From IMG/VR virus record IMGVR_UViG_3300020201_000012, positions 1-64,000 of that record: 64,000 bases of DNA; one strand, given 5' to 3'. A program made the position numbers and the translations under genes. The notes beneath the pieces were generated by a model. That model saw nothing but the letters and a program-made list of their open reading frames with translations. It was not told the origin of the DNA and ran no database searches. The DNA comes from a virus. Taxonomy: Duplodnaviria > Heunggongvirae > Uroviricota > Caudoviricetes. This document shows positions 1 to 64,000 of the stretch, one piece after another. Positions within the stretch are counted from its first letter, which is position 1; each line of letters opens with the position of its first letter.

Positions 1-74
1 TCCAAGATATAGATTACTTTCAAAAACAAAAATAACTGCACCTTTTAAAAAGAAACATTAAAGAGAGAAAGTAA

Positions 75-2294
75 ATGGACAAAACAAAAAACCAATTACA
101 AATCTCGGTTTCTAATGGAAGCTTTGTAGACGAAGGCGAAGGATTAATATCTTTCCCTAACGGTCTAACTATTACTGATGACTCGGTAATGCGAAGTGGT
201 ACTCGCTATGACATCAACTCCTTAGACGTAAGCAATTACGCAGGACAGTTGACAGGCGATCACATAGACTCTCTGGGCACGCTTATTGGTAAAACAATAG
301 GAGTTGTCAAAGAAGGTAATCGTGTTGCAATACAAGGTATCAAGTACGCGGTAAACGAAAACCCTTATGCTCGTTTAGCATACAACCTGTTGGTTGGTGG
401 ATTCTCAAACAGTTTCTCTATTGAAACTATGGGACCATGGCCGAACGAAGAGGACAGAACTTACTACGCACACGAACTTGTTGGTCTATCACAAGTAGTT
501 GTTCCGAATAACTACAATGCTCAAATTAACCAATTTAACGAGATAGTTCACAATTCACTTGAACGCTCTCAACAAGACGGGCTCGACATCACAGGTGTTG
601 AACAGAAGATTTTAAGCAAAGTAACATTTGTTAAATCGGAACTCGTTGAGGAAGAAAGCATGAAAAAAGAAAAAAACGACGCTCCTGTTAAAGAGGAAAC
701 TCCTGTAACTGAACCAACAATAGTTGAAGAAGTAAAGACAGAAGCGGTTGAAACCGAAACAGTAGAAGAAACTACATCAGTAGAAGAAACTACAAACCCT
801 GAAACAACAGTAGAAGCACCCGCTGAAACTGAAGTAACGGTAGAAGATGAAGTGATAGTTCGAGATATATCTGGAACAACCCCTTCGCACCCAGAAGAAA
901 CAGAAGAAATAGTCGAAGAAGAAGCTACAGTAGTAGAAGAAGTCGAGACCGAAGAAACTGTAAGCGACAACACAGAAGTAGCGGCATCAGTCGAAACCGA
1001 AGTGAAAGTTGAAAATAAAACAAATAAAACAGAGGAAATACTAGAAATGACTGCCGAACAAATCGCAGAAATCGTAGCTAACTCAGTTGCAGGAGCCCTA
1101 AAGCCCCTAACTGAAGAACTTGCTATCACAAAAGAACTAGCTCAGAACGCACTCGATGCACAGGCTAAAGAACCTGTATTCGAAGAAGTCGAAGAAGTCA
1201 CAAATGGCTACGATGACCTAAGCTCAGATGAACTATTCGCAAAGCAGCTTAATGCAGCTGTAGCTGTAGAACGTATGGATAGCGTTGAAGGTCGTAAGAC
1301 ACTTAACGAAATCAACACACGTAACCTACAGGCCCTAAAAGATGAAAAGATCGTTAACCGAGCTTTGACACTTGAAGACCTAGGTAACTTCGTTATCGCC
1401 CCAGAACTTTACAACCAAGTTGTTGGAGTTCGAACAAACTACCAAGGCGTTATCGACGCTACAGAATGGCGTGAAACTACTAGCCTAGAGTTTAGTTGGT
1501 TGTCACGATCAGCTGACATCGACATGAAGCCAGTTGCAACCGGTGCACTAGGTGACGTAGCTTCCCCTGACAACTCAAACCTACGTTTGAAGCCAGTCAG
1601 CAAACCAGCTTACGGCTCTAACACTTCTAAGATGGAAGAAATGGCTGCTGTAACACCTATCTCTATCAACGTTATTAAGTTCGCTGCTGCTGACATCCTA
1701 GCTGATGTTGCAGAAGGCTACCGAAATGACTACGACCGTAAGAAAGCTCAGCTTGTTATCGCACGTATGCAACAGGCAGTTGACACAACAAACCTTAAGA
1801 CTACATATGACATCAGCAATGGTATCATACAGTTCGCACAGGTTGTTGCTAACATGAGTGATGTTACAACTATTGGTTCACTAATAATGAACTCTCGAAC
1901 ATTAGCTATGATTAAGGGTGCTGCTATCGACGCAAACCAAGAAAGTCTATTGATCGAAATCGGACAAGGAACAATCCTTGGTACTCCGTTCATTGTTGTG
2001 CCTAACGACTTGCTTCCAACACTTAACTCAGGACAGACAAGAACATTTGTTGTTAATGGCGTAAACGTTGTTATCGACCAAGCTGTATTCTATGCTGACA
2101 TGCGTTCATTCACAGGTCGCTCAAGTGGTGGTTTGAAGTACGACGTAGACGGATCAGCATCATACGAGATTGCTGGAATTGTTTACTCAGCTTACCAACG
2201 TAACGAAATAGTCCTACGTGGATCATTCTTCCGTGGTGGTGTCATCAAGGATCCTAACGTTATTGCCTCTATCAGAGCAGTCGCTGTATCCTAG
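75..2294 (+). CDS. Fused prohead protease (HK97/S78-like N-terminus), acidic E/T-rich scaffold-like linker and HK97-fold major capsid protein
   Basis: N-terminal ~170 aa resemble the caudoviral prohead protease (…HELVGLSQVVVPNN). The middle is a Glu/Thr-rich low-complexity repeat plus a coiled-coil. The C-terminal ~330 aa are major-capsid-like. Sits at the head of the structural module. Confidence 0.55.
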   Translation: MDKTKNQLQISVSNGSFVDEGEGLISFPNGLTITDDSVMRSGTRYDINSLDVSNYAGQLTGDHIDSLGTLIGKTIGVVKEGNRVAIQGIKYAVNENPYARLAYNLLVGGFSNSFSIETMGPWPNEEDRTYYAHELVGLSQVVVPNNYNAQINQFNEIVHNSLERSQQDGLDITGVEQKILSKVTFVKSELVEEESMKKEKNDAPVKEETPVTEPTIVEEVKTEAVETETVEETTSVEETTNPETTVEAPAETEVTVEDEVIVRDISGTTPSHPEETEEIVEEEATVVEEVETEETVSDNTEVAASVETEVKVENKTNKTEEILEMTAEQIAEIVANSVAGALKPLTEELAITKELAQNALDAQAKEPVFEEVEEVTNGYDDLSSDELFAKQLNAAVAVERMDSVEGRKTLNEINTRNLQALKDEKIVNRALTLEDLGNFVIAPELYNQVVGVRTNYQGVIDATEWRETTSLEFSWLSRSADIDMKPVATGALGDVASPDNSNLRLKPVSKPAYGSNTSKMEEMAAVTPISINVIKFAAADILADVAEGYRNDYDRKKAQLVIARMQQAVDTTNLKTTYDISNGIIQFAQVVANMSDVTTIGSLIMNSRTLAMIKGAAIDANQESLLIEIGQGTILGTPFIVVPNDLLPTLNSGQTRTFVVNGVNVVIDQAVFYADMRSFTGRSSGGLKYDVDGSASYEIAGIVYSAYQRNEIVLRGSFFRGGVIKDPNVIASIRAVAVS

Positions 2295-2334
2295 TTTAAC
2301 CAAACTATAAAAACAAAAACATAAGGTAGGGATA

Positions 2335-3096
2335 ATGACTATAGTAGAATATCAAGCATTGACGGGTACAACAGTTTCGACTGCTGATACCCCTCGAATC
2401 ACAGCGGCAATCCGCAGGTCCGAAGTCAAACTTGGTGGACTACTTGGTTACTCCCTATCAAAACAAAAAAAGTGGACTGAACTTGGAAAAGTTCAATACA
2501 ACGGTTTAATACCGTTTCCTTCCCTGCCAGTAAGTGATGCAGTGATAGCAAGCCTATCTGCCTCAGATGACCAAACTGGCGACATACAACTGTTCAACTT
2601 CGATTCGTTGGACACGCACATTAGAATAAACCCAGCTAAAGAAGTTTACCGAGCAAAAATTGTTCTACCTATAAATAGCGATGAGTTCATCACAATTTAT
2701 AGCCTAGACGATGCAACCCCATATCTTAACAACACTAGTCTCGCTGTAGCGGTTACTCGCCATACGAGCTGGTTCAGTTGGACATGGTGGAACTCGCTCT
2801 TGTGGTCAGATAGAAAAAACCTGATGCTTGCTGTAGATGCCGATTTTGTAAATGTTTGCGACGCAAGCAAATACCCAGACTTGGCCTACTTGCTAGCAGA
2901 TATGGTTACTTACTACTCTGACCCTAACTACTCTATTATGGGTAACATACGTTCAGAGTCAATCGACTCGCACAGCTACTCTCGTGCCTCTACGGGCAGC
3001 ACTCCTGATAACGCCGCACCAGAAGGTCAATCTTCATCTAAGATGATAATTGAAAAATACGCTGGACCGGGTGCCTTCAGGAAGCTCGTAATATGA
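2335..3096 (+). CDS. Head-tail connector / structural protein (hypothetical)
   Basis: Placed between the capsid gene and the neck/tail genes. No diagnostic motif. Confidence 0.25.
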   Translation: MTIVEYQALTGTTVSTADTPRITAAIRRSEVKLGGLLGYSLSKQKKWTELGKVQYNGLIPFPSLPVSDAVIASLSASDDQTGDIQLFNFDSLDTHIRINPAKEVYRAKIVLPINSDEFITIYSLDDATPYLNNTSLAVAVTRHTSWFSWTWWNSLLWSDRKNLMLAVDADFVNVCDASKYPDLAYLLADMVTYYSDPNYSIMGNIRSESIDSHSYSRASTGSTPDNAAPEGQSSSKMIIEKYAGPGAFRKLVI

Positions 3097-3458
3097 AGTA
3101 TCCAGATACTGTACGACTTGCGACAACAACCTCAGACGGCTACGGTGATAGAGCGGTAACAGTTCTCGATGAGATTCCAGCTTCTTTCATAAAGCGAGCT
3201 GGGGTAACTAGAGGTGCTAACACTGAAGGTGAAACTTCAGACGCAGCTGTTTACCTACTACCAACGCACGCAAAGGTTCTTGAGAAGAAAGACGAGCTAG
3301 AAGGAATGTACATCATAGTTGCACCATTCGGTGATAACAATTGGTACAGAATCTCTAGTGCAAATATTGCGGAACGTAAGTTACTTAACAATACAATAGA
3401 CAACGTTTATTGTAGATTAGAGAAAGTTGCAGGATTAGCATATGTTTATGTCAGCTAA
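3093..3458 (+). CDS. Head-tail adaptor-like protein
   Basis: Small ORF, translationally coupled (ATGA overlap), in the neck-module position. Confidence 0.25.
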   Translation: MKYPDTVRLATTTSDGYGDRAVTVLDEIPASFIKRAGVTRGANTEGETSDAAVYLLPTHAKVLEKKDELEGMYIIVAPFGDNNWYRISSANIAERKLLNNTIDNVYCRLEKVAGLAYVYVS

Positions 3459-3810
3459 GGCATTCTTTGACTCAAAACAACTAGACCTAGACATAGTGCT
3501 CTATAGACGAGCAGAAACTGTGCTGGCGCCAAGATTTGTTGAACTGTACAAAAAGAACGTAGTTAATATAACGCCATGGCGAACTTATGCACTTCGCAGA
3601 AGCATAATTACTCAAGCTTTAGGTAATAAGGCAGAGATTGGTTGGCGAAGCCCCTACGCTGGCGCTCATGAGAAGGGCTCTCACCGAGGCTCAAGACAAT
3701 ACACTGACTACAACGACCTGACTACCGGAGCTGGTTTCGCTACCAAGGCATTCATAGCTACGACAGCACAGATGCCAGCACTTTACAGAGAGTTAGGGCT
3801 AACTAAATGA
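3442..3810 (+). CDS. Head closure / neck protein (hypothetical)
   Basis: Synteny only. Confidence 0.25.
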   Translation: MFMSAKAFFDSKQLDLDIVLYRRAETVLAPRFVELYKKNVVNITPWRTYALRRSIITQALGNKAEIGWRSPYAGAHEKGSHRGSRQYTDYNDLTTGAGFATKAFIATTAQMPALYRELGLTK

Positions 3811-4226
3811 TAGATACACAAACAGTCGGAGAAGCTTTTATAAAGTTTCTAGAAGGCAAAAATATAGGCATATTCAATCAGAATTTGTACCTAGGTATGC
3901 TACCATTAGACGCCCCTGACGAGGCATGGCTGGTAGTGGTATCGGGCGGTGCACCAGAGTCGGTGACGCTAGACGGGGGAATGATCAAGGTATACACCTT
4001 TAACATTTATCGTCGCTCGCTGGCAGGGAAAGAAATCGAACGTCAACTTTTCAGTCTAGAAGAAGACTTGAATCGTGCAGAATGTGTCAACCTAGATGGA
4101 TTCGAAACAATCTACTCAAGGGCAACACAATTCTCACAGGACACAGACTTCGAAAACGAAAATAGAAGAATTGGGCTTTTACAAGCACAAATCAGATTAT
4201 TTAAACAAAATACACAAATAAGTTAA
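3807..4226 (+). CDS. Tail completion / tail terminator-like protein
   Basis: Synteny; overlapping start/stop. Confidence 0.25.
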   Translation: MIDTQTVGEAFIKFLEGKNIGIFNQNLYLGMLPLDAPDEAWLVVVSGGAPESVTLDGGMIKVYTFNIYRRSLAGKEIERQLFSLEEDLNRAECVNLDGFETIYSRATQFSQDTDFENENRRIGLLQAQIRLFKQNTQIS

Positions 4227-4237
4227 AGGAAAAAAGA

Positions 4238-4741
4238 ATGAGTTTAGTAAAAGGTCCATTCAACTTCAAGTGGGGTGCAAACACTCTAAATAACATATCA
4301 GAAATGTCTGTTGACTACTCCGTAGAAAGCAGTGATACAACTACACTTGATGGCAATAAGTACATGGTACAAACCGGCATAAGTGCCACCATAACCATGA
4401 CGCTACTAGATAACGACATCGCGTCTCTAGCAACAATTCTACCACAGTTTTACGTACCTATGGGTGGCGTACTATCAACTGGTCAGACTGTTACGCAAGC
4501 ACAGGGTGCGATTGACGTTAAGGCGGCAGCTTGTGGCACTAATGAAGTTCACAACCAACTTGATATTTATGCTTGTGGCACAAACGCGCAGGTACTACGT
4601 CTAGTTAACGCTAGAACACAAATCGATTCAATCGATATGAGTGATGGTCTTCGTACCGTTGCTATTATGTTCATAGGTGAGCCACTAGCAGGACAAGCAG
4701 TTGTACAGTTCTTACGAGATAACGAAACTTTCGTTAGCTAG
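4238..4741 (+). CDS. Major tail protein
   Basis: 167 aa, beta-rich, immediately upstream of the chaperone pair and tape measure. Confidence 0.4.
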   Translation: MSLVKGPFNFKWGANTLNNISEMSVDYSVESSDTTTLDGNKYMVQTGISATITMTLLDNDIASLATILPQFYVPMGGVLSTGQTVTQAQGAIDVKAAACGTNEVHNQLDIYACGTNAQVLRLVNARTQIDSIDMSDGLRTVAIMFIGEPLAGQAVVQFLRDNETFVS

Positions 4742-4777
4742 TAACAAAACATAAAAAAACCAAAGGAGTTTATAATT

Positions 4778-5089
4778 ATGGCAAAATATGATTTAACCGG
4801 AAGTCTGGAAACAAAGTTTTCATTCTCTATCGGTGAAAAAGAATTCGAATTTCGAAAACCAACAGTACGTGAAATGCGTGAAGTAGCAAAGAAATTTGCC
4901 GGTATCGAAAAAGAAGAAGATCTAGAAAAGCAAACACAACTAAGCGACGAAGCTATGGCTGAGTTATACAAGTTTGTTCTGCCTATAAACCACGATGTAG
5001 ATCTAAAAGAGTTGATGGACGATCAGCCAGTAGGCGTTCAAGTTGCTTTCAACGAAATGATTAAGAAAGAACTAGGCGCCGGTCAGTAA
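4778..5089 (+). CDS. Tail assembly chaperone
   Basis: Acidic 103-aa protein between the major tail and tape-measure genes; strong RBS (aaaggag). Confidence 0.4.
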   Translation: MAKYDLTGSLETKFSFSIGEKEFEFRKPTVREMREVAKKFAGIEKEEDLEKQTQLSDEAMAELYKFVLPINHDVDLKELMDDQPVGVQVAFNEMIKKELGAGQ

Positions 5090-5424
5090 TGACTGATATT
5101 AGCCCTGAAGACGCTTCTGCACGAGTCAGAGCGGTATTCGGTGACAATGTAGAGGTTAAGCCTTTACAGAACCCAGTAAGCGATGATTCTGAGATAGATG
5201 TAGTAGACCTTATAACTAGGGTCTGTTACTTCTACCCTCAATACACGCTAGAGGCAGCTCAAGAATTAACAAATTCACAGGTTGCAGCACTGCTCATACA
5301 GGCAGAGAAGCAACGGGCTATAGAACTCTACAACCATGTACTTATCGCCGCCGCCCCACATTCTAAAAAAGGCGCAATGGTAGAAAAACTTATTAAACAG
5401 TATAAAAAGATCGCCGAGGCGTAG
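5089..5424 (+). CDS. Tail assembly chaperone (second)
   Basis: TAATG overlap with the previous chaperone, directly upstream of the tape measure. No obvious slippery heptamer was seen. Confidence 0.35.
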   Translation: MTDISPEDASARVRAVFGDNVEVKPLQNPVSDDSEIDVVDLITRVCYFYPQYTLEAAQELTNSQVAALLIQAEKQRAIELYNHVLIAAAPHSKKGAMVEKLIKQYKKIAEA

Positions 5425-5426
5425 CA

Positions 5427-8400
5427 ATGGCAGCTAACGAACTAGTAGTACAATTCAAAGAGATAGGCCTAGACCAAGTTAATGCCAAAATGGATCAGTA
5501 CAATGCTAGACTAACCAAAATGGTTGTGACTACCAATAAGGCTGGTCAAGAAATGGCTACAGCAACCGGTAGGGTTAGAAGTGGGCTTGATGACCAAGCC
5601 AAGGCTACAGACAATGTTCGTAATGCAACAAATCGTGCCACTCATTCTCAAGGTGAGTTTTTTGCTCATATCGCGAAAACAACAGTTCAATCTGCCCTAG
5701 TTAACAAACTCTTCTTAGAGCTTGTTGATGTTTCTGGCCAAGCTATAAAGCAGGTTGATCTAATGGAAAACTTCCCAGTTACGATGGCCTCTATGGGCCA
5801 ATCAATGAAGTCATCTAATGAAGCTCTTCAGGTTATGAGAGACTATGTTGGTCAAATCGGTGGGAACCTAGGCGACGCCACATCTTATATTACTCGTTTC
5901 ACGGGTGCTACAGGCAACGTTAAGGCTGCTACGGCAATCTTCGTTGGTCTTAACAACGCCCTCATCGCAGGTGATTCAAGTCTTGAAGAGCAACGCGGGG
6001 CGATTCTTCAGTTTGCTCAGGCTCTTGAACGTGGGAAGATAGAAGCAAAAGAGTGGAATATTCTTACTCAAAACATGTCGTTCCAGTTGAATCAGGTAGC
6101 TAAGTCAATGGGCTATGTAGACTCAACAGATCTTAGAAGGGCAATGGTAGAGGGTGAAGAGAGTATGGCTTCATTTGTTACCGCTCTAACAAAAATGTCA
6201 ACAGGAATGGGGCCAATAGTTTCTCAGGCAGAAGCTCGCATGAATGGTATGGAGTTCGCGTTCAACAGAATGAAGAACGCTGCCGTACAGGGGCTCTCTG
6301 CGGTCGTAGCTGCGATCGGTAGACAAAACATTGTTTCATTCTTCACCTTCATGACACAAGTAGTGCAAGTACTAGCTACTGCATTTGTAAGACTCATACG
6401 CGTTATAATAACCCTACTAAACTTGCTATTTGGTCTATTTGGGCTACCTAAATTAGCACTAAAAGACGACATAGCTAGCGTAGCAGAAAGCTTGGGGGAT
6501 GGTTCAGATAACGCTGGTGATCTAGCAGACGGTCTAGGCGATGCCGGTAAAGAAGCTAAGAAGCTAAACAAATCCCTTGCAAGCTTCGACAAAATGAATG
6601 TGCTAGCAGACAAAGAATCTGGTAGCGGTGGAAAAGAAAAGGATGCCAGTGGTGCTGGTTCCGGTTTTAATACGGATCAAATAGGCGTATTAGAAGATCT
6701 ATTTGATGGTATAGGTGATGACCTACAAGAAGTAAGCAAATGGGCTAAAATATTTTCGGGGGTCTTATTGGGTATAGCTGGAATCAAGTTTGCTGAAGGT
6801 ATTATAAATCAGATAGACGGTATAAGCGGGGCTTTTAAAAAGGCGCTAGCACCCGTCGCCGCTTTTAAGACTAGCTTACTAGGTAGTACAGATAAAGCCG
6901 GTACTAAAGTTGATGGCCTAGCTCAGAAAATTGGTAAACTGCCTGGTGTTATATTCACTGGCTTTGCTGGGGTTGGAGCATTTCTTCTTAACCCTTGGGT
7001 GCTTCTTGCTGCGGCTATTATCGCGGTGGTAGGGGCAATGATATATCTATACAATACAAATGAAAACTTCAAAAAGGGCTTCGATAGTGTTTGGGGGCCT
7101 GCAATTGAGAGTTTTAAGGAAGTAGCCAAGATCGTGGGCGGAACGCTTGTGGTCGCTTTTAATTTCTTAAAGAAGAAATTTGAAGAGTTCGTAAAACCAA
7201 TACTACCAAAACTTCAACCAGTAATAGAAGTGTTCAAGTCTATAGTAAGATGGGTAAAAGAAGCCGCAGATAAATTAGGCTTACTCAACACCCCTATGGA
7301 GACACTGGGTAAGGTAGTAGGCGCAGTAGCGGCTATTCTAGCTGGGTCTATTGTTGTGGCTTTACTGGCATTGGTCGGAATAGTAGTCACAGCAATCGGA
7401 ATCGTTGTAGCTGTAATAGCAGGCCTCATATTTATAGTAAAAGAAATATGGAAAAATTGGCAAGAAACATGGACTAAAGTAAATGCAGTTGCACAAACCG
7501 CATGGCAGAAGATGCAAAAAATATGGGACGGTATAACCGAATTCTTTATCAAGCTATGGGATGGCGTTAAAAAAGTCTTTAACAGTGTATCAACATTTCT
7601 TAGTGAATGGGGTCTAACCATTTTAGCTGTTATTCTCTGGCCCCTAACCCTTATAACAGCGGCGGTTATCGTAGTTAGTAGTGCTATTACATCTGCGTTT
7701 ATGTGGGCGTGGGACGAGGTAGTAAAAATATGGGATAAGGGCTTCGCATTCTTTACTGGCGTATGGAATAGTATAGTAGAAACGTTTAATAAGGTCGAGA
7801 AATTTTTCACCGATACGTTTACGAAAGCATGGGACGCAGTTAAACTAGTATGGTCAATAGTTTCAGATTGGTTTCTTGATACTGTTTGGACGCCGATAGT
7901 AACTGTATTTACACCGGTAGCAGAATGGTTTAAAGAGAAATTTGACTTGGCTTGGACTAATGTAAAATTAATCTGGGGTAATCTTGGCACCTACTTTAAG
8001 GATCGTTGGGAGAATCTAAAGACTAATCTTTCTGGTATAGCACAATGGTTTGGTGATACTTTTCAGAATGCTTGGAACAAAATAACTGGTATATTCTCTG
8101 AGTTGTGGAGCTGGTTTAAAACAAATGTTTGGGATAAAATAACTTCCTTATTCACTGGCGCAGGTACGGGTATCGGCGAAGCCGTTAGTAATGCATTCAG
8201 GTCTGTAGTTAATACAATGCTCACACAGGTTGTTGGTGTTATAAACGGCTTTATTAGCGGTCTTAACTCCGCTATACGCACAATTAACAAGGTCTCACCT
8301 AAAAATATAAACGAGATACCGTCACTGCCCGTGCCACAGCTTGCTCGTGGGGGTATTATCAATCAAGCGACACTAGCCATGATCGGCGAAAATGGCTCTG

Positions 8401-8657
8401 AAGCCGTTGTACCACTAGAGAACAACCTAGAATGGATAGACAAGTTAGCTTCAAAAATAAACAGTGGAGGACAGTCAAACACTGGTTCAGATATGATCCC
8501 CGTAACAAACAGAGAATCTCAACCGTCGAATCACATAGAGATAAACGTGTCTGGCGTATTTGCCACAAGCACACAAGAGCAGAGAAGAATAGCTGATATA
8601 ATTGCAAAACAAATAGAAAACACCCTTAAATCTAAGGGATTGAGAGGAGCATACTAA
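5427..8657 (+). CDS. Tail tape measure protein
   Basis: 1076 aa with a long coiled-coil N-terminus, a hydrophobic multi-TM central region and W/F-rich repeats, in the canonical position. Confidence 0.8.
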   Translation: MAANELVVQFKEIGLDQVNAKMDQYNARLTKMVVTTNKAGQEMATATGRVRSGLDDQAKATDNVRNATNRATHSQGEFFAHIAKTTVQSALVNKLFLELVDVSGQAIKQVDLMENFPVTMASMGQSMKSSNEALQVMRDYVGQIGGNLGDATSYITRFTGATGNVKAATAIFVGLNNALIAGDSSLEEQRGAILQFAQALERGKIEAKEWNILTQNMSFQLNQVAKSMGYVDSTDLRRAMVEGEESMASFVTALTKMSTGMGPIVSQAEARMNGMEFAFNRMKNAAVQGLSAVVAAIGRQNIVSFFTFMTQVVQVLATAFVRLIRVIITLLNLLFGLFGLPKLALKDDIASVAESLGDGSDNAGDLADGLGDAGKEAKKLNKSLASFDKMNVLADKESGSGGKEKDASGAGSGFNTDQIGVLEDLFDGIGDDLQEVSKWAKIFSGVLLGIAGIKFAEGIINQIDGISGAFKKALAPVAAFKTSLLGSTDKAGTKVDGLAQKIGKLPGVIFTGFAGVGAFLLNPWVLLAAAIIAVVGAMIYLYNTNENFKKGFDSVWGPAIESFKEVAKIVGGTLVVAFNFLKKKFEEFVKPILPKLQPVIEVFKSIVRWVKEAADKLGLLNTPMETLGKVVGAVAAILAGSIVVALLALVGIVVTAIGIVVAVIAGLIFIVKEIWKNWQETWTKVNAVAQTAWQKMQKIWDGITEFFIKLWDGVKKVFNSVSTFLSEWGLTILAVILWPLTLITAAVIVVSSAITSAFMWAWDEVVKIWDKGFAFFTGVWNSIVETFNKVEKFFTDTFTKAWDAVKLVWSIVSDWFLDTVWTPIVTVFTPVAEWFKEKFDLAWTNVKLIWGNLGTYFKDRWENLKTNLSGIAQWFGDTFQNAWNKITGIFSELWSWFKTNVWDKITSLFTGAGTGIGEAVSNAFRSVVNTMLTQVVGVINGFISGLNSAIRTINKVSPKNINEIPSLPVPQLARGGIINQATLAMIGENGSEAVVPLENNLEWIDKLASKINSGGQSNTGSDMIPVTNRESQPSNHIEINVSGVFATSTQEQRRIADIIAKQIENTLKSKGLRGAY

Positions 8658-9052
8658 TGGCCTACGAGGTATCACTTCTAGACGATTCAACTAGCTGGGT
8701 CTCACCAGCACCAAGCACGCCACTTACCGAGCAGGTTATAGAGGCGTCATCAGAGGTTATGACACTTGACTTGAATATATACGTTGATTTGTTAAATACT
8801 AAGCGTCTATGGATTATAAGATGGGGATATATGAGTGCCTCAGATTACCAAACGTTGAGAGGTTTCTATGACCGTCAGTTCACGTTGTTGAAATTTCCTA
8901 GAGTAACAATAACCGACATGGGAATTACGTCCGTGGTTGTTAAGGCTACCCTAAGCGATAAAAGAATAACTGACGAATCCGGTCTTATAGAAAACGTTGA
9001 ACTTGTTTTAAGAGAAACTATACAGTCAACAGTAAATTATTTTGTATCATAA
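8657..9052 (+). CDS. Distal tail/baseplate-associated protein (hypothetical)
   Basis: Immediately follows the tape measure. Confidence 0.25.
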   Translation: MAYEVSLLDDSTSWVSPAPSTPLTEQVIEASSEVMTLDLNIYVDLLNTKRLWIIRWGYMSASDYQTLRGFYDRQFTLLKFPRVTITDMGITSVVVKATLSDKRITDESGLIENVELVLRETIQSTVNYFVS

Positions 9053-10617
9053 TGCAAGCAGTATCAGCATCATTCCATCAGAAGTCACAAGCCAACGTTC
9101 GTAAGCACAAGTGGTCGCTTTTGATGTCGTTCGATAAGACATTCGACGACTCAAGAACATTTTTTGTACTCGACTCTTCTGTTTTAAATGGTAGCAACTT
9201 ACTAGCCCCCGTAGGTAATAACGCTATACAATACTGGGATTTCTTTAGCTATATTTCACATACAGATAGAGTAATATCTCTCGAGTGGAGTAGAGAGATA
9301 GATTTTCCGTTTTCAATACAGTCTTCTGTTTCCGGGGCAGTTCTTAATAATATGGACAACTACTATTCATCTAACACTAATAGCCCTATAAGCCCATATA
9401 TACTTCCGGGTAGACCAATTAAATTATTATCATCTTATGAAGGCGAAACCTTATTGCAGCAGTTTGTTGGTTTGACTCAGGGTAAACCGAAACTAGATAG
9501 GGTGTCTAAAACCGCTACATTCGAGTCTCTTGATTATCTTAGTGAGATATTCAAACTGCAACTATCTAATTCTATAGCTATGTCTAATGTTAGAACTGAC
9601 CAGGTTATTGCCGCTCTATTCGTGCAATTTGGCCTTGAGCCATATCAGTATAGCTTGTCTCGTGGCAGAAACATAATTCCGTTTCTGTTTCTAGAGAAGG
9701 GCGCGAGTGCATCTCAGGTTCTTAGAGATATTATGCAAGCAGAAGGCGGTCAGCTCTGGATAGATGAACAGGGAATTATACGATTCGAAGAGCGTCTTGT
9801 AGCCGCTACGGGGCCAGTGTTTACATTCAATGAATCAAACATCTCGTCAATGAAGACAACCGAGGATACAGAAATAATCAACAGGGTCGTCATAACCTCA
9901 AATATTCGAGAAGTACAGATTGCTCAACCGATACACGCAGGATCAGGAGAGTTAAACAACTCAATTTTGTCTAACCCTATTAAAATACCAGCAAACAGCT
10001 CTGAGGTGTACAGCGTCAAACTAAGCGACCCGCTGGCGAGTCATAGCAACCCAACGCTAGGCGTATCGTCGGGAGGTTCTTGGTTCACGGCATCAACACT
10101 AAGCAACGATAATATAATTTCTAACCTGTCGGTTACTGCTTCTTTGTTAGCGGTCAACCAACTAACTATCACATTCAGCAATACAAATAGTTTTGATGCG
10201 TATTTAAACGCTATCGAAATATACGGCACACCAGCTAAAATTATCGACACTCTCAAATACGAGGCTTTCGATCAAGGCAGTATAAATAAATATGGCGAGC
10301 ATCAACTAGACATAGAAAATGATATGTTTGGTTCTGAATCAAACTGTGAATCATTCGCGTATACCGTGCTTGATGCATATTCAGAGTTTGACAGCATTAT
10401 AGAAATGTATGTCAAGGGGAACTACTCACTACAGTTAGGTGATATAATATGGGTAGACACTACAAGAATAACTGGTCAATTTCAAATAATAAAAATATCT
10501 AACTCAATAGATACTGACGGTGTTCGGCAGATCATAAAAGCTAGACGCTATGATCCAAGATTCTGGTTTATACTAGATGCCTCAGTACTTGATGGAACGG
10601 ACGTACAGGCACCATAA
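9052..10617 (+). CDS. Tail tip / baseplate protein
   Basis: 521-aa beta-rich protein after the tape measure. Confidence 0.35.
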   Translation: MQAVSASFHQKSQANVRKHKWSLLMSFDKTFDDSRTFFVLDSSVLNGSNLLAPVGNNAIQYWDFFSYISHTDRVISLEWSREIDFPFSIQSSVSGAVLNNMDNYYSSNTNSPISPYILPGRPIKLLSSYEGETLLQQFVGLTQGKPKLDRVSKTATFESLDYLSEIFKLQLSNSIAMSNVRTDQVIAALFVQFGLEPYQYSLSRGRNIIPFLFLEKGASASQVLRDIMQAEGGQLWIDEQGIIRFEERLVAATGPVFTFNESNISSMKTTEDTEIINRVVITSNIREVQIAQPIHAGSGELNNSILSNPIKIPANSSEVYSVKLSDPLASHSNPTLGVSSGGSWFTASTLSNDNIISNLSVTASLLAVNQLTITFSNTNSFDAYLNAIEIYGTPAKIIDTLKYEAFDQGSINKYGEHQLDIENDMFGSESNCESFAYTVLDAYSEFDSIIEMYVKGNYSLQLGDIIWVDTTRITGQFQIIKISNSIDTDGVRQIIKARRYDPRFWFILDASVLDGTDVQAP

Positions 10618-10943
10618 TGATAGAAGTAAAGAAAACATATAACGGCGACAAAAGCACCTCAGCGTTAAGCGGGCAACTTCGTATTGAAGAGGCAAACAGC
10701 AGAATGGTGTTGCATGACGGGTCTGTGTATAGAATGGAGACAGGTGCCTTCGATGATGGTACATATGGCTTCAAGTTTTCCGACCCTAGCGGTTTTTTAT
10801 TGTTTAAAACCGATGGCGTTACTTGGTTCTGGTACGACAAGACCACACAAAAAAACGTTATGCAAGTCGGCAAGCTACCCGATGGAAGTTACGGAATAGC
10901 AGTAGCTAAACCGGGTAGTGATGTATCTGACGGGGTTTTCTAA
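10617..10943 (+). CDS. Tail/baseplate small protein
   Basis: Contiguous co-oriented ORF in the tail module. Confidence 0.2.
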   Translation: MIEVKKTYNGDKSTSALSGQLRIEEANSRMVLHDGSVYRMETGAFDDGTYGFKFSDPSGFLLFKTDGVTWFWYDKTTQKNVMQVGKLPDGSYGIAVAKPGSDVSDGVF

Positions 10944-11422
10944 TGGGCGTAGATGTAGCAAGCCTTCAATTTTATAGTGGGCACCCCATAGATAAAATAG
11001 TAGCTACTGGTACACAGACTATCGTTAATGATGGTAATACGACAAATACCGGTACTGGTGATGGCGACGACCGATCTAGAATAACAACCACTACTATTGC
11101 AAACCCTTATGGGAAAGAATGTCTTGTTCGTTTCGTATGGTCAATTGACGGAACAAATTTTAATGCCGCAGAGGCTCACCTAACATTTACATACAAGATA
11201 ACACTTACAAATATTCCGGTTACTTCACCCCCAATTCGTGGCTTAAGGGCAGCTGCGTCTATAGGGGTAGATGCTACTAATATTACATTTTTGACGGGTA
11301 ACGGCTTTCACGGCAACGTTTCTAGGCTTTCATCTGATGCAGGTAATGTTGGCTATACTCCAACCTCTCAAACGTTTACTCTTAAATATGCATTATATGA
11401 AATTTTACCGTATGGAGATTGA
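10943..11422 (+). CDS. Tail fiber-associated protein
   Basis: G/T/N-rich beta protein; synteny. Confidence 0.2.
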   Translation: MGVDVASLQFYSGHPIDKIVATGTQTIVNDGNTTNTGTGDGDDRSRITTTTIANPYGKECLVRFVWSIDGTNFNAAEAHLTFTYKITLTNIPVTSPPIRGLRAAASIGVDATNITFLTGNGFHGNVSRLSSDAGNVGYTPTSQTFTLKYALYEILPYGD

Positions 11423-11797
11423 ATGACTGTAATATTACCTGAACTTAATTTTTATTCTGGTGTCAATTATATGAAACGAGATATATCTAGTGGAAGCTCT
11501 ATTATGACTTTGGGCGCTCTTAATGCTGTTACTACTATAACAATCAACCATAATCTCGGTTATATACCCTTTTTTCAAGTCTCTTGTGACCAAGATGGTA
11601 CTAATATAATTTGGTCGGCTACTAAAATAAACAGATTAACAGAAAGTTCTTCAGCCGCAACTCGCCCTGACCCGTTCTTAAGAAGCTGGGCAACCACCAC
11701 TACACTAGTTATTACTTTAACCAATGCTACTAGCCCACTTGCGACGGGTGGCAGAAGAGTTTACTATTTAATTTATAGAGATTATGGGGTAAACTAA
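11423..11797 (+). CDS. Tail fiber-associated protein
   Basis: Synteny. Confidence 0.2.
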   Translation: MTVILPELNFYSGVNYMKRDISSGSSIMTLGALNAVTTITINHNLGYIPFFQVSCDQDGTNIIWSATKINRLTESSSAATRPDPFLRSWATTTTLVITLTNATSPLATGGRRVYYLIYRDYGVN

Positions 11798-12213
11798 TGG
11801 GTGTAGATTTATCACAACTAATTGAAAATACTCAATATAACGCATTTAAGAATAATGCTATCTATACTGGCGTTCTAACCATGGCAGGGTCTACTGGTGA
11901 GGGGGCAAATGTAAGAACCTTTACCGTTGGGTTAGACTCGATACCTGATATGGTAGATATTGTTTTTAATGGCCCAACAAATGTTAATGATAGTAGGCCC
12001 GCTAATGGCTGGTTTAAACAGGGCCGTGTTTGGGTAGCAGGTACTGACATACCTGCCGGTTACAATAATCACCCTACAGACTGGATTATATATGGTGCTA
12101 TCACCGGTACTACTCTTACTATTACCGCTACATTTTCACAAACTTTTATTGCTACTCTGGCCTTAACTAATACTGGTTTTTCATATCGTGTGATTGATTA
12201 TTCCGCGTTCTAA
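11797..12213 (+). CDS. Tail fiber-associated protein
   Basis: Synteny. Confidence 0.2.
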   Translation: MGVDLSQLIENTQYNAFKNNAIYTGVLTMAGSTGEGANVRTFTVGLDSIPDMVDIVFNGPTNVNDSRPANGWFKQGRVWVAGTDIPAGYNNHPTDWIIYGAITGTTLTITATFSQTFIATLALTNTGFSYRVIDYSAF

Positions 12214-12346
12214 AAAACCCATATCTGTTATAATAAGAGAAGTAAATACACAAAGCAATACACAGAACTCAACAAGAAAAGAAAGACAAAAAAATGAAGA
12301 CTCATCAAGAATCAAATAATAGAAGAATCGTATACGGGGTGTCGTC

Positions 12347-13810
12347 TTGAATCTTCCTAACCCTGGCATGGACTCGGTGCCCTTTACGCCATTAACTGCT
12401 GAGTTTGTAGATAAAATAATCGCCAACATAGAATTCCTCGGTAATGTTTTTGGAGATGGTAACACTGGCTGGGTAGGTGGGGTTCTTCCAGCTCAATCAG
12501 GAACAATCATAAACAACGGCAACAGAAGTTATGATGTACCCTTTGCTACTACTGTAGCCGGTATATTAACCCCTGGTATGAGGGTGAGAATACCTCGAAC
12601 TGTACCAGCTCCGACACAATGTACTTCTCTTAACGGTACTACTCAGTTCTTTAATGACACATCAGTTAATGGTATGACGTTTACTGATGACTTTACTGTT
12701 AGTGCTTGGGTGAAATTAAGTAGTTACGAAAACCAAACTATCATAGGTAGAACAACAACACTTGGAACTAATGGTTTCGCCCTAAGAGTATTAACTACTG
12801 GTCAACTTGCTATAAACGCAGGTAATAATGCTACGATTTCTCATCAATCACTACCGTTAAACAAATGGGTTCATGTTGCTATAAGTGTAGACTTATCTGG
12901 TAGTAGTTTCACTTTGTATATTGACGGCATAAATTCGCCAAAATTAGACAGCTTTGCTTCAGCATCATTTACACAATCAGGGAACTTAACCGTAGGGGCA
13001 TATGGTGCTGGGCTTGAACCATTTCCAGGCAAAATAGCTCAAGCAGCCGTATTCTCATCTGTTCTATCAGCCGCAACTATTCGCTCATACATGAGTCAAG
13101 GTCTAATTGGTACAGAACCAACGTTAGTTTCCGCCTACTCATTTAACGGTGTAATAACTGACCTTAACACCACAAACGCTAACAACCTAACAGCCCAAGC
13201 TGCCGCGGTAGCTACTAACGCTGATTCACCATTTGCCCTAGATGCTAACGGAGTACCAGGTGGAACTAATGAGTTTGGAATAGTTACTAGAGTAGTTACA
13301 ACAACCGCCACAATCCAAGTACCAGAAGGCTGTGCTATCCCTACAAGTGGTGGAGTTGGAAGTATTGGTTATTCAACACAGGGTAGCCCTTTTGGTATGC
13401 CTAGTGTCGATAGCGTTTTTGGTTATGCAGAGTTGCTCTCAAGCTCATCAACCGCAAGTAGTTCATTCACGGACTTACTCGGTGCAACCGCAACGGTCTA
13501 TGTTCCTACGGGTAAGCAGGTCAGAGTCAGTGCCTTCATAGGCAACCTATCTTCATCTGTTGCTAACTCTGGTGGTTATATTTCAGTCTTCGACTCAACT
13601 GCTAGCGTTCAGCTCGCACAAGCCGCAGGGGCTACTAACGCTTCGGGCGACGTTACGACACTTTTAGTCTCTAAAATCCACAAACCAGTAGCACCAGGTC
13701 TTCGAACCTACAAAGCACAGTGGCGAAGGGCTACTAATGCTGCAACAGTAACCACTAATGCCTCATTAGCTGCCCCTGCTTATTTACAGGTAGAAATCCT
13801 TGACCTATAA
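12347..13810 (+). CDS. Receptor-binding / tail fiber protein with concanavalin A-like (LamG) lectin domain
   Basis: The segment FTVSAWVKL…GFALRV…WVHVAISVD…FTLYIDG is typical of LamG/ConA-like jelly-roll domains; S/T/A-rich C-terminus. The start is an alternative TTG (an ATG lies 21 nt downstream). Confidence 0.45.
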   Translation: MNLPNPGMDSVPFTPLTAEFVDKIIANIEFLGNVFGDGNTGWVGGVLPAQSGTIINNGNRSYDVPFATTVAGILTPGMRVRIPRTVPAPTQCTSLNGTTQFFNDTSVNGMTFTDDFTVSAWVKLSSYENQTIIGRTTTLGTNGFALRVLTTGQLAINAGNNATISHQSLPLNKWVHVAISVDLSGSSFTLYIDGINSPKLDSFASASFTQSGNLTVGAYGAGLEPFPGKIAQAAVFSSVLSAATIRSYMSQGLIGTEPTLVSAYSFNGVITDLNTTNANNLTAQAAAVATNADSPFALDANGVPGGTNEFGIVTRVVTTTATIQVPEGCAIPTSGGVGSIGYSTQGSPFGMPSVDSVFGYAELLSSSSTASSSFTDLLGATATVYVPTGKQVRVSAFIGNLSSSVANSGGYISVFDSTASVQLAQAAGATNASGDVTTLLVSKIHKPVAPGLRTYKAQWRRATNAATVTTNASLAAPAYLQVEILDL

Positions 13811-13883
13811 TGAAAACAGCCGTATTACTCTCATCAATAACCCTACCGGAACTAAAAAAAATATCTACCGAGAATAATAAACT

Positions 13884-14261
13884 ATGTCAGTAATAAACCC
13901 GATCATAACGATAAACGGCATACCGCTTACTACCAGCCAGGTATCTGACTACACCTTAACCTATAACAAACTGTGGAAGAATGCTGATCGTGATATGAAT
14001 GGTGATATTTCAGCAGTTTTAATAGGTGTGTATCCAAACATAAGCGTTACTACTACTATGTTGAATTTTAACGATGCAGAAGCGTTGTCGGCCGCGATAA
14101 ATGATGATTATTTTTCTGTTACTTTCTGGGACACACAAACAAGTGGGCAACAAACAGCTCAATATTATGCAGCAGACCACGATGTTAAGTTTGTTAACGA
14201 ATGCAAATACGGTCAGGTTACCGTGCAGTTGGTAGCTGTCAGTAAATCGGCTCACATATAG
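13884..14261 (+). CDS. Hypothetical protein
   Basis: ORF only. Confidence 0.2.
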   Translation: MSVINPIITINGIPLTTSQVSDYTLTYNKLWKNADRDMNGDISAVLIGVYPNISVTTTMLNFNDAEALSAAINDDYFSVTFWDTQTSGQQTAQYYAADHDVKFVNECKYGQVTVQLVAVSKSAHI

Positions 14262-14337
14262 AGTATTAAAGCTGCGACACTTTAAAATGATATAATAGTA
14301 ATAGAGATAAAAATAAAAAGAAAATAATATTTTAATA

Positions 14338-14595
14338 ATGAATGATGCACAAAACCTTATAAGAGACATCGAGAAAGAGCTTACCATCATAAAGGTAAAG
14401 CTGGCCGATCTCAATGGCGAAATAGATAATCTAAAATCAAAAGCGCACGACCTAGAAAAAACAATAGACATGATAACAGCAAATAAAGTAGATATGAAAG
14501 AGTTCAGCCCTGTACAAAGGGTTGTTTACGGTATCGTAAGCCTTATTGTTACTGCTGTTATATTAGGAATGTTAGGTTTGGTATTAGCTAAATGA
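14338..14595 (+). CDS. Membrane protein with coiled-coil N-terminus and C-terminal TM helix (lysis-associated?)
   Basis: C-terminal VVYGIVSLIVTAVILGMLGLVLA; lies adjacent to the endolysin cassette. Confidence 0.3.
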   Translation: MNDAQNLIRDIEKELTIIKVKLADLNGEIDNLKSKAHDLEKTIDMITANKVDMKEFSPVQRVVYGIVSLIVTAVILGMLGLVLAK

Positions 14596-15062
14596 ACAAA
14601 ACAAGACACGCCATAGCATATATAGTAATGTGGGTAGCGTTAGCGTTTGCATTTGTAATGCTAACCGTATCTGCATGGTGGCTTCTATCACCGTATAAAG
14701 TACTAGAAATTGGCCAACCACCTCAAATACTAAATAAGGGTGGAATAATTACCCCCGGCGATACTATTGAATTAAAGATTGATTACAAGAAGAGCAAACC
14801 TCTTCCATCGAGTGTCTCTCCCTCAATTTCTTGTGAGAGTGGCAACCTAGTTCAGTTTAATAGTTTTGAGAGTAATCTACCTGTCGGGCAGGGCACGACC
14901 CTAGATACTGATTTTATTCTACCCCCAAAGTTCAAAGATGGAGACAATTGTCAAGTAATTTTTACCCAGACATACAAAGTCAACCCAATCCGAGAAATAA
15001 GTTACACCATCTATAGTGAATTCTTCATTATAGGAAAAGAAACTACCCAAGAGAAATTATAG
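14592..15062 (+). CDS. Membrane-anchored protein (N-terminal TM)
   Basis: N-terminal hydrophobic helix AIAYIVMWVALAFAFVML; overlapping start. Confidence 0.25.
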   Translation: MNKTRHAIAYIVMWVALAFAFVMLTVSAWWLLSPYKVLEIGQPPQILNKGGIITPGDTIELKIDYKKSKPLPSSVSPSISCESGNLVQFNSFESNLPVGQGTTLDTDFILPPKFKDGDNCQVIFTQTYKVNPIREISYTIYSEFFIIGKETTQEKL

Positions 15063-15079
15063 AAAGCAGAAACATTAGT

Positions 15080-16321
15080 ATGGATAATTATTACCAAATA
15101 GAAGTAAAACTTACTAGTAAAAATGGTTGGTTCACCCCAGATGAAGCTAGAAGACATTATGGTAAATATGATCGTAGCGGTATTACTGTACACTGGTGGG
15201 GTGATGGCTCCGGCGCCGATAACCATGATAACACAGTAAACTACCTAAACCGTCAAGGTTTGAGGGGTCTTGCCCCTACGACTAACTATGTACTCAGTGA
15301 TAATAAAATTACGCTCTGTGTAGACCCGGAAAACGTAGCTTGGACGTCTTCTAATGGTAACGCCACAACCATCGGTATTGAAGCACAGCCGACACTTTTA
15401 GCTGAAGGTTATAAGAAATTTGGCTGGCTAGTGGTAATGCTTGAAAAACGTATAGGTAGAAGTTTACAGCTGTACCCTCATAATTTTTGGACACCAACAC
15501 AATGCCCTGGAACTCTCTCTTTGGATATTATTAAACAAGAAGCTGACAAGTGGCGAAGGGGCGTATATACGCCGGTCACACCACCACCAGTAGTCACACC
15601 CCCCGTGACATCAGCTGAATTATACTGGACACCTCTTCCTGGTGGGCCAGCTGAATATATCTGCAACAAACAGCCAACTAATATGTGGAATTTTAACCAA
15701 ACCTCATGGGGTGGTTTTACAAAACCTGTTAAACAATTCAACAGAGGGGATAAGGTAACTATTTTCGGGCAAGTGTTTAACAGCACCCTAAAAGCCAACT
15801 ACCTACTAACGGAATTCAGCTATGGTAAAAAAATACCTAATGGCTTCAATATAGTAGATATGTCGCTTCCTATACAGCCCACCCCGATACCGGTACCAAT
15901 ACCAGCACCGGCGCCAGTTGTAGCTGAGTGGATAAAGAATTTACGCGATATTGATGACACTAAAATGTGGATAACTAAGTCGCAGGCTCTGATAGACATC
16001 AAGACCGGTGAACCAGCGACCATACCAGCACCGAGAATATTCGCAAAAGACGAAGAGTTTATAGCCAGTGCGTTAACAATTGTTGGCAATAAAGAATACC
16101 GTATAACAGATTACAGCTTTAAGAAGGGCGTATTTAACGGTGTGCCTACTACAAGCTTAACCCTAACGGCTCCTGGCGTACCAAATATACCACCGGCACC
16201 AGAAGTACCCCCAGCACCAAAGCCAATCGATGAAGAAACTAGAAACCTCTTACAGTCAATCTTAGCGGGCCTTACTGCCATCGGAAAACTAATAGCAGAC
16301 TTTCTGTCGAGGAGAAAATAA
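15080..16321 (+). CDS. Endolysin: N-acetylmuramoyl-L-alanine amidase (Amidase_2/PGRP) with Pro-rich linkers and a C-terminal cell-wall-binding region
   Basis: N-terminal …HWWGDG…NYVLSDNKITLCVDPENVAWTS…IGIE… resembles the Amidase_2 family. PxPxP linkers separate the C-terminal domains. Confidence 0.7.
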   Translation: MDNYYQIEVKLTSKNGWFTPDEARRHYGKYDRSGITVHWWGDGSGADNHDNTVNYLNRQGLRGLAPTTNYVLSDNKITLCVDPENVAWTSSNGNATTIGIEAQPTLLAEGYKKFGWLVVMLEKRIGRSLQLYPHNFWTPTQCPGTLSLDIIKQEADKWRRGVYTPVTPPPVVTPPVTSAELYWTPLPGGPAEYICNKQPTNMWNFNQTSWGGFTKPVKQFNRGDKVTIFGQVFNSTLKANYLLTEFSYGKKIPNGFNIVDMSLPIQPTPIPVPIPAPAPVVAEWIKNLRDIDDTKMWITKSQALIDIKTGEPATIPAPRIFAKDEEFIASALTIVGNKEYRITDYSFKKGVFNGVPTTSLTLTAPGVPNIPPAPEVPPAPKPIDEETRNLLQSILAGLTAIGKLIADFLSRRK

Positions 16322-16403
16322 TGTTCAATAAATTAAGAAGTAAGCTAGGCAGCATGATATTTGACCTAGCAGCTTGGGTAAGCCCCAACAAGAAAGGTAA
16401 AAA

Positions 16404-16475
16404 ATGACAGTCGAACGAGTAATCGTAATCGGAATTTTAGTAGTAGTATTTTTAATCGTGCTAGGAGCACTTTAA
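16404..16475 (+). CDS. Tiny single-TM peptide (23 aa)
   Basis: MTVERVIVIGILVVVFLIVLGAL; RBS aaaggtaaaaa; sits between the endolysin and the holin. Confidence 0.2.
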   Translation: MTVERVIVIGILVVVFLIVLGAL

Positions 16476-16484
16476 GGTAATAAA

Positions 16485-16781
16485 ATGGAATATTTCGCAC
16501 AAGTAACAGCACTTGCAGCATTAGCTGTAGTAGCCGTTCAGCAAATTTTAAAGTTAAACGTAATACCTCTGTACTTTGCAAACAAGTACCCAGTTATCAC
16601 TAACGTCGTATTGAGCATTATCGCTTCAGTAGTAGTTACGTGGCAAACAGCAGTGAGTCTTCTGGGCGTATCCGCTTGGCTGGCATACGTAGGTACCGTT
16701 TCTGTTCTAGCGGCAATCGTGTATAACATGACGTTTAAGAACTCGGATGTCATACAAGACATTTCTAGCGACACAGAATAG
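16485..16781 (+). CDS. Holin-like membrane protein
   Basis: 98 aa with 2-3 predicted TM helices and a charged C-terminus, adjacent to the endolysin. Confidence 0.4.
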   Translation: MEYFAQVTALAALAVVAVQQILKLNVIPLYFANKYPVITNVVLSIIASVVVTWQTAVSLLGVSAWLAYVGTVSVLAAIVYNMTFKNSDVIQDISSDTE

Positions 16782-16911
16782 TGGCCCCCTGACACACACA
16801 GGACGCGCGTGAGGGGCTTTAGGGCCCCTTACGATACCTAAGCTCATAACTGAAAGACTGACGCTCAGACGGGCTTAGAATAGCTCTAAACTTTAGGTAA
16901 GCCTAAACATG

Positions 16912-16940
16912 AGAAGGACCTTGCGGTTCTTCTTTTTTTG
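16912..16940 (+). terminator. Rho-independent terminator after the lysis cassette
   Basis: gaaggacc-ttgc-ggttcttc hairpin followed by a T8 run. Confidence 0.55.
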
Positions 16941-16942
16941 TC

Positions 16943-16970
16943 TTGCTATTTTACTCAAGTCTGCTATAAT
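16943..16970 (+). promoter_or_regulatory. Sigma70-like promoter (TTGCTA-16-TATAAT) for nrdH-nrdJ
   Basis: Sequence match only. Confidence 0.4.
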
Positions 16971-17048
16971 TAGAAGACAATATTAATACTATTTATCATA
17001 GCTACCTCAAGCTGGGGTGTTATATATTTATACTCAAAAAGGGGACTT

Positions 17049-17270
17049 ATGATCACTGTTTTCACTACTAAAACCTGCGCTTACTGCAAGATGGTAAAAC
17101 AATATTTAACAATGAGAGGTAAGGAATTTCAAGTAGTGGACCTTGAAGATGAGCCCGAGAAAAGACAAGAACTTTTTGATAAAACCGGTTTCATGACAGT
17201 GCCCATTACTCAGATTGACAACGAGTATATAGTCGGCTGGAACCGTAATAAGTTTGCGGAGGTACTTTAA
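17049..17270 (+). CDS. nrdH: NrdH-like glutaredoxin/redoxin
   Basis: 73 aa with a CAYC redox motif (TKTCAYCKMVK) and the glutaredoxin fold pattern; immediately upstream of the RNR. Confidence 0.65.
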   Translation: MITVFTTKTCAYCKMVKQYLTMRGKEFQVVDLEDEPEKRQELFDKTGFMTVPITQIDNEYIVGWNRNKFAEVL

Positions 17271-20162
17271 ATGAGCGACAAAGAATTAATATCTGAAAGT
17301 TCAAAGTATTTTCAGTCTTCATATCAAGAGATGATTTTTTATCAATTCTATTCCCGTTGGCAACCAGAAATAGGTCGTCGCGAAACATGGGTAGAAGCAA
17401 TAGACCGCTATATGGCTTACATGAAAGTCAAGCTCAACGATAAGCTAACAGAGACCGAATACAGTGAACTTCGCGAAGCTCTACTAAATCAGGAAATCTG
17501 CCCCTCAATGCGTCTTTTATGGTCAGCGGGTAAAGCTTGTGACGCGACTAATGTAACGGCATATAATTGTTTGACTGAAGAGACACCGGTACTCACAAAA
17601 GAACACGGCCTAATAATGCTAAAAGAGGCATACCAACACGGTGAGCTCAACCTCTTAGGTCACGACGGAGAGTGGCACAAGTCTGCTATAAACTATTTCG
17701 GGGAACAAGATGTAGTAGATGTTTTACTCACTAAGGGTAGAAGAAGAAAAATAATATCGGCGACGCTAGATCATAAATGGCTTATTGACAGCAAATTTAA
17801 AACTACAAAAGACCTAATAATCTCTACTAAAAAACAAACTGGCGACAAAATAATACCAGTTTTTGCACCCAAGCCACCTACAGACAATGAAGATTATCGT
17901 TTAGGTATTATGCACGGTATAATTTACGGAGACGGGACAACTACCTATTTCAACGAAAAGAAATTGGGCCATGTGATACGTCTGTGCAAAGATAGTAACG
18001 AATTACTAACCTTGTTTGATGGCTACAAAAGCTCCCAACCGCCCTCATACGGAGGCGATAATGTAGTATACCTTTACGATGAGTGGGCTAAAAACACGGA
18101 CTTAAAAGAGCCCCCTCAAAACGCTTCAAAATCTTACCTACTTGGGTTCATACGTGGCTGGTTTGCGGCAGACGGAACTGTTGGCAAGAATGGGCAGGCA
18201 TCTCTTGCAACACCAGTAGAAGGTCTAGAGTGGTTGCAAAAATACTCCGGGACTGTAGGGCTTCCAACAGGCGGTGTCGATAAGTATTCGGATGAAACAA
18301 ATTACGGACTCAGAAAACAAGACTTATTTAGGGTATACTTTTTTGATTCTGTGCTGTCAAAAGACGACATGTTGCTTTTCGCAAAAAAAGAAAGAGTCAA
18401 AGCAAAAAATAGTGCCTCTAGATATAGCCAGTGGACTGTATCTGACGTATCTAACAAAAGAAAAGAGCCCGTGTATTGTGCAACAGTTCCTGAAACTTCA
18501 ACTTTTGTACTCGATGAGGGTATAGTAACCGGAAACTGTGCTTATGTTGCCCCTATAAACTGGAAAGACCTATCAGAAATAATGTATGTCTCTATGTGCG
18601 GTGCCGGTTGTGGTTTCTCTGTAGAAAAAGAAAACGTATCACAGTTTCCCGTAATTAAAGAACAAACAGGCGAAAAGATAGAAGATATTCTAGTAGACGA
18701 TAGCCGTGATGGTTGGTGTGAAGCCTTTTACCTAGCTTGTGAAGCATGGACTAGTGGTAAAGACGTAGACATAGATTACTCGATGATACGTCCAGCAGGG
18801 GCTCGTCTTGAGACCATGGGCGGTCGTGCTTCTGGCCCCGACCCATTAATTGACCTAATGAAGTTTACCCGTGACAAGATGTTTAATGCTCAGGGTCGTC
18901 GACTTACCCCACTGGAATTACACGACATTATCTGCCAGATCGGTTTGATTGTTGTTGCTGGTGGTGTTCGTCGTTCTGCTCTTATCTCTTTATCCGAGCT
19001 CAAAGACGCAGACATGCGTGACTCAAAAAGCGGTGCTTTCTGGGAAAACAATGGTCAGCGTTCTATGGCTAACAACTCAGCTGTCTATGAATCAAAACCA
19101 TCTGCTGCCGACTTTCTAGAAGAATGGACTGCACTCGTTAAATCAGGTACCGGCGAGCGCGGTATATTTAACAGGGGTGAACTAGTCAATCAAGTACCAG
19201 ATCGTCGTTGGCAAAAAATAAAAGACCAAAAACAAGTCGGTGTAAATCCTTGTGGAGAAATATATTTGCGTTCTAAGCAATTTTGTAATCTTACATCAAT
19301 TGTTGTTCGACCTAAAGACACAATGAAAGACCTAAACCGCAAGATGCGTCTTGCTACGCTACTTGGTACATACCAAGCTACCCTTACTGATTTTGCCTAC
19401 TTAGGTGACGACTGGAAGACCAACTGTAGAGAAGAACAGCTTCTTGGTGTTTCTATCACCGGATACTTCGACAACGAAATTATTCGTAACGACGAGAACC
19501 TTGATGAGCTACGCGAAGAAAGTATCAAGACAAACGAAAAGTATGCAGAGCGTTTTGGTAGTAACCCATCTACTGCAATTACTTGCGTTAAGCCGCACGG
19601 CAACTCAGGGCAGCTTCTAGCTGTTGGTTCGGGTATGCACCCTTGGTTTTCTAAGTACTACATTCGTCGCGTTCGTATCAGCGTTAATGATCCACTTTTA
19701 GCAATGGTTAAAGACCAAGGCATACCGGTTCTACCAGAAGTCGGCTACTCTACTTCTACTGCATCGACTATGGTTATGGAATTTCCTATAAAGGCTCCTG
19801 AAGGTGCTCTGACCAATAAAGACGTAACTGCCATTGAAATGATGACAGAGTGGAAGCGCCTAAAAGAAAGGTTCACTGAACACAACCCTTCGGTAACTAT
19901 TTACGCTAGTGATGACGAGTGGTTAGATATTGCTAACTTTGTTTATAGTAATTGGGATAAAGTTGGCGGTCTGTCGTTTCTACCTAGAAGTGAACACGTT
20001 TACCAGCTTGCACCGTATGAAGAGATAACTGAAGAAGAGTATAACACGCGCAAAGCAGCCTTCACAGATATTGACTTCTCTAAATTGTCTGAATACGAAA
20101 AAAGTGATAACACGCAGGGTGCTAAAGAATTAGCTTGTTCAGGCGGAAACTGCGAAGTTTAA
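17271..20162 (+). CDS. nrdJ: Class II (adenosylcobalamin-type) ribonucleotide reductase NrdJ, interrupted by an intein
   Basis: Extein regions carry RNR-like motifs. A 323-aa insertion has intein hallmarks. The protein is 963 aa in total. Confidence 0.7.
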   Translation: MSDKELISESSKYFQSSYQEMIFYQFYSRWQPEIGRRETWVEAIDRYMAYMKVKLNDKLTETEYSELREALLNQEICPSMRLLWSAGKACDATNVTAYNCLTEETPVLTKEHGLIMLKEAYQHGELNLLGHDGEWHKSAINYFGEQDVVDVLLTKGRRRKIISATLDHKWLIDSKFKTTKDLIISTKKQTGDKIIPVFAPKPPTDNEDYRLGIMHGIIYGDGTTTYFNEKKLGHVIRLCKDSNELLTLFDGYKSSQPPSYGGDNVVYLYDEWAKNTDLKEPPQNASKSYLLGFIRGWFAADGTVGKNGQASLATPVEGLEWLQKYSGTVGLPTGGVDKYSDETNYGLRKQDLFRVYFFDSVLSKDDMLLFAKKERVKAKNSASRYSQWTVSDVSNKRKEPVYCATVPETSTFVLDEGIVTGNCAYVAPINWKDLSEIMYVSMCGAGCGFSVEKENVSQFPVIKEQTGEKIEDILVDDSRDGWCEAFYLACEAWTSGKDVDIDYSMIRPAGARLETMGGRASGPDPLIDLMKFTRDKMFNAQGRRLTPLELHDIICQIGLIVVAGGVRRSALISLSELKDADMRDSKSGAFWENNGQRSMANNSAVYESKPSAADFLEEWTALVKSGTGERGIFNRGELVNQVPDRRWQKIKDQKQVGVNPCGEIYLRSKQFCNLTSIVVRPKDTMKDLNRKMRLATLLGTYQATLTDFAYLGDDWKTNCREEQLLGVSITGYFDNEIIRNDENLDELREESIKTNEKYAERFGSNPSTAITCVKPHGNSGQLLAVGSGMHPWFSKYYIRRVRISVNDPLLAMVKDQGIPVLPEVGYSTSTASTMVMEFPIKAPEGALTNKDVTAIEMMTEWKRLKERFTEHNPSVTIYASDDEWLDIANFVYSNWDKVGGLSFLPRSEHVYQLAPYEEITEEEYNTRKAAFTDIDFSKLSEYEKSDNTQGAKELACSGGNCEV
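17568..18536 (+). mobile_element. Intein with LAGLIDADG homing endonuclease domain inside nrdJ
   Basis: Starts with Cys (CLTEETPVL…). Two LAGLIDADG-type motifs (RLGIMHGIIYGDGT and LLGFIRGWFAADGT). Ends …VTGN followed by a Cys +1 extein residue. Confidence 0.65.
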
Positions 20163-20169
20163 AAAAGTC

Positions 20170-20197
20170 TTGACAAATAAAAAAACTTCTATATAAT
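20170..20197 (+). promoter_or_regulatory. Consensus sigma70 promoter (TTGACA-16-TATAAT)
   Basis: Perfect -35 and -10 hexamers with 16-nt spacing. Confidence 0.5.
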
Positions 20198-20390
20198 TAG
20201 TAGTGTGATAGAAGGCTTACCCTCAGCCTACAAATATCGTAAACAGAAAGGGCTTCCGTGGTGAGGCCCTTTTTGGTATAATATAAGTAGGGCTAGTACA
20301 AACAAAAACAGCCGATAAGCAGAGGATACACAAGGTAAAAAGCTCTGCGAGGAACGTCCAACCTTAATAATTAGAAGTTTCGCCGGATCA

Positions 20391-20816
20391 ATGGAGATAA
20401 GAATGAAGAAGAACGAAGAAAAAGCAACAATACTCGAAAAAAATAAATTGATCTGGAAATTAGCAGAAAGACCGTCTGGGCACGTTATTGCTGAACTCGT
20501 AGCAAATGGTGTCATAGACGTAGATGAAGCTAGGGATATTCTCTTTAGAGAAGAAGCCAAGCAGTCGGACGAAGTAGAAGCACTCAAAGAAATGGTTAAG
20601 ACCCTTCAAGGAATGGTAGCATCTTTACTGGCTCGGCGTGATGATAGGCATTATGTACCCTACACAAGAATAATCGAAGTACCGGCGCCATCAAGACCAT
20701 ATTGGACTCAATATTGGGATAGCGCCAGAATGACGAGTGGGGCAACGAGTAGCTCGTTAGGAACTGTAACCACAGCTGGCACTGACGGTAGCGCCGTTTA
20801 CAAGCTATCGATATAA
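20391..20816 (+). CDS. Hypothetical protein
   Basis: ORF only. Confidence 0.25.
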   Translation: MEIRMKKNEEKATILEKNKLIWKLAERPSGHVIAELVANGVIDVDEARDILFREEAKQSDEVEALKEMVKTLQGMVASLLARRDDRHYVPYTRIIEVPAPSRPYWTQYWDSARMTSGATSSSLGTVTTAGTDGSAVYKLSI

Positions 20817-20843
20817 AAATAAATTAATTACTCCGGCGACACA

Positions 20844-21080
20844 CTAATTATCAAAATGAATAACAGGGGGACTTGCGTGAAAACGTGGGTCTTTTTTTAT
20901 ATATTTTGGGTTGGTTATTATCCCGCTCATAGGTTCATTCCCTGACCATCTGTCTACGCGCTTACTACAAACAGCACAATCATACCTATATTTATAACCA
21001 CTAGCATATTCAATATCTAACATGTTGCCTTTTTCCCAGTAATGAAGACACCAAAAACGACGCCATAAACGCTTAAGCAT
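20844..21080 (-). CDS. Hypothetical small protein (Cys/His-containing)
   Basis: ORF only. Confidence 0.25.
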   Translation of the reverse strand: MLKRLWRRFWCLHYWEKGNMLDIEYASGYKYRYDCAVCSKRVDRWSGNEPMSGIITNPKYIKKDPRFHASPPVIHFDN

Positions 21081-21483
21081 TGAGGTGCTCTATCACTTTA
21101 TCTGCGATTTCATCATTCAAGCCTTCATAGAACGTTGTCTTGAAAAAGTTAGGAAATTGTTCATTAAGCATGTCACTATCATCATCTAAGATTGCATATT
21201 TGTTAACTTCAGGGTGTGCATTTAACCATGCTTTAATTTCTTCACCACGAATAGTACCCAGACACGTGGTGACGTCTCAGAGCTCTACGACGCGCTGTGA
21301 GACGTTTTTAAATCCTTCTGGGTCATAGCGCCACGATGAACTCAAAACAACGTCACAGCCCGTAGAGAGCTTTATGCGGGCTATTAAGAGTGCCATGTGA
21401 GGATCTATCGGGTATGGCTCGTGAAAATTGCTTGTACTACGACTGTTCACTACACCATCTATATCGAGAAAAAGTATCTTCAT
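21073..21483 (-). pseudogene. HAD-superfamily phosphatase-like gene (~136 codons) with a single in-frame TGA at 21277-21279
   Basis: The N-terminal 68 aa carry HAD motif I (LFLDIDGVV) and a SSSWR motif. Immediately after the TGA the same frame continues for 67 codons and contains motif IV (AILDDDSD). Either a pseudogene or a readthrough/recoded gene. Confidence 0.45.
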
Positions 21484-21887
21484 CTTTTTGCTTTCGTGAT
21501 TAACTTTCTAGCTTCTTCGTAAGTGAGCATGTTGCCATACATTTCACCTGATAAATCTCTTGCTATAGAAGAGAGCAATGCCTCTGTGTTTCGCCAGTTT
21601 CGCCTTTTCGCAACCAAATTGTATTGCACTCTATAAGCTTGAACTTCTTGCTGCAACCTAAAATCGGCATCTACCAGATACTTGGCCCACCATTCGTCAC
21701 GACCCATTTGTTTCTGTTGGTTAACGTGGACTGATTCATGTTGGTGCAAGTGATCAACTAAATCTGTAGTAGAGGGACTATACACCGTGTCTCCATAAGT
21801 GAATACAATGCCCTCATTACCCCTAACCCCTGGAATGACGTTACATATTTCTTCGTAATTAGGTGGGTAAGCTTTAACTATTTTCAT
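21480..21887 (-). CDS. HExxH-motif zinc metallopeptidase-like protein (SprT-like?)
   Basis: HQHESVH motif in a 135-aa protein. Confidence 0.3.
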   Translation of the reverse strand: MKIVKAYPPNYEEICNVIPGVRGNEGIVFTYGDTVYSPSTTDLVDHLHQHESVHVNQQKQMGRDEWWAKYLVDADFRLQQEVQAYRVQYNLVAKRRNWRNTEALLSSIARDLSGEMYGNMLTYEEARKLITKAKR

Positions 21888-22218
21888 TACTAAGAGACTC
21901 CTTCTTTAATTGTTGCCATAGTTTTTCTTCTTCTGCGTTCTGTAACTCTTGAATTCTCCAATATAAATTTTCATACTTATCTCGGTAAAGCCTTAGACAT
22001 ATGGGGCAGTAACTACCGCCGTAGTCGCTTATATCTTCGGGGTCGTATGTTCGGTCGGTATAGCATATATCTCGACTACAGCGCATACACCGCACTTTAT
22101 TACCATAGTCATCTGCACTTGGCTTATCACAAAAATCGCAGAACGTAACTATCTTTTCTGTCTTCTTCGCTGGGCGAGCTTTTACCGCAGGTATGGTTTT
22201 AGTTATTGTCTTTTTCAT
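21874..22218 (-). CDS. Zinc-ribbon protein (multiple CxxC pairs)
   Basis: Three CxxC pairs (CDFC, CMRC, CPIC). Confidence 0.3.
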   Translation of the reverse strand: MKKTITKTIPAVKARPAKKTEKIVTFCDFCDKPSADDYGNKVRCMRCSRDICYTDRTYDPEDISDYGGSYCPICLRLYRDKYENLYWRIQELQNAEEEKLWQQLKKESLSNENS

Positions 22219-22547
22219 TCGAACTCCATCTCACCAGCTGGTTGGGTTGGGTCTATAACAATTTCTGCACCGAGTACGTGCCCCCATTCGCTGTATTCGG
22301 GCATAACTTCAGATATAGTCTTAGGGTCTCTTCTCTTTTTATTGTCTTCTACCATACCTACGCGCAATCTTTCTTCTTCTTCTTCAGTAAGAAAAAAGTC
22401 TTTCAGAGCAATGTAAGCTTCTGGCGAACACTTTAACCGGTTAAAGAACGTGCCAGTTTTTTTTAATTTCACAATAGACGCATACATCTCATTGATATTA
22501 ATTTTAGGAAATCTAGCTAGAGTACTAGTCTTTAACATATTCTTCAC
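22215..22547 (-). CDS. Hypothetical protein
   Basis: ORF in the minus-strand early block. Confidence 0.2.
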   Translation of the reverse strand: MKNMLKTSTLARFPKININEMYASIVKLKKTGTFFNRLKCSPEAYIALKDFFLTEEEEERLRVGMVEDNKKRRDPKTISEVMPEYSEWGHVLGAEIVIDPTQPAGEMEFE

Positions 22548-22956
22548 CCACTAAAGCTTGTGTTATAGCTTTTTCTAGTATATAATATGCTTTATCTACA
22601 CAACAAGATGGCCCTTCAGTTTTTTGTATGTATCTAACTAAGTTATACTCAAGAAATGGAAGAGCTAGCAAGAGTATATAAGCTTCATCTGATACCTTTT
22701 CGTAACCATACTTTTCTTTTAGCACAGTGGTAGCGTTTAGCGCGTGGCCAGTCATCTCATCTTCTAGGTTTCTCAATAAACCTTCCATACTGTTGCTGCG
22801 CTTGAACAGTAGCTTATAGCTAGCACTAGCTTTACGTTCTTTCTCGGCTACACCAATTATGCCTTCCATTAGGCTCTTGAGAGCTTCTGCTGAAAACTCT
22901 TCTGCTTTGCCGTCTGCTTTATCTTTCATTTTTCTGTAGGTCTTTAACATATTCAA
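22525..22956 (-). CDS. Hypothetical protein
   Basis: ORF only. Confidence 0.2.
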   Translation of the reverse strand: MNMLKTYRKMKDKADGKAEEFSAEALKSLMEGIIGVAEKERKASASYKLLFKRSNSMEGLLRNLEDEMTGHALNATTVLKEKYGYEKVSDEAYILLLALPFLEYNLVRYIQKTEGPSCCVDKAYYILEKAITQALVGEEYVKD

Positions 22957-23104
22957 TTACTGCTGAAAGCATTGATAATGAAGCGTCTGCTGAGGGGTTG
23001 TCTCCAAGTTTATTTTTTTTAACATAGGCTTTAAACCTAGTTTGAGCACACTCTAGAACTCTGACAGTAGTCTTATATTCTTCTTGGGTTGGCTTTTTAC
23101 TCAT
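22919..23104 (-). CDS. Hypothetical small protein
   Basis: ORF only. Confidence 0.15.
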   Translation of the reverse strand: MSKKPTQEEYKTTVRVLECAQTRFKAYVKKNKLGDNPSADASLSMLSAVIEYVKDLQKNER

Positions 23105-23526
23105 TAGAAATCTTCTTTCTTCTTTATTGCTTCAGGCGCTTCTTCTTTTATCATTTTTTCTAGTTCATTGGTTATAGTAAATGCCAATGTAGCCTCGCTA
23201 GAAGTGGTACCTTTACCAAACATTGTATTAAATTTAAGTCTAGAGGCTAGAGACTTTAAAGCTTTATCAACTAATTTATCTGCCATTTTATCTAGGTTCT
23301 TTTCGGCGTTAGCTGTTAATTGTTCTAGCTCTATATTACGCTCTAGACTTCGCTTATAACCCCAACTGTCTTCTTTCTTCTTTAGGTTAGACTTTCGTGC
23401 AACGAGGTATTCTTCATGATCGTTAACAACTACCACTAGATCATCTTCACCTACAATCTTATTCGAAATTGTTACATAGTCATCGTTATATAAATATTCT
23501 TGCTTATCGTCGGTCTCTTCTTTCAT
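23104..23526 (-). CDS. Hypothetical acidic protein
   Basis: ORF only. Confidence 0.2.
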   Translation of the reverse strand: MKEETDDKQEYLYNDDYVTISNKIVGEDDLVVVVNDHEEYLVARKSNLKKKEDSWGYKRSLERNIELEQLTANAEKNLDKMADKLVDKALKSLASRLKFNTMFGKGTTSSEATLAFTITNELEKMIKEEAPEAIKKKEDF

Positions 23527-23858
23527 ATTTCTTCTCCCCTTACGGTTACTATTACGTTACCTACTTTAACTGCTCTCTTGTGATTAGCCACTTTAGCTCT
23601 AATGTCAAGCATGTCCATACCCTCTACTCTTTCTAGGTATCTAACTACCGAATGGTCCGTGACCTCTGGTGTTTCCCCTTCGTGTTTAAGTGCATAGATA
23701 GCCTGACCAACACTAGCTATCTTTTTATTTATTTTTCTCACCCTATTGGAAGCTTTATTAGACTCTTCTATTAAAGGTTTTCGTGCCTCACTTAATTCTC
23801 TGTGAATTCTCTGATTCTCGGCTAATTTATCTCTACGTTCAATCTCTTTTTCTTTCAT
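23523..23858 (-). CDS. Hypothetical coiled-coil protein
   Basis: ORF only. Confidence 0.2.
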   Translation of the reverse strand: MKEKEIERRDKLAENQRIHRELSEARKPLIEESNKASNRVRKINKKIASVGQAIYALKHEGETPEVTDHSVVRYLERVEGMDMLDIRAKVANHKRAVKVGNVIVTVRGEEI

Positions 23859-23906
23859 GTTTTAATAATACACCAATATAAAAATAAAGTCAATTCTTTT
23901 TTATAC

Positions 23907-23934
23907 TTGACATAAAACGCTGATGGTGTATAAT
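23907..23934 (+). promoter_or_regulatory. Consensus sigma70 promoter (TTGACA-16-TATAAT) driving a 30-codon ORF and tRNA array A
   Basis: Perfect hexamers. Confidence 0.5.
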
Positions 23935-23940
23935 TAGGGT

Positions 23941-24033
23941 ATGGCAACTAGAATTATAGCCCGAACAACAGCAACCGCTAAGACGGCTACTTTTGCTATG
24001 CACGTAATGCGTGGAGGCAAAGCCAAACAGTAA
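23941..24033 (+). CDS. Small ORF (30 aa) between promoter and terminator
   Basis: MATRIIARTTATAKTATFAMHVMRGGKAKQ. Could instead be an sRNA. Confidence 0.15.
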   Translation: MATRIIARTTATAKTATFAMHVMRGGKAKQ

Positions 24034-24061
24034 ACCCTTATACTTTTCTATAGAATCTTAT

Positions 24062-24082
24062 AAGGGCAATCAGCCCTTTTTT
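24062..24082 (+). terminator. Rho-independent terminator (aagggc-aatca-gccc + T6)
   Basis: Hairpin plus T-run. Confidence 0.45.
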
Positions 24083-24091
24083 AAATATTAA

Positions 24092-24166
24092 GGGTCTGTG
24101 GCTTAACGGTCGAGCGGTAGCCTTTTAAGCTATTACAAGCGGGTTCGACTCCCGCCGGACCCTCCA
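24092..24166 (+). tRNA. tRNA-Lys(UUU)
   Basis: Hand fold: acceptor GGGTCTG/CGGACCC, anticodon loop CTTTTAA, T-loop TTCGACT, encoded CCA. Confidence 0.65.
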
Positions 24167-24171
24167 AATAA

Positions 24172-24247
24172 TGAAAATTAACTCAGCGATTAGAGTGCTT
24201 TCCTGATACGAAAGAAGTCCGAGGTTTGAATCCTCGATTTTCAACCA
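24172..24247 (+). tRNA. tRNA-Ile(GAU)
   Basis: Acceptor TGAAAAT/ATTTTCA, anticodon loop CTGATAC. Confidence 0.65.
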
Positions 24248-24250
24248 GAT

Positions 24251-24324
24251 GCCCCAGAAGCTTTGTGGCGAAGCACCAGTTTTGTAAACTGGGGAGTACA
24301 GTCCGATTCTGTGGTGGGGCTCCA
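24251..24324 (+). tRNA. tRNA-Thr(UGU)
   Basis: Anticodon stem CCAGT/ACTGG, loop TTTGTAA. Confidence 0.6.
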
Positions 24325-24332
24325 ATAAATAA

Positions 24333-24409
24333 GCGGGTATAGTGTTCAATGGTTAGCACGATTGCCTTCCAAGTAATAGGTCGGCGTTCGAATCGTCGTA
24401 CCCGCACCA
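24333..24409 (+). tRNA. tRNA-Gly(UCC)
   Basis: Acceptor GCGGGTA/TACCCGC, loop CTTCCAA. Confidence 0.6.
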
Positions 24410-24413
24410 ATAA

Positions 24414-24486
24414 GCTGTCGTGGGCGGAATCCCAGCAAGGTGTTCTAAGCCGACGCACGAAAGTTCGACTCTTTCCGACAGTACCA
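24414..24486 (+). tRNA. tRNA-like gene, anticodon unresolved
   Basis: Clean acceptor (GCTGTCG/CGACAGT), T-arm (GAAAG-TTCGACT-CTTTC) and CCA. The D and anticodon region is 3 nt short and will not fold into a canonical 5-bp/7-nt arm. The best fold gives loop CTAAGCC. Confidence 0.4.
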
Positions 24487-24542
24487 ATTTAAAAAAAGGA
24501 GCTAAAGATAACATACATATCAAGCCTAGTAACCAACGATCA

Positions 24543-24617
24543 CGGCGTATCGTCTAATGGTTAGGGCATCTGTCTTATATGCAGATTACGAAGGTTCAAT
24601 TCCTTCTACGCCGACCA
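24543..24617 (+). tRNA. tRNA-Ile(UAU)-like
   Basis: Acceptor CGGCGTA/TACGCCG. Anticodon stem TCTGT/GCAGA with loop CTTATAT, giving anticodon UAU, which is unusual in bacteria. Confidence 0.45.
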
Positions 24618-24621
24618 ATAA

Positions 24622-24692
24622 CATCCATTAGTTCAAGGGCAAGAATACACACCTACAGGTGTACGACAGCGGTTCAACTCCGTTATGGATAG
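24622..24692 (+). tRNA. tRNA-like gene with apparent 8-nt anticodon loop (ACCTACAG)
   Basis: Acceptor (6/7 bp), D-arm and T-arm are all present. The only consistent anticodon stem, TACAC/GTGTA, leaves an 8-nt loop. Confidence 0.35.
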
Positions 24693-24736
24693 TGTCCTTG
24701 GGGCCTCAACGACGTAAAACGTAAGGCCCACTAATT

Positions 24737-24813
24737 CGCTTCTTAGCTCATTTGGCTAGAGCACCTCGTTTACACCGAGGGGGTGGTAGGTTCAAATCCT
24801 ACAGAAGCGACCA
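24737..24813 (+). tRNA. tRNA-Val(UAC)
   Basis: Acceptor CGCTTCT/AGAAGCG, loop TTTACAC. Confidence 0.65.
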
Positions 24814-24818
24814 ATATA

Positions 24819-24893
24819 GCGGGGTGGAGCAGTGGTCAGCTCGGGTGCCTCATAAGCACCAGGTCGAGGGTTCGAATCCCTCCCCCGCAACCA
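24819..24893 (+). tRNA. tRNA-Met(CAU) (elongator, or Ile-lysidine type)
   Basis: Acceptor GCGGGGT, loop CTCATAA. Confidence 0.6.
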
Positions 24894-24897
24894 TAAT

Positions 24898-24967
24898 GCA
24901 CGGGTACAAGGTACAGATAGGCCTCATATGCCTTTCCTGATGGGCGCGATACCCATGCGTGCGACCA
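24898..24967 (+). tRNA. Degenerate tRNA-like sequence (CAU-type loop CTCATAT)
   Basis: Poor acceptor pairing (5/7), non-canonical T-loop CGCGATA. Possibly a pseudo-tRNA. Confidence 0.25.
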
Positions 24968-25042
24968 GAGCTGTTAGTTCAACGGATAGAATACTGGCCT
25001 TCGAAGCCATTGATGAAAGTTCGAATCTTTCACGACTCACCA
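24968..25042 (+). tRNA. tRNA-Arg(UCG)
   Basis: Acceptor GAGCTGT/ACGACTC (one mismatch), loop CTTCGAA, T-loop TTCGAAT. Confidence 0.5.
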
Positions 25043-25045
25043 TAT

Positions 25046-25121
25046 GGGGGATTCATATAATGTCTTATTATGCTTGCCTTGCACGCAGGTCATCAGAGTT
25101 AGATTCTCTGATCTTCCACCA
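25046..25121 (+). tRNA. tRNA-Ala(UGC)-like (atypical)
   Basis: Acceptor GGGGGAT/ATCTTCC with two G-U pairs, anticodon loop CTTGCAC. Non-canonical D-loop (no GG) and T-loop (TTAGATT). Confidence 0.35.
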
Positions 25122-25126
25122 ATTAC

Positions 25127-25201
25127 GGGTCTTATGCCGAACGGTTAGGCAGATGCCTCTTAAGCATCCCCGAGTGGGTTCAACCCCCACAGGGCCCTCC
25201 A
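25127..25201 (+). tRNA. tRNA-Lys(CUU)
   Basis: Anticodon stem GATGC/GCATC, loop CTCTTAA, T-loop TTCAACC. Confidence 0.6.
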
Positions 25202-25300
25202 TTTTACTCAATAATATATAATTAATATAGAACCTTAAACTAGGGGTCTAAAACCCAAGCACAGCAGATGCTCATATAAAATAAACATAGGGGAAGATAT

Positions 25301-26296
25301 ATGAAGCAAGAGCCAATTAAGTCGTGGGAGGCGGGAGCTTATAATAGGGAGACTAACGAATGGGTTCATACAACACTACACAGCTACGATCACACACACG
25401 GTGACGCAGACATACGAGACCTGCTAATAAGCAGGGCTGCACCGACGAAGATAACCCCGACAAAACGAGGCAAACCGTTCAGGTCAGATGCTAGAACTCT
25501 CGTGGCAGGTGACGCACAAATACCGTTCCAAGACCCAGAAGCTTTCGATCGTTTTCAGAGAACGGTAATAGAGGTACAGCCAGACAATATAGTATTTGTC
25601 GGCGATATGATTGACCTGCCCAGTATGAGCCGCTGGAGTCAACGTTCAGAATGGGTTGGCACGACACAGGGCGCAATAGACCAGTACCATTCGTTCTTGG
25701 CTCAGACAAGAGCTAACGCACCCAACTCGAACATATCGGTCGTGCACGGCAACCACGAACAGCGAATGGACGACTACGTTCGAAAAAACGCAGCAGAGGC
25801 TTTAGGGCTAAAGAGAGCAAACTCAGCAAAAGAGCTCGCAGTGTTGACGCTCCAATACCTCGTTAGGTACGACGATTTAGAGGTACACAGCGTAGACGGC
25901 TACCCAAACGGCACTCTGTGGCTTGAAGATAATATCAAAGCAACTCACGGAACCAATGTAGCAAAAGGTGGCAGTAACGCGGCCAAGTACCTCAGACAAG
26001 AAAGGGAAACCACTTTGTACGGGCATACACACCGCCAAGAATTAGCCTACAGAACGTTTCCTATGCGAGTCGGTGCTATAACGATTGCGGCCGCTTCTCC
26101 GGGTTGTCTAGCCCTTATAGACGGGACTGTGCCGGGGTTTCACCACACGGTCGATGCCCAGGGTGAATTAGTTAAAAAAGCAGAGGACTGGCAACAAGGA
26201 CTATTAGTAATTGACCACAACTCTGGAGTACACAACATAACACCAGTGTTATTCACTGAAGAAGGATTCTACTTAGATGGAAAGAGACATAAATAA
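25301..26296 (+). CDS. Calcineurin-like metallophosphoesterase
   Basis: Motifs VAGDAQ, FVGDMID, VHGNHE and GHTH match phosphoesterase motifs I-IV. Confidence 0.55.
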   Translation: MKQEPIKSWEAGAYNRETNEWVHTTLHSYDHTHGDADIRDLLISRAAPTKITPTKRGKPFRSDARTLVAGDAQIPFQDPEAFDRFQRTVIEVQPDNIVFVGDMIDLPSMSRWSQRSEWVGTTQGAIDQYHSFLAQTRANAPNSNISVVHGNHEQRMDDYVRKNAAEALGLKRANSAKELAVLTLQYLVRYDDLEVHSVDGYPNGTLWLEDNIKATHGTNVAKGGSNAAKYLRQERETTLYGHTHRQELAYRTFPMRVGAITIAAASPGCLALIDGTVPGFHHTVDAQGELVKKAEDWQQGLLVIDHNSGVHNITPVLFTEEGFYLDGKRHK

Positions 26297-26567
26297 CTCG
26301 GGCCCAGAAACAAGCGAAACGTTTCGCTCTAGGGTTACACAACACCTAATACAGGCGATACAAAACGACCCCGAATATCCGCAATACCCGCCACATTGTC
26401 AAGAAGATTATGTTTGGGATAGGCTTAATAGCCTAGAAGATGATGATTATTTACCGCTAGACTTAGATGCGTTTAGTGTATTTCAACACTTTATAGCAAC
26501 TAGGCGTCCCGAAACTAAAATTATTAAAGTAAAAAAAAGACCCCCTAGTGGAGCGTTTTACGAATAA
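26277..26567 (+). CDS. Hypothetical protein
   Basis: ORF only. Confidence 0.2.
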   Translation: MERDINNSGPETSETFRSRVTQHLIQAIQNDPEYPQYPPHCQEDYVWDRLNSLEDDDYLPLDLDAFSVFQHFIATRRPETKIIKVKKRPPSGAFYE

Positions 26568-26986
26568 TGGCAAACTTTATAGACGTAGAACAAGACGGGT
26601 TTAGGCCCAATTATGGCGAGATCATATGGACGCCCAGACTAAATAGTGCACTAGAGTCCGCTAACGTTGTAATATCACCACTGGGTTACTGTGAAGACGG
26701 TAAAGAACCGATGCAGATAACTCAAGAAAATACTAATATATACTTAAATCAGGTAGCCGAGGAGCTAGACGTAGTAGCGGTAAAATACGATCAAGACGGA
26801 GAAGATGTTTGGACTTGGTACTTTAGGCAGGCTTTTGAGAGATCACCGGTTCCATTTGAAGCAGTTGTCAGCGTCATCGGTGTGTGGGCGTGCAATATTA
26901 CCACCCTGTACCCAATGAAACACATAGTGGACCAGTATCAACGTATGAGTACGAGAGACCTAGACACTATACCTGAATGGCTGTAG
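26567..26986 (+). CDS. Hypothetical protein
   Basis: ORF only. Confidence 0.2.
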   Translation: MANFIDVEQDGFRPNYGEIIWTPRLNSALESANVVISPLGYCEDGKEPMQITQENTNIYLNQVAEELDVVAVKYDQDGEDVWTWYFRQAFERSPVPFEAVVSVIGVWACNITTLYPMKHIVDQYQRMSTRDLDTIPEWL

Positions 26987-27058
26987 CCGTTATTCACATA
27001 TAAAAAACACCCAGCTAAAGGGTGTTTTTTGTTTACTGCGAAAGAACAATAGGTGTAT

Positions 27059-27427
27059 TTATATTTGATTCTGTGCTTCAGCTAACAGATGTTTAATGCG
27101 TGACTGTGCTGAACTTATAAGCCTACTGCCGCTTGAACATAAGCGCGTGAGACGAATTATTTCTGCACGGTCTACTGCTACGTCGTACTTAACCTGTATT
27201 TGAGAGGCATTGGCTGATAGATCTTTTGCACGATATTCTTTGAACAATTCAGCTTCGCGTAACTCAAGTTTCTTTTCTTCTTCGGCGAGACACTCTTCTA
27301 GGGCACTGTTAAACTGCGAGAGAAGGTACATGTGCTCACTTATGTAAGTAGGTTGAGGGGTGCCCCCCATCTTTTGAAGGGCACCTCTCTCTTGTAGCAC
27401 ACCTTTGACGGCTACTTCTATCTTCAT
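27059..27427 (-). CDS. Hypothetical coiled-coil protein
   Basis: ORF only; 1-nt overlap with the upstream SPFH gene. Confidence 0.2.
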   Translation of the reverse strand: MKIEVAVKGVLQERGALQKMGGTPQPTYISEHMYLLSQFNSALEECLAEEEKKLELREAELFKEYRAKDLSANASQIQVKYDVAVDRAEIIRLTRLCSSGSRLISSAQSRIKHLLAEAQNQI

Positions 27428-28257
27428 TATTCAGTCTTTGGTGCTGGTATGTTGAAGAACAAACCGCCATCGCTACCTGAATAGACCGGTAAAACACCAT
27501 TCCATTTTTTAATTGCTTCTTGTTGCAATAGTTCTGGCGTCAAGGTCTGTTGCTTGAGTCTCTGCGCTTCGGCCTGTGCCTGTGCTTCTGCAATAGACTT
27601 CTCTGCGTTCACCTTAACGGTTTCAAGCTCTTGACGGGCCTGTGCGACGTTCTGGTTGGCTATCTGTACTGCTTCGATGGCTTTATTGAACTCTGCTGAG
27701 AATGAGAAGTTCGTAATAGCAATGTCTTGTATGTTATAGCGACCATCAGCCTGTAGGCGATCTTTTAGATTCTTAAGTACGGCTTCTTTTACTTCTGCAC
27801 GACGTGTTATTAACTCGCTGGCTGTGTATGAAGCTGATACGGCCTTAAATGCTTCCTGCACTTGCGGGTCAATCTCTACTGCTTGAAAGTTAGCACCAAC
27901 CCGTTGATGCACTTCTGATACTTTACCACGATTTAGACTGTAAGTCAAAACTATTGTGGCATTTACATCTTGCAGATCTTTGGTTGCTGCTGCTGATGTA
28001 GCTTCTACTTTCTGAGTTTTTATATCATACTCCGTAACGTTGTTCACCCCCCAAGGAAGCACCCAACCGAGACCCTCTGTAAGCTCACGCCCTGTTACTT
28101 TACCATACTGTGTCACCACACCGATACGGCCGGTATCAATGCTTCTCATTGAGCCGAACAGTGTTATGATTGCTATAAGCACAAGTGGGGCTAGGACCCA
28201 TATTCTCATAAATCTGAGAAGCGCCCGCTTGTTTGTTGTCTGATTATCTAGTGTCAT
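27427..28257 (-). CDS. SPFH/Band-7 (prohibitin/HflK-C-like) membrane protein
   Basis: N-terminal TM, then a band-7-like core followed by an A/Q/E-rich coiled-coil. Confidence 0.55.
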   Translation of the reverse strand: MTLDNQTTNKRALLRFMRIWVLAPLVLIAIITLFGSMRSIDTGRIGVVTQYGKVTGRELTEGLGWVLPWGVNNVTEYDIKTQKVEATSAAATKDLQDVNATIVLTYSLNRGKVSEVHQRVGANFQAVEIDPQVQEAFKAVSASYTASELITRRAEVKEAVLKNLKDRLQADGRYNIQDIAITNFSFSAEFNKAIEAVQIANQNVAQARQELETVKVNAEKSIAEAQAQAEAQRLKQQTLTPELLQQEAIKKWNGVLPVYSGSDGGLFFNIPAPKTE

Positions 28258-28387
28258 TGTTTCTTACTCTTTCTGGCTTTCTTTATAAGCTCTTGTTCAT
28301 AGTTTTTTATGGTTCTACTTTGTTGTACGGACAGCACCATTAATGTAATCACGGCTGTCAATAGTGCTACTATTAAGACGAACTGCA

Positions 28388-29077
28388 TTAAAATGGAATT
28401 TCATCTAAGCTGATGGGTTCGTCTTGAATATCTTCGACTACAGTGTCTCTTCGCATTGATGACTCATCATCATGATTGTCATCTGGTGAGTAACTAAAGT
28501 ATTCGCTCAAGTAAGCCTGTAGCTCTTTATCTAGCTCGACAGCTTCCTCTTTTTCAGTATCACCCATTGGTGCAGCCCCGAAAATAGGAACTTTATATGA
28601 AATAGCGGCATTCTTGGCGTCACTCCAACCGGTTAGCGTGATCTTATTAGTATTAACGCGATTCTTCTTAGTAAACTCAATCCATGCGTTCAATGCAGCG
28701 CCGGTTAGTGATAGGTTGTTTATTTCCATACCATCACTGCCTTTAGTCGCTACATAGATACTTGAATGGTATTTAGACCCCGCAACACCTGTGCTACCTT
28801 TAATGTCTCGCCAGATACCTGATTCTTTCATACCCTTACTGGTGCGAACAGTTAGTGTATCTCGACCTACCGAACGAACCTCATTAGACCAGTAACCTGA
28901 TTCGTCTTGGTTAGACCAACCCTTTACTGTCGCCAACTGATCTAGAACTATAAACTCTAGGGGTGTTGGTACATTAATATTCTCTTTGCTTTCTCTGTCG
29001 TAATAACTAACAGCACCGCTCTTTATCTTCATATAGCGCTTAGCTGGGTTAGTTGGCCGATCCTGTGATAGACTCAT
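28388..29077 (-). CDS. Putative single-stranded DNA-binding protein (SSB-like acidic C-terminal tail)
   Basis: C-terminus …DDNHDDESS…DEPISLDEIPF resembles the conserved SSB acidic tail ending in DDIPF. The core OB fold was not verified. Confidence 0.3.
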   Translation of the reverse strand: MSLSQDRPTNPAKRYMKIKSGAVSYYDRESKENINVPTPLEFIVLDQLATVKGWSNQDESGYWSNEVRSVGRDTLTVRTSKGMKESGIWRDIKGSTGVAGSKYHSSIYVATKGSDGMEINNLSLTGAALNAWIEFTKKNRVNTNKITLTGWSDAKNAAISYKVPIFGAAPMGDTEKEEAVELDKELQAYLSEYFSYSPDDNHDDESSMRRDTVVEDIQDEPISLDEIPF

Positions 29078-29149
29078 ATCTTCTCCTTAATTTACTTATA
29101 CCTATAATTATATAGCAAAAACCACACAATTGCAAGTACTTTTTTTATA

Positions 29150-29419
29150 TTATTTTGTTCTCCAATAACACACCGTTCGGCCTGTCGCGGGATAGATTGC
29201 TTTAAAAGCTAGTTCTACCTTATCTATACCCAACAACTCGTTTGTACGAGGTGTTATGGTGTTGATTGGTAGGGCTAGGTGAGAAGCAATCTCTTGGTTA
29301 TTAACAGGTCGTTTTGCTTTAGCTATTGTTTGCAACACTAGGGCTTGTTTCTTGCCAATACTAGGCAACACTTCATCGTAGGCGAGCAGGCTCGTATCTC
29401 TAACACTCATCGCTTGCAC
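29150..29419 (-). CDS. Small winged-helix-like DNA-binding protein
   Basis: 89 aa, HTH-like central segment. Weak. Confidence 0.2.
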   Translation of the reverse strand: MQAMSVRDTSLLAYDEVLPSIGKKQALVLQTIAKAKRPVNNQEIASHLALPINTITPRTNELLGIDKVELAFKAIYPATGRTVCYWRTK

Positions 29420-29862
29420 TCCTTAATTCTTTCCCCCTTCGTTAGATTGGTTTGGCCGGTTAGCGTACCCTCTTCAAATAGCTTGATAGCCAGTAGGCAC
29501 AAGGCATCTTCGGGGGTGTCGGCAGTCGCATAAAACCAAGCTTCAGCAACAACAGAAGTTGCACCCCATATTTGTTTTGCGCTATATGTGTCCTTTAATG
29601 AAATCACACTCACGCTACCTTTTCGTACCTTCCTCAAAAGATAGCCAGCTTCGTATGCGGGGGTACTTATTTTTACTTCCTGTGTTCCCCATAACCCGTA
29701 TCTTTCCATCAGTTTAGGTTGAACTAAATACGGTTTACCAAGAGGTATTTCATCTGTTTGCTCCCAGAAGTTGAAAGTATCATGCCACCCACTTAACTCA
29801 TATAACTTCTTGCAGTTTTCTAATGATGCTACGTTAATCATTCTGCGTACCTTTCTTTCCAT
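29407..29862 (-). CDS. Hypothetical protein
   Basis: ORF only. Confidence 0.2.
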   Translation of the reverse strand: MERKVRRMINVASLENCKKLYELSGWHDTFNFWEQTDEIPLGKPYLVQPKLMERYGLWGTQEVKISTPAYEAGYLLRKVRKGSVSVISLKDTYSAKQIWGATSVVAEAWFYATADTPEDALCLLAIKLFEEGTLTGQTNLTKGERIKECKR

Positions 29863-30470
29863 TCTTCATAAGTTTTATATTTAGGCGGGTACTCTTTACC
29901 CTCCCATACTAGGCGCCAATCTTCCCAAGCTGGGGTCTCACCATCTGGGGTTATCGTAGGTACTACACCCAGTGTGTCTACATCAAGTTCATGGGCTAAG
30001 TGTACTGTAAAGTGAAATGCAGACATATTGTTATCTGACAATATCTTGAAACCATGTTTTAATATCTCTATTACCTCATCTTCGGTCTTTTCTTTGCCGG
30101 TTATCATGTGCAACCGACCAGAATGAATAAAGTTATGACAATAATGACACAAAGGTATTATTCTGTCAATCTCTACCCTGCCTGCGCTGTAGTCTATATT
30201 ATAGAACTCGTGTGCCTCTAGCCATTGATAACCCTTAGCTTCGGTCTTATGTACCCCACAAGCGATACAGTGGTAGTCGGTAGATGCATATGCGTCTTTA
30301 CGTACTATGTCCCACTTAGCTTGACCCATTATATTCCGCGGATTAACTTCGTGCAGCGGTTTAGGTATGTTGGGGTGCATTAAGATCTCAGGGTGCAGTT
30401 CTAGTTTAATACCGCTAGACTGGTACTCATTGGGGTGACTGAAGTCTGTTGCTGGGTTGCTCAGGCTCAT
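29838..30470 (-). CDS. HNH endonuclease
   Basis: CIACGVH…LEAHE…IIPLCHYCHNFIH matches the HNH bba-Me motif. Confidence 0.55.
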   Translation of the reverse strand: MSLSNPATDFSHPNEYQSSGIKLELHPEILMHPNIPKPLHEVNPRNIMGQAKWDIVRKDAYASTDYHCIACGVHKTEAKGYQWLEAHEFYNIDYSAGRVEIDRIIPLCHYCHNFIHSGRLHMITGKEKTEDEVIEILKHGFKILSDNNMSAFHFTVHLAHELDVDTLGVVPTITPDGETPAWEDWRLVWEGKEYPPKYKTYEEWKERYAE

Positions 30471-30769
30471 TCAAACTCTTTTTTTATTTCTTCATGCATA
30501 TCTACACCAAGGTGTTTTATGATTAACATTCTGAACTCTGTACCAAAATCTTTGGCTAGAGTTAAACGTGAATCTATATCAGTGTCTAGGGCCTCAAAGT
30601 CTGACCACATTCTATCAAAACCTACACTCATCATTATCTTGACTGCTGAGTTGAGTGCTGTTTCGCCGTACTCGTAGGGCTCTTGACCTTCTCTGGCGTC
30701 AATCTCCCATAGCGAGTCAGAGATTTCTCTTAATACGGGTGTCATTTTTGATCCGTAATATTTACTCAT
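30467..30769 (-). CDS. Hypothetical protein
   Basis: ORF only. Confidence 0.2.
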   Translation of the reverse strand: MSKYYGSKMTPVLREISDSLWEIDAREGQEPYEYGETALNSAVKIMMSVGFDRMWSDFEALDTDIDSRLTLAKDFGTEFRMLIIKHLGVDMHEEIKKEFE

Positions 30770-31278
30770 TTTACTTTCTCCTTAGTGAGCGACAGGGTTA
30801 AGGGGCGTATATAACCATGGCAGGTTATGGAGTCTTCACAATAACTACTCATATACCCGTCATGAGAGAAGTAGGGTTCTAGTAGTTTGTTAATTGCTTT
30901 CTTGTTGTCAGAGACAGCTTTTTCAGATACCTCTAGGCTGTCTAAAAGTTCTATTATTTCTACCGGCAAGCTAACTCGATCAATACGGTATTCTGGGGAT
31001 GATTCATAGTTACTATAACCCGTTTTAACTATTCCTGTTGCTTCTTTTTGCTTCTCAGATTCAATATCTACAACTTTAACTTTATTTACGCCTACAGATA
31101 GTGGCCTGTATTTTTCTGTAAAGTGTTCAGCCAGTTCTCTTTCGTCTGCGTCACTACTGACAAACATATCATCAATGTGGTTGCGTTTACCCTTAGCGGT
31201 GGTGGTATATATTTCTATACGGTACGTAGCTTTACTCATTATAGTGTCTCCATTTTCTCTAGTGGTATATCTATCCAA
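30766..31278 (-). CDS. Hypothetical protein
   Basis: ORF only. Confidence 0.2.
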   Translation of the reverse strand: MDRYTTRENGDTIMSKATYRIEIYTTTAKGKRNHIDDMFVSSDADERELAEHFTEKYRPLSVGVNKVKVVDIESEKQKEATGIVKTGYSNYESSPEYRIDRVSLPVEIIELLDSLEVSEKAVSDNKKAINKLLEPYFSHDGYMSSYCEDSITCHGYIRPLTLSLTKEKVK

Positions 31279-32174
31279 TCACCATCTTTCCAGTGGTGTA
31301 AGGCTAATGGTAGATGTTCACTTAATTTACCGCCATTTGCAATCACAAGGTCGGCATAGAAACTGAGCTGCTTACCGTAGGTGGTTCTTTCGGGTTTAAG
31401 AATTTTATAATTTGTCTTCATATCTCGTATAGAGAATGTGCTATCTTCATTCTTGAGAAGTCTATCAATTCGTCCTGCACGCTTATTCTTGTGGTCTACA
31501 ACCAAAACTTCATACTTAGCTTTTTCTTGTGAGCGCTGTTCGTTGAAAAACTTTAGAACACACTCTTTTAGGTGTGGCAACTTAGGTAGCGAAGAGTTCT
31601 TGTTAATACCGGCACTTAGAATCTTTCGTTTACCTGTCTTTAGGTCTTGGTCTATAATATCGGCTAAACCCCTAAACTCGCCGTGCAACTCTATCGCCGC
31701 ATGAATTGCCGTGCCGAAAGCGTTACTAGCAGCGGCATTAACATTCCACATTCTTAAAATTTCATCTTTCATAGTCGGCTCTAGCTTATATGTATTAACG
31801 AACTCATTAGCCCAGTATTCGCAGTCGAATTCTTCTTCTTTAGCATATTGAGAACCTGAAAGATAAGCCTCGCCAAGGGCGTTAGAATACTCATGCTTTT
31901 CCTCATCATAGAAGATTTCATTACCGAAAAGGTCTTTTTCTAATTTACGACCTGATTTCTTAGCAACTTTAGCTGCGCCGATCTTACCATCTTTCTCGGC
32001 ATATTTATTGAAGAACGCTTCTAGGTGTGGCATGATTGTTTCAAGCTCTCTTAGTGACTTTACCTTAAATGTGGGCTTAAGATTGCCGTACTGTAATACC
32101 GGAACAGTCATTTCTATCTGACCGTCTAATTGTATATCTTCTTTTTCCATTAGTATGATTCCTCCACGAAACAT
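31239..32174 (-). CDS. PD-(D/E)XK-family exonuclease (YqaJ/RecB-like recombination nuclease)
   Basis: C-terminal segment …YEVLVVDHKNKRAGRIDRL…DMKT… matches the D…(D/E)xK arrangement of viral-type exonucleases. Confidence 0.4.
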   Translation of the reverse strand: MFRGGIILMEKEDIQLDGQIEMTVPVLQYGNLKPTFKVKSLRELETIMPHLEAFFNKYAEKDGKIGAAKVAKKSGRKLEKDLFGNEIFYDEEKHEYSNALGEAYLSGSQYAKEEEFDCEYWANEFVNTYKLEPTMKDEILRMWNVNAAASNAFGTAIHAAIELHGEFRGLADIIDQDLKTGKRKILSAGINKNSSLPKLPHLKECVLKFFNEQRSQEKAKYEVLVVDHKNKRAGRIDRLLKNEDSTFSIRDMKTNYKILKPERTTYGKQLSFYADLVIANGGKLSEHLPLALHHWKDGDWIDIPLEKMETL

Positions 32175-32425
32175 TCTTGTTTAATTTTACCGTCTTCTAG
32201 CCAGGCCACTACATATGAATCCATATCATAACCAGGGCTGTCATAACTACCGGCAGAAATGTATGTGTATTTATCTTTATCGAGGCCTTCTAGTAAATTA
32301 GCTATACCTATATCGTCGGTGCCAAAACGCTCGGCTAGCTGTTTCATGCGTTCTTCATACTTGACGTGACTGTTTATGTTAGTCAGTTTTTGATAGAACC
32401 GCAAGTCTTCTAATGTGTACTTCAT
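32150..32425 (-). CDS. Hypothetical protein
   Basis: ORF only. Confidence 0.2.
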   Translation of the reverse strand: MKYTLEDLRFYQKLTNINSHVKYEERMKQLAERFGTDDIGIANLLEGLDKDKYTYISAGSYDSPGYDMDSYVVAWLEDGKIKQECFVEESY

Positions 32426-32626
32426 TTATGCCTTTCATTAAGTTATAGCTTAATTATATGTCAGATTAATTTAAAAGTCAATACCTTTTTGCTTGCATTT
32501 TATTTTCTGTGTGGTATAATTAAACTATGAGCAATGTATATTATAGCGAAGAACGTATAACCGACTAATCGGCACTCTTTGTATTTGCTCAAAGTATTTC
32601 GCCGAAAGGCGTTTTTTTAATATATG

Positions 32627-32702
32627 GCCTAGTTGACAAGTGGTTTAAGTCGCTGCCCTTTCAAGGCAGTTATCACGGGTTCAAATCCCGTCTAGGTCAC
32701 CA
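32627..32702 (+). tRNA. tRNA-Glu(UUC)
   Basis: Acceptor GGCCTAG/CTAGGTC, anticodon stem CTGCC/GGCAG, loop CTTTCAA. Confidence 0.65.
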
Positions 32703-32742
32703 TAAGCAGCGTTCGCATAGCGGCTATTGCAGGAGACTGTAC

Positions 32743-32828
32743 GCGGTATTATACATCTAAAGACGATGCCTGGACTGTAAATCCAGTGTCCTCGGACTTA
32801 CTAGGTGCAATACCTAGATACCGCACCA
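32743..32828 (+). tRNA. tRNA-Tyr(GUA)-like gene inside the insertion (partly degenerate)
   Basis: Perfect acceptor GCGGTAT/ATACCGC+ACCA, anticodon stem CTGGA/TCCAG with loop CTGTAAA, and a long variable arm. The T-loop TGCAATA is non-canonical and there are 4 nt between the acceptor and the D-stem. Confidence 0.45.
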
Positions 32829-32865
32829 GAGACTACTAGACTCCTCTTTATGTTATAATTAATTT

Positions 32866-33249
32866 ATGGTAGTAAACACGAACAGGGATCGCGGCAATGC
32901 TGGTCTTGCTCTTGCAATATCATACTATGGGGCGAACGGATACACCGTATCGATACCGCTTAATGATACACAAGATTATGATTTGCTAATAGATAATGGA
33001 GTATCTATATCTAAAGTTCAGGCAAAGTTTTCAAAACAGCGAAGCGAACACGGGGTTCAAAAAGTACCTCTACGCAGTTCAGGCGGAACAAACGGTGGTG
33101 TATACAAGACATTAATTGACACGAATATAGACATTTTATTCTGCTCGAACCCGAATATGGAGATGTGGGCTATACCGAAATCTGAGCTAACACAAAGAAA
33201 TGTTCTCAATCTTGGTGAAAAATATCATAAGTACAAAGTTAACCTGTAA
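32866..33249 (+). CDS. ORF inside the tRNA-Tyr insertion; possible PD-(D/E)XK-type nuclease (homing-endonuclease candidate)
   Basis: 127 aa, preceded by an extended -10 (TGTTATAAT). Segment DYDLLID…SKVQAK gives a weak D…(D/E/Q)xK pattern. Its stop codon TAA (33247-33249) is the A36-A37-A38 of the tRNA-Tyr anticodon loop. Confidence 0.35.
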   Translation: MVVNTNRDRGNAGLALAISYYGANGYTVSIPLNDTQDYDLLIDNGVSISKVQAKFSKQRSEHGVQKVPLRSSGGTNGGVYKTLIDTNIDILFCSNPNMEMWAIPKSELTQRNVLNLGEKYHKYKVNL

Positions 33250-33490
33250 ATCTCCCGCCTTCGGGCATCGTAGGTTCGAGTCCTACACGCTGCACCATAT
33301 AATAATGTACCTCGTTATAATAGATAACACAGACTTTAAGTTGACCATTATGAGGTAGTGTGCTATTATTAGAAAGTCGGGAGGGTAGTTGCTTTGATAT
33401 AGAGAATTCAATTATCAAAGCTGACGTAAAACCTATACAAATTTAGGGGGTAACAAATAGTTCGACAACCTTCGCCACAAAATAAAACAC

Positions 33491-33518
33491 TTGACACGGC
33501 CAGTCAGTGTGGTATAAT
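33491..33518 (+). promoter_or_regulatory. Consensus sigma70 promoter (TTGACA-16-TATAAT)
   Basis: Perfect hexamers. An ATG lies at the predicted transcription start, giving a leaderless 27-codon ORF (33525-33608). Confidence 0.45.
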
Positions 33519-33648
33519 TAACATATGAGAACATCATCACTACATCAACAGCATTTATCTCTACTCAATCAACCGAGTTGTGATTTTAATTGGGGTTATG
33601 GTGTATAAGCGTTCTCTACAAAAATAGAATAAAAACAAAAACGCAAAA

Positions 33649-33685
33649 AGGCACCTAATCTCAAAAAAAAGGTGTCTTTTTCTTT
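33649..33685 (+). terminator. Rho-independent terminator (aggcacct…aggtgtct + T-run)
   Basis: 8-bp stem with one G-U pair, followed by TTTTTCTTT. Confidence 0.45.
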
Positions 33686-33694
33686 AACAATTAT

Positions 33695-34130
33695 AACGGA
33701 AAACCCCGGCTGGAAGAATCGTGGTACTGGGGCAAGAACACAGAGGATATGAGTTTTAGGTGTTCAACAGACGGACGAGGCTAAGGCTCGGTATTCAGTA
33801 ACAAGGAGAGTGAAACTCCTCTACCCTTCGGGGATGAGACTGTGAAACCGAGATGGGTAGCGAGCGGTCTGTAAAGCACTCCACAGTTATGGTGTGCGGT
33901 GTACACTCTTCGGGGCAGCTAGAAGATATGGTTATGTACGGGGCGGTCCGCCTACAGTGCTTGAAAGATAGTAACGGTGCCTGAAAAGTAAGACGATTCG
34001 GCATGTCACATTCACGTAGAGTACCAATAAAAGCTCTACACCGGGTTTTATTCTCGGTACCTAGTAGTATCGGTGAATGGGCGGTACAAAGTAGTTAAAG
34101 TATCTTAAACTATTAAAACCGCCCAGCAAT
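33695..34130 (+). ncRNA. Structured non-coding RNA candidate (~430 nt, class unknown)
   Basis: No ORF longer than 30 codons. GC content locally higher than the surroundings. Many short hairpins capped by UUCG tetraloops (cccTTCGggg, ctcTTCGggg, gcggTCcgcc). A long-range stem GGGCGGT…ACCGCCC. Flanked by a terminator upstream and tRNA-Trp downstream. Confidence 0.35.
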
Positions 34131-34133
34131 TGT

Positions 34134-34208
34134 AGAGAGTTAGTGAAATGGTTATCACAAGAGCTTCCAAACCTCTTATTATCGGTTCGAGTCCGATGCA
34201 CTCTGCCA
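34134..34208 (+). tRNA. tRNA-Trp(CCA)
   Basis: D-stem GTGA/TCAC, anticodon loop TTCCAAA, T-arm ATCGG-TTCGAGT-CCGAT, discriminator G, CCA. One A-A mismatch in the acceptor. Confidence 0.5.
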
Positions 34209-34211
34209 GAT

Positions 34212-34288
34212 GGACTGGTAGCTTAGTGGCTTAAAGCGCCTCCCTGTCACGGAGGAGATCGTGGGTTCAAATCCCATTCAGTCCGCCA
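34212..34288 (+). tRNA. tRNA-Asp(GUC)
   Basis: Anticodon stem CCTCC/GGAGG, loop CTGTCAC. Confidence 0.65.
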
Positions 34289-34294
34289 AAATAA

Positions 34295-34369
34295 TCCTAG
34301 TCGGCCCATCGGTAGGGTACCTCGCTGTTAACGAGTAGGTGGTTGGTTCGATTCCAACACTGGGAGCCA
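34295..34369 (+). tRNA. tRNA-Asn(GUU)
   Basis: Loop CTGTTAA, T-loop TTCGATT. Confidence 0.55.
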
Positions 34370-34374
34370 TACAT

Positions 34375-34450
34375 CAGAGTGTGGGAAAGCGGTTAATCTG
34401 CTCGCCTTGGAAGCGAGAGAACGCTGGTTCAAATCCAGCCGCTCTGACCA
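34375..34450 (+). tRNA. tRNA-Pro(UGG)
   Basis: Anticodon stem CTCGC/GCGAG, loop CTTGGAA. Confidence 0.6.
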
Positions 34451-34526
34451 CGAGAAAAAACAGTGAACTGTACGAGTCGCTCTCATATATACTGGTTGAC
34501 CCTAAAGGTCAGCTTCTCGACCATAA

Positions 34527-34602
34527 TTCTCTCTAGCTCAAAAGCCAGAGCGCCTAGTTGAATCCTAGGAAGTACTCGGAGCGTTACCGAGGGGGGAAAC
34601 CA
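34527..34602 (+). tRNA. tRNA-Phe(GAA) (atypical T-loop)
   Basis: Acceptor TTCTCTC/GGGGGAA (two G-U), D-stem GCTC/GAGC, anticodon stem CCTAG/CTAGG with loop TTGAATC, T-loop AGCGTTA. Confidence 0.45.
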
Positions 34603-34623
34603 AATAAAACTGAAAGGTGAAAT

Positions 34624-34989
34624 ATGGACAACAAAAAGAAGCAGCTAGGTATAGCACCCAGTAATGCTAGAAATTTGTTGATACGAATGATAATATTTGA
34701 CTTTATAAATAAAGACAATATCGTTTGTTACCGATGCTATCTTGAGATGTCTCTAGAAGACTGAAGTATTGAACACAAAATACCCTGGTTACATAGTGAC
34801 AACCCAATAGAACTATATTTTGACCTTAAAAACGTTACTTTCAGTCATCTACGTTGCAATACACTTGCTGCTAGACCCGAAAAAAACAATACTATAAAAC
34901 ATGGTATATCGCGGTACAATAAATATGGTTGTAGGTGCAAAGTTTGCAAAAATACAAAAACAGTATTTAATAAAAAAAGAATAAGATAA
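34624..34989 (+). pseudogene. HNH homing-endonuclease gene with a single in-frame TGA at 34762-34764
   Basis: The 46 codons before the TGA carry CYRC. The 74 in-frame codons after it carry SIEHKIP…N…LRCNTL (HNH core) and C-terminal CRCKVC. Strong RBS aaaggtga. Either a pseudogenised homing endonuclease or a readthrough gene. Confidence 0.45.
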
Positions 34990-35064
34990 GCTGAGTTGGC
35001 TGAGTGGCCTAGGCGCCGGATTGCAAATCCGATTACAAGAGTTCGATTCTCTTACCCAGCTCCA
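34990..35064 (+). tRNA. tRNA-Cys(GCA)
   Basis: Loop TTGCAAA; one acceptor mismatch. Confidence 0.5.
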
Positions 35065-35068
35065 ATAT

Positions 35069-35156
35069 CGCTTCTTGGTGAAACAGTAGACACGATAGCC
35101 TCAAAAGCTATTATCTCGCAAGGGGTGTGTAGGTGCGAATCCTACAGAAGCGACCA
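35069..35156 (+). tRNA. tRNA-Leu(CAA)
   Basis: Anticodon stem ATAGC/GCTAT, loop CTCAAAA, long variable arm. Confidence 0.6.
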
Positions 35157-35189
35157 AACTACACAGTTCAGTGTACTTTAAAAATTTAT

Positions 35190-35274
35190 GCATGAGTGGT
35201 GGAATTGGTATACACGTAGGTTTTAGAAACCTATGCCGAAAGGATTGAGAGTTCAAGTCTCTCCTCATGCACCA
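35190..35274 (+). tRNA. tRNA-Leu(UAG)
   Basis: Acceptor GCATGAG/CTCATGC, anticodon stem TAGGT/ACCTA, loop TTTAGAA, long variable arm. Confidence 0.6.
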
Positions 35275-35277
35275 TAT

Positions 35278-35353
35278 GTATCTATAGCCCAACGGCAGAG
35301 GCGTTCGGTTTAAGCCCGATAAAGTGTAGGTTCGAATCCTACTAGGTACACCA
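35278..35353 (+). tRNA. tRNA with anticodon UAA but a short (5-nt) variable arm (atypical Leu-type)
   Basis: Standard 76-nt layout: acceptor GTATCTA/TAGGTAC, loop TTTAAGC (U33, UAA, G37), T-arm GTAGG-TTCGAAT-CCTAC, discriminator A. Confidence 0.45.
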
Positions 35354-35356
35354 CGT

Positions 35357-35443
35357 GGAAGATGTCCGGTTGGTCGAGGACACCGCCTTGAAAGCGGCTG
35401 GCTGTTATAGGCTCGTAGGTTCGATTCCTATGTCTTCCGCCAA
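35357..35443 (+). tRNA. tRNA-Ser(UGA)
   Basis: Loop CTTGAAA, long variable arm, acceptor GGAAGAT/GTCTTCC. Confidence 0.55.
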
Positions 35444-35479
35444 GAACTTTAAAAAGCATAGATGTGATACAATATATAT

Positions 35480-35944
35480 ATGGAACAAAAATATAACAAC
35501 ACAATAGAGTGGCTTGCTGGGCTGATAGAAGGTGAAGGAAGCTTCATAATTAAAAAAACGGGCGTATCAATAACTTGTCAGATGACAGATGAAGATGTCA
35601 TTAAAAACATAAAGAGTGTATTCGGCGGCGCAGTGTATTTCAACAAAAAAAGAAAAGAGCACTGGAAAGATTCTTGGAAATGGCAGATAAATGGTGAAGA
35701 TGCCTACAATCTGGCCGAACAGTTGAAGCCCCACATGTTCGGAAGAAGAACGCATCAAGTAAACAAATTGCTATATCAATATGAAAATTCGCCTAAAAAG
35801 CTACAACAACATAGAACTTCTAGAACAATACTTAAAGTCAAAGAACTGAGAGAATCTGGGTTATTGCACAGAGAAATAGCAGAAAAGCTAGGTGTTCATA
35901 GAACATTTGTGTCACACATATTGAGAGGAAAATACGGAGCGTGA
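35480..35944 (+). CDS. LAGLIDADG homing endonuclease (single-motif type) with C-terminal HTH
   Basis: LAGLIEGEGSF motif near the N-terminus. Free-standing between tRNA genes. Confidence 0.7.
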   Translation: MEQKYNNTIEWLAGLIEGEGSFIIKKTGVSITCQMTDEDVIKNIKSVFGGAVYFNKKRKEHWKDSWKWQINGEDAYNLAEQLKPHMFGRRTHQVNKLLYQYENSPKKLQQHRTSRTILKVKELRESGLLHREIAEKLGVHRTFVSHILRGKYGA

Positions 35945-35974
35945 AGAAGAAGTAGTCGATTCGCCAGCCTGTGA

Positions 35975-36009
35975 AGCCGGAGTAAGCCAGTGCAAGTCTG
36001 GTCATGCAC
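35975..36009 (+). other. tRNA 3'-end fragment (T-arm plus acceptor 3' strand plus CCA)
   Basis: GCCAG-TGCAAGT-CTGGT then CATGCAC-C-CCA, resembling the 3' end of tRNA-Leu(UAG) at 35250-35274. No matching 5' half was found. Confidence 0.3.
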
Positions 36010-36062
36010 CCCAAATAAAAAAGTACCTAATATAACCATAACTAGGAACTGAAAGGAGACTA

Positions 36063-36116
36063 TATGTCAAGAGACAAAGGGCGCAAAGAAGTCAAGAAGC
36101 CCAAAAAAGCTAAATA
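36063..36116 (+). CDS. 17-aa Lys-rich peptide ORF with a strong RBS
   Basis: gaaaGGAGActat-ATG, encoding MSRDKGRKEVKKPKKAK; lies inside the tRNA array. Confidence 0.2.
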
Positions 36117-36117
36117 A

Positions 36118-36191
36118 TCAGGAGTCATCTAACGGCAGGATGCGAGGTTCTGATCCTCGTCATCTAGGTTCGAATCCTAGCACCTGAGCCA
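36118..36191 (+). tRNA. tRNA-Gln(CUG)
   Basis: Anticodon stem CGAGG/CCTCG, loop TTCTGAT. Confidence 0.55.
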
Positions 36192-36194
36192 TGT

Positions 36195-36284
36195 GGATAG
36201 TTGCCCGAGAGGTTTAAGGGAACGGTTTGCTAAATCGTCGTAGTCGAAAGGCTACCGTAGGTTCGAATCCTACACTCTCCGCCA
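36195..36284 (+). tRNA. tRNA-Ser(GCU)
   Basis: Loop TTGCTAA, long variable arm. Confidence 0.55.
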
Positions 36285-36287
36285 TAA

Positions 36288-36364
36288 TCGTGGGTAGACA
36301 AATAGGTAAAGTCGTCTGCCTTTGAAGCAGAAGTTTGTAGGTTCAAGTCCTACCCCGCGAGCCA
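36288..36364 (+). tRNA. tRNA-Gln(UUG)
   Basis: Anticodon stem TCTGC/GCAGA, loop CTTTGAA, T-loop TTCAAGT. Confidence 0.6.
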
Positions 36365-36378
36365 AATTTATAATATAT

Positions 36379-36747
36379 TCAGCACTCTAGTCTATCTACT
36401 ATAATTCTCAGCCTTACAATTTCTTTCTGAATTTCACTATTATTAGTGCATAATTCATCTGCTAGTGGTGACTGTATTTGCTTTGGTTCAGCATCTGTGG
36501 GCACTGTTATATCCCCTGATAGTGGTGTCAAAACACAATCTAGCCTGTCTGTTAGTTGGTTGATGACTTCGTGTAAATCCGTAATTAATCTTTCTTGTCT
36601 GCTCAACGGAAGTTGACTAGGCGGTTGACCTACCTCGGCTGCATAGCTTGCCTTTTTTGCTGGTTCGTCTGTCTCGTATGCATAATCTGTTGTTAATTCT
36701 GGTCGATATGCTGATACCCCTTCTTCTTCACCTGTAAGTCCGAACAT
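36379..36747 (-). CDS. Hypothetical protein
   Basis: ORF only. Confidence 0.2.
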   Translation of the reverse strand: MFGLTGEEEGVSAYRPELTTDYAYETDEPAKKASYAAEVGQPPSQLPLSRQERLITDLHEVINQLTDRLDCVLTPLSGDITVPTDAEPKQIQSPLADELCTNNSEIQKEIVRLRIIVDRLEC

Positions 36748-36748
36748 A

Positions 36749-36940
36749 TTAATCCTCTATTCTTATTTTAATTTCTGGGTAGTCTGTATCTTCATTCTCT
36801 GTCCATGCATCATACATTGAACTGTCACCCCCACCCTCTAAATAATAACCATGCCATGTGTACATATCATCTTCATTCTCAAACTCAAATACTAATTTAT
36901 ACATTACGAGAATCCTCTTCTTTTTGACATGCTTCGTCAA
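36749..36940 (-). CDS. Hypothetical small protein
   Basis: ORF only. Confidence 0.15.
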   Translation of the reverse strand: MTKHVKKKRILVMYKLVFEFENEDDMYTWHGYYLEGGGDSSMYDAWTENEDTDYPEIKIRIED

Positions 36941-37146
36941 CTGAACCCCAGTCTACTTCTTCGTAGCCCGCCCAGTTATCTACACCTGCACCTTCCAGGG
37001 CATATAGACTTTCTACGGCGCGAAACATACCCATATATTCATCTAGGGTTACTTCTATTATTGGTTGTGGTTTCATTATTGATCCTTTATTACTTATACC
37101 AATAATTATAAACCTTTGTATTTACAGAGTCAAGTACATTTTTTCT

Positions 37147-37174
37147 TTGAAAACAAAAGAATCTGTGGTATAAT
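37147..37174 (+). promoter_or_regulatory. Sigma70-like promoter (TTGAAA-16-TATAAT) placing the start site at the tmRNA 5' end
   Basis: Sequence match only. Confidence 0.4.
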
Positions 37175-37184
37175 TAGTATACAT

Positions 37185-37538
37185 GGGGCTGCCAAGGATT
37201 AGATTGCACGTTGAAAATCAGAAAAGCGAGTAGGTTGCTCACCTTTATAGGGCAAAAGACTTCTAATTGCAAAATTACTAGCATTTGTTAAGGAAAAGAT
37301 TGCTGACTTCGGTCGCGGTTTCAACCTGACACCAGCTTACGCTACGGCTTAAGCCACCCATCGTTCGATAGTAGTAGATCGAAAAGGGTGTTATACACTA
37401 CTGAGTTTTCTTGCCAGTCATAAAGGCAAGTGGTACGGGCGTTAAGATATTAATAGATGTTCTTATCTACAAAAGAACTACACTCGTAGAACACTGACAG
37501 AAGATTAGCAAGACGGGGGTTCGAATCCCCCCGGCTCC
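37185..37538 (+). ncRNA. ssrA: tmRNA (SsrA)
   Basis: 5' GGGGCUG pairs with 3' CGGCUCC. The 3' end GACGGGGGUUCGAAUCCCCCCGGCUCCA is the canonical tmRNA T-arm/acceptor. An internal reading frame ends …P-A-Y-A-T-A-UAA (stop at 37330-37332). Confidence 0.6.
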
Positions 37539-37553
37539 AAGAGTAATTAAGTT

Positions 37554-38066
37554 TTATTGATTATTGTTGGAGCTGTATAAAATATTATACCTGTTAACTA
37601 TCTCTATAGCCCAATTATAGGCATCTTCTGCACACACCCCAGATGGTTGGGGCTTACACCATAACTCTAGGTTTTCTAATCTATTATCATTTCTTATACC
37701 ATTTTTATGGTGAACGTTCTCCCCAGGTAGCAAATATCTGCCTAGAAACGCCTCCATAACAATAACGTGCTCTTGCACGATGTGTCTTTTATTGCGTGGG
37801 TGATTGGGCACATACATCGTGACATAACCACTACTACTGGTGTATTTTTTTGCTATTTTACCCGAAGCTACAGATTTTTTATTACTTTTATTATGACATC
37901 GTATGCACAGACTAGATAATATCTGTTTTTTGCCTTCGCAACCGTTGCATAAATTCCACCTATTATATTGAGCAAACCTACATCTTGGACACAATCTATG
38001 TCTATCGTCTGATCTTAGTGCAGAGTCGCATCTTATGCATGTTTTTGGTATTTTTTTATCTATCAT
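37554..38066 (-). CDS. HNH endonuclease (HNH_3/AP2-type)
   Basis: …HIVQEHVIVMEAFLGR…ENVHHKNGIRNDNRLENLEL… plus N-terminal Cys-rich repeats. Confidence 0.6.
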   Translation of the reverse strand: MIDKKIPKTCIRCDSALRSDDRHRLCPRCRFAQYNRWNLCNGCEGKKQILSSLCIRCHNKSNKKSVASGKIAKKYTSSSGYVTMYVPNHPRNKRHIVQEHVIVMEAFLGRYLLPGENVHHKNGIRNDNRLENLELWCKPQPSGVCAEDAYNWAIEIVNRYNILYSSNNNQ

Positions 38067-38278
38067 GTTGCTTGTGTTATAATATGATTATAGCATGATG
38101 GTGTTTTTCGACTCCCGCCAGTTCCACCAAGTTTATTTAAGTGGGTGTACAATTAGCAGTAATAGTGTAGAGAGAGTGCCATTACCGCACAGACTCGCAG
38201 TCGGGTGAGACTCCAGCTAGCCCACTATTCTTTGAACCTTAACATCACCACCAAGTAAAGTCAGGAAAAGAAAAGCAC

Positions 38279-38656
38279 ATGGTAAAGCAAAAAGTAATGT
38301 TGGTCTTTTGTAGTAATGTTGAAGTTCCTATGTTGAAAGATCATTTTAGTAAAGAAATAGAAATTGAAGTTCCTTCAGAAATTGGTGAAGAGGTTCATCT
38401 TGTAGCGGCTTGCGTTTCAGAACAAGAGTCAACTAAAAAAGAAGAGTGCCCGAGCACTGACTCTTATGCCTCTATATGGAACGATAGGGACGAATCGCGC
38501 CTAGTTGGTAATCTACTAACATACATCGACGCGACATACGCAGATAAAGAGCAGCGCGAAGCCCACAAAGATATAGTAAAGAAAATGGCTTATGGTTTTT
38601 ACAATGATATATACAATCGCTGTATACAAACTATAAGATCGCAGATAACTAAATAA
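38279..38656 (+). CDS. Hypothetical protein
   Basis: ORF only. Confidence 0.2.
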   Translation: MVKQKVMLVFCSNVEVPMLKDHFSKEIEIEVPSEIGEEVHLVAACVSEQESTKKEECPSTDSYASIWNDRDESRLVGNLLTYIDATYADKEQREAHKDIVKKMAYGFYNDIYNRCIQTIRSQITK

Positions 38657-38835
38657 AAATAACACCTTGGTGGTGTTGCTAAGGTTTAAGTAATGGTGTA
38701 TAATATAAGTAGGCTATGGTAAGCCGGGCAAAACACAAAAGAACGTTAGACAACTCTAAATTAACGAATAAAGGGAATAGCCCGTAAAACACATCGCTAA
38801 CTAAACTATACATTCCCTCTAGAATTTTTAATGAC

Positions 38836-38862
38836 CCCTATTTATTAGGGGTTTTATTTTAT
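38836..38862. terminator. Bidirectional terminator hairpin (gacccctatttattaggggtttta + T-run)
   Basis: CCCCTA/TAGGGG stem flanked by T/A runs, between convergent genes. Confidence 0.4.
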
Positions 38863-39069
38863 GCTCATAATTTTTTCAAAAGTTCTTCTTTGTGCTTCTA
38901 CTATATCTACCGCCATGAGACCAGCTTCTAACTTATTCATACCCAGACAATCTGTCAGATATTCTTTTACTTGATTTGCTAACAGGGCAAATTTCCCTTT
39001 AGCCATATTAATTCCAGAAAGATGCAAAATTTCTGCCGAAGAACTGCATCGCGTTAGTTGCTTTTTCAT
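38854..39069 (-). CDS. Hypothetical small protein
   Basis: ORF only. Confidence 0.15.
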   Translation of the reverse strand: MKKQLTRCSSSAEILHLSGINMAKGKFALLANQVKEYLTDCLGMNKLEAGLMAVDIVEAQRRTFEKIMSIK

Positions 39070-39547
39070 ATGATTTTTTTTCTTTCTCTGAGTGACTCTT
39101 TATTCTGGCGGTTATTTGTTTGTCACTTACTTTCTTACCGGTCTTTTCATCCCGCCATACCATGTTTAGTTTTCCGCCTTCTTTAAGGTTATAGCTATCA
39201 CAAGTCAAGCCGTCCCCCCACGATGTTTCTGTAAGCGCTAGGTACTGATTAATGTCATCAATTACTGCCTGTAGGCTTTTGTAGCTATCTTTTTCTTGTA
39301 CGTTATTCTTAAACCATTCAGGCCAGTCAACGTAGGTGTTATTGTTTAGGTGCTGCAATATTTCTGCTGTAATCTTAGCTATATGCTCACCAGCACCCCA
39401 AGTATCCCGCTCTGACCAGCCACGATCTGCTCGTTGTTTTCGCCGTTTATGCAACCTTACCCATACTTTAGGTGACAGTAAATACACTACTTGACGGTTT
39501 AGTCGGTAGCTTTCATTGTCTCTTTTGAAATCTTGAAGTATACTCAT
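39008..39547 (-). CDS. Hypothetical protein
   Basis: ORF only. Confidence 0.2.
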   Translation of the reverse strand: MSILQDFKRDNESYRLNRQVVYLLSPKVWVRLHKRRKQRADRGWSERDTWGAGEHIAKITAEILQHLNNNTYVDWPEWFKNNVQEKDSYKSLQAVIDDINQYLALTETSWGDGLTCDSYNLKEGGKLNMVWRDEKTGKKVSDKQITARIKSHSEKEKKSYEKATNAMQFFGRNFASFWN

Positions 39548-39598
39548 ATCTCAATTATACAGTAGAATAATTTGATTGTCAATTATTATCTATTTATA

Positions 39599-39988
39599 CT
39601 ATATCAACCCTGCGTCTTTCATCGCTTTTTGATCTATGACGGTTACGGTTTCTTCTGGGTGATATTTCTTCATTCTTTTTAACTTAGTCTTAGACTTACT
39701 ATCCATCCAGCCCTTCACTTCATGGTATTCATGTTTGCCGCCATTGAAGTAAATTTTAAAATCGGGGGTGTATGATCTGACCCCTCTTTTGATCTTTTCG
39801 AACCAGAATGTGTCCTCTTCATATGTCCAATCTTTTATAGCCTTACCTTTTTTAAGCATTTCTAAAAAAGTAGCATATTTCATTTCCCAGCCAGACCTAA
39901 AATAATATCTTTTGTCAGTACCGAACTCTACCCACCCCTTTACGGTGTGGCTATATTTATCTGGGTTTGATTTTATTCTTTCTATCAT
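39599..39988 (-). CDS. PD-(D/E)XK-like nuclease (possible resolvase/endonuclease)
   Basis: …YTPDFKIY…HEYHEVKGW… fits the PD…ExK motif spacing. Confidence 0.3.
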   Translation of the reverse strand: MIERIKSNPDKYSHTVKGWVEFGTDKRYYFRSGWEMKYATFLEMLKKGKAIKDWTYEEDTFWFEKIKRGVRSYTPDFKIYFNGGKHEYHEVKGWMDSKSKTKLKRMKKYHPEETVTVIDQKAMKDAGLI

Positions 39989-40167
39989 TTTTTTCTAATA
40001 ACGATGTTATATATTTTAGTGGCATAGGCCCTCTTTAATTTAGATTATTCTTTATCTATCTTATCCGGGTCTTCAGTGTTTTCATTTAATACCAGCACTT
40101 CGGTTGCAAAGTCTGAAAGAAAATCTATTATTGTGTTTTTATTATCTATCATAATTGTAGTATACCA

Positions 40168-41490
40168 TTATTGTTTATACGGCAATGATACCGCCCCTGG
40201 AAATACCTGTTGTACGGGTGTTGGTATAGGCACCGGTGTCGGGTCACGAAGTTTAGTGCTATTAAACTCTAGGTAGATTGTATCAATATCTCTCTGGGAT
40301 TGTTCACCCCAGTTTGGTGTGCGGTCGCTCAATTTACCACGGTTTCTATTCTTGTCGATAAGAATACCCATTTGATTAGTCTCTGCATCACGATTAACGA
40401 GTAGAACAATATCTGAATCTTGTGCAATTAAAGATGAGCCACGCAAAGCCTCTCCCGACAGTTCTTCGCCTGCTTGCATCTTTCTGATATGAGAAATAAG
40501 AATAATAGGTATCTTGTGACGAATTGCATTCTTCTTGAATGTCATTGTTATCTTGCCTAGTTCTTCTGCCGCATTCTTAATGTCTCTAGCGAAATAATGC
40601 AAATGGTCTATTACGACAATATCTACTTCTAGTTCTTCTCTCGCATTAGCAATTAGACCATCAATATCTTTCCAGTCAAGTTCGTCATTTTCTTGAAAGA
40701 TTGTATTTGCGGCGACTATATTGAATTCTTCTGTGTCTGGGCCCCCATTAATAAACATATATCTCGAAGTGAGTTCAGCCTTAGTCATCTCTAGCGTGAC
40801 AAACAGCACACGCCCGCCATACTTCGCTATATTATTACAGATACTCATAGACAATAATGTCTTACCTTTTGATGTTGGGCCAGCTACAACTATCAATTCC
40901 CCTTCAACCAAACCTAAAGTAAGTTTATCTATAGAGGCAAACCCTGTACTAAGCCCCTGAACTTTACCACGATTCTTGTACCTGTCTTGAGCTTCGTCTA
41001 CATAATCTATCATCGAAGCAACTTGGTACTTGTTTTGTTTACCGCCTATTCTATTAACTTCCGCTATTTTTTCTTGAAATTTTGCTAATGTCTCGTCAAG
41101 AGTTGACCCATTCTTAGATACGTTTGCAATCTCTTCAATGGCTTTCGTAACCTTGCGTTTAGCTGAATCTTCCATTACTAACTTTGCATATGTTAAAGCT
41201 CGTATAGATGTAGGTACTAGGCTGGTCATATTTACAAGGTGAGAGGCACCACCGATAGTATCTAATAGATTATTGTCCTTCAGTTTATCTACAATCGTAA
41301 CCAAATCAACTTCGACGCCGTTATCGTTAAGCTCTTCCATGGCGCTGAATATCAACTTGTTGTGTTGATCATAAAAATCATCACTAGTAATTAGCTCGCG
41401 AATTTTCTTTAGTTTAGCGCTGTCTATTAGTACGCAGCCGAGTACAGATGCTTCTGCTTCATAGTTGTACGATTCATGTTCTTGGTTCAT
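40168..41490 (-). CDS. dnaB: Replicative DNA helicase (DnaB family)
   Basis: N-terminal DnaB-N-like domain, Walker A GPTSKGKT, and the RecA-like motifs of DnaB. Confidence 0.75.
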   Translation of the reverse strand: MNQEHESYNYEAEASVLGCVLIDSAKLKKIRELITSDDFYDQHNKLIFSAMEELNDNGVEVDLVTIVDKLKDNNLLDTIGGASHLVNMTSLVPTSIRALTYAKLVMEDSAKRKVTKAIEEIANVSKNGSTLDETLAKFQEKIAEVNRIGGKQNKYQVASMIDYVDEAQDRYKNRGKVQGLSTGFASIDKLTLGLVEGELIVVAGPTSKGKTLLSMSICNNIAKYGGRVLFVTLEMTKAELTSRYMFINGGPDTEEFNIVAANTIFQENDELDWKDIDGLIANAREELEVDIVVIDHLHYFARDIKNAAEELGKITMTFKKNAIRHKIPIILISHIRKMQAGEELSGEALRGSSLIAQDSDIVLLVNRDAETNQMGILIDKNRNRGKLSDRTPNWGEQSQRDIDTIYLEFNSTKLRDPTPVPIPTPVQQVFPGAVSLPYKQ

Positions 41491-41530
41491 TCACCAGCCC
41501 CACAGATTTCGGTGAATTTTTTTCTAACCA

Positions 41531-42064
41531 TTAGAACATACCTTTCTTTTTCTTGTCTTCTTGATCTTCACTCCACGAAGCCGCCTTATCGGGCCTTAAT
41601 AGATAATCAACATTACCATATCTTTTTTTACTATCATTAACTCCCTGTAGAAAGTCATTCTCGCCAATATTCTTTGCCGCTTTTAGCAAAAGTTCTTCTG
41701 TCATTCGGTGCTTGCCTAGAAGCTCACCTAGCTTTTTTTCTCTTGAAAGAGAAAACACTGTCTTGCCTTTGCCGCCTGTTAACTTGTGCAATTTTTCAAA
41801 CAGCTCTAATAGTTCAGCTTTTGGCTCGTTATTTTTAACCCTCTTTTCTTTGGGTATCATATTCAAAAGAAGCTCGTGTAAAGAATCCTCTTCTAATACT
41901 ATAATATCCGAGTTGTTCATCTTAACCCTGGTTCCGTCTATTGTTGAAATGTTTTGTGTATTTATTAGTACTGGTTTGCCGAACGAAAATGTTGATAGTT
42001 TTATAAGCATATTACCTCTTTCGCCTTTAATTATAGCACAGATGTTTATAAAAAACAATAGCAA
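41531..42064 (-). CDS. Hypothetical protein
   Basis: ORF only. Confidence 0.2.
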   Translation of the reverse strand: MLLFFINICAIIKGERGNMLIKLSTFSFGKPVLINTQNISTIDGTRVKMNNSDIIVLEEDSLHELLLNMIPKEKRVKNNEPKAELLELFEKLHKLTGGKGKTVFSLSREKKLGELLGKHRMTEELLLKAAKNIGENDFLQGVNDSKKRYGNVDYLLRPDKAASWSEDQEDKKKKGMF

Positions 42065-42104
42065 TCTTTTACAATATTCTGGACGAACCGTCCAAAAAGT
42101 AGTA

Positions 42105-42134
42105 TTGACAGATTTTATGTTGATAGTCTATAAT
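42105..42134 (+). promoter_or_regulatory. Consensus sigma70 promoter (TTGACA-18-TATAAT)
   Basis: Perfect hexamers. Followed by ~330 nt without a long ORF, then a second promoter (42471-42499, TTGACA-17-TATTAT). Confidence 0.45.
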
Positions 42135-42516
42135 TAGAAAGTACTACAAAGCACTTTTACACGAATCTGGGAAATTACTCCACGATTTTAAACAAAAATT
42201 AGTAACTGTTGGTTGATTAAATCTATCTACGCTCTGACACGCCTGTCAACGTGGTGCCTGATACCCGAAAGGGTCAAAACCTTAGTCCTATAGCCGAGCG
42301 CGAAAGTGGAGGCAGGGCGATCAACACACAGAATAAACAGAAGGTACACGAAACGTAGAAAGTTCTTCCGCGGCGTTGCTATAGTGTAAAAGCTTACAAT
42401 CTCCTAGACTGATGGTATATCAGGCTATAGTGGCTCTATTTTCAAAAATAATAAAAAAAGTACTTGACATTAGAATTATGTGTGTTATTATTAATGTAAA
42501 CCTTAGAAAGGATTAA

Positions 42517-43332
42517 ATGAGAGAATTACAGGAAGTCAGAAAGCCTAAGATACTAGCCTATGACATAGAATGTACCGGATTACTCGGTTATTCATATGGA
42601 ACCTATCAAGTAAATGTACATAAAATTATAGAGCAACCAATTCTGCTCAGCTTTTCATATGCATGGTATGAAAACGGCAAGAAACCTAAAATAAAATGTA
42701 GAACACTAGCAGACACCTCAACTTATAAAAAAGAACCCAAAAATGACGCACTATTAGCCAAGGAACTTTGGGATCTATTCGAAGAAGCTGACGTTACTCT
42801 GGGCCATAATTCTAAATCTTTTGATGATAAGATGTCAACTATGTTTTTCTTAAAGAACTCTTTGCCGCCAGTGCCGCCCCACAAACAATTAGATACTATG
42901 AGAATGGCTCAAAGTATTGGTAAGTGGCCCTCAAAGTCATTAAACAATCTGAGTGATTTCTTCGGCATAGGCAGTAAAACTACAACTACGCACGCAGACC
43001 TATGGTGGGATTCTATAAACGGTGGCAAAGAAGGTCAAAAAGCTATGAAAAAAATGGCTGCATATAATAACCAAGATGTCGTATTAACAATCAAACTGTA
43101 TGAAATACTGCGACCATACTATCGAAGTCACCCAGTTCTTTCTAGAATATCTGGTGAATGGGATGCTTGCCCTAAATGTGGTAGTTATGATTACCGAATC
43201 AAATCTTATCGTGTATCAAATGTTTCGAGACACCACCAGTATCTCTGCAATAGCTGTAACGGCTACTTCAGCGACAGAAAAGCGATAACAGAAAAAGAAG
43301 GAGATATAAAACCATCCTTCGTTAATGTATAA
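42517..43332 (+). CDS. DEDDh 3'-5' exonuclease (DnaQ-like) with C-terminal zinc finger
   Basis: Exo I YDIECTG, Exo II GHNSKSFD, Exo III H…D. CxxC…CxxC at the C-terminus. Confidence 0.55.
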   Translation: MRELQEVRKPKILAYDIECTGLLGYSYGTYQVNVHKIIEQPILLSFSYAWYENGKKPKIKCRTLADTSTYKKEPKNDALLAKELWDLFEEADVTLGHNSKSFDDKMSTMFFLKNSLPPVPPHKQLDTMRMAQSIGKWPSKSLNNLSDFFGIGSKTTTTHADLWWDSINGGKEGQKAMKKMAAYNNQDVVLTIKLYEILRPYYRSHPVLSRISGEWDACPKCGSYDYRIKSYRVSNVSRHHQYLCNSCNGYFSDRKAITEKEGDIKPSFVNV

Positions 43333-43370
43333 GGTGTGCTATTATTAATACAAACATTGAAAAGAGTCAA

Positions 43371-43787
43371 ATGAAAGAATTACAAAAAATCAGTACGTCG
43401 ATAGTGTCACTAAATGAGGGCGCTAAATTAAGCCTGGCAAAAGCCCTAAGCAAACCACAGACTCAACAACAAAAAGAATCCATCAAGAAATCAACCGGCG
43501 TATACACTCAATATACTGAAAAACGAAAAAACCCAAAAATAATCAATAGAGGAAAAATAACCTACTACATATATGATGAAAAAGTGGTGGTCTCAGTTGG
43601 TTGTGAACAATACATATCATATAACCAATATGATAACTGGAACAGGCAGGGAATAAATCAATTTATCGATAAATTGAAAAAATCAGAAGATGGCGAATAC
43701 GCTAATGTCATAGATCAAATGTCGTTAGCAGTGCGATGCGGTATAAGAGGTTCGAGTACAACTAAACCGAAAGAGGTAGAATTATGA
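43371..43787 (+). CDS. Hypothetical protein
   Basis: ORF only. Confidence 0.2.
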   Translation: MKELQKISTSIVSLNEGAKLSLAKALSKPQTQQQKESIKKSTGVYTQYTEKRKNPKIINRGKITYYIYDEKVVVSVGCEQYISYNQYDNWNRQGINQFIDKLKKSEDGEYANVIDQMSLAVRCGIRGSSTTKPKEVEL

Positions 43788-44749
43788 AAAAAGTAACTGT
43801 TGCGTTTCTTGGTAATTTCGGTGTTGAATATTCAAGCGAAAACCACCACGCTAAAAGCATAGAGGCACTAGGGCATGAAGTTATAAAGTTGCAAGAAGGC
43901 GTGGCTAGTGATACAGAAATTTACGAAAAGGCAAAAAATGCCGATATTCTAGTTTGGGTACACACCCACGGATGGCAGACACCAGGCGATATTATAAGTA
44001 CAATTAAGCAATTAAAAGTCGATGGTGTCAAGATAATTAGTTACCACCTAGATTTGTGGTTCGGCATAGAGCGGCATCACGACCTAGAAGATGACCCGTT
44101 CTATAAACAGCTAGACTACTTCTTTGCTACCGACAGAAAGATGTGCGACTGGTTCACAGAGAATACCGACGTTAAGGGTTTTTACCTACCGGCTGGTGTT
44201 TATGAGCCTGAATGCTATATTGCCAATAAGGTTATACACCAATATGATACAAACAGGGGTAATGATGTTATATTTGTTGGCAGTAAAGGTTATCATCCGG
44301 AATGGCCATACCGACCACAGCTGATAAACTGGCTGAGAGATCAATATGGAAGTAGGTTTACTCATGTTGGTGGGGACGGTGATACAGGAACAGTTAGGGG
44401 GGATCTACTCAATCATATGTACGCTCATAGCGAAATAGCTATCGGAGATTCTCTTTGCTTGAACTTTAACTACCCGTCTTACTGGTCTGACCGAGTATAT
44501 GAGACACTTGGGCGCGGTGGTTTTATGATTCACCCATACATAGAAGGCATGGAAGAACACTTTACAGATAAAGAGCACCTAGTATTCTACAAGTTTGGTG
44601 ATTTTGATCAGTTGAAGTACTTGATTGAATATTATTTATACAACACAGAAGAACGCGAGAAGATACGCCTTGCAGGGCACGAACACGTTAAGAAAAACCA
44701 CACATACAAGAATAGGTGGGCAACAATATTAAAGGAGATAGGGTTATGA
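43784..44749 (+). CDS. Glycosyltransferase-like protein (CgeB/GT1-like C-terminal domain)
   Basis: C-terminal …ETLGRGGFMI…LVFYK…KIRLAGHEHVKKNHTY… resembles CgeB-like GT1 C-terminal domains. Confidence 0.35.
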   Translation: MKKVTVAFLGNFGVEYSSENHHAKSIEALGHEVIKLQEGVASDTEIYEKAKNADILVWVHTHGWQTPGDIISTIKQLKVDGVKIISYHLDLWFGIERHHDLEDDPFYKQLDYFFATDRKMCDWFTENTDVKGFYLPAGVYEPECYIANKVIHQYDTNRGNDVIFVGSKGYHPEWPYRPQLINWLRDQYGSRFTHVGGDGDTGTVRGDLLNHMYAHSEIAIGDSLCLNFNYPSYWSDRVYETLGRGGFMIHPYIEGMEEHFTDKEHLVFYKFGDFDQLKYLIEYYLYNTEEREKIRLAGHEHVKKNHTYKNRWATILKEIGL

Positions 44750-45492
44750 TAAAAATGGTAAAAGCAAAACTAAATCAGAGATGGAACTTAGTATTACCAA
44801 GCCATCGTGCGGCTCGCCCGGAGTGGTTAGAGCTTGATGGTTGGGAGGGCCCAAGACTTTTATCTATGAGTAAGAATATCGGTAAGGGTGATGTAGTCTA
44901 TTATGTTGGTGCTGAACTTGGAGAGATGGCAGCACTCTGCCAATCATGGGGTGCCGAAACAGTGTTATTCGAGCCGAACCATTCAGCATGGCCGTCTATT
45001 AAAAAAACTTATGAAGCTAATAATATGAAACCATTAGCGTGCTTTGCCGGTTTCGCATCTAACGTACATAAACCTATACCATCTGACCCCGATACTGGTT
45101 TACTGGAAGGTGCCGGTTGGGTTATAGGCAGCGATGGTTGGCCACTATCATCGCATGGTGATATTATTGAAGCCCACGGTTTCAGTGAACTATATCAGGA
45201 GGCAGATGGGTTGCCACAATTCAAGATTGACGACCTAGTTAGTGCCGGCTTAAAACCACCGACAGTCATCACGTTCGACTGTGAAGGTAGCGACTGGGAG
45301 GTACTAAAGGGTGCCGAACAAACACTTATTAAATACAAGCCTAAAATATGGGCTTCAATTCATCCTGAGTTCATGTTTCACCAATACGGAGAATATTCAA
45401 GGGATTTCAGAAACTGGATTATTGACCACGGCTACAAAGAAACCTACTTAGAGTACGCCCACGAATTGCATTGCTACTATGAGTCAATCTAA
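44716..45492 (+). CDS. FkbM-family SAM-dependent methyltransferase
   Basis: GKGDVVYYVGAELGEMAALC…FEPN… pattern. Confidence 0.45.
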   Translation: MGNNIKGDRVMIKMVKAKLNQRWNLVLPSHRAARPEWLELDGWEGPRLLSMSKNIGKGDVVYYVGAELGEMAALCQSWGAETVLFEPNHSAWPSIKKTYEANNMKPLACFAGFASNVHKPIPSDPDTGLLEGAGWVIGSDGWPLSSHGDIIEAHGFSELYQEADGLPQFKIDDLVSAGLKPPTVITFDCEGSDWEVLKGAEQTLIKYKPKIWASIHPEFMFHQYGEYSRDFRNWIIDHGYKETYLEYAHELHCYYESI

Positions 45493-46162
45493 ATTCAATA
45501 TTTGCGGGGCGGGTCACACGATGCATGACACGGAGCTTATAGGTACAACCATCGGCAATATGTGGATTTTTAAGTATTTACAGTACGCAGGTCAAGCTGG
45601 GATATATTGTACTGGGCAAGATGTACTTTCGCAAGCTATTGCGCTACAGGGTTCTTGGGAGGATAGGGATACTGCCGTTATGAAGCCAATACTCGAAAAT
45701 GGCGATCATAATAGTTTATTTATAGACGTCGGTAGCCACATAGGGTGGTATACGGTAATGGCTGCGAAATTAGGATATAATGTGGTGGCAATTGACGGCG
45801 ACGCTGAAAATCTAAGAGTTTTAGAAATGAACTTAATAGAAAATAACATAGTAGACTTAGTAGAAATCAGACATGAATGGATGGATGAGACTACTGAGCT
45901 GCAATTTAATCAAGATATAGAGCTACTCAAGATCGATATTGAGGGTAATGAAAGACACGTTATTAATGCCCTCGAGGGTATGATAGAAAATAATCAGATT
46001 AAGCATATATATCTTGAGGTGTCGCCGGAGTTTAACGATACATACCCAGCCCTTATGAGTAAGCTGTCTAATAAATACGATGTTTATTACGATGATGGAA
46101 GACCCTTTGATAATAACTACTCAAACGGACAGATTAATCTATTATGTAAATTGAGGAAATAA
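45479..46162 (+). CDS. FkbM-family methyltransferase
   Basis: FIDVGSHIGWYT and LKIDIEGNE hallmark motifs. Confidence 0.6.
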   Translation: MSQSKFNICGAGHTMHDTELIGTTIGNMWIFKYLQYAGQAGIYCTGQDVLSQAIALQGSWEDRDTAVMKPILENGDHNSLFIDVGSHIGWYTVMAAKLGYNVVAIDGDAENLRVLEMNLIENNIVDLVEIRHEWMDETTELQFNQDIELLKIDIEGNERHVINALEGMIENNQIKHIYLEVSPEFNDTYPALMSKLSNKYDVYYDDGRPFDNNYSNGQINLLCKLRK

Positions 46163-46165
46163 ATA

Positions 46166-47035
46166 ATGAATGCATACTTTTTATCACTTAAAAGCGAAAC
46201 ACCAAACCGAGACTACTGGGACTATGGTTTCTTAGATGACTATATAAACGGTCGGCTATGGAAAACATACGAATGGGTTGACTACGAGCAACTAGAGGTA
46301 ATGAAACTTCCTAAAGATAGCAAAGCCATAGTAGTTGTTCCCGCGAGACATCATGCAGGACTAGAAGAAAAGATAAATAAAGAACTACAGAATATTGATA
46401 AAGTAGTTTTGTTCTTGATGGGTGACGAAGAAGCTAGTTTCGACGTAGAAAAAATAAAACACCCCGATATTAGTATCTGGGTACAAAACGCACATCCAGG
46501 CAAGCATGATAAGTATAACCGTATAGGTACTGGTTACCCGCAAGCTATAAGACAATTAGACGGTACGCCCTATAAAAAAGACCTAGATGTATATTTCAGT
46601 GGTCAGATTACCCACCCTAAACGTGCTGATATGTGGGCCTCTCTTAAAGATTACCCGGGTTCAATTATGAATAAGACTGGTGGATTCACGCAAGGTGCTA
46701 CCCCAGAAATATATTACAAATATATGAGCAGAGCAAAAGTAGTGCCGTCACCGGCTGGTGCAGTTATACCAGATAGCTTTAGAACTTTTGAGGCTATGGA
46801 GTGCATGGCAATACCTGTAGCAGACGATAAAAACTCGTTAGAAACAATAAGCAACTACTGGGACTGGTTATTTAATGATATTACACCTTTTCCTAGAATA
46901 CAAAATCCCGAAGCTTGGCCTTTTATTGTTGCACAAAGTGTCTACATCTACAATGAATTAATACAAAAACAAACCGCGTGGTGGATTAAATATAAAAGAG
47001 ATTTTGCATATAAAATAAAGGAGCAACTACAATGA
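46166..47035 (+). CDS. Hypothetical protein (possible glycosyltransferase)
   Basis: Lies inside the glycosyltransferase/methyltransferase cluster. Confidence 0.2.
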   Translation: MNAYFLSLKSETPNRDYWDYGFLDDYINGRLWKTYEWVDYEQLEVMKLPKDSKAIVVVPARHHAGLEEKINKELQNIDKVVLFLMGDEEASFDVEKIKHPDISIWVQNAHPGKHDKYNRIGTGYPQAIRQLDGTPYKKDLDVYFSGQITHPKRADMWASLKDYPGSIMNKTGGFTQGATPEIYYKYMSRAKVVPSPAGAVIPDSFRTFEAMECMAIPVADDKNSLETISNYWDWLFNDITPFPRIQNPEAWPFIVAQSVYIYNELIQKQTAWWIKYKRDFAYKIKEQLQ

Positions 47036-47769
47036 TAACTGTTATACTCGTTTCTAGCGTGTTGCCTACCCACCCAGACACGTCAATTATAGACGAAACC
47101 TATGCTAGCATAAGACACCACTTGCCTGATGCTGAAATTATTCTACAGCTTGATGGCATAAGAGAAGAGCAAGAAGATCGTAAGGCCGACTATGATGAAT
47201 ACAAGAAAATAATACTTTGGAAATGTCTACACGAGTGGACTAATGTCCTGCCGGTTGTATTTGAAGAATTCTCGCACCAAAGCAATATGATGAAAGCCAC
47301 CATAGATATGGTAAAAACTCCATTAATACTATACATGGAAGGGGACTGCCCGTTAGTCACTGATTGCGAGATAGACTGGCAAGCATGTACGTCGCTAATA
47401 ACTAGCGGTGAAGCCAACACTATCCGGTTTCATTTTGAAGCTTCTATACTAAAGCCACACGAGCATTTAATGATAGCAAGGCACGGAAATTTCTTGCAGA
47501 CGATTCAGTGGTCTCAGCGCCCCCACTTGTCAAGTACTATCTACTATAAGGATACAGTATTACCGACAGTATCAGACAAGCTGTTTATAGAGGACACGTT
47601 CCACGGTCTCGTACAAGATGATTATAGTACTAGTGGATTATTAGGCTGGTACAAGCACCGTTTGTGGATATATCACCCAGACGGTAACATTAAACGAAGC
47701 CACACCTTAGACGGCAGGGCGGGCGGTAAGAAGTTTACGTCTGACGATGAAGTATGGGCGACAGGATGA
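47032..47769 (+). CDS. GT-A-fold glycosyltransferase-like protein
   Basis: N-terminal ITVILVSS…P…DTSII…ASI… is Rossmann/GT2-like. Weak. Confidence 0.3.
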   Translation: MITVILVSSVLPTHPDTSIIDETYASIRHHLPDAEIILQLDGIREEQEDRKADYDEYKKIILWKCLHEWTNVLPVVFEEFSHQSNMMKATIDMVKTPLILYMEGDCPLVTDCEIDWQACTSLITSGEANTIRFHFEASILKPHEHLMIARHGNFLQTIQWSQRPHLSSTIYYKDTVLPTVSDKLFIEDTFHGLVQDDYSTSGLLGWYKHRLWIYHPDGNIKRSHTLDGRAGGKKFTSDDEVWATG

Positions 47770-48815
47770 GACTTACCGTAATAGCACGGGCAGACTTAAC
47801 CGGGCTCGGAGTGCAGAGTCGCAACTGGGTGCGTCTTTTAGATCCTCACAAAGTAGTTGTGATAAACTCTAGGCCGTTCAACAATAATGAGCAACATTTT
47901 GAGTGGTACGCACACAGGCCCAATGCTTTTGTAGTTGACGGTTTTATACAATATGATCAAATTAACTCTATCTTAAACGATACAGATGTTCTTTTAACTT
48001 TTGAGGCTGTATATAATTATGCAATTATTTCTGCCGCACGAGAGAGGGGAATTAAAACAATAATACAAAATAACTGGGAGTTCACAGATTATCTTCGCCA
48101 ACCAGATCTTCCGTTCCCTGACTTATTGGTTAATCATTCGTATTGGCACCTAGACGAGCAGAAAAGACTATGGCCCGACATAACAGAATATTGTGCGACG
48201 CCCCTTTTTATAGAAGACTATGACTCTATAATGCTTCAGAATATGAATCGTGACCCCTCTAAGCGTCGCTTCTTACATATTGCAGGTCGAAAGACATATG
48301 AAGAACGTAATGGGACTAATGACTTAGTAGCGGCGGTAAGTCTTATACCCCCAGAGTATGATTTTGAGTTAGTAATAAAAGCGCAGAACGCAGATGTGCC
48401 AGATATGGGTGATCCGCGTATAGTGATTGATCGTAGCTCGCCGGAAGATGAAAAAGAATTATACCGCGATTTCGATGCTATGATTATGCCACGTCGTTAT
48501 GGCGGCGCTTGTTTGCCGATGAATGAAGCCCTTGCCTCTGGCCTGCCTGTTATTATGACTGACATAGACCCCAACAATAAAGTATTACCTAAAGACTGGC
48601 TTGTTGAGGCAGACAGAACGGGTGAATTTTTTACTCGCACTGTCATAGATTTATTCTCTGTTAATAGGCAAGCTCTCGCTAACAAAATAGTTGAGTTCAT
48701 ACTTTTAGAAGGCAATGAAAACAAACTACGAGCTAGAGAGATAGCAATAAAAGAATACTCTAGCGAATCCGTAAAAGAAAAATGGGCTTTACTTATGTCT
48801 AAATTAGGGGTATAA
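47754..48815 (+). CDS. Glycosyltransferase family 1 (GT4-like)
   Basis: …FLHIAGRKTYEERNGTNDL…DAMIMPRRYGGACLPMNEALASGLPVIMTDI… matches the GT1 E-x7-E region. Confidence 0.55.
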   Translation: MGDRMRLTVIARADLTGLGVQSRNWVRLLDPHKVVVINSRPFNNNEQHFEWYAHRPNAFVVDGFIQYDQINSILNDTDVLLTFEAVYNYAIISAARERGIKTIIQNNWEFTDYLRQPDLPFPDLLVNHSYWHLDEQKRLWPDITEYCATPLFIEDYDSIMLQNMNRDPSKRRFLHIAGRKTYEERNGTNDLVAAVSLIPPEYDFELVIKAQNADVPDMGDPRIVIDRSSPEDEKELYRDFDAMIMPRRYGGACLPMNEALASGLPVIMTDIDPNNKVLPKDWLVEADRTGEFFTRTVIDLFSVNRQALANKIVEFILLEGNENKLRAREIAIKEYSSESVKEKWALLMSKLGV

Positions 48816-48822
48816 TGAGTAT

Positions 48823-49104
48823 ATGAAAACAGTAAACAGCAAGATAATATTCAGCGCCACAATTGAACTTACTAATCAGATAATAGATGAATCTATGAAT
48901 GAAAGCTATATAGAGCATAAGAAAAAAGATATGGCTCACCAATTAGGCCTTCAGATAGTAGGGGAAAAAGGTTGGGAAGTAGAGGTAGTTGAAGATCGTA
49001 CTTTACTTGATATAAGATTATATGTATTCACACCGCAAGAACTAAAAGACTTTATTGATATAAAGCTTCAGCATAAGCTAGAAAAGATGGGTATTACAGA
49101 TTAA
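48823..49104 (+). CDS. Hypothetical protein
   Basis: ORF only. Confidence 0.2.
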   Translation: MKTVNSKIIFSATIELTNQIIDESMNESYIEHKKKDMAHQLGLQIVGEKGWEVEVVEDRTLLDIRLYVFTPQELKDFIDIKLQHKLEKMGITD

Positions 49105-49123
49105 AAATTTAGCAATAGGTGAT

Positions 49124-49801
49124 TTGCACACCAAGTCATGGATAATAGAAGAGGTAGAAAAGCTCGTAGATAATTACGACGCAGTTGTATTTGTCGGCGA
49201 TTACGCAGACAACTGGAACACGGGCCCTGGTCAGACTATGGCTACATGGCGATTGTTAAAAATGTTTATGGATTCAAACCCTACTGTTCATGCAGTTATA
49301 GGTAATCACGATTATGCCTACATACACCCAGAGATAGCGGGTAGGTCTAGCGGCTGGAACCCGATAACCTATCAATTGATAAATGCCCCCGAGAACAAGA
49401 AGATTAAAGACTGGTTACTATCACTACCGGTTATTCTTGAGCTAGACGGTGTAAGCTACTCGCATGCTGGTATAACCGAACAGTGGAATGGCGAGCTAGA
49501 TGTTTCAAGCCTATGGAACGATCAAAGCCCTATATGGGCTAGGCCGCGAGAGTTCGGGGGTTTTGTCACTTATAAAAATATTAAACAAGTTATAGGCCAT
49601 AACTGTAGTGAAAAAATTTGGCAACCGCAAGAAGGGGTATGGTGTATTGATACGTTCTCAGAGCACCAAGATAACACGCCAGTGGGTGACCAGACTATAC
49701 TAGAAGTGACAGACGGTAAAGAATTTTTACCAATAAAACTAAAAGAAACACAAAATGAAGATAATAGCAATACTGCCGATTTCAAGACTACAGTATCTTG
49801 A
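49124..49801 (+). CDS. Calcineurin-like metallophosphoesterase
   Basis: VVFVGDYADNW and VIGNHDY motifs. Confidence 0.5.
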   Translation: MHTKSWIIEEVEKLVDNYDAVVFVGDYADNWNTGPGQTMATWRLLKMFMDSNPTVHAVIGNHDYAYIHPEIAGRSSGWNPITYQLINAPENKKIKDWLLSLPVILELDGVSYSHAGITEQWNGELDVSSLWNDQSPIWARPREFGGFVTYKNIKQVIGHNCSEKIWQPQEGVWCIDTFSEHQDNTPVGDQTILEVTDGKEFLPIKLKETQNEDNSNTADFKTTVS

Positions 49802-50528
49802 TAGGGTTATAGACTCGTTAATAGCGCAAACCCATAAAGTTCAAGGCTTAATAGTTGTACTCGATCTTGCTGACGATGAGTATTTAGAGGCTAGAAATAA
49901 AATTGTTGGTTTAGGCTTTGATCAGGTTTTATGCGTTAAGTCTAACAACCTCGCCCCAGTACATTCAGTACCTGAACGCCGTGAACATATTACCAATATA
50001 CACAATCAATTTAGAGGTTTGATTGGTGAAGCAGATTGGGTATTCAGCATGGAAGACGATAGTATAATACCATCAGACGCACTAGAGCGTTTAATAAACG
50101 TAACAAGAACCGAAGAAAAAGTTGGAATGGCAACAGGTGTCGAGCTCGGTCGATGGGGTGTACAGTATGTTGGTGCTTGGACGGTTGACGACATAGAAAA
50201 TGTACAATTAATAACGTCGGTTGAAAATCGCATTCTAGAAACCTCACTAGTACAAGAGATTGATGCTTGCGGTCTCTACTGTGGCTTGATACGTGCAGAC
50301 CTATATAAAGAGCATGAGTTCTTTACTTATAACGGTTTAGGGCCAGATGTTAACCTAGGGCTATTTATAAGAAATAAAGGTTTCAACAATTATATAGCAT
50401 GGGGCATACCCGTAATTCACCTAACTAACTCTATGAGAGAAGAAATAGAGATAACACCGTTCAGCCAGTCTCGTATTGTTACTTTAAGCTTGTTATCTGA
50501 GAGCACTTGGCAAGCTTCTTCAAATTAG
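49755..50528 (+). CDS. Glycosyltransferase family 2-like
   Basis: N-terminal KIIAILPISRLQYLDRVIDSLIAQTH…VLDLADD resembles GT2. Confidence 0.45.
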   Translation: MKIIAILPISRLQYLDRVIDSLIAQTHKVQGLIVVLDLADDEYLEARNKIVGLGFDQVLCVKSNNLAPVHSVPERREHITNIHNQFRGLIGEADWVFSMEDDSIIPSDALERLINVTRTEEKVGMATGVELGRWGVQYVGAWTVDDIENVQLITSVENRILETSLVQEIDACGLYCGLIRADLYKEHEFFTYNGLGPDVNLGLFIRNKGFNNYIAWGIPVIHLTNSMREEIEITPFSQSRIVTLSLLSESTWQASSN

Positions 50529-50530
50529 TG

Positions 50531-50559
50531 TTGACATTTGCCCTATAAGCAAGTATAAT
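50531..50559 (+). promoter_or_regulatory. Consensus sigma70 promoter (TTGACA-17-TATAAT)
   Basis: Perfect hexamers upstream of 50566. Confidence 0.5.
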
Positions 50560-50565
50560 TAAGTT

Positions 50566-50934
50566 ATGACATATAACCAAGAAATAGACGAGCCAGCCGA
50601 GTTCGTCACTAAAGATAGCGGCGAAAGAGAAGAGTTTGAGACCGGCAGCCGTAGGGATACGCAAAACGGCAAGCCAAGATATGACTTAATACCAACAGGC
50701 CCACTTACTAGAGTGGCGCATCTATACGCTAGAGGTGCCGAGAAGTACGACGACTGGAACTGGGTTAAGGGCCAGCCAATGAGTCGAGTTTATGCATCTA
50801 TGTTTAGGCATATGATTGCGTGGCGAGATGGTGACAAATCGGAAGATCACCTTGCGGCAGTAGCGTGGAATGCTTTTGCATTAATGCACTTCGAAGATAA
50901 CAAACCAGAGTTAAATGATTTGGAGATAATATGA
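50566..50934 (+). CDS. Putative nucleotide pyrophosphohydrolase-like protein (MazG-related phage family)
   Basis: …RYDLIP…L.RVAHLYARGAEKY…NW… pattern, recalled from phage dATP/dGTP diphosphohydrolase-like proteins. Low certainty. Confidence 0.25.
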   Translation: MTYNQEIDEPAEFVTKDSGEREEFETGSRRDTQNGKPRYDLIPTGPLTRVAHLYARGAEKYDDWNWVKGQPMSRVYASMFRHMIAWRDGDKSEDHLAAVAWNAFALMHFEDNKPELNDLEII

Positions 50935-51167
50935 TATTTAGAGTGACAATGAAAGATACGGATGTTCTAGACGACGGAATCGATGAGGCGCTTGATAAGT
51001 GGTTTTTGACGAGTGGTTTACCAGAAGACGAGCAAGAGGAGATTCGTGAGATACGTCACGAAAAAGCATCAGACGTTGCAGGCCAGTGGTTTAGGTATGG
51101 TGAGTATTTAACTGTAGAAATAGATACAGAAAAAGAAACAATAAAGGTAATACGAAATGAAGTTTAA
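50931..51167 (+). CDS. Hypothetical acidic protein
   Basis: ORF only. Confidence 0.2.
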   Translation: MIFRVTMKDTDVLDDGIDEALDKWFLTSGLPEDEQEEIREIRHEKASDVAGQWFRYGEYLTVEIDTEKETIKVIRNEV

Positions 51168-52428
51168 AGAATTAGAGAACAAGAATTATGCAGCGACCAT
51201 AGTAAGAATTGATAGTCTGCACCCACTAGAGAATAGTGATAATCTCATCGGTACACCGCTTCTAGGTATGCAAGCTGTCGTTTCAAAAGACACGGAAGTG
51301 GGCACGATAGGCGTTGTTTTCGTAGCCGAGACTCAGTTGAGTGAAGAATACACAGCTAGAAATAACCTATTTCGTCACCACGAGTTTAATGAAGATAAAG
51401 ACAAGACTGGCTTCATAGAAGATAATCGTCGAGTGAAGGCTATTAAGTTGCGTGGCAGTAATTCTAACGCGTTATTTATGCCGCTTTCGTCTTTGGCTTA
51501 TACAAAAGTTGACCTTAGCGAATTCAAGATAGGTGATGCATTTGAAGAGTTAAACGGCTATGAGATTTGTAAGAAGTATCAAGTCAAATCTAAGTCTTAC
51601 CCGACCCATGAAAAAAATAAGCATAAAGTGTTCACCCGTGTCGATGAAAGAATGTTTCCGCGACATTATGATACTGACCAGTATTACAGAGTTCTTGATA
51701 CATTTAAGCCCTACACCGAGATTATTGTTACCCAAAAACTACACGGTACATTACTAAGGTTCTCAAATATTCCGGTTAAGCGTAAACTTTCACTAGCCGA
51801 AAAATGGGTGTCTAAACTAGGTGTTAAAGTACAGCAAGAAGAATATGCTCATATCTATGGGTCTAATCGTGTTATTAAAGATGCTAACAATAATAACCAA
51901 AGACATTTCTATGAACACGATATATGGACAGAAGCAGCTAAAAGATTTGACGATATGATTCCTGAAAACTTTGTTGTTTATGGTGAGTTAATCGGCTGGA
52001 CACCAGACGGTGCCCCTATTCAAAAGAACTATACATACCATGTGCCTCACCCGACTAACGAACTATACGTCTACCGAGTTGCTCAGATTAATGGGCAAGG
52101 TATCATGACCGACTTAAGTTGGGATCAGTTGAAAGAGTTCTGTAGAGATAGGGGTATGAAGCACGTACCAGAACTATGGCGTGGTAAACACCAAGACTTC
52201 AGCCCAGAAGAATGGCTAGACACAAACTATAGCGAGAAGTTGCATGGTGGTTATCCACAGGCAGTACCGCTAGACAAAGAGAGCCCGTGCGAAGAGGGTA
52301 TATGCATAAGAGTTGAAGGTCTAGCACCCTATATAGCAAAATTAAAATCACCAGAATTTTTCGCCCATGAAACAAAAATGATGGACGAAGAGGTACTGGA
52401 CATAGAAGAAGAAAGCAAGGTAGAGTGA
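51157..52428 (+). CDS. ATP-dependent RNA ligase, Rnl2-like nucleotidyltransferase domain with an N-terminal OB-like extension
   Basis: Motif I QKLHGT (compare T4 Rnl2 KIHGTN), motif III VVYGELIGW, motif IV EEGICIRVEG, motif V IAKLKS. About 190 aa N-terminal extension. Confidence 0.5.
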   Translation: MKFKELENKNYAATIVRIDSLHPLENSDNLIGTPLLGMQAVVSKDTEVGTIGVVFVAETQLSEEYTARNNLFRHHEFNEDKDKTGFIEDNRRVKAIKLRGSNSNALFMPLSSLAYTKVDLSEFKIGDAFEELNGYEICKKYQVKSKSYPTHEKNKHKVFTRVDERMFPRHYDTDQYYRVLDTFKPYTEIIVTQKLHGTLLRFSNIPVKRKLSLAEKWVSKLGVKVQQEEYAHIYGSNRVIKDANNNNQRHFYEHDIWTEAAKRFDDMIPENFVVYGELIGWTPDGAPIQKNYTYHVPHPTNELYVYRVAQINGQGIMTDLSWDQLKEFCRDRGMKHVPELWRGKHQDFSPEEWLDTNYSEKLHGGYPQAVPLDKESPCEEGICIRVEGLAPYIAKLKSPEFFAHETKMMDEEVLDIEEESKVE

Positions 52429-52652
52429 AATATAACGTAAAATTTTACCTAAATTCAGGGCTTGTGTATGAAATGGAGACAGACGACCATAGGAACTATC
52501 AAAAAATATTAAAGAAAAAGAGTAACGTTCTCCAGATTTTCTCGAAAGAAAACGAAGTTAAATATATCCCAGTCTCTAATATACAACTTCTCGAAGTTAA
52601 AGAGAACGATACGCTTAAAAGAAAAGAAAAACAAAATGAACAATCAAGTTAA
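52425..52652 (+). CDS. Hypothetical small protein
   Basis: ORF only. Confidence 0.2.
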   Translation: MKYNVKFYLNSGLVYEMETDDHRNYQKILKKKSNVLQIFSKENEVKYIPVSNIQLLEVKENDTLKRKEKQNEQSS

Positions 52653-53550
52653 AGTTATAATCACCAGAGGCTTACCCGCTTCTGGTAAAAGCACCTATGC
52701 CCGCGAGTGGGTTTCAGAAGATACTTCTAGTAGGGTTTGTATAGAAAAAGATATAATCAGAAAAAATGCCAGCCTATTTAAGGACGGCGTTTATACGCAT
52801 AAGCGTGGTGATGAATCAATAGTAATAAGAGAAAGAGATAAACTCATAAACCAATCTTTACAAGATGGCAAAAGTGTTATATCATCTGATACTAACCTAT
52901 TGCAGAAACACATTGCACAAATATCTTCTATTGCTAGAAAATATAATGCCGAGATAGAGGTTGTAAGTTTCTTAGACGTACCATTGAAAGAGCTTATTGA
53001 TAGAGATAAGAATAGGCAAAACTCAGTTGGAGAACAAGTGATTCGTAAGATGTTTCACGAACAAGTTAAGAAGATGCCAACCTTCTTGAAGTTTGACCCG
53101 AAGTTGCCAAATTGTGTTATTAGTGATTTGGATGGTACTCTGACCCTTGGCCCAAAAGATCGCTCGCCCTATGAGTGGGCAAAAGTAGGTAATGATGACC
53201 TTAACTTAGGTATATCACATATACTAGACGGCGTCAAAATTATAGACTATGCAAAGATATTTATATTCAGTGGTAGAAACGCTGTATGTCGCCCACAGAC
53301 AGAAGATTGGTTAGAGCGTAATGATATTGAGTATGACTTACTAGCAATGAGGCCACAGTTCTTAGAAGACGGTAAAACAGAAAACAACTTGTCAGATGAG
53401 ATAATTAAAGCCGACATGATTGAAAAACATATTCGCGGGAAATACAACATTCTTCTATGGTTTGATGACAGAATTAGAATTTCTACTATGCTTAGAGACG
53501 TCTACGGAATTAACGTCGCACAGCTTGGGGATACTCGTTTCGAATTTTAA
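52636..53550 (+). CDS. pnkp: Polynucleotide kinase-phosphatase (T4 Pnkp-like)
   Basis: N-terminal P-loop GLPASGKST. C-terminal HAD phosphatase motif ISDLDGTL with later DD motifs. Confidence 0.65.
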   Translation: MNNQVKVIITRGLPASGKSTYAREWVSEDTSSRVCIEKDIIRKNASLFKDGVYTHKRGDESIVIRERDKLINQSLQDGKSVISSDTNLLQKHIAQISSIARKYNAEIEVVSFLDVPLKELIDRDKNRQNSVGEQVIRKMFHEQVKKMPTFLKFDPKLPNCVISDLDGTLTLGPKDRSPYEWAKVGNDDLNLGISHILDGVKIIDYAKIFIFSGRNAVCRPQTEDWLERNDIEYDLLAMRPQFLEDGKTENNLSDEIIKADMIEKHIRGKYNILLWFDDRIRISTMLRDVYGINVAQLGDTRFEF

Positions 53551-53551
53551 G

Positions 53552-53580
53552 TTGACAATTCAATAAAACTGGTGTAGAAT
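53552..53580 (+). promoter_or_regulatory. Sigma70-like promoter (TTGACA-17-TAGAAT)
   Basis: Sequence match only. Confidence 0.4.
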
Positions 53581-53586
53581 TAAAGT

Positions 53587-53949
53587 ATGAATACAATACA
53601 ATATATAGTAGTTAATAAAGATTTAAAAATGTCAGCAGGCAAAGCTATGGCACAGGTTGCTCATGCAATAATGCACTCGGCAGCATCAAAAAATTTCAAC
53701 AACTATCTCGATGCGAAACAGCGAACAGTGATAGTTCTAGAGGGAACGGGCACTCAGATATTAAACCTATTTAAGTATCTGATCCTTAGAGATATAGGCG
53801 CTAATTACGTCATAGACGAAGGTATTAACGAAATACCCACAATGTCTGTTACTGCTCTCGCGACAGATGTTTTAGATATTGAAGATAAGGATACACGATA
53901 CATCTTTCGGGGCTTCAAGCTATACAAGCATGGCAGGTTTCAAAGATGA
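53587..53949 (+). CDS. Peptidyl-tRNA hydrolase, PTH2-family-like
   Basis: YIVVNKDLKMSAGKAMAQVAHA… and …VIVLEG…VIDEG…IP..SVTALA match the PTH2 pattern. Confidence 0.45.
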   Translation: MNTIQYIVVNKDLKMSAGKAMAQVAHAIMHSAASKNFNNYLDAKQRTVIVLEGTGTQILNLFKYLILRDIGANYVIDEGINEIPTMSVTALATDVLDIEDKDTRYIFRGFKLYKHGRFQR

Positions 53950-54137
53950 AATACATATACGTATTAATAGACAAAGAAACGGATGGTTTCTGGGCAAATA
54001 CCAAGAACTATCACCGTAAGCGTGCTATTCAGGCATATACTAGTGAAGCTAGGGCTCTTGCTGCATTGTCAAACTTCTGGCCCAAAGTCGAGCCAAATAC
54101 AGTCGTCGTAAAGAAATTCAGAAGGATTACAGAATGA
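53946..54137 (+). CDS. Hypothetical small protein
   Basis: ORF only. Confidence 0.15.
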   Translation: MKYIYVLIDKETDGFWANTKNYHRKRAIQAYTSEARALAALSNFWPKVEPNTVVVKKFRRITE

Positions 54138-54442
54138 ATGAAGATATGGCATCGGAAAAAATAGTAATATTTTGGCGTTTTGGGTATTTTAAACTATTTG
54201 ACAGTAGGGGTAACCAGGTAAACGACAGGTTCGTATTAACTGAGGATTATGATTGGGCAAGAATATTTTGGCGCTTCTATTATAGGGAGGCATATTATGA
54301 ATAAAATAACAGTAATTACTTTTGGTATATTTCTATTTGGTATGAATGTATATTTAGCACTAAATTCAAGTCTAGATTGGTGGACCGTGTTAGGCACCTC
54401 GTCTTCCGCTTTTATGGTTGGTTTTGGGTGGGGCAAAAAATA

Positions 54443-55144
54443 ATGAAACCTAAATCTATAATACTAGAAGGCATAACCGGTTCTAAGGCTTATGGTCTAG
54501 ACACCGAGAAATCAGATACCGATATTAAGGGTATATATTTATTGCCGACTGCAAAAGTATTAGAGATGGGTTTCGATTTACAGCACACAACAGTTGACAA
54601 TGTAGACCCTGACTGGGTTTATCATGAAACTGCTAAATTTATGAAGCTTGTAGTGGGTGGCAACCCAACCGTAACTGAACTTCTGTATTTAAATGATTAT
54701 ACGATAATGACACCAATAGGTCAAATATTAGTAGACAATAGAGACGCATTTTTGTCAACTAAAGCAGTTATGAACGCTTATCGTGGTTACGCATTCTCAC
54801 AGGCTAAGAAGTTAAACAACCGCACAGAGCAGGGTCTTGATGGTTATGACAGTTCACTTAAGAACCGTTTCTCTAAGCATACGAGACATCTTTGGAGGTT
54901 ATTAGAACAAGCAGAACAGCTACTTACCACTGGTACTCTGAGTGTTAAGCTAACTCAAAAACAACGTGAAGAATGCTTTGCTCTTGGTGAAAAAAGTGCT
55001 AGCGAAGTTGTAGATTATTTTATAGAAAAAGATAAATATGTATCAGAGCTATCGAGTGTATTGCCAGATAAGCCAGATATTGAAAAACTTAATAACATTC
55101 TATACAATATTAGAATGAATAACTACGACGAGATAGAATTATAA
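54443..55144 (+). CDS. Pol-beta-superfamily nucleotidyltransferase
   Basis: GITGSKAYGLDTEKSDTDIKG gives the GS…DxD nucleotidyltransferase motif. The start is taken at the ATG overlapping the upstream stop (the track ORF begins at 54377). Confidence 0.45.
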   Translation: MKPKSIILEGITGSKAYGLDTEKSDTDIKGIYLLPTAKVLEMGFDLQHTTVDNVDPDWVYHETAKFMKLVVGGNPTVTELLYLNDYTIMTPIGQILVDNRDAFLSTKAVMNAYRGYAFSQAKKLNNRTEQGLDGYDSSLKNRFSKHTRHLWRLLEQAEQLLTTGTLSVKLTQKQREECFALGEKSASEVVDYFIEKDKYVSELSSVLPDKPDIEKLNNILYNIRMNNYDEIEL

Positions 55145-56073
55145 TGTCATACAATAACTGGAAAATGATGGATAAGATAGATGTTGCGGTGAGAACTGGC
55201 GATAATAGTTATCGTGGGTTTACTGGCTACATCGTACCTCATGGCGACAAAGAATCTCTTGAAAAGGCTAAAGACTGGGCAAGAAACCAAACATGGGATG
55301 ACGAACTTCGTAAGCATCTAACAGTACATGAACCAGATGTTCACACCTTTGACAACGAAGGCTTTACGGCAAAGATCCTTCAATCAGCCGGTGGCTCGTC
55401 ACAGGGTGGAAGATTGTCTTTCTGGGCGTGTGAAGTAGAAAAAGACGGTATCAAGTTCACTATCGGTGTAAATGATGCAGTTCTAGCTGACTTAATCAGG
55501 TCAAGCGATATGTCAAATGGTCTAGTTAAGCAGAAAGTTATGTTTGCTCGTAGGGCAGGTCAACCAGGACTCATACACGAAGGTATGCAATCTTACCAAG
55601 ATGCAACAGCAGACATGGCCCATAAAGCAACCATGAAAGCCGCCAAGAAAACCTCTAAGTGGGAAATTGGTGGAGTGTATTCATCTATAACCCAGACTGC
55701 TATATGTCTTGGTGAAGTATTTGATTCCATGGAAGAATATACAGTTCAAAATAATACTTGGCGGTACGGTAGAACTGAAACAAAATTTCGCAAGCGTGAT
55801 GTGCCAGTTAAGACTTTAGCTTGGGTTCACATATATAACCCTGAAAATGGCCTGCCGAAAGACTTTAACGAGCTGATGAATAAAAAACTAGAAGATAAAA
55901 GATATGTATATTTTTACACTGGTAAGCCGCCGGCACGCGCCAAGACAGGGCAACTAGAAGTCAAAGACACCGATATGAAGCTACTTGATAAGGTTTTATC
56001 TTTACGTAGAGAGAGTGTGAACTATGGTGAAGTAGAGATTACTAAGCGCTTTGCGAGGAAATTAAATGTCTAA
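55144..56073 (+). CDS. Hypothetical protein
   Basis: 309 aa; overlapping start with the nucleotidyltransferase gene. Confidence 0.2.
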   Translation: MSYNNWKMMDKIDVAVRTGDNSYRGFTGYIVPHGDKESLEKAKDWARNQTWDDELRKHLTVHEPDVHTFDNEGFTAKILQSAGGSSQGGRLSFWACEVEKDGIKFTIGVNDAVLADLIRSSDMSNGLVKQKVMFARRAGQPGLIHEGMQSYQDATADMAHKATMKAAKKTSKWEIGGVYSSITQTAICLGEVFDSMEEYTVQNNTWRYGRTETKFRKRDVPVKTLAWVHIYNPENGLPKDFNELMNKKLEDKRYVYFYTGKPPARAKTGQLEVKDTDMKLLDKVLSLRRESVNYGEVEITKRFARKLNV

Positions 56074-56587
56074 ATATAAACCTTGGTTCTTTGTAGATGT
56101 TGAAGCAAGAGGAACTTCTCCTGTTAATGGTACTATGACAGAATTTGGTATTGTTCACTATGATACCAAAGAAACATTTCATGGTATTCTTTATGAAGGT
56201 ACGCCAGACCCAGAAAACCCAGCAAAACCAATCGTAGGTCAGAGAGTCAACGCCACAGGAACAGTTGTGCTAGATTTAAACGACTGGCTAGCTAGCTTCA
56301 TCGGTCACGGCAATGCGACAATGATTTCAGACAACCCAGCGTATGACTTTATGTGGATCGCAGGAATGTATGATGAAGTTGGTCTAGAAAACCGATTTGG
56401 TCACTCAGCTCGAAGAATAAGCGACTTTTACGCTGGTGTACAACTAAAATGGGGCGACACACAGGGCTGGAAACGTTACAGAGAAACACCACACGATCAT
56501 AACCCTGTTAATGATGCAATGGGTAATGTAGAAGCATTTATGAGAATAGAAGAAATAGTAGCAGAAAAGAAAAGAGAAGCTAAATGA
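56066..56587 (+). CDS. DEDDh 3'-5' exonuclease (RNase T/oligoribonuclease-like)
   Basis: FFVDVEARG (Exo I), DNPAYDFMW (Exo II), HNPVNDAMGN (Exo III). Confidence 0.45.
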   Translation: MSKYKPWFFVDVEARGTSPVNGTMTEFGIVHYDTKETFHGILYEGTPDPENPAKPIVGQRVNATGTVVLDLNDWLASFIGHGNATMISDNPAYDFMWIAGMYDEVGLENRFGHSARRISDFYAGVQLKWGDTQGWKRYRETPHDHNPVNDAMGNVEAFMRIEEIVAEKKREAK

Positions 56588-56690
56588 AATACGCGTTTCC
56601 ACCAAAAACACTGTATGATACCCTGTGCACACCAAAGATGTATAAAAAGTACCCCGGTTCGCCAACGTGGGCTTATGATGGGCAGTTTAT

Positions 56691-56984
56691 ATGGATAGTT
56701 CAATGACACCTAAAAGATACAAAGCAACGACTCTACCCCCAGAGACACCAGACCCTTTCATGGGCTTTAAGACTTTTACCATTAAGGGTTACTATGTTAA
56801 GCACGTTTACGCAACCCCCCACCCAATAAGTACTAAAGAAAAAGATGATCGGTTTGTTGCAGAACATACTAAACATTACATTATGTCTGACGGCTTCTCT
56901 GACTGGGGTTTACCACGAGAGCTAGAGGTACACGAAATAGATATTAATACTTTAGAGGAATGTATAGAGTCAACAAATGGATGA
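56691..56984 (+). CDS. Hypothetical protein
   Basis: ORF only. Confidence 0.2.
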   Translation: MDSSMTPKRYKATTLPPETPDPFMGFKTFTIKGYYVKHVYATPHPISTKEKDDRFVAEHTKHYIMSDGFSDWGLPRELEVHEIDINTLEECIESTNG

Positions 56985-57222
56985 CAAAACCAACGAAACG
57001 GAAGATTTTCCAGTTACCCTCGCTTTTGGGCAGGGCATTGAAGATATTATAGGTCAAATCACTCTATCTAAAAAAGCACTAGATATAATAAAGGCCGCAC
57101 CGCAAATGTGCGAATTTGCAATAGCATTCACAGGAGACGTTAACCAAGATGGAACATACAGTAACGGAAAGTTGCTTGAAGTTTCGCTAGTAATAAGGAA
57201 AGAACAATGGATAAAGCACTAA
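56977..57222 (+). CDS. Hypothetical protein
   Basis: ORF only. Confidence 0.2.
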   Translation: MDDKTNETEDFPVTLAFGQGIEDIIGQITLSKKALDIIKAAPQMCEFAIAFTGDVNQDGTYSNGKLLEVSLVIRKEQWIKH

Positions 57223-58169
57223 ACATTCAAAAAGAAGTACAACGTATTCTCGGCACCGAAGAGGTATATCTTGTTGGTGGTTCAGTTCGTGACTTAGTTA
57301 TGGGTAATGAACCTAAAGACTATGACTTCACTACCTCAATGCTACCCGAAGAAATGGTAGAGAAAGTTAAGGCTGCCGGTCGTCGTGTTTATACTATCGG
57401 CGAGAAGTTTGGCACTATTGGGTTCAAAGTGCCAGTGGTCGTAGGTTATGAATTAGAAGATACGGAGTCGATTTACGCAGAAGAGGCTAAGTACAAGAAC
57501 ATAGTCGAATATGAGTATGTAGAAGTCACTACGTTCAGAAGCGAAGTTTATACAAGTAAATCACGCAAACCTGAAGTTGAGTTTGTTACGAGTCTAGATG
57601 AAGACCTTAAGCGACGTGACTTTACAATGAATGCTATGGTTCTTAGAAGCGATGGTACTATATACGATCCTTTCGGTGGCAAACTAGATATTCATAAGAA
57701 ACAAATAATCACAGTCGGTATGCCAAAAGATAGGATTCTAGAAGACTCACTTCGTATCCTCCGTGCTGCACGGTTCGCCGCAAGATACAATTTTTCAATC
57801 GACCCTAACTTCATAGGTAAGGCAAGGCAACTAGCAGACCGTATCTTTGATGTATCTGTTGAGAGATGGGTGCAAGAGCTAGATAAACTTCTGGCATCAA
57901 AACACACCTTAAAAGGGCTTGAATCCTTATACGAGATGGGTGTTTTTCAAAGAATATTCCCCGAGATTATATCGGTACCAAATCTGTTGCTGAAGACACC
58001 AGATGTAGATGATGTCTGGAATGACCTACTGCGCAACGTTCATGTACCTGCACAAATTAAAGAACCAACAAGAACAAGAAAGCACATCAACGCTGGCATA
58101 TGTGCAAGATTTAAGTTTAGTAATGATCGATGTGATGTGATACTTGACAAACAAAAGAAAAAGGAGTAA
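57207..58169 (+). CDS. tRNA nucleotidyltransferase (CCA-adding enzyme) / poly(A) polymerase-family head domain
   Basis: LVGGSVRDLVMGNEPKDYDF (GG.VRD…DxD), RRDFTMNAM and DPFGG motifs. Confidence 0.65.
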   Translation: MDKALNIQKEVQRILGTEEVYLVGGSVRDLVMGNEPKDYDFTTSMLPEEMVEKVKAAGRRVYTIGEKFGTIGFKVPVVVGYELEDTESIYAEEAKYKNIVEYEYVEVTTFRSEVYTSKSRKPEVEFVTSLDEDLKRRDFTMNAMVLRSDGTIYDPFGGKLDIHKKQIITVGMPKDRILEDSLRILRAARFAARYNFSIDPNFIGKARQLADRIFDVSVERWVQELDKLLASKHTLKGLESLYEMGVFQRIFPEIISVPNLLLKTPDVDDVWNDLLRNVHVPAQIKEPTRTRKHINAGICARFKFSNDRCDVILDKQKKKE

Positions 58170-58178
58170 TATAATAAT

Positions 58179-58397
58179 ATGGTACCGGAAGAAGATATAA
58201 GAAAATTAAGTAAAGACTATAAACCAAACAGGGCTGAACGGCGTAAAAAACCGATAAACAGCCCTTGGTTCACTAAAGCGACTCACAGTTTTAGTAAATT
58301 GAGAAGAAAAAGCGCGAAAAGCAAGCAACAACGTAAAAAAGAAACCGCAAAAGCCCTAAAAGAGCACAGACAATCACTCAATACTGTAGTATCGTGA
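58179..58397 (+). CDS. Small highly basic protein
   Basis: K/R-rich 72 aa. Confidence 0.2.
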   Translation: MVPEEDIRKLSKDYKPNRAERRKKPINSPWFTKATHSFSKLRRKSAKSKQQRKKETAKALKEHRQSLNTVVS

Positions 58398-58447
58398 TAA
58401 CTAAGTAATAATATTGAAATTAAGATAATTAAAACCAAGGATGTTCA

Positions 58448-58846
58448 ATGATTAAAAGTAAAATAACAGCGACAGAAGAACTTAAAGAGCTAGAGAAGCT
58501 AACAAAAAAAGTTATACGCAAGTCACTAAAAGACAATACTTTAGATTTTACGTGTCAAATAACTAGGTCTAGTATCGATCCGGGTAAGACTAAGTATGCA
58601 ACACTAATCACATCCCCTTCTTACGCCGTACAGCCCATAAGCTTTATCTTTGATAGCTATGAAATGCTAAGGGCAGCCCTAGAACATGCAGAGAAAGAAA
58701 TTAACAAGAAACAAGTCGAGCTCACCTTTCACGAGTCTAGGATTACCACCTATAAAAACAAGATTCAACAGCACGAAGAGCGCATGAAACAATTAAATGA
58801 CCCAGAATATAAAGAAGAAGAAGAGATAGAAATGGAAGAAGTGTGA
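58448..58846 (+). CDS. Hypothetical coiled-coil protein
   Basis: ORF only. Confidence 0.2.
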   Translation: MIKSKITATEELKELEKLTKKVIRKSLKDNTLDFTCQITRSSIDPGKTKYATLITSPSYAVQPISFIFDSYEMLRAALEHAEKEINKKQVELTFHESRITTYKNKIQQHEERMKQLNDPEYKEEEEIEMEEV

Positions 58847-59064
58847 AAAAATTAACCGAACTACAAAAGATGAAATATTGGTTAGACGCTGAAATGACTA
58901 TACTGCACATTATGTTCGCAGTTGTGATGCTAGAGCTGACTGAAGGCTGGTTACCTACCTTTATTTTGAGTCTTTATATTACGTGGTGCGTAATATATAC
59001 GATGGTCAGAGTAGCTTACATAGCAGTAGATGACCCAGACTATCTCAGGGCACCAAAGAAATGA
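58843..59064 (+). CDS. Small membrane protein
   Basis: Two TM helices. Confidence 0.2.
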   Translation: MKKLTELQKMKYWLDAEMTILHIMFAVVMLELTEGWLPTFILSLYITWCVIYTMVRVAYIAVDDPDYLRAPKK

Positions 59065-59411
59065 CGCTATTAACGTTCATAATAATAAGCTTAGCCGTAT
59101 GGAGGTTATCACGGGGTATAGCTAAGGAAAAAGGCCCATTGATGATGTGGGCAAAGTTAAGAGCACGTCTAGCACGCACACAGAAGCGCCCTGGTGGGCT
59201 TTTCGACATGGTATCGTGCGTACAGTGCCTTTCGTTCTGGATAGGCCTTGTAGGGGCTCTGTGGGTCTCAGACAGCATTTTCAGTTGGATTGGCTACGGC
59301 TTTGCATTCTCTGGCGCCTCACTAATCATGGAAGCTTTACTGTCAAAAAATCTTAATTCCCTTACGACTGTTTCAAGAAATACTGATTTAGACCTTAAAT
59401 CACTACTATAA
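59061..59411 (+). CDS. Membrane protein
   Basis: Hydrophobic helices. Confidence 0.2.
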   Translation: MTLLTFIIISLAVWRLSRGIAKEKGPLMMWAKLRARLARTQKRPGGLFDMVSCVQCLSFWIGLVGALWVSDSIFSWIGYGFAFSGASLIMEALLSKNLNSLTTVSRNTDLDLKSLL

Positions 59412-59422
59412 AAACGGTAGAT

Positions 59423-59737
59423 TCAGCGAATAATCTTTATGCCTTTTATTTGGTTGCAACCCCAACATGTTATGACTAGATTTCTGTAAGCAGAAGTTCC
59501 ACCTCTAAATAACGGCAAGTAGTGATCTGTCACCCAAACACCAACAATGGGCCTCTTGCAGTAAAAGCAGAGGCCTTTTTGTTTTACCGTGTACTGGTAC
59601 TTTCTCCATCTCTTGAAGGCCGCGGTTTTCTTCTTTCGCTCAAAAGCATCTCTCTTTATTTTTAATAATGACGGCGAAACAGCGCCGATTGATTTTTTAG
59701 TTATCTTTACTAATTTGCTTCCTCGTCGTATGTACAT
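59423..59737 (-). CDS. HNH endonuclease
   Basis: CFYCKRPI…VTDHYLPLFRGGTSAYRNLVITCWGCNQIKG. Confidence 0.55.
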   Translation of the reverse strand: MYIRRGSKLVKITKKSIGAVSPSLLKIKRDAFERKKKTAAFKRWRKYQYTVKQKGLCFYCKRPIVGVWVTDHYLPLFRGGTSAYRNLVITCWGCNQIKGIKIIR

Positions 59738-59797
59738 ATACTGCTAGTATAGCAAATTGTACTTGACAAACTCGTTGAGGTTTAGTATTATTAGATA

Positions 59798-60247
59798 ATG
59801 AAACAAACAAGTAAGAAAAGCAACGTGTTAAAAAGTTTTAAAATATATTACGAAGACCTAGAAAGGAAACTTGTGAAAACTGTACCAACAAAGCAGAAAG
59901 TAACTAAGAGCTCGGCCAAGAAGACCGAAAAGAAGAGTATATTCAAGAGACACATGTTAATTATATTACAGCTAGCCCGTAGAAAATTTAACAACATTAA
60001 TAAGAGGGTCAAACAACCTCTTAAAAAAACTAAAAAGAGCACAAAAGCAGAGCGAGAGCTCATACTACAGCAAAGAAAAAATGGTATACTTGGTATATGG
60101 TTATTGTTAGTGGTTGTGAGTATCGCCTACAGTACCTCTGTTACACGAACGTTCGTGAACAGTAACGCGTCATTGATAGCATTAGCACCGCAAGCAATTT
60201 TCGCAATAATTACAATAGTAAAATCATTTTCGAAGTTATATAAATAA
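59798..60247 (+). CDS. Basic protein with C-terminal TM helices
   Basis: ORF only. Confidence 0.2.
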   Translation: MKQTSKKSNVLKSFKIYYEDLERKLVKTVPTKQKVTKSSAKKTEKKSIFKRHMLIILQLARRKFNNINKRVKQPLKKTKKSTKAERELILQQRKNGILGIWLLLVVVSIAYSTSVTRTFVNSNASLIALAPQAIFAIITIVKSFSKLYK

Positions 60248-60265
60248 CAAAGGAGAAAAAATTAT

Positions 60266-60583
60266 TTGTCAACTCACACCCGTTGGGGTTATGGCAAATG
60301 GACTATGAGTAGCAATATAATTAAAACAGTCTTCGTTGCAGCGATAGTTGGGCCATTCGCCTACATATCAGCAACAGACGCTATAAGTATAAAGCAGAAC
60401 TTACAGAAGCAGAACAATCACATTCAGCAATTAAGTGTTGAAAGTGAAAAACTTGATGAAGAGATAACGAAGACCGTAGAGGTCAAAGAACAGACTGAAC
60501 AAGAAGTTCAGCAAATAGAAAAAGAAACTCAAGAAATATTAAGCGAACGCGAACGGCTAGAAGCCGAACTAGGGGCTAACTAA
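60266..60583 (+). CDS. Membrane-anchored coiled-coil protein
   Basis: N-terminal TM followed by a Q/E-rich coiled-coil. Confidence 0.2.
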   Translation: MSTHTRWGYGKWTMSSNIIKTVFVAAIVGPFAYISATDAISIKQNLQKQNNHIQQLSVESEKLDEEITKTVEVKEQTEQEVQQIEKETQEILSERERLEAELGAN

Positions 60584-61275
60584 TGAAGCTCTCTAGGCGT
60601 TACTTTATTCTAGTCTCAACGATACTATTCGTATTGTTGGCTAATATGTTTCTATTCACGGGAAAGGCATCAGCGCAAGAACAGCCTAGGCCCCTGTTTG
60701 AAAATAAAAAAATAATTCTACAGCAAAAAGAAATAGTAGAACAAAAAGAAGGTATACTCAAGAACGCGACTACAGAAATATCGCAGTTAGAAGGTAGAAA
60801 AATTTCTCTATCCCTGGAACTGGGTAGTATAAAGAAAGACGTAGATGAGCTTCAAGAAAAACTCGCAGAGAGAAGGGTTAGAGTAGAAGCAGAGCGTAAG
60901 CGTATTGAAGACTTAAGAGACATGTTCGTGAGGGTTAACCGTCACGCAGATAACTCTTATGGCAATACATACACAACCGGTAACTGTACTTGGTACGCTA
61001 AAAGCCGTCGCCCCGATCTACCTAATAACATGGGGAATGCAAACTCCTGGTATCAAGCAGCTCAACAAAAGGGCTGGAACGTAGGTTCAACACCCAAAAA
61101 GGGTGCAATAGCCACAACAACCGACGGTTGGGCAGGTCACGTTGCATATGTTGAGGGTGTTTCACTTGACGGTCAGTATGTAACCATATCTGAAATGAAC
61201 TATAGGGGTTTATACTCTATGAATACCCGAACAGTTCACTATACGGAATTCAGATATATATATGAATTAGAATAA
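60583..61275 (+). CDS. CHAP-domain peptidoglycan hydrolase with N-terminal signal/TM and coiled-coil
   Basis: Catalytic Cys context GNCTWYA and His context GHVAYVE, as in CHAP domains. Confidence 0.55.
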   Translation: MKLSRRYFILVSTILFVLLANMFLFTGKASAQEQPRPLFENKKIILQQKEIVEQKEGILKNATTEISQLEGRKISLSLELGSIKKDVDELQEKLAERRVRVEAERKRIEDLRDMFVRVNRHADNSYGNTYTTGNCTWYAKSRRPDLPNNMGNANSWYQAAQQKGWNVGSTPKKGAIATTTDGWAGHVAYVEGVSLDGQYVTISEMNYRGLYSMNTRTVHYTEFRYIYELE

Positions 61276-61485
61276 GATGATTCTATAATTCAACTTAAAT
61301 AGGGGTAAACGTATGATTACGAAAAAAGACAAAGAAGTAATACTAGAAGCCTTTAAAATGGTAGACGTCAATAAGATGAGTGTAGAAAATATGAACCCAC
61401 AAATAGTCAAGTGGTTTCGGTTCGGCAATTATAACGCCATGATGATTGCATCAGAAATAATAAAAGAATTGCCAGAAAAAAACAG

Positions 61486-61514
61486 TTGACTATAAAGAAA
61501 TAGTGGTTTATAAT
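61486..61514 (+). promoter_or_regulatory. Sigma70-like promoter (TTGACT-17-TATAAT)
   Basis: Sequence match only. Confidence 0.4.
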
Positions 61515-61520
61515 TAATCT

Positions 61521-61823
61521 ATGATAAAACAACTAGACACATACGCTACAAGAGTTATAGGTTACGGCCCAAAATTAAATAAGGTTAGAACGCCAGATGG
61601 GGTTTTGCACATTGACGTTAGAGACGTCCCTAGCTGCACATGGATGTTAGATGGCGGTAGTTTCTTTTGTACGCATAACGAGGTAGAGGTCGAAGAGTTC
61701 GCAGAAAACCATATAGGTTATCAGGGGCATTATCAAACCAAAAGCCTCGGCTATTTTTGTGCAGAGTGTGATAAGCCTTTAGAGGGGTCACCAGAAGAAG
61801 ACGGGTCTGGTTATGAAGACTGA
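61521..61823 (+). CDS. Hypothetical Cys-containing protein
   Basis: ORF only. Confidence 0.2.
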   Translation: MIKQLDTYATRVIGYGPKLNKVRTPDGVLHIDVRDVPSCTWMLDGGSFFCTHNEVEVEEFAENHIGYQGHYQTKSLGYFCAECDKPLEGSPEEDGSGYED

Positions 61824-62028
61824 TAAGGTAACTCGTTTAGAGATAATAGACCATACGCGGTGCAAGCAATGTACTGGTATGGCAAGAATACTATGTGGTG
61901 CCTGTGGCGGCACCGGCATAAAAGGTCGCAGTGTTATATTCTGGGACAAAGACAAACATGTAGACATTCAACTGCAAGACGATAATAGAACCCTTAAGAT
62001 ATTCATAAGCGACTGGATTGGTTTGTGA
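61813..62028 (+). CDS. Small zinc-ribbon protein
   Basis: CKQC…CGAC motifs. Confidence 0.2.
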   Translation: MKTDKVTRLEIIDHTRCKQCTGMARILCGACGGTGIKGRSVIFWDKDKHVDIQLQDDNRTLKIFISDWIGL

Positions 62029-62423
62029 AGCTACCTTTTGATCGACAAAATGCCGAGGCCATAACAAGACATCATCTATTATTCGAAAAACCACAGTGGG
62101 AGTATTACGAGGCGTCTAGGAGTGTCAGTCGGCTCGGTTCATTTGTGGTCGGAGCAGTACGTTCACATCACGATTATTTACACGCAACATTCAAGCCGGT
62201 GCCTGTTCCGGGCTTTAAAGTTCTTGACATTCTCTACGGTATAGGTAAGGCCTTCTCGGGTTTTCACAATGATCAAGAAAGAACTGACCAGATACTAGAA
62301 GAGATGATTGGCTTCGCCAAATCAACCCCGTCACCTGAACAATGTCACGATATGTTAGGGGTTGCAGTTAGTATAGAGGCGCAGATGAGTTTATTAGGTC
62401 TAATGAAAGGTATAAAAATATGA
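62025..62423 (+). CDS. Hypothetical protein
   Basis: ORF only. Confidence 0.2.
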   Translation: MKLPFDRQNAEAITRHHLLFEKPQWEYYEASRSVSRLGSFVVGAVRSHHDYLHATFKPVPVPGFKVLDILYGIGKAFSGFHNDQERTDQILEEMIGFAKSTPSPEQCHDMLGVAVSIEAQMSLLGLMKGIKI

Positions 62424-62956
62424 GTAATCCAGAGTCATTATTAATAGACATGGACGGCGTATTAGCTGACACCGTTGGTGGTGCTTTCGACTATATGGAA
62501 GTTCACAATCTAGCCCATGAAGACGTATACGACTATTGGTTTGAAGGTCTTGATGCTGAGGCTATGCTCAGCGCCTTCAGAACAAAGGGCTTTTATAGAA
62601 GCCTAGATGTTATTACTGGAGCCGTGAGGGCAGTCAATAGATTACGCGAAGAATATAATGGTAATGTTTTTATACTATCTTCCCCCATAAGTGGGGCAGA
62701 AGCGTGTGAAGGAGAAAAAAGAGAATGGCTAGAAAAACATTTTGATGAGGATTTTGCCAGAGAAGCAATCATACAACCGACAAAACAAGATGTTCTAGGG
62801 CATGTTCTTATTGAAGACAATCCAGATATTGCTGGTGGTATCTGGCAGCCAATCATGTTCGACCAGGCATGGAATAGAAACTCTAATTATCCTAGAATGT
62901 ATGGTTGGCATGATCTTTCCGTGGTAAGAGAACAAATGTCTAAAGAGAGAAACTAA
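62420..62956 (+). CDS. 5'(3')-deoxyribonucleotidase (HAD, NT5C-like)
   Basis: LIDMDGVLAD (motif I) with the later pattern of NT5C-type nucleotidases. Confidence 0.55.
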   Translation: MSNPESLLIDMDGVLADTVGGAFDYMEVHNLAHEDVYDYWFEGLDAEAMLSAFRTKGFYRSLDVITGAVRAVNRLREEYNGNVFILSSPISGAEACEGEKREWLEKHFDEDFAREAIIQPTKQDVLGHVLIEDNPDIAGGIWQPIMFDQAWNRNSNYPRMYGWHDLSVVREQMSKERN

Positions 62957-63253
62957 ATGAATAATACCGACGAAACGAGATCTTGCAAGCCCCCAAAAAG
63001 AGAAGCTAGTTTTTCTACCCCGATGGATATTCCTCCGAGTGAGTACCCCGAAATTGGTTATGCTGAATTAAAGTCGCAGGTACTATTATTTATAGAGCGA
63101 GACTGGGGCCAGCGCTGTGAGACTAAAGACACCGATGATTTTGATGATTTGGCGACAGTGGAAAACCCTGATGCTGGCCGTTGCTCTTGCTGTTTAGTTT
63201 ACGATAAGTTCGACAAATTTTGGGATTATTTTGACCATGAAGCTAGGCTATAA
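62957..63253 (+). CDS. Hypothetical protein
   Basis: ORF only. Confidence 0.2.
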   Translation: MNNTDETRSCKPPKREASFSTPMDIPPSEYPEIGYAELKSQVLLFIERDWGQRCETKDTDDFDDLATVENPDAGRCSCCLVYDKFDKFWDYFDHEARL

Positions 63254-63393
63254 AACAGGTTTTCAGATACCGCGTTGCCCTACTTGCAGTAAATATATGC
63301 ACGACCCCATCGAGAGTACGTCTGATGTATGCTGAACATTTAAACACTGTGGTACATATTGGGAAGTAACCTACGTAAAGAAGGGTAGTAAGT

Positions 63394-63768
63394 ATGTCCT
63401 TAGTTAAGTGGAAGTGTCCTAGCTGTTGGACCGAGTATGAGATTGATAGTAGGTATCAAGAAGTTCTGGTAGACAAGAAGAACTGTGTGTTTTGTGTTCG
63501 TAAACACGCAAACATTCCCACGGTAGCAGAAATGGACGGCTTTCTAAACGAAGAAGAGATGCGTAATCGTCATACTATAGTTCTTCAGTGCCAAGTATGC
63601 AACAAATGGACAGCACACGAACGGTGGGTTGTTGGTAGTCAAAACGCTCATATACCTTGTACTAGTTGCGATGTGATAAAGTATGACTCATCGTCTATTA
63701 AAAGCTTAAGATCGTACAACCCCCTTACCGATAATAAGCGCAGAATTAAGAACAGTAAAAGAAAATGA
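63394..63768 (+). CDS. Zinc-finger protein (multiple CxxC)
   Basis: CPSC, CVFC, CQVC and CTSC pairs. Confidence 0.25.
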   Translation: MSLVKWKCPSCWTEYEIDSRYQEVLVDKKNCVFCVRKHANIPTVAEMDGFLNEEEMRNRHTIVLQCQVCNKWTAHERWVVGSQNAHIPCTSCDVIKYDSSSIKSLRSYNPLTDNKRRIKNSKRK

Positions 63769-64000
63769 GGTCTCGTAGGTCCTTAACAAAAGAAGCTGAT
63801 AGAATTTTCAGTTTATATATCAGAAATAGAGGGGAAACCTATGGGTATAACCATTGTTATACATGCCCTGCTTATATGCCCATTGAAGAGTTGCAGTGTG
63901 GGCACTTTAGACCCCGTAGGTATCTCAACACTAGATGGCACCCTTTCAATTGCTGGCCACAGTGTAATACTTGTAATGTTGAGATGGGCGGTAACTTAAC

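Follow-up and report, generated by a model that had tools for sequence, protein, structure and literature searches.

A probable compact tRNA-Arg(UCU) and a probably non-decoding tRNA-like element, neither of them a suppressor, in a phage tRNA array

Two tRNA-like genes in a stretch of 64,000 nucleotides of tailed-phage DNA (hereafter the window, by which we always mean the whole stretch) had been put forward in an earlier note as candidate suppressor or special-function tRNAs. The reading which we favour, and which we regard as likely, is that the first of them, gene A, is a tRNA-Arg(UCU) reading AGA and AGG from a compact body, that the second, gene B, does not decode, and that neither is a suppressor. 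The proposal of suppression failed for both genes, as gene A carries UCU and gene B has a loop of 6 or 4 nt, which is not conserved, and no CCA end. The label of a special-function tRNA is therefore lost in the suppressor sense, but is kept in another one, since gene A appears to fall into a recurrent family of tRNA-Arg(UCU) genes with a reduced D arm.

Besides tailed-phage genes encoding a tape-measure protein, a class II ribonucleotide reductase, a DnaB-like helicase, an RNA ligase and a polynucleotide kinase-phosphatase, the window carries about 27 tRNA-type genes, which are clustered. ARAGORN called 24 tRNAs at default settings. Apart from genes A and B, the features concerned are:

24092-25201: array A
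24543-24617, plus strand: canonical tRNA-Ile(UAU), 62.5 bits, detected by ARAGORN and Rfam
24897-24967, plus strand: third non-canonical tRNA-like gene, loop CUCAUAU with anticodon CAU, ending in ACCA
25046-25118: tRNA-Ala(UGC), an additional Rfam match beyond the ARAGORN calls
35278-35353, plus strand: class-I tRNA (short variable arm) with anticodon UAA and A73, 56.2 bits, detected by ARAGORN and Rfam
35937-36010: weak His-like Rfam match
37185-37540: tmRNA, Rfam match

Array A is tightly packed with spacers of only 2-5 nt. A CCA end is encoded in 12 of its elements, 11 standard tRNAs and gene A; gene B has none. Two anticodons read by hand in the earlier note were right. The UAU of 24543-24617 belongs to a tRNA-Ile of a common phage type, which is conserved in related phages and matches the codon usage of the window, where ATA is the commonest Ile codon (648 of 1214). 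The UAA of 35278-35353 indeed sits on a class I body, whose D arm is GCC-CAACGGCAGA-GGC. Of the Leu calls in the fetched viral loci 51 were short and 45 long, this D arm being common to the short ones. The gene at 35278-35353 belongs to this very common phage type of short tRNA-Leu; charging of a type I tRNA-Leu by bacterial LeuRS is known from Streptomyces (PMC6614811).

The third non-canonical gene of array A (24897-24967) was absent from the earlier note. It has a compact D hairpin (GUAC-AAG-GUAC) and a non-consensus T loop (CGCGAUA), and it is orthologous to the canonical second tRNA(CAU) in the related contigs L109/L110. The shape of the His-like gene, taken as 35937-36013, appears to be 8/4. 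Upstream of the array there is a 30-codon ORF which, in the window copy, contains a cognate codon for each array tRNA. A leader-peptide attenuator sensing the array tRNAs was considered and rejected, because the variable part of the ORF has other residues in the homologues of L107 and L109, which have only the C-terminal IRGGKAKQ in common.

The features of gene A are:

24414-24486, plus strand: gene A, compact putative tRNA-Arg(UCU), 73 nt including CCA (orthology, folds, ARAGORN -mt)
24414-24420 / 24476-24482, plus strand: acceptor stem
24421-24434, plus strand: D hairpin UGGG-CGGAAU-CCCA, including GGA = G18 G19 A20
24435-24436 / 24455-24456, plus strand: possible outer extension of the anticodon stem
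24439-24441 / 24449-24451, plus strand: anticodon stem, 3 pairs
24442-24448, plus strand: anticodon loop GUUCUAA, with U33 at 24443, UCU at 24444-24446 and A37 at 24447
24459-24475, plus strand: T arm
24483, plus strand: A73
24484-24486, plus strand: CCA

The clean acceptor and T arms described before were found in gene A, where the acceptor stem is paired in 7 of 7 positions (G1·U72 and six Watson-Crick pairs) and the T stem in 5 of 5, closing the consensus (UUCRANY) T loop UUCGACU. In gene B, which is non-canonical too, the acceptor stem contains a C1·A72 mismatch. With its 73 nt gene A is, as had been noticed, 3 nt shorter than its canonical orthologues, but the shortage is not in the anticodon arm. 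The whole deficit lies between the acceptor and anticodon stems, where the D region comprises 16 nt compared to 18-21 nt in canonical genes, and the spacing from the anticodon loop to the 3' end is canonical (5 + 5 + 17 + 7 + 1 + CCA). A canonical D arm has a stem of 3-4 bp and a loop of 7-11 nt and follows two linker nucleotides (8 and 9). Instead, gene A has a 4-bp hairpin with a loop of 6 nt beginning already at position 8. This short UGGG/CCCA hairpin with the loop CGGAAU, placed immediately after the acceptor stem, would stand in for the D arm. The anticodon stem has three standard pairs followed by purine-purine mismatches (A·A and A·G at 27-43 and 28-42), and the two outer pairs may lengthen it.

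In the register fixed by the orthologues the anticodon loop has 7 nt, with U33 and the purine A37. At the level of sequence, gene A possesses the arginine identity nucleotides A20 (the A directly after G18 G19), C35, U36 and A73; bacterial arginine identity consists of A20, C35, U/G36 and A/G73 (PMC9976931).

Both genes are non-canonical, as the earlier note had stated, and elude ordinary tRNA models. For gene A, ARAGORN made no call at default settings, and the Rfam tRNA model RF00005 gave 22.5 bits in a 141-nt search, short of the gathering score of 29; no part other than the acceptor and T arm was aligned. Gene B is reported by ARAGORN as 'tRNA-???' and reaches 35.4 bits. In larger searches with default filters (13.5 kb for gene A) neither gene gave an Rfam tRNA match. 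At relaxed thresholds of 80-85% ARAGORN called gene A as Leu(AAG) with the loop CUAAGCC, a call not made at 90-95%. The mitochondrial mode (-mt) was the only one to give the anticodon tct, reporting gene A as a tRNA with a D-replacement loop. Thermodynamics had to be dropped as an arbiter of the register: folded without constraints, gene A reaches its MFE (-22.6 kcal/mol) in a shape other than a cloverleaf, with UCU buried, and the cloverleaf energies of -20.4 kcal/mol (UCU register) and -18.3 kcal/mol (AAG register) do not choose between the two.

Related contigs were recovered with the adjacent phosphoesterase gene as anchor. In these relatives the array order is Lys(UUU), Ile(GAU), Thr, Gly, Arg(UCU), Ile(UAU), Val, Met, (Met), Arg(ACG/UCG), Ala, Lys(CUU), and gene A occupies the Arg(UCU) slot; no second Arg(UCU) gene was among the ARAGORN calls of the window. 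The anchor protein is 100% identical in the window, L098 and L097, and all three have gene A in the Arg(UCU) slot. An alignment of seven orthologues, gene A and six canonical genes, showed the loop GTTCTAA to be invariant, and GGTGTTCTAAGCC is common to gene A, L099 and L104. The invariance of GUUCUAA by homology and synteny indicates that the anticodon of gene A is UCU. The stem with the loop CUAAGCC preferred in the earlier note can be drawn, and corresponds to the Leu(AAG) call mentioned above, but by homology and synteny the real loop is GUUCUAA. By position and by sequence, gene A is thus orthologous to the canonical tRNA-Arg(UCU) of sister phages. L108 and L109-L111, which are more distantly related, carry the same non-canonical Arg type with acceptor and T stems that are different and fully paired; no canonical Arg(UCU) gene was found in their arrays.

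Other routes to relatives yielded little. A megablast of the array against 50,697 GenBank phages gave a single match, a 91-nt tRNA of 81% identity, and exact IMG/VR scans with the T arm plus acceptor and with the anticodon arm of gene A gave 0 matches. As anchors, the 3' end of tRNA-Ile(UAU) (36 loci, nearly all unrelated) and the neighbouring phosphoesterase in the metagenome scan (54 loci, of which only L007 was close, and that one truncated) were discarded, and the upstream 111-aa ORF led to no further close relatives.

A pattern scan of IMG/VR (core plus GTTC) detected 57 loci with 56 distinct tRNA-like sequences. The loop GUUCUAA is present in 56/56, the set having been picked by a pattern which contains the loop; since a 13-nt core is fixed in the pattern, the anticodon arm could not vary, and the sample is biased. 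The D region comprises 18-21 nt in 30 of these sequences and 12-17 nt in the other 26, which we call compact. All 26 compact sequences retain GGA in the D region and have a 5-bp T stem with a UUCRANN T loop; 25 of them have a completely paired acceptor (7/7), and in most the 3' end consists of A/G73 and CCA. With default settings, ARAGORN missed 23 of the 26. In a MAFFT alignment of the 26 sequences, 97.3% of the cells in the acceptor, T and partial anticodon helices were paired, and changes on both sides occurred in 12 of 16 pairs (95 cells). The observed value was reached in 0 of 500 shuffles, and slid controls were paired to 34-54%. Gene A is a member of a family which comprises at least 26 distinct compact versions and in which compensatory changes keep the helices intact.

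Across the compact sequences, constrained folds replace the D arm by a short hairpin or connector, and the anticodon stem is often extended past a purine-rich internal loop. The outer anticodon pairs covary, being GC/GC in the window and L124, CC/GG in L151 (and, by sequence reading, in L109) and CU/AG in L139. In a solitary copy, L175, the D and anticodon region is nearly identical to that of gene A, and the acceptor and T stems are wholly different yet fully compensated. The pattern is rare in the genomes of 185,579 species, and the compact copies are mostly located in arrays of 19-21 tRNAs within MAG contigs. A scanner blind to the anticodon, applied to the same loci, detected a compact D region in 17 of 26 genes with UCU compared to 4 of 308 with other anticodons. 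Compaction is nearly specific to UCU. No array was found in which a canonical Arg(UCU) gene stands beside a compact one.

These data bear on the question whether gene A is a decaying tRNA-Arg(UCU) pseudogene, whose D arm was hit by a deletion while acceptor, T arm and CCA are not yet eroded. The score below the gathering threshold (22.5 bits), the anticodon stem of three standard pairs and the MFE fold without a cloverleaf all speak for decay and against a working tRNA, and decayed tRNA fragments do exist in such arrays, as for example L002 5458-5520, which is without an acceptor stem. However, the same design recurs in 26 distinct sequences with acceptor and T stems that differ by compensatory changes, GGA is always retained, the compact gene is always the sole UCU gene of its array, compaction is UCU-specific, and L175 joins a D/anticodon region like that of gene A to fully re-paired outer stems. 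Independent decay would not yield a recurrent, compensated and UCU-specific pattern, which argues against a pseudogene. With the strong covariation of the 26 sequences and the lack of a paralogue, we consider a pseudogene quite improbable. Gene A very likely works as an arginine tRNA, as far as sequence comparison can tell.

That gene A reads something other than AGA/AGG, be it amber through CUA, Leu through AAG, or UCU with a different amino acid, is very improbable. CUA does occur within the string UUCUAAG, ARAGORN labels the canonical L113 orthologue 'tRNA-Pyl(cta)', the Leu(AAG) fold is called at the 80-85% threshold, and no more than about 2 kcal/mol separate the AAG fold from the better UCU fold. 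In the CUA register, however, no stem closes the loop: U28-C38 and G27-G39 would have to pair beside the invariant GGU/GCC pairs, which the invariant core does not allow. In the AAG register position 37 would be occupied by a pyrimidine, C, and in L108 and L109/L110 this register cannot form. The spacing of the L113 orthologue is canonical in the UCU register, and its CUA register contains an internal mismatch; the 'tRNA-Pyl(cta)' label is the same register ambiguity and no evidence of suppression. A different amino acid is opposed by the presence of every Arg identity nucleotide and the absence of a long variable arm for SerRS, and an amber reading also by the lack of stop-codon recoding in the window. 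Within the subtype of gene A itself (window, L098, L124 and L175) the anticodon arm hardly varies, so that UCU and AAG can be told apart only through the wider family, synteny and the rule of a purine at position 37.

Taking gene A as a tRNA-Arg(UCU), the following course may be envisaged. Gene A would be cut from the array transcript as its neighbours are, and the host ArgRS would charge it via A20, C35, U36 and A73. It would then decode AGA and AGG and thereby supply AGA, the most used Arg codon of the phage (309 of 819). Ribosome, EF-Tu and HisRS of E. coli accept an engineered tRNA without a D arm (PMC11551756), and this tolerance makes a function of the gene A type plausible.

The suppressor proposal had also drawn on in-frame stop codons elsewhere in the window. 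Reading through TAG, TGA or TAA raised the ORF coverage from 82.5% only to 84.3-88.0%, and in-frame junctions were not in excess for any of the three stop codons, of which TAA is used 47 times, TGA 28 and TAG 9. The window shows no sign of stop-codon recoding or of a change of the genetic code. UCA, CUA or UUA anticodons were not called in the window at any ARAGORN threshold, relaxed ones included, in agreement with the earlier note, where a UCA anticodon could not be placed. Neither gene A nor gene B has CUA, UCA or UUA at positions 34-36 of a stem-closed loop. CUA is thus contained in both loops as a string, as had been stated, but in neither of them in the anticodon register. Neither gene is an amber, opal, ochre or frameshift suppressor.

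For gene B, the features are:

24622-24692, plus strand: gene B, tRNA-like element without CCA (ARAGORN, Infernal, MFE folds)
24653-24658, plus strand: 6-nt anticodon loop CUACAG, on which ARAGORN and Infernal agree
24693-24736, plus strand: conserved hairpin directly 3' of gene B (44 nt)
24701-24706 / 24724-24729 and, as inner stem, 24709-24711 / 24720-24722, plus strand: stems of this hairpin

Gene B has a canonical D arm (GUUC-AAGGGCAA-GAAU), a T arm paired in 5 of 5 positions including one G·U (AGCGG-UUCAACU-CCGUU) and an acceptor stem with 6 of 7 pairs. Its Infernal score against the Rfam tRNA model lies above the gathering score of 29, with the 1-72 pair mismatched. The two-base anticodon in the 'tRNA-???' call of ARAGORN corresponds to a 6-nt loop, in which CUA occupies positions 32-34. 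Such 6-nt-loop calls are exceptional: among 1205 tRNA calls there were 2 distinct kinds, both without CCA. The statement that gene B folds only with an 8-nt loop was mistaken, this loop being one of three registers, with -16.0 kcal/mol for 4 nt (the MFE fold), -12.9 for 6 nt and -13.2 for 8 nt. The 8-nt register, on which the idea of a frameshift suppressor rested, is therefore not favoured.

Three homologous loops differ in sequence, being CUACAG in the window, CUAUGG in L099 and GUGAAA in L113. In L099 (95% anchor identity) gene B has four substitutions neutral to the structure, and the hairpin is identical. L113 (84% anchor identity) contains a diverged cloverleaf at the same place upstream of tRNA-Val. 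There the tRNA-like part diverges by about 50%, the D, anticodon and T stems covary, the loop has again 6 nt, and the acceptor stem is degraded. The hairpin co-occurs with gene B in L097, L099 and L113; the L113 copy has about 90% identity, and A-U takes the place of one U-A pair. In L098 the flanks are 100% identical, and gene B, hairpin and tRNA-Val are swapped for one unrelated tRNA-Val(UAC). The module is thus dispensable and behaves as an exchangeable cassette. As to pseudogene features of gene B, the arms covary in L113, where the acceptor stem has decayed, and the element is missing in L098.

We could not trace the ancestry of gene B by BLAST against the 1205 called tRNAs, which gave no match. 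No Rfam family was found for gene B plus hairpin as a non-coding RNA module, and exact IMG/VR scans with the T arm, the D arm and the hairpin gave 0 matches. An intrinsic terminator was rejected for the hairpin, as no T-run follows it, and a pairing between the gene B D loop and UGUCCUUG further downstream, which appeared in one MFE fold, was rejected as it is not conserved in L113.

Without a conserved triplet, without CCA and with no need for suppression in the genome, gene B probably does not decode. It would be a tRNA-derived cloverleaf RNA with a loop of at most 6 nt and an open 1-72 pair. Along with its 3' hairpin upstream of tRNA-Val, it has most likely been kept as a relic, or else as a module with a structural or processing role. 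It is an ordinary oddity of phage tRNA arrays. The preservation of the cloverleaf arms and of the 6-nt loop length in L113 hints at some selected role. Gene B and the hairpin might, more specifically, form a selected non-coding module, mimicking a processing signal for RNase P/RNase Z or acting as a nuclease decoy, which we consider possible though on balance unlikely. Survival of three arms with covarying stems, of the loop length and of the 3' hairpin, itself about 90% conserved, over about 50% divergence is in favour of such a module. The phage furthermore has an RNA ligase and a PNKP, two activities of the tRNA-repair pathway, and phage tRNA arrays have been proposed as a counter to tRNA-cleaving defences of the host (PMC10264068). 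On the other hand, the comparison comprises only three independent sequences, the acceptor stem is degraded in L113, L098 does without the module, and there is neither an Rfam family nor a further IMG/VR copy.

That gene B is a functional special tRNA, a frameshift suppressor with an 8-nt loop or a stop-codon suppressor, is scarcely credible: an ACACAC repeat permits the 8-nt register and the CUA string is kept in the window and L099, but the loop has 6 nt by two programs and 4 nt by MFE, CCA is lacking, C1·A72 is mismatched, L113 has GUGAAA instead, the near-identical L098 has no gene B, and the window shows no need for frameshift or stop suppression.

Returning to the compact tRNA-Arg(UCU) genes, they form a recurrent phage family which has apparently been overlooked, with novelty being provisional. 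All known bacterial tRNAs have been stated to be canonical (PMC11551756), natural non-canonical tRNAs were reviewed in 2020 with loss of the D arm described for mitochondria only and phages left unmentioned (PMC7609411), and in the literature searched, which covers the field in part, no description of reduced-D-arm phage tRNAs was found. A tentative interpretation, which we hold to be somewhat less probable than its opposite, is that the genes of the gene A type are natural tRNAs with a reduced or absent D arm in bacterial translation, nearly restricted to AGA/AGG, and that the specificity for UCU reflects selection, gene B perhaps being a companion mimic. The UCU specificity suggests, as selective cause, escape from a host nuclease or turnover activity recognising the D arm or elbow of tRNA-Arg(UCU). 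Alternatively it might point to a special relation with ArgRS, the reader of A20 in the D loop. Under this interpretation gene B could be a companion tRNA mimic rather than debris.

If the compact genes are functional, phages already run reduced-D-arm tRNAs on bacterial ribosomes. Phage inventories made with ARAGORN or Rfam at default settings would then systematically undercount AGA decoders, as in the 23 of 26 missed here. The restriction to one anticodon would turn into a testable question on tRNA-targeting defence, ArgRS recognition and tRNA turnover.

The nearest known systems are the following. Phage tRNA clusters contain tRNA pseudogenes and tRNA-like stable RNAs, among them the T4 species 1 and 2 RNAs, without a decoding role. 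Gene B resembles them as a tRNA-sized, structured, probably non-decoding RNA inside a tRNA array; a sequence relationship was not found.

The canonical bacterial tRNA-Arg(UCU) is represented by argU of E. coli. With the canonical tRNA-Arg(UCU) of L099, L104, L107, L102 and L002, gene A has in common the array slot, the loop GUUCUAA and anticodon UCU, G18 G19 A20, C35, U36, A73, CCA, the 7-bp acceptor stem and a canonical T arm. It differs by its D region of 16 instead of 18-21 nt, by the D hairpin abutting the acceptor stem, by the purine-purine oppositions at 27-43 and 28-42, and by falling below the Rfam and ARAGORN default thresholds.

Metazoan mitochondrial tRNA-Ser(AGY/AGN), with the anticodon GCU or UCU, lacks the D arm (PMC7609411, PMC4013460). 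Like these tRNAs, gene A has a reduced or replaced D arm, an apparently extended anticodon stem and AGN codons as its predicted targets. In contrast to them, the compact phage genes retain a consensus T loop and the GG of the D region, so that the elbow contact could persist; they have arginine instead of serine identity, would act in bacterial translation and show no evolutionary relationship to the mitochondrial genes. Irregular 8/4 tRNA-Ser and tRNA-His have been described in phage tRNA polycistrons (Mukai et al., PMC5389517). These are deviant, located in phage clusters and overlooked by standard finders, as is gene A, but their deviation concerns the acceptor/T branch (8/4 or 9/3) and not the D arm, and their anticodons are different. 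The engineered 'mini HisT' (PMC11551756) is comparable to the gene A type in that bacterial synthetase, EF-Tu and ribosome tolerate the loss of the D arm. It is synthetic, however, and its use in vivo needed a pnp mutation, whereas the genes of the gene A type would be natural and phage-borne.

Between the tRNA-Met and tRNA-Arg(UCG) genes of array A, one of the tRNA clusters of the window, we detected a third non-canonical tRNA-like gene:

24897-24967, plus strand: tRNA-like gene with anticodon CAU

Its anticodon loop reads CUCAUAU, the D hairpin is compact (GUAC-AAG-GUAC), the T loop CGCGAUA is non-consensus and the 3' terminus is ACCA. The gene was missed by Rfam and by ARAGORN at default settings; with the -mt option, ARAGORN returned it as a D-loop Met(cat). 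The T stem covaries (AUGGG/CCCAU vs GUGGG/CCCAC) in homologues on L099, L104 and L112, three contigs with related tRNA arrays, and in two further such contigs, L109 and L110, a canonical tRNA(CAU) has acceptor ends identical to those of this gene.

Non-consensus T loops (GGCAGAA, AGCGUUA, AUCGUUA and AUCGAUA) were also found in the tRNA-Ile(UAU) genes of related arrays (compared loci: L002 5225-5298, L099 513-586, L104 166-242, L106 52-125, L107 ~1985-2058 and L108 515-588). Several of these genes have a D loop lacking GG (AAUAGUA, AAAAGUA), and the two peculiarities together suggest that the elbow contacts co-vary. The tRNA-Ile(UAU) of the window itself is canonical. Besides the tRNA-like element at 24622-24692 of the window, one more gene of this kind, unrelated to it, was seen in another phage array (L125 977-1045 / L146 6369-6437); its anticodon loop of 6 nt reads CAGAAA, and it lacks CCA.

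The window contains further tRNA genes. No tRNA-Tyr was found within it.

25046-25121, plus strand: tRNA-Ala(UGC), Rfam 42.8 bits
35937-36013, plus strand: His-like tRNA with a GUG loop, Rfam 30 bits

ARAGORN called the tRNA-Ala(UGC) at a 95% threshold and not at default settings. The His-like tRNA overlaps the terminal part of a LAGLIDADG endonuclease ORF. Among the viral loci fetched for comparison (L114-L170), class I tRNA-Leu (short variable arm) and class II tRNA-Leu (long variable arm) are about equally common with 51 vs 45 calls, and the D arm UAGCCCAAYGGCAGAGGC as well as A73 are common to the class I genes and the gene at 35278-35353 of the window.

Array A is preceded by the following elements:

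23907-24084, plus strand: sigma-70-type promoter, 30-codon ORF and terminator-like hairpin

The promoter (TTGACA, 16 nt, TATAAT) matches the sigma-70 type at 12 of 12 positions. It is followed by the ORF (23941-24033, plus strand; product MATRIIARTTATAKTATFAMHVMRGGKAKQ, then stop) and by the hairpin with a T-run (24062-24078) immediately 5' of the first tRNA. The ORF is kept in L002, L107 and L109, where the C-terminal residues IRGGKAKQ do not vary, and each tRNA of array A has a cognate codon in the window's copy.

Two matches to larger structured RNAs were obtained, one in the window and one in a related phage contig:

37185-37540, plus strand: phage-encoded tmRNA (RF00023, 62.8 bits, gathering score 47, E = 3.6e-22)
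L102 1986-2203: bacterial RNase P RNA class A match, 218 nt (RF00010, 107.9 bits, gathering score 100, E = 2e-34)

The tmRNA was not reported by ARAGORN. The match in L102 (90.6 kb) lies within a tRNA array, between tRNA-Gly and tRNA-Arg(UCU), and spans the full RF00010 model; it would represent an RNase P RNA that is encoded by a phage and much reduced in size. No counterpart of this sequence is present in the window.

Several protein genes of the window deserve mention, too:

17271-20162, plus strand: ribonucleotide reductase, 963 aa
25301-26296: metallophosphoesterase, immediately following array A
34624-34986, plus strand: small HNH-like endonuclease ORF between tRNA-Phe and tRNA-Cys
51157-52428, plus strand: RNA ligase (PF09414)
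52636-53550, plus strand: polynucleotide kinase-phosphatase (AAA_33 and HAD_PNKP)

Phage homologues match only about 66% of the ribonucleotide reductase, in two pieces, which suggests an insertion of about 300 aa, possibly an intein. The HNH-like ORF contains one in-frame TGA (at ~34778 by hand counting; ...LEMSLED*SIEHKIPW...), probably the source of the in-frame stops mentioned in the earlier note. Rather than genome-wide recoding, this appears to be an isolated instance of a pseudogene or of read-through.

Folded by hand, the His-like tRNA has C73 and CCA, and its acceptor stem of 8 bp, which includes one mismatch, is combined with a T stem of 4 bp, corresponding to the 8/4 shape of the phage tRNA-His described by Mukai et al. 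(PMC5389517). Both activities of a T4-type tRNA repair pathway, RNA ligase and polynucleotide kinase-phosphatase, are encoded in the window.

What the first reader, a model, noticed from the sequence alone, without database searches (positions are those of the whole stretch)
32706..33297. tRNA-Tyr(GUA) split in its anticodon loop by a 507-bp insertion that carries its own tRNA-Tyr-like copy and an ORF
The 5' segment at 32706-32741 and the 3' segment at 33244-33297 join to give a textbook class II tRNA-Tyr: perfect 7-bp acceptor, 5-bp anticodon stem, loop CUGUAAA, 14-nt variable arm, canonical T-arm, and CCA. Between them lies a 507-bp insertion containing three things. First, a second, partly degenerate tRNA-Tyr-like gene (32743-32828) whose anticodon stem-loop CTGGACTGTAAATCCAG is intact but whose T-loop is TGCAATA. 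Second, an extended -10 box TGTTATAAT. Third, a 127-codon ORF with a weak PD-(D/E)XK-like signature whose TAA stop is formed by A36-A38 of the host tRNA anticodon loop. The pentamer CTGTA is directly repeated at both junctions. The arrangement resembles an intron or a mobile insertion targeting the tRNA-Tyr anticodon loop, but it does not fit group I rules: no assignment of boundaries within the CTGTA repeat gives a U at the 5' exon end together with a G at the intron end. An element that disrupts a tRNA while bringing a replacement copy has not, as far as I know, been described for phage tRNA arrays.
Basis: seen in the sequence. Interest (0 to 1): 0.85.

Follow-up and report, generated by a model that had tools for sequence, protein, structure and literature searches.

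The report
Homing endonuclease cassette splitting phage tRNA-Tyr
A phage tRNA-Tyr gene is cut in two at its anticodon loop by a 507-bp block holding a selfish DNA-cutting enzyme gene and a second, unusual but intact tRNA-Tyr gene; this is most likely a DNA repair scar that the spare tRNA makes tolerable, not a spliced intron.

Summary
ARAGORN with intron search finds one interrupted tRNA in the 64-kb window: tRNA-Tyr(GUA) at 32706-33297, carrying a 507-nt insertion in the anticodon loop.

The insertion has three parts:
- An 86-nt inner tRNA-Tyr ("B"). It belongs to a conserved, non-canonical phage tRNA-Tyr class: 13 of 24 pairs covary, and it stands alone in 14 other phage arrays.
- An extended -10 box 6 nt from the ATG, which suggests a leaderless mRNA.
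- A 127-aa ORF of the I-Ssp6803I family of PD-(D/E)XK homing endonucleases (Pfam E 1.8e-14; model TM 0.78-0.83 to 2OST).

No group I core or valid splice boundaries exist. Six related phages carry one intact tRNA-Tyr and no endonuclease at this slot after tRNA-Glu. Three others carry B, the endonuclease and only a 3' tRNA fragment. The 5' half is therefore dispensable.

Best reading (about 0.7): endonuclease-triggered break repair placed B plus the endonuclease gene in the anticodon loop of a canonical tRNA-Tyr gene. The TGTA overlap marks a staggered cut, and B supplies tRNA-Tyr.

One point is unexplained: the orphan 3' halves are 92-94% conserved beside an ORF only 70% identical.

This is a new variant of intron-less homing.

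The parts
32626..32702 (+). tRNA-Glu(UUC), the conserved left neighbour of the tRNA-Tyr slot. It is followed by the spacer TAA.
   Evidence: ARAGORN; Rfam 62.9 bits. The same Glu + 3-nt spacer + tRNA-Tyr layout occurs in relatives L081, L477, L479, L480, L481 and L482.
32706..32741 (+). 5' half of canonical tRNA-Tyr 'A' (positions 1-36). It ends ...GGAGACTGTA inside the anticodon loop.
   Evidence: ARAGORN intron mode. Its acceptor strand GCAGCGT is perfectly complementary to ACGCTGC at 33287-33293. It is absent from relatives L013 and L014.
32737..32741 (+). Left copy of the CTGTA repeat. TGTA is the inferred staggered-cut overlap.
   Evidence: Read directly from the sequence.
32743..32828 (+). 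Inner tRNA-Tyr(GUA) 'B', a non-canonical class with D loop TAAAGAC and T loop TGCAATA. It has G1-C72, A73, a long variable arm and CCA, and is probably the working tRNA-Tyr.
   Evidence: Cloverleaf as minimum-free-energy fold, z -3.6. Family covariation: 97.4% of cells paired, 13 of 24 pairs changed on both sides, 0 of 500 shuffles as good. Stand-alone copies in 14 viral tRNA arrays. Present at this slot in L477 and L479 with no endonuclease. Missed by ARAGORN and by the Rfam tRNA model.
32851..32859 (+). Extended -10 box TGTTATAAT. There are 6 nt between it and the ATG and no Shine-Dalgarno sequence, so a leaderless endonuclease mRNA is inferred.
   Evidence: Sequence. TGnTATAAT lies 6-7 nt before the ATG in L013, L014 and L015 too. 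It was not listed by the -35/-10 scan because the -35 is poor.
32866..33249 (+). 127-aa homing endonuclease of the I-Ssp6803I / PDDEXK_5 family. The TAA stop is formed by anticodon-loop positions 35-37 of tRNA-Tyr A.
   Evidence: Pfam PF11645, E 1.8e-14. A family profile hits PDB 2OST at E 1e-7. AlphaFold model pLDDT 92, with top Foldseek hits 2OST chains at TM 0.78-0.83. Under purifying selection: identity at codon positions 1/2/3 is 75/89/42% against L013.
33245..33297 (+). 3' half of tRNA-Tyr 'A' (positions 33-76 plus CCA). The right copy of CTGTA lies at 33244-33248.
   Evidence: ARAGORN. It matches annotated phage tRNA-Tyr genes at 86-87%. It is 92-94% identical to the orphan halves in L013 and L014.

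Best explanation
The locus is a DNA-level hybrid of two alleles of one phage tRNA-Tyr slot, made by a free-standing homing endonuclease. It is not an intron.

In this phage group the position after tRNA-Glu holds a single tRNA-Tyr gene. That gene is either canonical (type A) or non-canonical (type B).

The 127-aa enzyme belongs to the I-Ssp6803I family. It is transcribed from its own extended -10 promoter, probably as a leaderless mRNA. By inference it cuts the near-palindromic anticodon stem-loop DNA of canonical tRNA-Tyr genes (GGAGACTGTAAATCTCC) with a stagger over TGTA.

A phage carrying tRNA-Glu followed by type A was cut there. The break was repaired from a donor carrying tRNA-Glu, B, the endonuclease gene and a type A 3' remnant. 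On the right, repair used homology in the 3' half. On the left, the unprocessed 3' end (...CTGTA) was joined or primed by microhomology at the spacer just before B. The 5' half was therefore kept, and B plus the endonuclease gene ended up nested inside A.

Gene A is dead, which removes the endonuclease's own target from this genome. B supplies tRNA-Tyr. With target-homologous flanks on both sides, the block can now home into intact type A genes like an intron. It carries a spare tRNA gene in place of a ribozyme.

Shown: the anatomy, the protein family, the conservation of B, and the polymorphism at the slot. Inferred: the cleavage site, the repair route, the leaderless expression, and that B is charged and resists cutting.
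For: 1. Enzyme identity. Pfam PDDEXK_5, a profile hit to I-Ssp6803I, and a fold match at TM 0.78-0.83. The motif PLNDTQDYDL...KVQxK is conserved across 30 homologues. The ORF is under purifying selection.

2. Link to the tRNA-Tyr anticodon loop. Among 96 homologue loci, the flank classification puts 56 directly 3' of a tRNA-Tyr 3' exon of the intron-bearing type. One further locus shows only the group I motif. Eight more lie just 3' of an ARAGORN-called tRNA-Tyr, and four have an intact tRNA-Tyr just 3' of the ORF. L191 was read in full and has a group I intron between U35 and A36. Other ORFs abut intact tRNA-Tyr genes (L003, L004, L185, L210, L214, L472). L013, L014 and L155 show the same junction of ORF stop with anticodon loop.

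3. Presence/absence polymorphism in syntenic relatives. tRNA-Glu, a 3-nt spacer and one intact tRNA-Tyr with no endonuclease occur in L081, L481 and L482 (canonical), L477 and L479 (B type) and L480 (B2 type). L081 shares the junction 'caccataagc' with the window.

4. The 5' half is dispensable. L013 and L014 have tRNA-Glu, B, the ORF and a 3' half but no 5' half. L015, L207, L176 and L222 carry shorter 3' fragments broken at other positions, as expected of repair scars.

5. B is a working-type RNA. It shows covariation in all five helices and stands alone in 14 arrays. It is the only tRNA-Tyr candidate among the tRNAs of the window.

6. No ribozyme. There is no Rfam hit at E <= 10, whereas a true tRNA-Tyr group I intron in L188 is picked up. 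Only 37 nt of the insertion lie outside B and the ORF.

7. Precedent. SegB, a free-standing endonuclease next to tRNA-Tyr in T6, cuts inside tRNA genes and rearranges the locus through microhomology (PMC13096335).
Against: 1. Conservation of the orphan 3' halves. Those in L013 and L014 are 92-94% identical to the window's, while the adjacent ORF is 70.6% identical with saturated third positions. They are closer to one another than to any of 121 sampled intact type A genes. A neutral scar of that age should have decayed. This needs either constraint (homing arm, mRNA 3' end) or recent resampling, and neither is shown.

2. The left junction. It sits 1 nt from the 5' end of B. The microhomology model needs a donor spacer TAC that was not observed; the spacers seen are TAA, AAT, CAA, TAT and GTT.

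3. A5' and A3' match perfectly, and no decay is visible in either half. The insertion is therefore either very recent or maintained.

4. Neither cleavage specificity nor resistance of B was tested. B shares the 11-bp core GACTGTAAATC with A.

5. The phage carries an RNA ligase and a PNKP, so joining of the halves at the RNA level cannot be excluded.
Confidence: 0.7

Rival explanations
1. Same function (no splicing, B is the working tRNA) but a different history. The two halves come from two separate copies of gene A. For example, endonuclease-driven segmental duplication was followed by self-cleavage of each intact copy and deletion back to B on one side and to the ORF stop on the other.
For: SegB drives tandem amplification of a tRNA-Tyr + endonuclease unit in T6. 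L113 carries two tandem tRNA-Tyr genes after tRNA-Glu. L013 holds a further remnant, GCAGGGT...GCCCTGCACCA, that repeats the acceptor stem of its orphan half. 3' fragments of varying length follow the ORF in other loci.
Against: It needs two deletions with exact end points, against one insertion. The acceptor strands of the two halves match perfectly, although the acceptors of the orphan halves in L013 and L014 differ from the window's. No tandem copy is present in the window.
Confidence: 0.15
2. The block is a functional intervening sequence removed by proteins. RNase P cuts at the 5' end of B. A nuclease cuts at the same position in both CUGUA copies. The phage PNKP and RNA ligase then heal and seal the halves into mature tRNA-Tyr A. 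This would be a bacterial-virus analogue of enzyme-catalysed tRNA splicing.
For: The halves are undecayed and perfectly complementary. The 3' half is strongly conserved even in relatives. The window encodes an RNA ligase (51157-52428), a T4-type PNKP (52636-53550), RlaP and a CCA-adding-type enzyme. In the minimum-free-energy fold of the whole 592-nt precursor the outer acceptor stem forms. Cuts at equivalent positions of the direct repeat would restore CUGUAAA exactly.
Against: L013 and L014 lack the 5' half within their contigs. No bulge-helix-bulge or other defined splice structure was found, and the junction helix is no better than many others. No enzyme is known that would define the 5' end of the 3' half. 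RNase P would leave an extra C. RNA repair kits are common in large phages with tRNA arrays (established knowledge from T4), so their presence is weak evidence. B already provides tRNA-Tyr.
Confidence: 0.07
3. [quoted passage not shown]
For: The endonuclease family is the same, and so is the kind of site, a tRNA anticodon loop. Real group I introns sit at U35/A36 of tRNA-Tyr next to homologues of this ORF.
Against: There is no Intron_gpI or other ribozyme hit at E <= 10, while the control intron is detected. Within the CTGTA repeat no boundary gives both a 5' exon ending in U and an intron ending in G, whereas L191 satisfies both. The 124 nt before the ORF are fully accounted for by B (86 nt, a covarying cloverleaf) plus a 37-nt promoter spacer. 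The ORF is under protein-level selection to its last codon. Relatives lack the 5' exon.
Confidence: 0.02

Closest known systems
I-Ssp6803I, the PD-(D/E)XK homing endonuclease in the group I intron of Synechocystis tRNA-fMet (PDB 2OST; Pfam PF11645)
   Same: Same protein family and fold. The gene sits in a tRNA anticodon loop. The presumed target is the near-palindromic anticodon stem-loop DNA.
   Different: Here there is no intron RNA: the ORF has its own promoter and reads into the tRNA's anticodon loop. The host gene is tRNA-Tyr of a phage, not tRNA-fMet of a cyanobacterium. The lost gene is offset by a second tRNA gene rather than by splicing.
Free-standing endonucleases of phage tRNA clusters and intron-less homing: T4/T6 SegB (PMC13096335); pathway scheme in PMC3984707
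   Same: A stand-alone endonuclease gene lies beside tRNA-Tyr in a phage tRNA array. It cuts within tRNA genes, flanking markers are carried along during repair, and microhomology-based rearrangements of the tRNA-Tyr locus occur.
   Different: SegB is a GIY-YIG enzyme lying between intact genes. Here a PD-(D/E)XK enzyme lies inside the target gene, at the inferred cut site, with both halves of the target retained.
Collaborative (trans) homing: an endonuclease-less intron protects the site of a neighbouring free-standing endonuclease (T4 mobE/I-TevIII, PMC2790892; scheme in PMC3984707)
   Same: In this sample, 56 of 96 homologue loci place the ORF just 3' of a tRNA-Tyr 3' exon of the intron-bearing type. 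L191 was read in full and has a group I intron at U35/A36. In both layouts the endonuclease's likely target is interrupted in its own genome.
   Different: In the window the interruption is the endonuclease gene itself plus a tRNA gene, so the host gene is not restored at the RNA level.
'Fractured genes': host genes split by a free-standing endonuclease gene and repaired by split inteins (Dassa et al. 2009, PMC2677866)
   Same: An endonuclease gene sits between the two halves of a host gene without being part of a continuous self-splicing element.
   Different: Fractured genes are restored by protein trans-splicing. Here no restoring activity is evident and function is supplied by a paralogous gene.
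Integrating elements that insert into tRNA genes and carry a replacement segment (established knowledge of phage and island att sites)
   Same: Insertion into a tRNA gene is made harmless by sequence the element brings with it.
   Different: Those elements use an integrase and duplicate only the 3' part of the same tRNA. Here no integrase or attachment repeats exist, and a whole, structurally different tRNA-Tyr is present.

Membership tests
Group I intron | Conserved catalytic core (P3-P8 with the guanosine-binding site) detectable by a covariance model | tested here: not met
   No Intron_gpI hit at E <= 10 in 32400-34200. The control tRNA-Tyr intron in L188 scores 15.8 bits, E 0.17. Only 37 nt of the insert lie outside B and the ORF.
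Group I intron | 5' exon ends in U (U.G pair in P1) and the intron ends in G | tested here: not met
   The six possible boundaries within CTGTA were checked on the sequence. Only one gives a terminal G, and it puts G at the end of the exon. The control L191 has ...CTGT|G...AAG|AAATC.
Group I intron | Both exons are kept wherever the insertion is kept | tested here: not met
   L013 and L014 keep B + ORF + 3' half but have no 5' half.
I-Ssp6803I-type PD-(D/E)XK homing endonuclease (PF11645) | Sequence membership above the curated cut-off | tested here: met
   54.4 bits against a cut-off of 26.1, E 1.8e-14. 1316 homologues, all annotated PF11645.
I-Ssp6803I-type PD-(D/E)XK homing endonuclease (PF11645) | Restriction-endonuclease-like fold with a D...(E/Q)xK active-site motif | tested here: met
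   Model pLDDT 92. The best PDB matches are the four 2OST chains, TM 0.72-0.83. D39 and Q52-x-K54 align with YDL...VQVK of 2OST and are conserved.
I-Ssp6803I-type PD-(D/E)XK homing endonuclease (PF11645) | Site-specific cleavage of the uninterrupted allele at the insertion point | not testable with these tools
   Inferred only, from the break points (A36 and T33), the U35/A36 intron site in related loci and the family's association with tRNA-Tyr.
Free-standing homing endonuclease gene (intron-less homing) | Own expression signals, outside any intron or intein | tested here: met
   TGTTATAAT lies 6 nt before the ATG, with conserved spacing in L013, L014 and L015. No ribozyme. Transcription itself was not tested.
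Free-standing homing endonuclease gene (intron-less homing) | Present or absent at the same locus among related genomes | tested here: met
   Present in the window, L013, L014 and L015. Absent in L081, L477, L479, L480, L481 and L482, all with tRNA-Glu then tRNA-Tyr.
tRNA (for the inner gene B) | Cloverleaf supported by compensatory changes; anticodon loop, discriminator and CCA | tested here: met
   24 pairs, 97.4% paired, 13 with changes on both sides, 0 of 500 shuffles as good. Loop CUGUAAA, G1-C72, A73, CCA.
tRNA (for the inner gene B) | Canonical D loop G18G19 and T loop T54-Psi55-C56; detection by standard tRNA models | tested here: not met
   D loop TAAAGAC and T loop TGCAATA. Not called by ARAGORN and no RF00005 hit at E <= 10. 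Only the L014 variant reaches 31.9 bits.
Protein-spliced tRNA intron (archaeal/eukaryal, bulge-helix-bulge) | Bulge-helix-bulge at the exon-intron junctions, usually at position 37/38 | tested here: not met
   The possible junctions lie between 31/32 and 36/37. Folds of trimmed and full precursors show no 3-4-3 bulge-helix-bulge. The junction duplex is not exceptional.
Transposon / insertion sequence with target-site duplication | Transposase gene and terminal inverted repeats | tested here: not met
   The only ORF is the endonuclease. No inverted repeat pairs the two ends of the insert.

The most novel reading that the evidence does not exclude
tRNA-Tyr A is a deliberately split gene whose halves are joined at the RNA level. 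The primary transcript pairs the two halves. RNase P and a sequence-specific cut in each CUGUA copy release B and the endonuclease mRNA. The phage's own PNKP and RNA ligase then seal the anticodon loop. This would be enzyme-catalysed tRNA splicing in a bacteriophage. The unexpectedly conserved orphan 3' halves in relatives would then pair with 5' halves encoded elsewhere.
Probability: 0.06. Interest if true: 0.92.

Novelty: new variant of a known kind. Interest (0 to 1): 0.6.

Why it matters
The textbook view is that a homing endonuclease gene can occupy a conserved gene only inside a self-splicing intron or intein. Free-standing ones are expected to stay between genes. Here a free-standing endonuclease gene sits exactly in its presumed target, the tRNA-Tyr anticodon loop, and the cost is covered by a second tRNA-Tyr gene of a different structural class.

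Together with the related loci, this gives a natural series for one enzyme family:
- beside an intact tRNA-Tyr;
- beside an intron-protected tRNA-Tyr;
- inside tRNA-Tyr with no intron.

That series bears on how mobile tRNA introns such as the I-Ssp6803I intron arose.

The finding also exposes a conserved phage tRNA-Tyr class that standard tRNA finders miss. And it shows that the tRNA-Tyr slot of this phage group varies far more than its neighbours. Such variation fits an arms race with the endonuclease, or with host nucleases that target tRNA-Tyr (PMC13096335).

Tried and rejected
- Group I or other ribozyme. The Rfam scan at E <= 10 found nothing, while a positive control worked. All six boundary assignments were checked by hand. 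Rejected.
- Bulge-helix-bulge splicing motif, or a special helix joining the two junctions. A -15 kcal/mol duplex appeared. The same 5' segment pairs better (-21 kcal/mol) with unrelated parts of the insert, so it was dropped.
- Transposon with a 5-bp target duplication. No transposase and no terminal inverted repeats.
- B as a decayed pseudogene. Rejected by covariation and by stand-alone copies.
- A chimeric tRNA from the 5' part of B and the 3' part of A. The acceptor and anticodon stems do not pair in L013 or L014 (hand check).
- Searches for further split alleles by junction patterns in viral contigs. The 23-24-nt patterns gave zero hits. The phage collection has no close relative.
- phmmer of the single ORF against the PDB found nothing. 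A family profile was needed.
- L001 as a clean second example. It has a 5' class II tRNA fragment and a T arm with a matching acceptor flanking B2 and the ORF. The halves do not join into a convincing tRNA-Tyr.
Full report
**1. What is there**

The window is part of a large phage genome with two tRNA arrays. ARAGORN finds 24 tRNAs, and Rfam adds one more tRNA and a tmRNA. No tRNA-Tyr is found by standard search.

With intron search, ARAGORN reports tRNA-Tyr(GUA) at 32706-33297 with a 507-nt insertion in the anticodon loop. This is the only interrupted tRNA it proposes anywhere in the 64 kb, even with introns of up to 2500 nt allowed.

The joined halves form an 85-nt class II tRNA-Tyr. The join is 97% identical over 66 nt to uninterrupted tRNA-Tyr genes in other viral contigs. 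The same split locus recurs at 99.4-99.9% identity in three other assemblies from other samples, so it is not an assembly artefact.

**2. Contents of the insertion**

After one base (C32742) comes an 86-nt cloverleaf, B, at 32743-32828, with anticodon loop CUGUAAA, G1-C72, A73, a long variable arm and CCA. It lacks the canonical D-loop GG and the T-loop TΨC. ARAGORN and the Rfam tRNA model both miss it.

B is not a decayed copy. Eight distinct relatives keep all five helices. Across them 97.4% of cells are paired, 13 of 24 pairs change on both sides, and 0 of 500 shuffles do as well. The same class stands alone between ordinary tRNAs in 14 viral arrays that carry no endonuclease.

Next come 37 nt holding an extended -10 box, TGTTATAAT, 6 nt before the ATG and with no Shine-Dalgarno sequence. 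This spacing is kept in L013, L014 and L015 and suggests a leaderless mRNA, which is an inference.

The 127-aa ORF is a solid member of Pfam PDDEXK_5 (E 1.8e-14). A family profile hits I-Ssp6803I (2OST) at E 1e-7. A confident model (pLDDT 92) has the 2OST chains as its best PDB matches, at TM 0.78-0.83 for the best two chains. The ORF evolves as a protein: identity at codon positions 1/2/3 is 75/89/42% against L013.

**3. Not an intron**

No ribozyme family matches at E <= 10. A genuine tRNA-Tyr group I intron found during this work (L188, L191) is picked up and obeys the rules: the exon ends in U35 and the intron ends in G.

In the window no boundary within CTGTA gives both features. Nothing but B and a promoter precedes the ORF, and the ORF is coding up to the junction. 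There is no bulge-helix-bulge and there are no terminal inverted repeats.

**4. Comparative evidence**

The closest ORF relatives (62-73% identity) lie in syntenic phages. L013 and L014 have tRNA-Glu, a 3-nt spacer, B, the same promoter, the ORF, and a tRNA-Tyr 3' half starting at T33 with the stop codon in the anticodon loop. They have no 5' half in their contigs. L015 has a different 3' fragment.

I fetched further relatives through the neighbouring PD-(D/E)XK_1 gene. All have tRNA-Glu, a 3-nt spacer and a single intact tRNA-Tyr with no endonuclease. That tRNA-Tyr is canonical in L081, L481 and L482, B type in L477 and L479, and B2 type in L480. L081 even shares the junction 'caccataagc' with the window.

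The slot is therefore polymorphic for tRNA-Tyr type and for the endonuclease. The window holds a canonical allele with a B allele plus the endonuclease nested inside it.

**5. The enzyme family and tRNA-Tyr**

- Of 96 homologue loci, the flank classification puts 56 directly 3' of a tRNA-Tyr 3' exon of the intron-bearing type. Fifty of them also carry the group I motif GTCCAGACTA. L191 was read in full and has a group I intron at U35/A36.
- One further locus shows only the group I motif.
- Eight more lie just 3' of an ARAGORN-called tRNA-Tyr, and four have an intact tRNA-Tyr just 3' of the ORF.
- Eight precede tRNA-Ser(GCU).
- Other members abut intact tRNA-Tyr genes.

The intron site U35/A36 falls inside the TGTA shared by the window's two halves: A5' ends at A36 and A3' starts at T33. 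I infer that the enzyme cuts the near-palindromic anticodon stem-loop DNA with a stagger over TGTA.

**6. Mechanism proposed**

The endonuclease cut a canonical allele. On the right, repair used the 3'-half homology present in a donor of the L013 type. On the left, the unprocessed ...CTGTA end was joined or primed at the spacer just before B, so the 5' half was kept.

The result inactivates gene A, and with it the enzyme's own target, while B supplies tRNA-Tyr. It also creates a block with target homology on both sides, which could home into canonical tRNA-Tyr genes.

This is intron-less homing taken into the gene itself. The nearest precedents are:
- SegB in T-even tRNA clusters, which cuts tRNA genes and rearranges tRNA-Tyr by microhomology (PMC13096335);
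- collaborative homing (PMC2790892, PMC3984707);
- endonuclease-'fractured' genes (PMC2677866).

As of 2014, all phage group I introns known were in protein genes, none in phage tRNA genes (PMC3984707). Stand-alone PDDEXK_5 genes have been counted in jumbo phages, with no context given (PMC12880540).

**7. What does not fit**

The orphan 3' halves in L013 and L014 are 92-94% identical to the window's. The adjoining ORF is 70.6% identical, its last 45 nt only 53-60%, and its third codon positions are saturated. The three halves resemble each other more than any of 121 intact canonical genes sampled. A neutral scar should have decayed.

Possible reasons are selection on the element's homing arm, a role at the mRNA 3' end, recent resampling from intact alleles, or a 5' half encoded elsewhere.

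The phage also carries an RNA ligase, a T4-type PNKP, RlaP, a CCA-adding-type enzyme and PTH2. Joining of the halves at the RNA level cannot be excluded, and I give it about 6-7%.

The closeness of the left junction to B (1 nt) is explained only by an unobserved donor spacer.

**8. Verdict**

The intron reading is not supported. The reading 'mobile insertion with a replacement tRNA' is supported in substance, with corrections.

This is a new variant of a known kind of system. It is of real interest to people who study homing endonucleases, phage tRNA arrays and the origin of tRNA introns.

Noticed in passing
window 51157-58169: A cluster of tRNA repair and maintenance genes. It holds an RNA ligase (51157-52428), a T4-type polynucleotide kinase-phosphatase (52636-53550), peptidyl-tRNA hydrolase PTH2 (53587-53949), RlaP (54377-55144) and a CCA-adding-type nucleotidyltransferase (57207-58169).
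   Followed up: partly
window 35480-35944 (+) and 37554-38066 (-): Two more homing-endonuclease-like genes in or beside the tRNA array: a LAGLIDADG gene between tRNA-Ser and tRNA-Gln, and an HNH_3 gene.
   Followed up: no
window 37185-37540 (+); 25046-25118 (+); 24622-24692 (+): Rfam finds a phage-encoded tmRNA (62.8 bits) that ARAGORN missed, and an extra tRNA at 25046-25118. ARAGORN's 'tRNA-???' with a 2-nt anticodon lies at 24622-24692.
   Followed up: no
window 33491-34133 (+): A perfect 12/12 sigma-70 promoter (33491-33518) drives about 600 nt with no credible ORF, ending just before tRNA-Trp. Parts of it are conserved in L013 and L015. The same gap between tRNA-Tyr and tRNA-Trp exists in L479, L480 and L481. 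No Rfam family matches. This is probably an undescribed phage non-coding RNA.
   Followed up: partly
window 32494-32619 (+): A TGTGGTATAAT promoter is followed by a roughly 95-nt transcript ending in a GC hairpin and a T run just before tRNA-Glu. There is only a weak, sub-threshold Rfam hit to a streptococcal sRNA. The terminator-plus-Glu layout is shared with L081.
   Followed up: no
L191 2125-2432; L188 244-521; about 55 further metagenome loci: Mostly in human-gut contigs, the PDDEXK_5 ORF stands free just downstream of a tRNA-Tyr 3' exon of the intron-bearing type. L191, read in full, has a group I intron between U35 and A36. In L188 the intron also holds an HNH ORF. This is a collaborative-homing-like layout. 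I found no description of tRNA-Tyr group I introns in the paper library.
   Followed up: partly
L139-L152 (e.g. L143 8490-8575), L477, L479: A conserved non-canonical phage tRNA-Tyr class has D loop TAAAGAS, T loop WGCRWTW and 4 nt between the acceptor and D stems. ARAGORN does not detect it, and it scores below the Rfam tRNA cut-off. It may be an allele resistant to the endonuclease or to host nucleases. L143 also carries a ROOL RNA at 7104-7656.
   Followed up: partly
L013 1129-1156: The minihelix GCAGGGT-ACCGATGAAA-GCCCTGC-ACCA lies just before tRNA-Trp. It repeats the acceptor stem and the ACCA end of that phage's orphan tRNA-Tyr 3' half, and may be an internally deleted second copy.
   Followed up: no
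L001 2788-3876: A possible second nested case. It has a 5' fragment of a class II tRNA broken near CTG of its anticodon loop (2788-2826), a B2-type tRNA-Tyr (2833-2917) and a 231-aa PDDEXK_5 protein with a C-terminal extension (3001-3696). These are followed by a T arm whose acceptor strand, CTCCCCT, matches the 5' fragment (3853-3876). The halves do not rejoin cleanly. ARAGORN also proposes an interrupted tRNA around an HNH ORF at 4324-5265.
   Followed up: partly
L013 560-612, L014 714-766 compared with window 33245-33297: The orphan tRNA-Tyr 3' halves are 92-94% conserved next to an ORF with saturated synonymous divergence, and the break in conservation falls exactly at T33. This is unexplained.
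   Followed up: partly

What the first reader, a model, noticed from the sequence alone, without database searches (positions are those of the whole stretch)
33695..34130. Promoter- and terminator-flanked structured RNA of about 430 nt next to tRNA-Trp; class unknown
There is no credible ORF. Local GC is higher than the surroundings. Hairpins closed by UUCG tetraloops recur at 33826-33835, 33905-33915 and 33936-33946. Nested long-range pairings are present (GGGCGGU…ACCGCCC at 34078-34126). The position inside a phage tRNA array is where large ornate phage RNAs such as GOLLD and ROOL, and group I introns, are typically found. The motifs I remember for RNase P RNA (GGAAAGUCC) and group I P7 are not evident. 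The upstream consensus promoter (33491-33518) expresses a leaderless 27-codon ORF and terminates just before this element, so the RNA probably has its own start near 33695.
Basis: seen in the sequence. Interest (0 to 1): 0.55.

Follow-up and report, generated by a model that had tools for sequence, protein, structure and literature searches.

The report
Two stacked phage RNAs before tRNA-Trp
The flagged 430 bases are not one large RNA but a chain of structured RNA modules, and the first (window 33760-33879) belongs to an apparently undescribed small RNA family found in about a hundred diverse phage and prophage sequences, often filling a slot in tRNA gene arrays.

Summary
The region is real, non-coding and structured, but it is modular. 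Module A (33760-33879, + strand) is a ~120-nt rod-shaped RNA. A two-block pattern taken from it hits 81 IMG/VR contigs and 12 genome contigs (11 confirmed; one is a chance match). A covariance model also finds it in relatives and in cultured phages (Streptomyces phage Braelyn, Microcystis phage Mwe-JY13), where it is unannotated. Covariation is strong: 96.5% of cells paired, score 0.511 against 0.145 in shuffles, and one R-Y pair is 55 A-U / 29 G-C with no exceptions. No Rfam 15 family matches, even at permissive thresholds. All 88 nearby tRNAs are co-oriented, and the terminal helix abuts flanking tRNAs with ordinary inter-tRNA spacing. Only about half of the copies are near tRNAs, and no protein gene recurs beside it. 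Module B (33930-34041) is a second, lineage-restricted RNA of four hairpins. It occurs alone, with a predicted promoter and terminator, in one contig. Close relatives carry module A directly before tRNA-Trp, without module B. RNase P, group I intron, GOLLD/ROOL, Y RNA and theta-ribozyme identities were tested and not met. Function is unknown. I infer a discrete stable RNA, released by tRNA processing, that acts through its conserved internal loops.

The parts
33491..33518 (+). Consensus sigma-70-type promoter (TTGACA, 16 nt, TG-TATAAT). It is the only strong promoter upstream of the element.
   Evidence: 12 of 12 matches with an extended TG. A TATAAT followed 6-7 nt later by ATG is conserved in 11 of 14 family loci.
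33525..33608 (+). Leaderless 27-codon ORF (MRTSSLHQQHLSLLNQPSCDFNWGYGV), conserved as a 24-30-aa peptide in relatives. It is context for the RNA, not part of it.
   Evidence: Examples: L121 MRTLSLHNNSLLQQPSCDFNWVNGV; L021 MKATTLHQLNPSSWLQLCSQFNDTYGSGV; L013 MKTLCSQHQPSQLWNNPDSFLAVARGL.
33645..33692 (+). Terminator-like hairpin (AAAAAGGCACCU / AGGUGUCUUUUU) with a U-tract, followed by the family-conserved box CUUUAACAAUU (33682-33692). A degenerate -10-like TATAAC lies at 33692-33697.
   Evidence: I4: 12-nt arms, 92% complementary; the hairpin plus CTTTAACAATT is aligned in all relatives. TATAAT is present only in some of them.
33697..33759 (+). Leader that is not conserved in sequence. It contains a local hairpin CCCCGG (33704-33709) / CUGGGG (33727-33732). 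Most homologues lack it; L005 has an unrelated leader of similar length.
   Evidence: My early 'RNase P P4' candidate (33700-33706) lies in this segment and is not conserved.
33760..33879 (+). MODULE A, a member of a widespread and apparently undescribed phage RNA family. Outer P1: 33760-33764 / 33875-33879. Inner P1: 33768-33772 / 33867-33871. GGA bulge: 33773-33775. C33776-G33866 and the covarying pair G33777-C33865. A·G/G·A step: 33778-33779 / 33863-33864, with bulged G33862. P2: GCU 33780-33782 / AGC 33859-33861. Conserved loop: GG 33785-33786 / AUGGG 33853-33857. P3: 33787-33791 / 33848-33852. Variable distal part: 33792-33847, including the CCC-UUCG-GGG hairpin at 33824-33833.
   Evidence: Model R1 hit at 33756-33889, 76.7 bits, E = 2.5e-18, the only copy in the window. 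The pattern hits 81 viral and 12 genome contigs. Independent MFE folds agree. There is no Rfam hit.
33882..33926 (+). Two linker hairpins with conserved loops, found in some long-form relatives. H1: CACA-GUUAUGG-UGUG (33882-33896). H2: UCUUC-GGGGCAGCUA-GAAGA (33907-33926), or alternatively the CUC-UUCG-GGG hairpin at 33906-33915.
   Evidence: The loops GUUAUGG and GGAUUAGCYAG are conserved in L127, L008, L011 and L009, and the stems differ between sequences (CGUAG/CUACG, CUUGG/CCAAG, CACA/UGUG).
33930..34041 (+). MODULE B, a lineage-restricted structured RNA of 112-122 nt. 5' GGUUAUGUAC. H3: about 33942-33952. H4: about 33959-33972. H5: GUGCC 33977-33981 / GGCAU 34000-34004, with a long conserved loop (GAAUAAGCGAAAAC in relatives). 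UGUCACAUUCA. H6: GUAGAG 34016-34021 / CUCUAC 34034-34039, with the conserved loop UACCAAUAAAAG.
   Evidence: Eleven sequences of near-constant length. Covariation on three hairpins: 89.6% paired against 71.9%; 15 of 19 pairs change on both sides against 8.9 expected; score 0.564 against 0.248. A stand-alone copy with a TATAAT box and a terminator is in L130. The pattern hits only 4 IMG/VR contigs.
34042..34077 (+). Hairpin H7 (UUCUCGGU 34051-34058 / AUCGGUGAA 34069-34077). UUUUAUU at 34046-34052 can also pair with the H6 loop AAUAAAA at 34026-34032, giving a possible pseudoknot (inferred).
   Evidence: pairs 132-142 with 168-179, several of them compensatory. (I20: 7 nt, 100% complementary).
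34078..34126 (+). Terminal hairpin UGGGCGGU...ACCGCCCA, directly before tRNA-Trp. It is also present in L121, which lacks module B, so it belongs to the junction with the tRNA.
   Evidence: I15: 8 bp, perfect. (L121: GGGCGGUACAAAUUCACAAAACCGCCCA). (compensatory changes, for example GGGGUAG/CUACCCC in L127).
34134..34208 (+). tRNA-Trp(CCA), the first gene of the downstream tRNA array (Trp, Asp, Asn, Pro, Phe and so on). RNase P cleavage at its 5' end would set the 3' end of the upstream RNA.

Best explanation
The interval is a composite of independent structured non-coding RNA modules. They are transcribed on the + strand upstream of, and together with, a phage tRNA array. Module A (33760-33879) is one copy of a widespread family of small phage RNAs of about 86-142 nt. 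The fold is an irregular rod. A long terminal helix P1 (12-20 bp, variable in sequence, with a small asymmetric internal loop) leads into a near-invariant core: a GGA bulge, two pairs including a strictly covarying R-Y pair, an A·G/G·A step, a 3-bp helix GCU/RGC, an internal loop GG / RUGGG, and then helix P3 with a purine-rich internal loop and a dispensable distal part. Module B (33930-34041) is a second RNA of four hairpins, restricted to this lineage. It has been inserted between module A and tRNA-Trp in part of the phage family. Shown: homology, the secondary structures, the strand, modularity, co-orientation with tRNAs and tRNA-like spacing, and the absence from Rfam. Inferred: module A is cut out as a discrete stable RNA by the enzymes that mature the flanking tRNAs (RNase P at the next tRNA's 5' end, 3'-end processing of the previous tRNA), or, where no tRNAs flank it, by cleavage in the long P1. 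Also inferred: it acts in trans through its invariant internal loops by binding a factor common to very different bacteria (a protein, an RNA or a small ligand). It is not a cis-regulator of one gene class.
For: Homologues lie at the syntenic position in related phages (nhmmer E = 3e-19 to 1e-6). The two-block pattern finds 81 IMG/VR and 12 genome contigs. The one non-RNA hit (L113) and the early chance 19-mer hits (L001, L002) score nothing with model R1. Copies that were not in the seed alignment are recovered at 37-83 bits: L011, L121, L122, L126, L127, L128, Braelyn and Mwe-JY13. Covariation on A3: 96.5% of cells paired against 76.9% in shuffles; 201 cells changed on both sides against 53; score 0.511 against 0.145 (0 of 500 shuffles reach it) and 0.02-0.07 for slid controls; the R-Y pair is 55 A-U / 29 G-C / 0 other (58/29/0 among all 87 copies). 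MFE folds of five independent copies give the same rod. G-U pairs fit the + strand only. All 88 tRNAs within -150 to +520 nt are co-oriented. Gaps from tRNA to P1 are 0-14 nt, and gaps from P1 to the next tRNA are mostly 2-10 nt. Only 7 of 90 copies have a U-rich tail. Modularity: module A occurs alone in L005, L121, L122 and L126; module B occurs alone in L130; module B covariation is. No protein family recurs nearby. Downstream ORFs are diverse, and in 18 of 44 tRNA-free loci the nearest one is on the opposite strand. No Rfam family matches at E <= 10 in the window or E <= 5 in 16 other loci.
Against: No expression or end-mapping data exist, so the transcript and its processing are inferred. 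Much of the apparent invariance of the core was imposed by my search pattern. Divergent copies do vary: ACGAAC in L011 and GCGCG in L129. The 3-bp helix P2 is invariant in the sample, so covariation does not test it; only U-A/U-G alternation is seen. About half of the copies have no tRNA within roughly 9 kb, so release by tRNA-processing enzymes cannot be general. Nothing identifies the binding partner or activity. Module B's evidence rests on 11 related sequences. In the window itself no good promoter lies between the terminator-like hairpin and module A, so expression may depend on read-through.
Confidence: 0.6

Rival explanations
1. It is one large (~430-nt) ornate RNA, comparable to GOLLD or ROOL, whose parts fold and work together.
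For: In the window and in L127, L128, L021, L013, L008 and L015 the modules are contiguous, co-oriented and lie between the same landmarks. Some long-range complementarities exist in the window (I5, I7, I24).
Against: Module A stands alone in about 90 contigs and in four close relatives, where it abuts tRNA-Trp. Module B stands alone in L130 with its own predicted promoter and terminator. The first ~65 nt are not conserved. The window's long-range pairings (for example 33700-06/34043-49) are not conserved. GOLLD and ROOL models give no hit.
Confidence: 0.06
2. It is a highly divergent member of a known catalytic RNA family, either RNase P RNA or a group I intron.
For: By eye, GGAAAACCCCGGCU resembles CR-I, AAAACCC/GGGUUUU could form a P4, GUUCAACAGACGGAC resembles the group I R element, and GAAGAUAUGGUU resembles the S element. 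A related phage does encode an RNase P RNA. Homing endonuclease genes are nearby.
Against: No RNase P or Intron_gpI hit appears at E <= 10. The candidate P4 5' strand lies in the non-conserved leader. L021 carries a bona fide 236-nt RNase P RNA (105.5 bits) at another place as well as its copy of this element. Short forms of 84-115 nt flanked by tRNAs are too small to be either, and they interrupt no gene.
Confidence: 0.02
3. Module A is a cis-acting element of the transcript that carries it: a leader, attenuator or antitermination signal, or a processing or stability signal for the tRNA operon. It is not a trans-acting RNA.
For: It is always co-oriented with tRNAs (88 of 88) and is rarely followed by a terminator (7 of 90). 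In the window's phage family it always sits between a promoter / leader-ORF / terminator-like hairpin and tRNA-Trp. The long P1 with an asymmetric internal loop looks like an RNase III-type processing stem (my inference from established knowledge of phage T7 RNase III sites).
Against: Half of the copies have no tRNA in about 9 kb. Downstream genes are unrelated to each other and often on the other strand. A 12-20-bp P1 is too stable for a switching element. About 30 near-invariant nucleotides conserved across hosts of many phyla is more than a simple processing signal needs.
Confidence: 0.15
4. Module A is a small self-cleaving (or otherwise catalytic) RNA, or a ligand-binding aptamer or 'sponge' such as an anti-defence RNA.
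For: It has a compact ~62-nt minimal core (Braelyn). Near-invariant nucleotides are concentrated in junctions and loops. It is spread across unrelated phages with no protein partner. HDV-like theta ribozymes set a precedent for catalytic RNAs next to phage tRNAs (PMC10879173). The recurrent ACCA / AGY loop in P1 could be a cleavage site.
Against: No known ribozyme or riboswitch model matches. The topology (everything enclosed by P1, no demonstrated pseudoknot) differs from HDV-like ribozymes. There is no expression platform. Nothing in the sequence data tests catalysis or binding.
Confidence: 0.12
5. The region encodes a small protein, and the conservation is at the coding level.
For: ORFs of 43 aa (33853-33984, +) and 69 aa (33795-34004, -) exist.
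Against: Homologues differ by many indels that are not multiples of three and by paired compensatory substitutions. These ORFs are not preserved in relatives. The only conserved small ORF lies upstream, at 33525-33608.
Confidence: 0.01

Closest known systems
Phage T4 species 1 and species 2 RNAs (rnaC, rnaD)
   Same: They are small stable RNAs (139 and 119 nt) of unknown function. They sit inside a phage tRNA gene cluster, are co-oriented with the tRNAs and lie a few nucleotides from them, next to a homing endonuclease gene.
   Different: No sequence or structure homology: model R1 finds nothing in the T4 tRNA region even with filters off (best 5.1 bits, E = 3.6). Module A is also found outside tRNA clusters and in phages of many host phyla.
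GOLLD and ROOL large ornate RNAs
   Same: They are phage- and prophage-associated structured RNAs of unknown biochemical function that often lie near tRNA genes (my knowledge, and PMC12286853).
   Different: Those RNAs are about 600-800 nt with many-way junctions. Module A is about 85-140 nt and rod-like. The Rfam models give no hit.
Bacterial Y RNAs (YrlA/YrlB) bound by Ro60/Rsr
   Same: Their 5' and 3' ends pair into a long stem with a conserved protein-binding irregularity. They also occur in phages, and some are processed by RNase P (PMC4201824).
   Different: The defining GNCGAAN0-1G motif and the D-arm and T-arm mimics are absent from module A. No Rfam Y RNA hit was found. Among the ORFs I annotated in the window none had a TROVE match, and no protein family recurs near the motif.
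HDV-like theta ribozymes of gut phages
   Same: They are small structured RNAs placed directly next to viral tRNA genes and are thought to take part in tRNA transcript processing (PMC10879173).
   Different: Theta ribozymes have the nested double-pseudoknot HDV fold, whose 5'-most strand is not enclosed by a terminal helix. Module A is fully enclosed by P1. No HDV-like Rfam model matches.
Bacterial RNase P RNA (class A), including the compact 236-nt copy in the related phage contig L021
   Same: It is a stable RNA encoded within phage tRNA arrays of the same phage lineage.
   Different: It is a separate gene: L021 has both. Module A lacks CR-I to CR-V and P4 and gives no RNase P hit.
4.5S (small SRP) RNA, as a working analogy only
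   Same: It is a rod-shaped RNA of about 110 nt whose ends pair. Its function resides in conserved internal loops that bind a universal protein, and its precursor is matured by RNase P (established knowledge).
   Different: There is no sequence similarity to the domain IV motifs and no Rfam SRP hit. Any partner of module A is unknown.

Membership tests
Module A family (defined here; model R1) | A terminal helix P1 of variable sequence closes the RNA and contains a small asymmetric internal loop. | tested here: met
   Window: 33760-33764/33875-33879 and 33768-33772/33867-33871. The family has 12-20 bp in total. The inner P1 covaries: GC 40, AU 31, CG 11, UA 2, none broken.
Module A family (defined here; model R1) | The core contains CGGAC-R-AGGCU ... 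RUGGG-N-RGCGAG-Y-GG, with R pairing to Y. | tested here: met
   Window: CGGACGAGGCU (33772-33782) and AUGGGUAGCGAGCGG (33853-33867), with G33777-C33865. Across the family the pair is 55 A-U / 29 G-C / 0 other. R1 scores the window copy at 76.7 bits.
Module A family (defined here; model R1) | Helix P3 starts right after GG and ends right before RUGGG, with compensatory changes. | tested here: met
   Window: CUCGG/CCGAG (33787-33791/33848-33852). All 4 P3 pairs show changes on both sides.
Bacterial RNase P RNA | Conserved regions CR-I and CR-V form helix P4, and the class A or B covariance model matches. | tested here: not met
   No RF00010, RF00011 or RF00373 hit at E <= 10 or E <= 0.5 window-wide. 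The candidate P4 strand at 33700-33706 is not conserved. L021 has a separate true RNase P RNA.
Group I intron | A P3-P9 core with a P7 guanosine site, insertion within a host gene with flanking exons, and a match to the Intron_gpI model. | tested here: not met
   No RF00028 hit. The element interrupts no gene: it lies between a promoter region and an intact tRNA-Trp. Short forms of 84-115 nt are too small.
GOLLD / ROOL / HEARO / OLE / raiA and other curated large bacterial or phage RNAs | A match to the family covariance model. | tested here: not met
   No match among all 4227 Rfam 15 families at gathering threshold, at E <= 10 on 33400-34300, at E <= 1 on six related loci, or at E <= 5 on 16 diverse loci.
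Y RNA (YrlA-like) | A GNCGAAN0-1G motif in the stem, T-arm and D-arm mimics, and a gene adjacent to a Ro60/TROVE gene (PMC4201824). | tested here: not met
   The motif and a T-arm-like GUUCGAAUC are absent from the alignment. No recurrent neighbouring protein family was found. TROVE was not searched for specifically in every locus.
HDV-like (theta) ribozyme | A nested double pseudoknot (P1, P1.1, P2, P3, P4) with the cleavage site at the 5' end of P1. | tested here: not met
   The covariation-supported topology is a single enclosed rod. No HDV-like Rfam hit was found. Self-cleavage itself cannot be tested with these tools.
tRNA / tmRNA / tRNA-like acceptor mimic | A cloverleaf or T-arm, and a 7-bp acceptor stem followed by NCCA. 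| tested here: not met
   ARAGORN and Rfam tRNA/tmRNA models do not call it. NCCA directly after P1 is seen in only a few copies; the tails are diverse. ACCA is frequent as the P1 internal loop (22 of 84) but is not general.
T4 rnaC / rnaD | Sequence or structure homology to the T4 species 1 or 2 RNAs. | tested here: not met
   R1 with filters off on T4 68000-76000 gives nothing above 5.1 bits.

The most novel reading that the evidence does not exclude
Module A is a new class of phage-encoded functional RNA. Its compact, near-invariant core would bind or act on something common to bacteria of many phyla: for example a component of the tRNA or translation machinery, a tRNA-targeting defence nuclease (as a decoy or inhibitor), or a signalling nucleotide. 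Phages would deliver it by packaging it as an extra 'gene slot' in tRNA arrays. If it is catalytic or ligand-binding, it would be a new ribozyme or aptamer class.
Probability: 0.3. Interest if true: 0.85.

Novelty: categorically new. Interest (0 to 1): 0.68.

Why it matters
Phage tRNA arrays are now seen as tools for codon supply and for escaping host nucleases that destroy tRNAs. Apart from T4's RNAs C and D, which remain unexplained after 50 years, the other RNAs stored in these arrays are barely catalogued. This work identifies a compact RNA with strong covariation support. It is found in about a hundred unrelated phage and prophage sequences from hosts spanning Proteobacteria, Actinobacteria, Bacillales, Cyanobacteria and others. 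No curated family covers it and no genome record that I fetched annotates it. It is present in cultured phages (Streptomyces phage Braelyn and relatives, Microcystis phage Mwe-JY13), so its expression, processing, partners and knockout phenotype can be tested directly. The result also shows that apparent 'large RNAs' in such arrays can be stacks of independent modules. The family is new at the level of RNA family. The general kind (a stable small RNA embedded in a phage tRNA cluster) has a precedent in T4, and the function here remains unknown.

Tried and rejected
(1) I threaded the window sequence onto RNase P (CR-I-like GGAAAACCCCGGCU, and P4 = 33700-06/34043-49). Rejected: that segment is not conserved, no CM hit appears, and L021 has a separate RNase P RNA. 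(2) Group I intron R/S-like strings were rejected for the same reasons, and because the short forms are too small. (3) A 21-mer pattern from the window found nothing, and a 19-mer found only chance hits inside an unrelated coding sequence. (4) BLAST of the element and of a structural-gene block against 50,697 phage records found only tRNA-Trp similarity or nothing. (5) A single-protein scan of IMG/VR and an exact-protein lookup with the neighbouring exonuclease both failed. An alignment-based scan and lookups of its homologues worked. (6) A local mini-hairpin GGC-UNNG-GCC as P2 was rejected because column 33 pairs with column 124, with compensatory changes (U-A, A-U). The GCU/RGC pairing fits better, but covariation does not test it. 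(7) The idea of an acceptor stem plus NCCA was rejected because the tails after P1 are diverse. (8) Resemblances by eye to the c-di-GMP-I aptamer (GGUAGGUAGCGGGG), the T-box bulge, 5S loop E, twister/twister-sister and a tRNA D-arm are not backed by any CM hit or by matching topology. (9) Y RNA was rejected after reading PMC4201824: the defining motifs are absent. (10) T4 rnaC/rnaD and the Streptomyces phage Tomas tRNA region gave no R1 hit. (11) A search for a recurrent neighbouring protein found none. (12) Six literature searches, including the invariant sequence strings themselves, found no description. The supplements of the 2023 IMG/VR catalogue are not held, so the motif may be among its 8,495 unnamed candidates. 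(13) RNAalifold on the MAFFT alignment could not resolve module B hairpin H4. It is supported only by eye (GCUA/UAGC, CCUA/UAGG, GUGAGU/ACUCAC, GCGA/UCGC, UGCU/AGCA).
Full report
WHAT IS IN THE SEQUENCE. The interval 33695-34130 lies on the + strand. Upstream are a consensus promoter (33491-33518, 12 of 12 matches), a 27-codon ORF that starts 6 nt after the -10 box (33525-33608) and a terminator-like hairpin with a U-tract (33645-33690). Downstream is tRNA-Trp (34134-34208), the first gene of a ten-tRNA run. The window comes from a large tailed phage with a tape-measure protein, ribonucleotide reductase, a DnaB-like helicase, an RNA ligase, 24 tRNA genes, a tmRNA and several homing endonuclease genes. 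The interval has no ORF longer than 69 aa, and its GC content is about 0.51 against 0.33-0.40 in the flanks. The third 'UUCG' hairpin is really GGCGG-UC-CGCC. The folding energy of the whole interval is only mildly better than shuffles, and equally so on the wrong strand (z = -2.29 and -2.64), so energy alone proves nothing.

KNOWN FAMILIES. Rfam 15 (4227 models) gives no hit in the interval at gathering thresholds. It gives none at E <= 10 on a 901-nt slice, where filters are lax, and none at E <= 0.5 over the whole window. BLAST against 50,697 phage records matches only the tRNA-Trp. I first suspected a divergent RNase P RNA, because GGAAAACCCCGGCU resembles CR-I and AAAACCC/GGGUUUU could form a P4. 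Homologues removed that idea (see below).

FINDING HOMOLOGUES. The phage has no close DNA relative in the phage collection. The exonuclease gene about 1.5 kb upstream has many relatives at 57-72% identity. Loci fetched through it carry a homologue of the element at the syntenic position and on the same relative strand (nhmmer E = 3e-19 to 1e-6). Their alignment shows that conservation starts only at GACGGACGAGGCU (window 33770). The preceding ~65 nt, which include my 'P4' strand, are not conserved. One relative (L021) has a true 236-nt class A RNase P RNA elsewhere (105.5 bits) as well as its copy of the element. RNase P is therefore excluded.

MODULE A IS WIDESPREAD. A pattern built from two conserved blocks (CGGACRAGGCU, then 50-80 nt, then UGGGNRGCGAGYGG) hits 81 IMG/VR contigs and 12 contigs of bacterial genomes or MAGs. 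The latter include isolates of Rhodovarius, Agaricicola and Bosea, and MAGs assigned to Acidobacteria, Planctomycetes, Actinobacteria, Bacillales, Gammaproteobacteria and Parcubacteria. One genome hit (L113, inside a coding sequence) is a chance match. It scores nothing with the later covariance model, as do the two early chance 19-mer hits. In 84 distinct copies the R and Y that the pattern left free are always complementary (55 A-U, 29 G-C, 0 other; 58/29/0 among all 87).

MODULE A STRUCTURE. The explicit structure has an inner P1, a GGA bulge, C-G and R-Y pairs, a GCU/RGC helix and helix P3. On alignment A3 it gives 96.5% paired cells (76.9% in shuffles), 201 cells changed on both sides (53 in shuffles) and a covariation score of 0.511 (0.145 in shuffles, 0 of 500 reaching it; slid controls 0.02-0.07). 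The outer part of P1 was neither in the pattern nor usefully modelled. Even so, it is present in nearly every copy as a further 4-15 bp of unrelated sequence beyond a small asymmetric loop. That loop is ACCA in 22 of 84 copies and AGY in others. Minimum-energy folds of five unrelated copies reproduce the same rod. G-U pairs fit the + strand only.

MODULE A COPIES OUTSIDE THE SEED. Model R1 finds exactly one copy in the window (33756-33889, 76.7 bits) and one per contig elsewhere. It recovers copies outside the seed at 37-83 bits. These include cultured phages: Microcystis phage Mwe-JY13 (83.1 bits) and Streptomyces phage Braelyn (71.1 bits). BLAST also points to Mandalore, Anedea, Navo and Riptide. 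The BLAST table shows no annotated feature under the match in any annotated record (Mandalore's record carries no annotation), and the two regions I fetched, Braelyn and Mwe-JY13, confirm this. The Braelyn copy is a minimal 84-nt form with P3 capped by a short loop, so the variable distal region is dispensable. A caveat is that the pattern imposed much of the core's invariance. Divergent copies do vary (ACGAAC in L011, GCGCG in L129), and the 3-bp P2 helix remains untested by covariation.

CONTEXT OF MODULE A. In the -150 to +520 nt stretches, 40 of 91 copies have a tRNA, and all 88 such tRNAs are on the motif's strand. Where tRNAs flank it, the previous tRNA ends 0-14 nt before P1 and the next tRNA starts mostly 2-10 nt after P1. 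This is ordinary inter-tRNA spacing. The P1-closed RNA is 86-142 nt long (median 113). Only 7 of 90 copies have a U-rich tail. Of 81 distinct loci, 39 contain tRNAs, 38 of them within 2 kb of the motif, and 42 have none in about 9 kb. No protein family recurs within 3 kb. In tRNA-free loci the nearest downstream ORFs are unrelated to each other (a head-tail adaptor, a methyltransferase, unknowns), and in 18 of 44 loci the nearest one is on the other strand. These facts argue for a free-standing RNA gene and against a leader of one gene class.

THE REST OF THE INTERVAL. Four close relatives (L005, L121, L122, L126) have module A followed within 10-76 nt by tRNA-Trp. The window, L127, L128, L021, L013, L008 and L015 have 200-360 extra nucleotides there. 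The core of that insert, module B (window 33930-34041), is 112-122 nt in 11 sequences. It consists of four hairpins with conserved loops (GAAUAAGCGAAAAC and UACCAAUGAAAG). Three of the hairpins show 89.6% pairing, 15 of 19 pairs changed on both sides (8.9 expected, 0 of 500 shuffles) and a score of 0.564 against 0.248. Its pattern hits only four IMG/VR contigs. Three are contigs of the related phages already fetched; the fourth, L130, is new and lacks module A. In L130 module B stands alone, about 55 nt after a TATAAT box and directly before a hairpin plus U-tract terminator. The terminal hairpin (34078-34126) is also present in L121, which lacks module B. Two further hairpins with conserved loops (33882-33926) are shared with only some relatives. 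The 430 nt are therefore a stack: leader, module A, linker hairpins, module B, hairpin H7 and a terminal hairpin.

HOW IT PROBABLY WORKS. Shown: the structures, the strand, the modularity, co-orientation with tRNAs and the tRNA-like spacing. Inferred: module A is co-transcribed with tRNAs and freed as a discrete RNA whose paired ends protect it. RNase P cleavage of the next tRNA and 3' maturation of the previous one would release it. Where no tRNA flanks it, cleavage in the long P1 would be needed; its asymmetric loop resembles phage RNase III sites (my inference). About 30 near-invariant nucleotides sit in bulges and internal loops of a rod, and they are conserved across phages of very different hosts with no partner gene. 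I therefore think it most likely acts in trans on a factor common to bacteria, whether a protein, an RNA or a small ligand. I cannot say which. In the window itself no convincing promoter lies between the terminator-like hairpin and module A (TATAAC only). Expression may depend on read-through from the promoter at 33491. Relatives have TATAAT at that position in some cases and nothing in others.

COMPARISON WITH WHAT IS KNOWN. The nearest analogues by position and likely biogenesis are T4 RNAs C and D, but R1 finds nothing in T4. GOLLD and ROOL share the phage and tRNA neighbourhood, but not the size, the fold or a model match. Y RNAs share the paired-ends stem but have defining motifs that are absent here (PMC4201824). 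Theta ribozymes share the tRNA adjacency but have a different topology (PMC10879173). Six literature searches, including the invariant sequence strings, found no description. The 2023 IMG/VR catalogue of 8,495 unnamed candidates could contain it, but its supplements are not held.

VERDICT. Module A appears to be a new RNA family with strong comparative support and experimentally tractable hosts. Module B is a second, narrowly distributed one. Function is unknown.

Noticed in passing
window 32706-33297: tRNA-Tyr(GUA) is split in its anticodon loop. The 5' half lies at 32706-~32742 and the 3' half at ~33248-33297. Joining them gives an 85-nt tRNA-Tyr that ARAGORN accepts. The ~505-nt insert carries a PD-(D/E)XK endonuclease ORF (32866-33249; PF11645, I-Ssp6803I-like), a second, odd tRNA-Tyr-like sequence (32744-32829) and a group I R-like string, CCAGAGACUACUAGAC. 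The Rfam group I model does not hit. Whether this is an intron or a homing-endonuclease cassette is unresolved.
   Followed up: partly
window 33491-33692; also L121, L126, L128, L008, L009, L011, L013, L015, L021, L129: A leaderless micro-ORF (ATG 6-7 nt after TATAAT) encodes 24-30-aa peptides with shared features (LHQ/QHQ, a conserved Trp, D·F). It is conserved in 11 of 14 family loci and is always followed by a hairpin plus U-tract, then module A and tRNA-Trp. This could be a small protein, or a leader peptide of an attenuator that controls the tRNA operon.
   Followed up: partly
L021 10874-11109 (-) (IMGVR_UViG_3300004463_000307): A related phage contig encodes a compact 236-nt bacterial class A RNase P RNA (Rfam 105.5 bits, gathering score 100) inside a tRNA array. 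The window has no RNase P hit, even at E <= 0.5.
   Followed up: partly
window 37185-37540 (+): A phage-encoded tmRNA (Rfam RF00023, 62.8 bits, gathering score 47). ARAGORN did not call it in the window. Relatives L013 and L125 also carry tmRNAs.
   Followed up: no
L130 10138-10253 (-) (IMGVR_UViG_3300033074_001340): Module B occurs as a stand-alone predicted small RNA gene. A TATAAT box lies about 55 nt upstream and a clear intrinsic terminator (GACUCUCAUAAAAAUGGGAGUC plus a U-run) directly downstream. There is no module A in the locus.
   Followed up: partly
window 35480-35944, 35937-36010, 37554-38066: The tRNA region is rich in homing-endonuclease-like genes. A LAGLIDADG/HTH ORF lies between tRNA-Ser and a weak tRNA-like hit (Rfam 30 bits, not called by ARAGORN). 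An HNH ORF sits on the minus strand just after the tmRNA.
   Followed up: no
window 24622-24692 and 25046-25118: In the first tRNA array, ARAGORN reports a tRNA with an abnormal 2-nt 'anticodon' (tRNA-???). Rfam finds a tRNA at 25046-25118 that ARAGORN misses.
   Followed up: no
L094 3491-3558 (-): A DUF3800-VIII RNA motif (Rfam 44.1 bits, gathering score 40.2) lies about 120 nt upstream of that contig's module A copy, on the same strand.
   Followed up: no
L070 1193-1275; L040 (ARAGORN tmRNA directly after the motif): In some contigs module A is followed immediately by a tmRNA or a tmRNA-like tRNA domain rather than a tRNA. It therefore shares arrays with several kinds of stable RNA.
   Followed up: no
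window 51157-52428 and 25301-26296: An RNA ligase (phrog_968, E = 4e-100) and a calcineurin-like phosphoesterase next to the first tRNA array may indicate an RNA-repair capacity in this phage.
   Followed up: no
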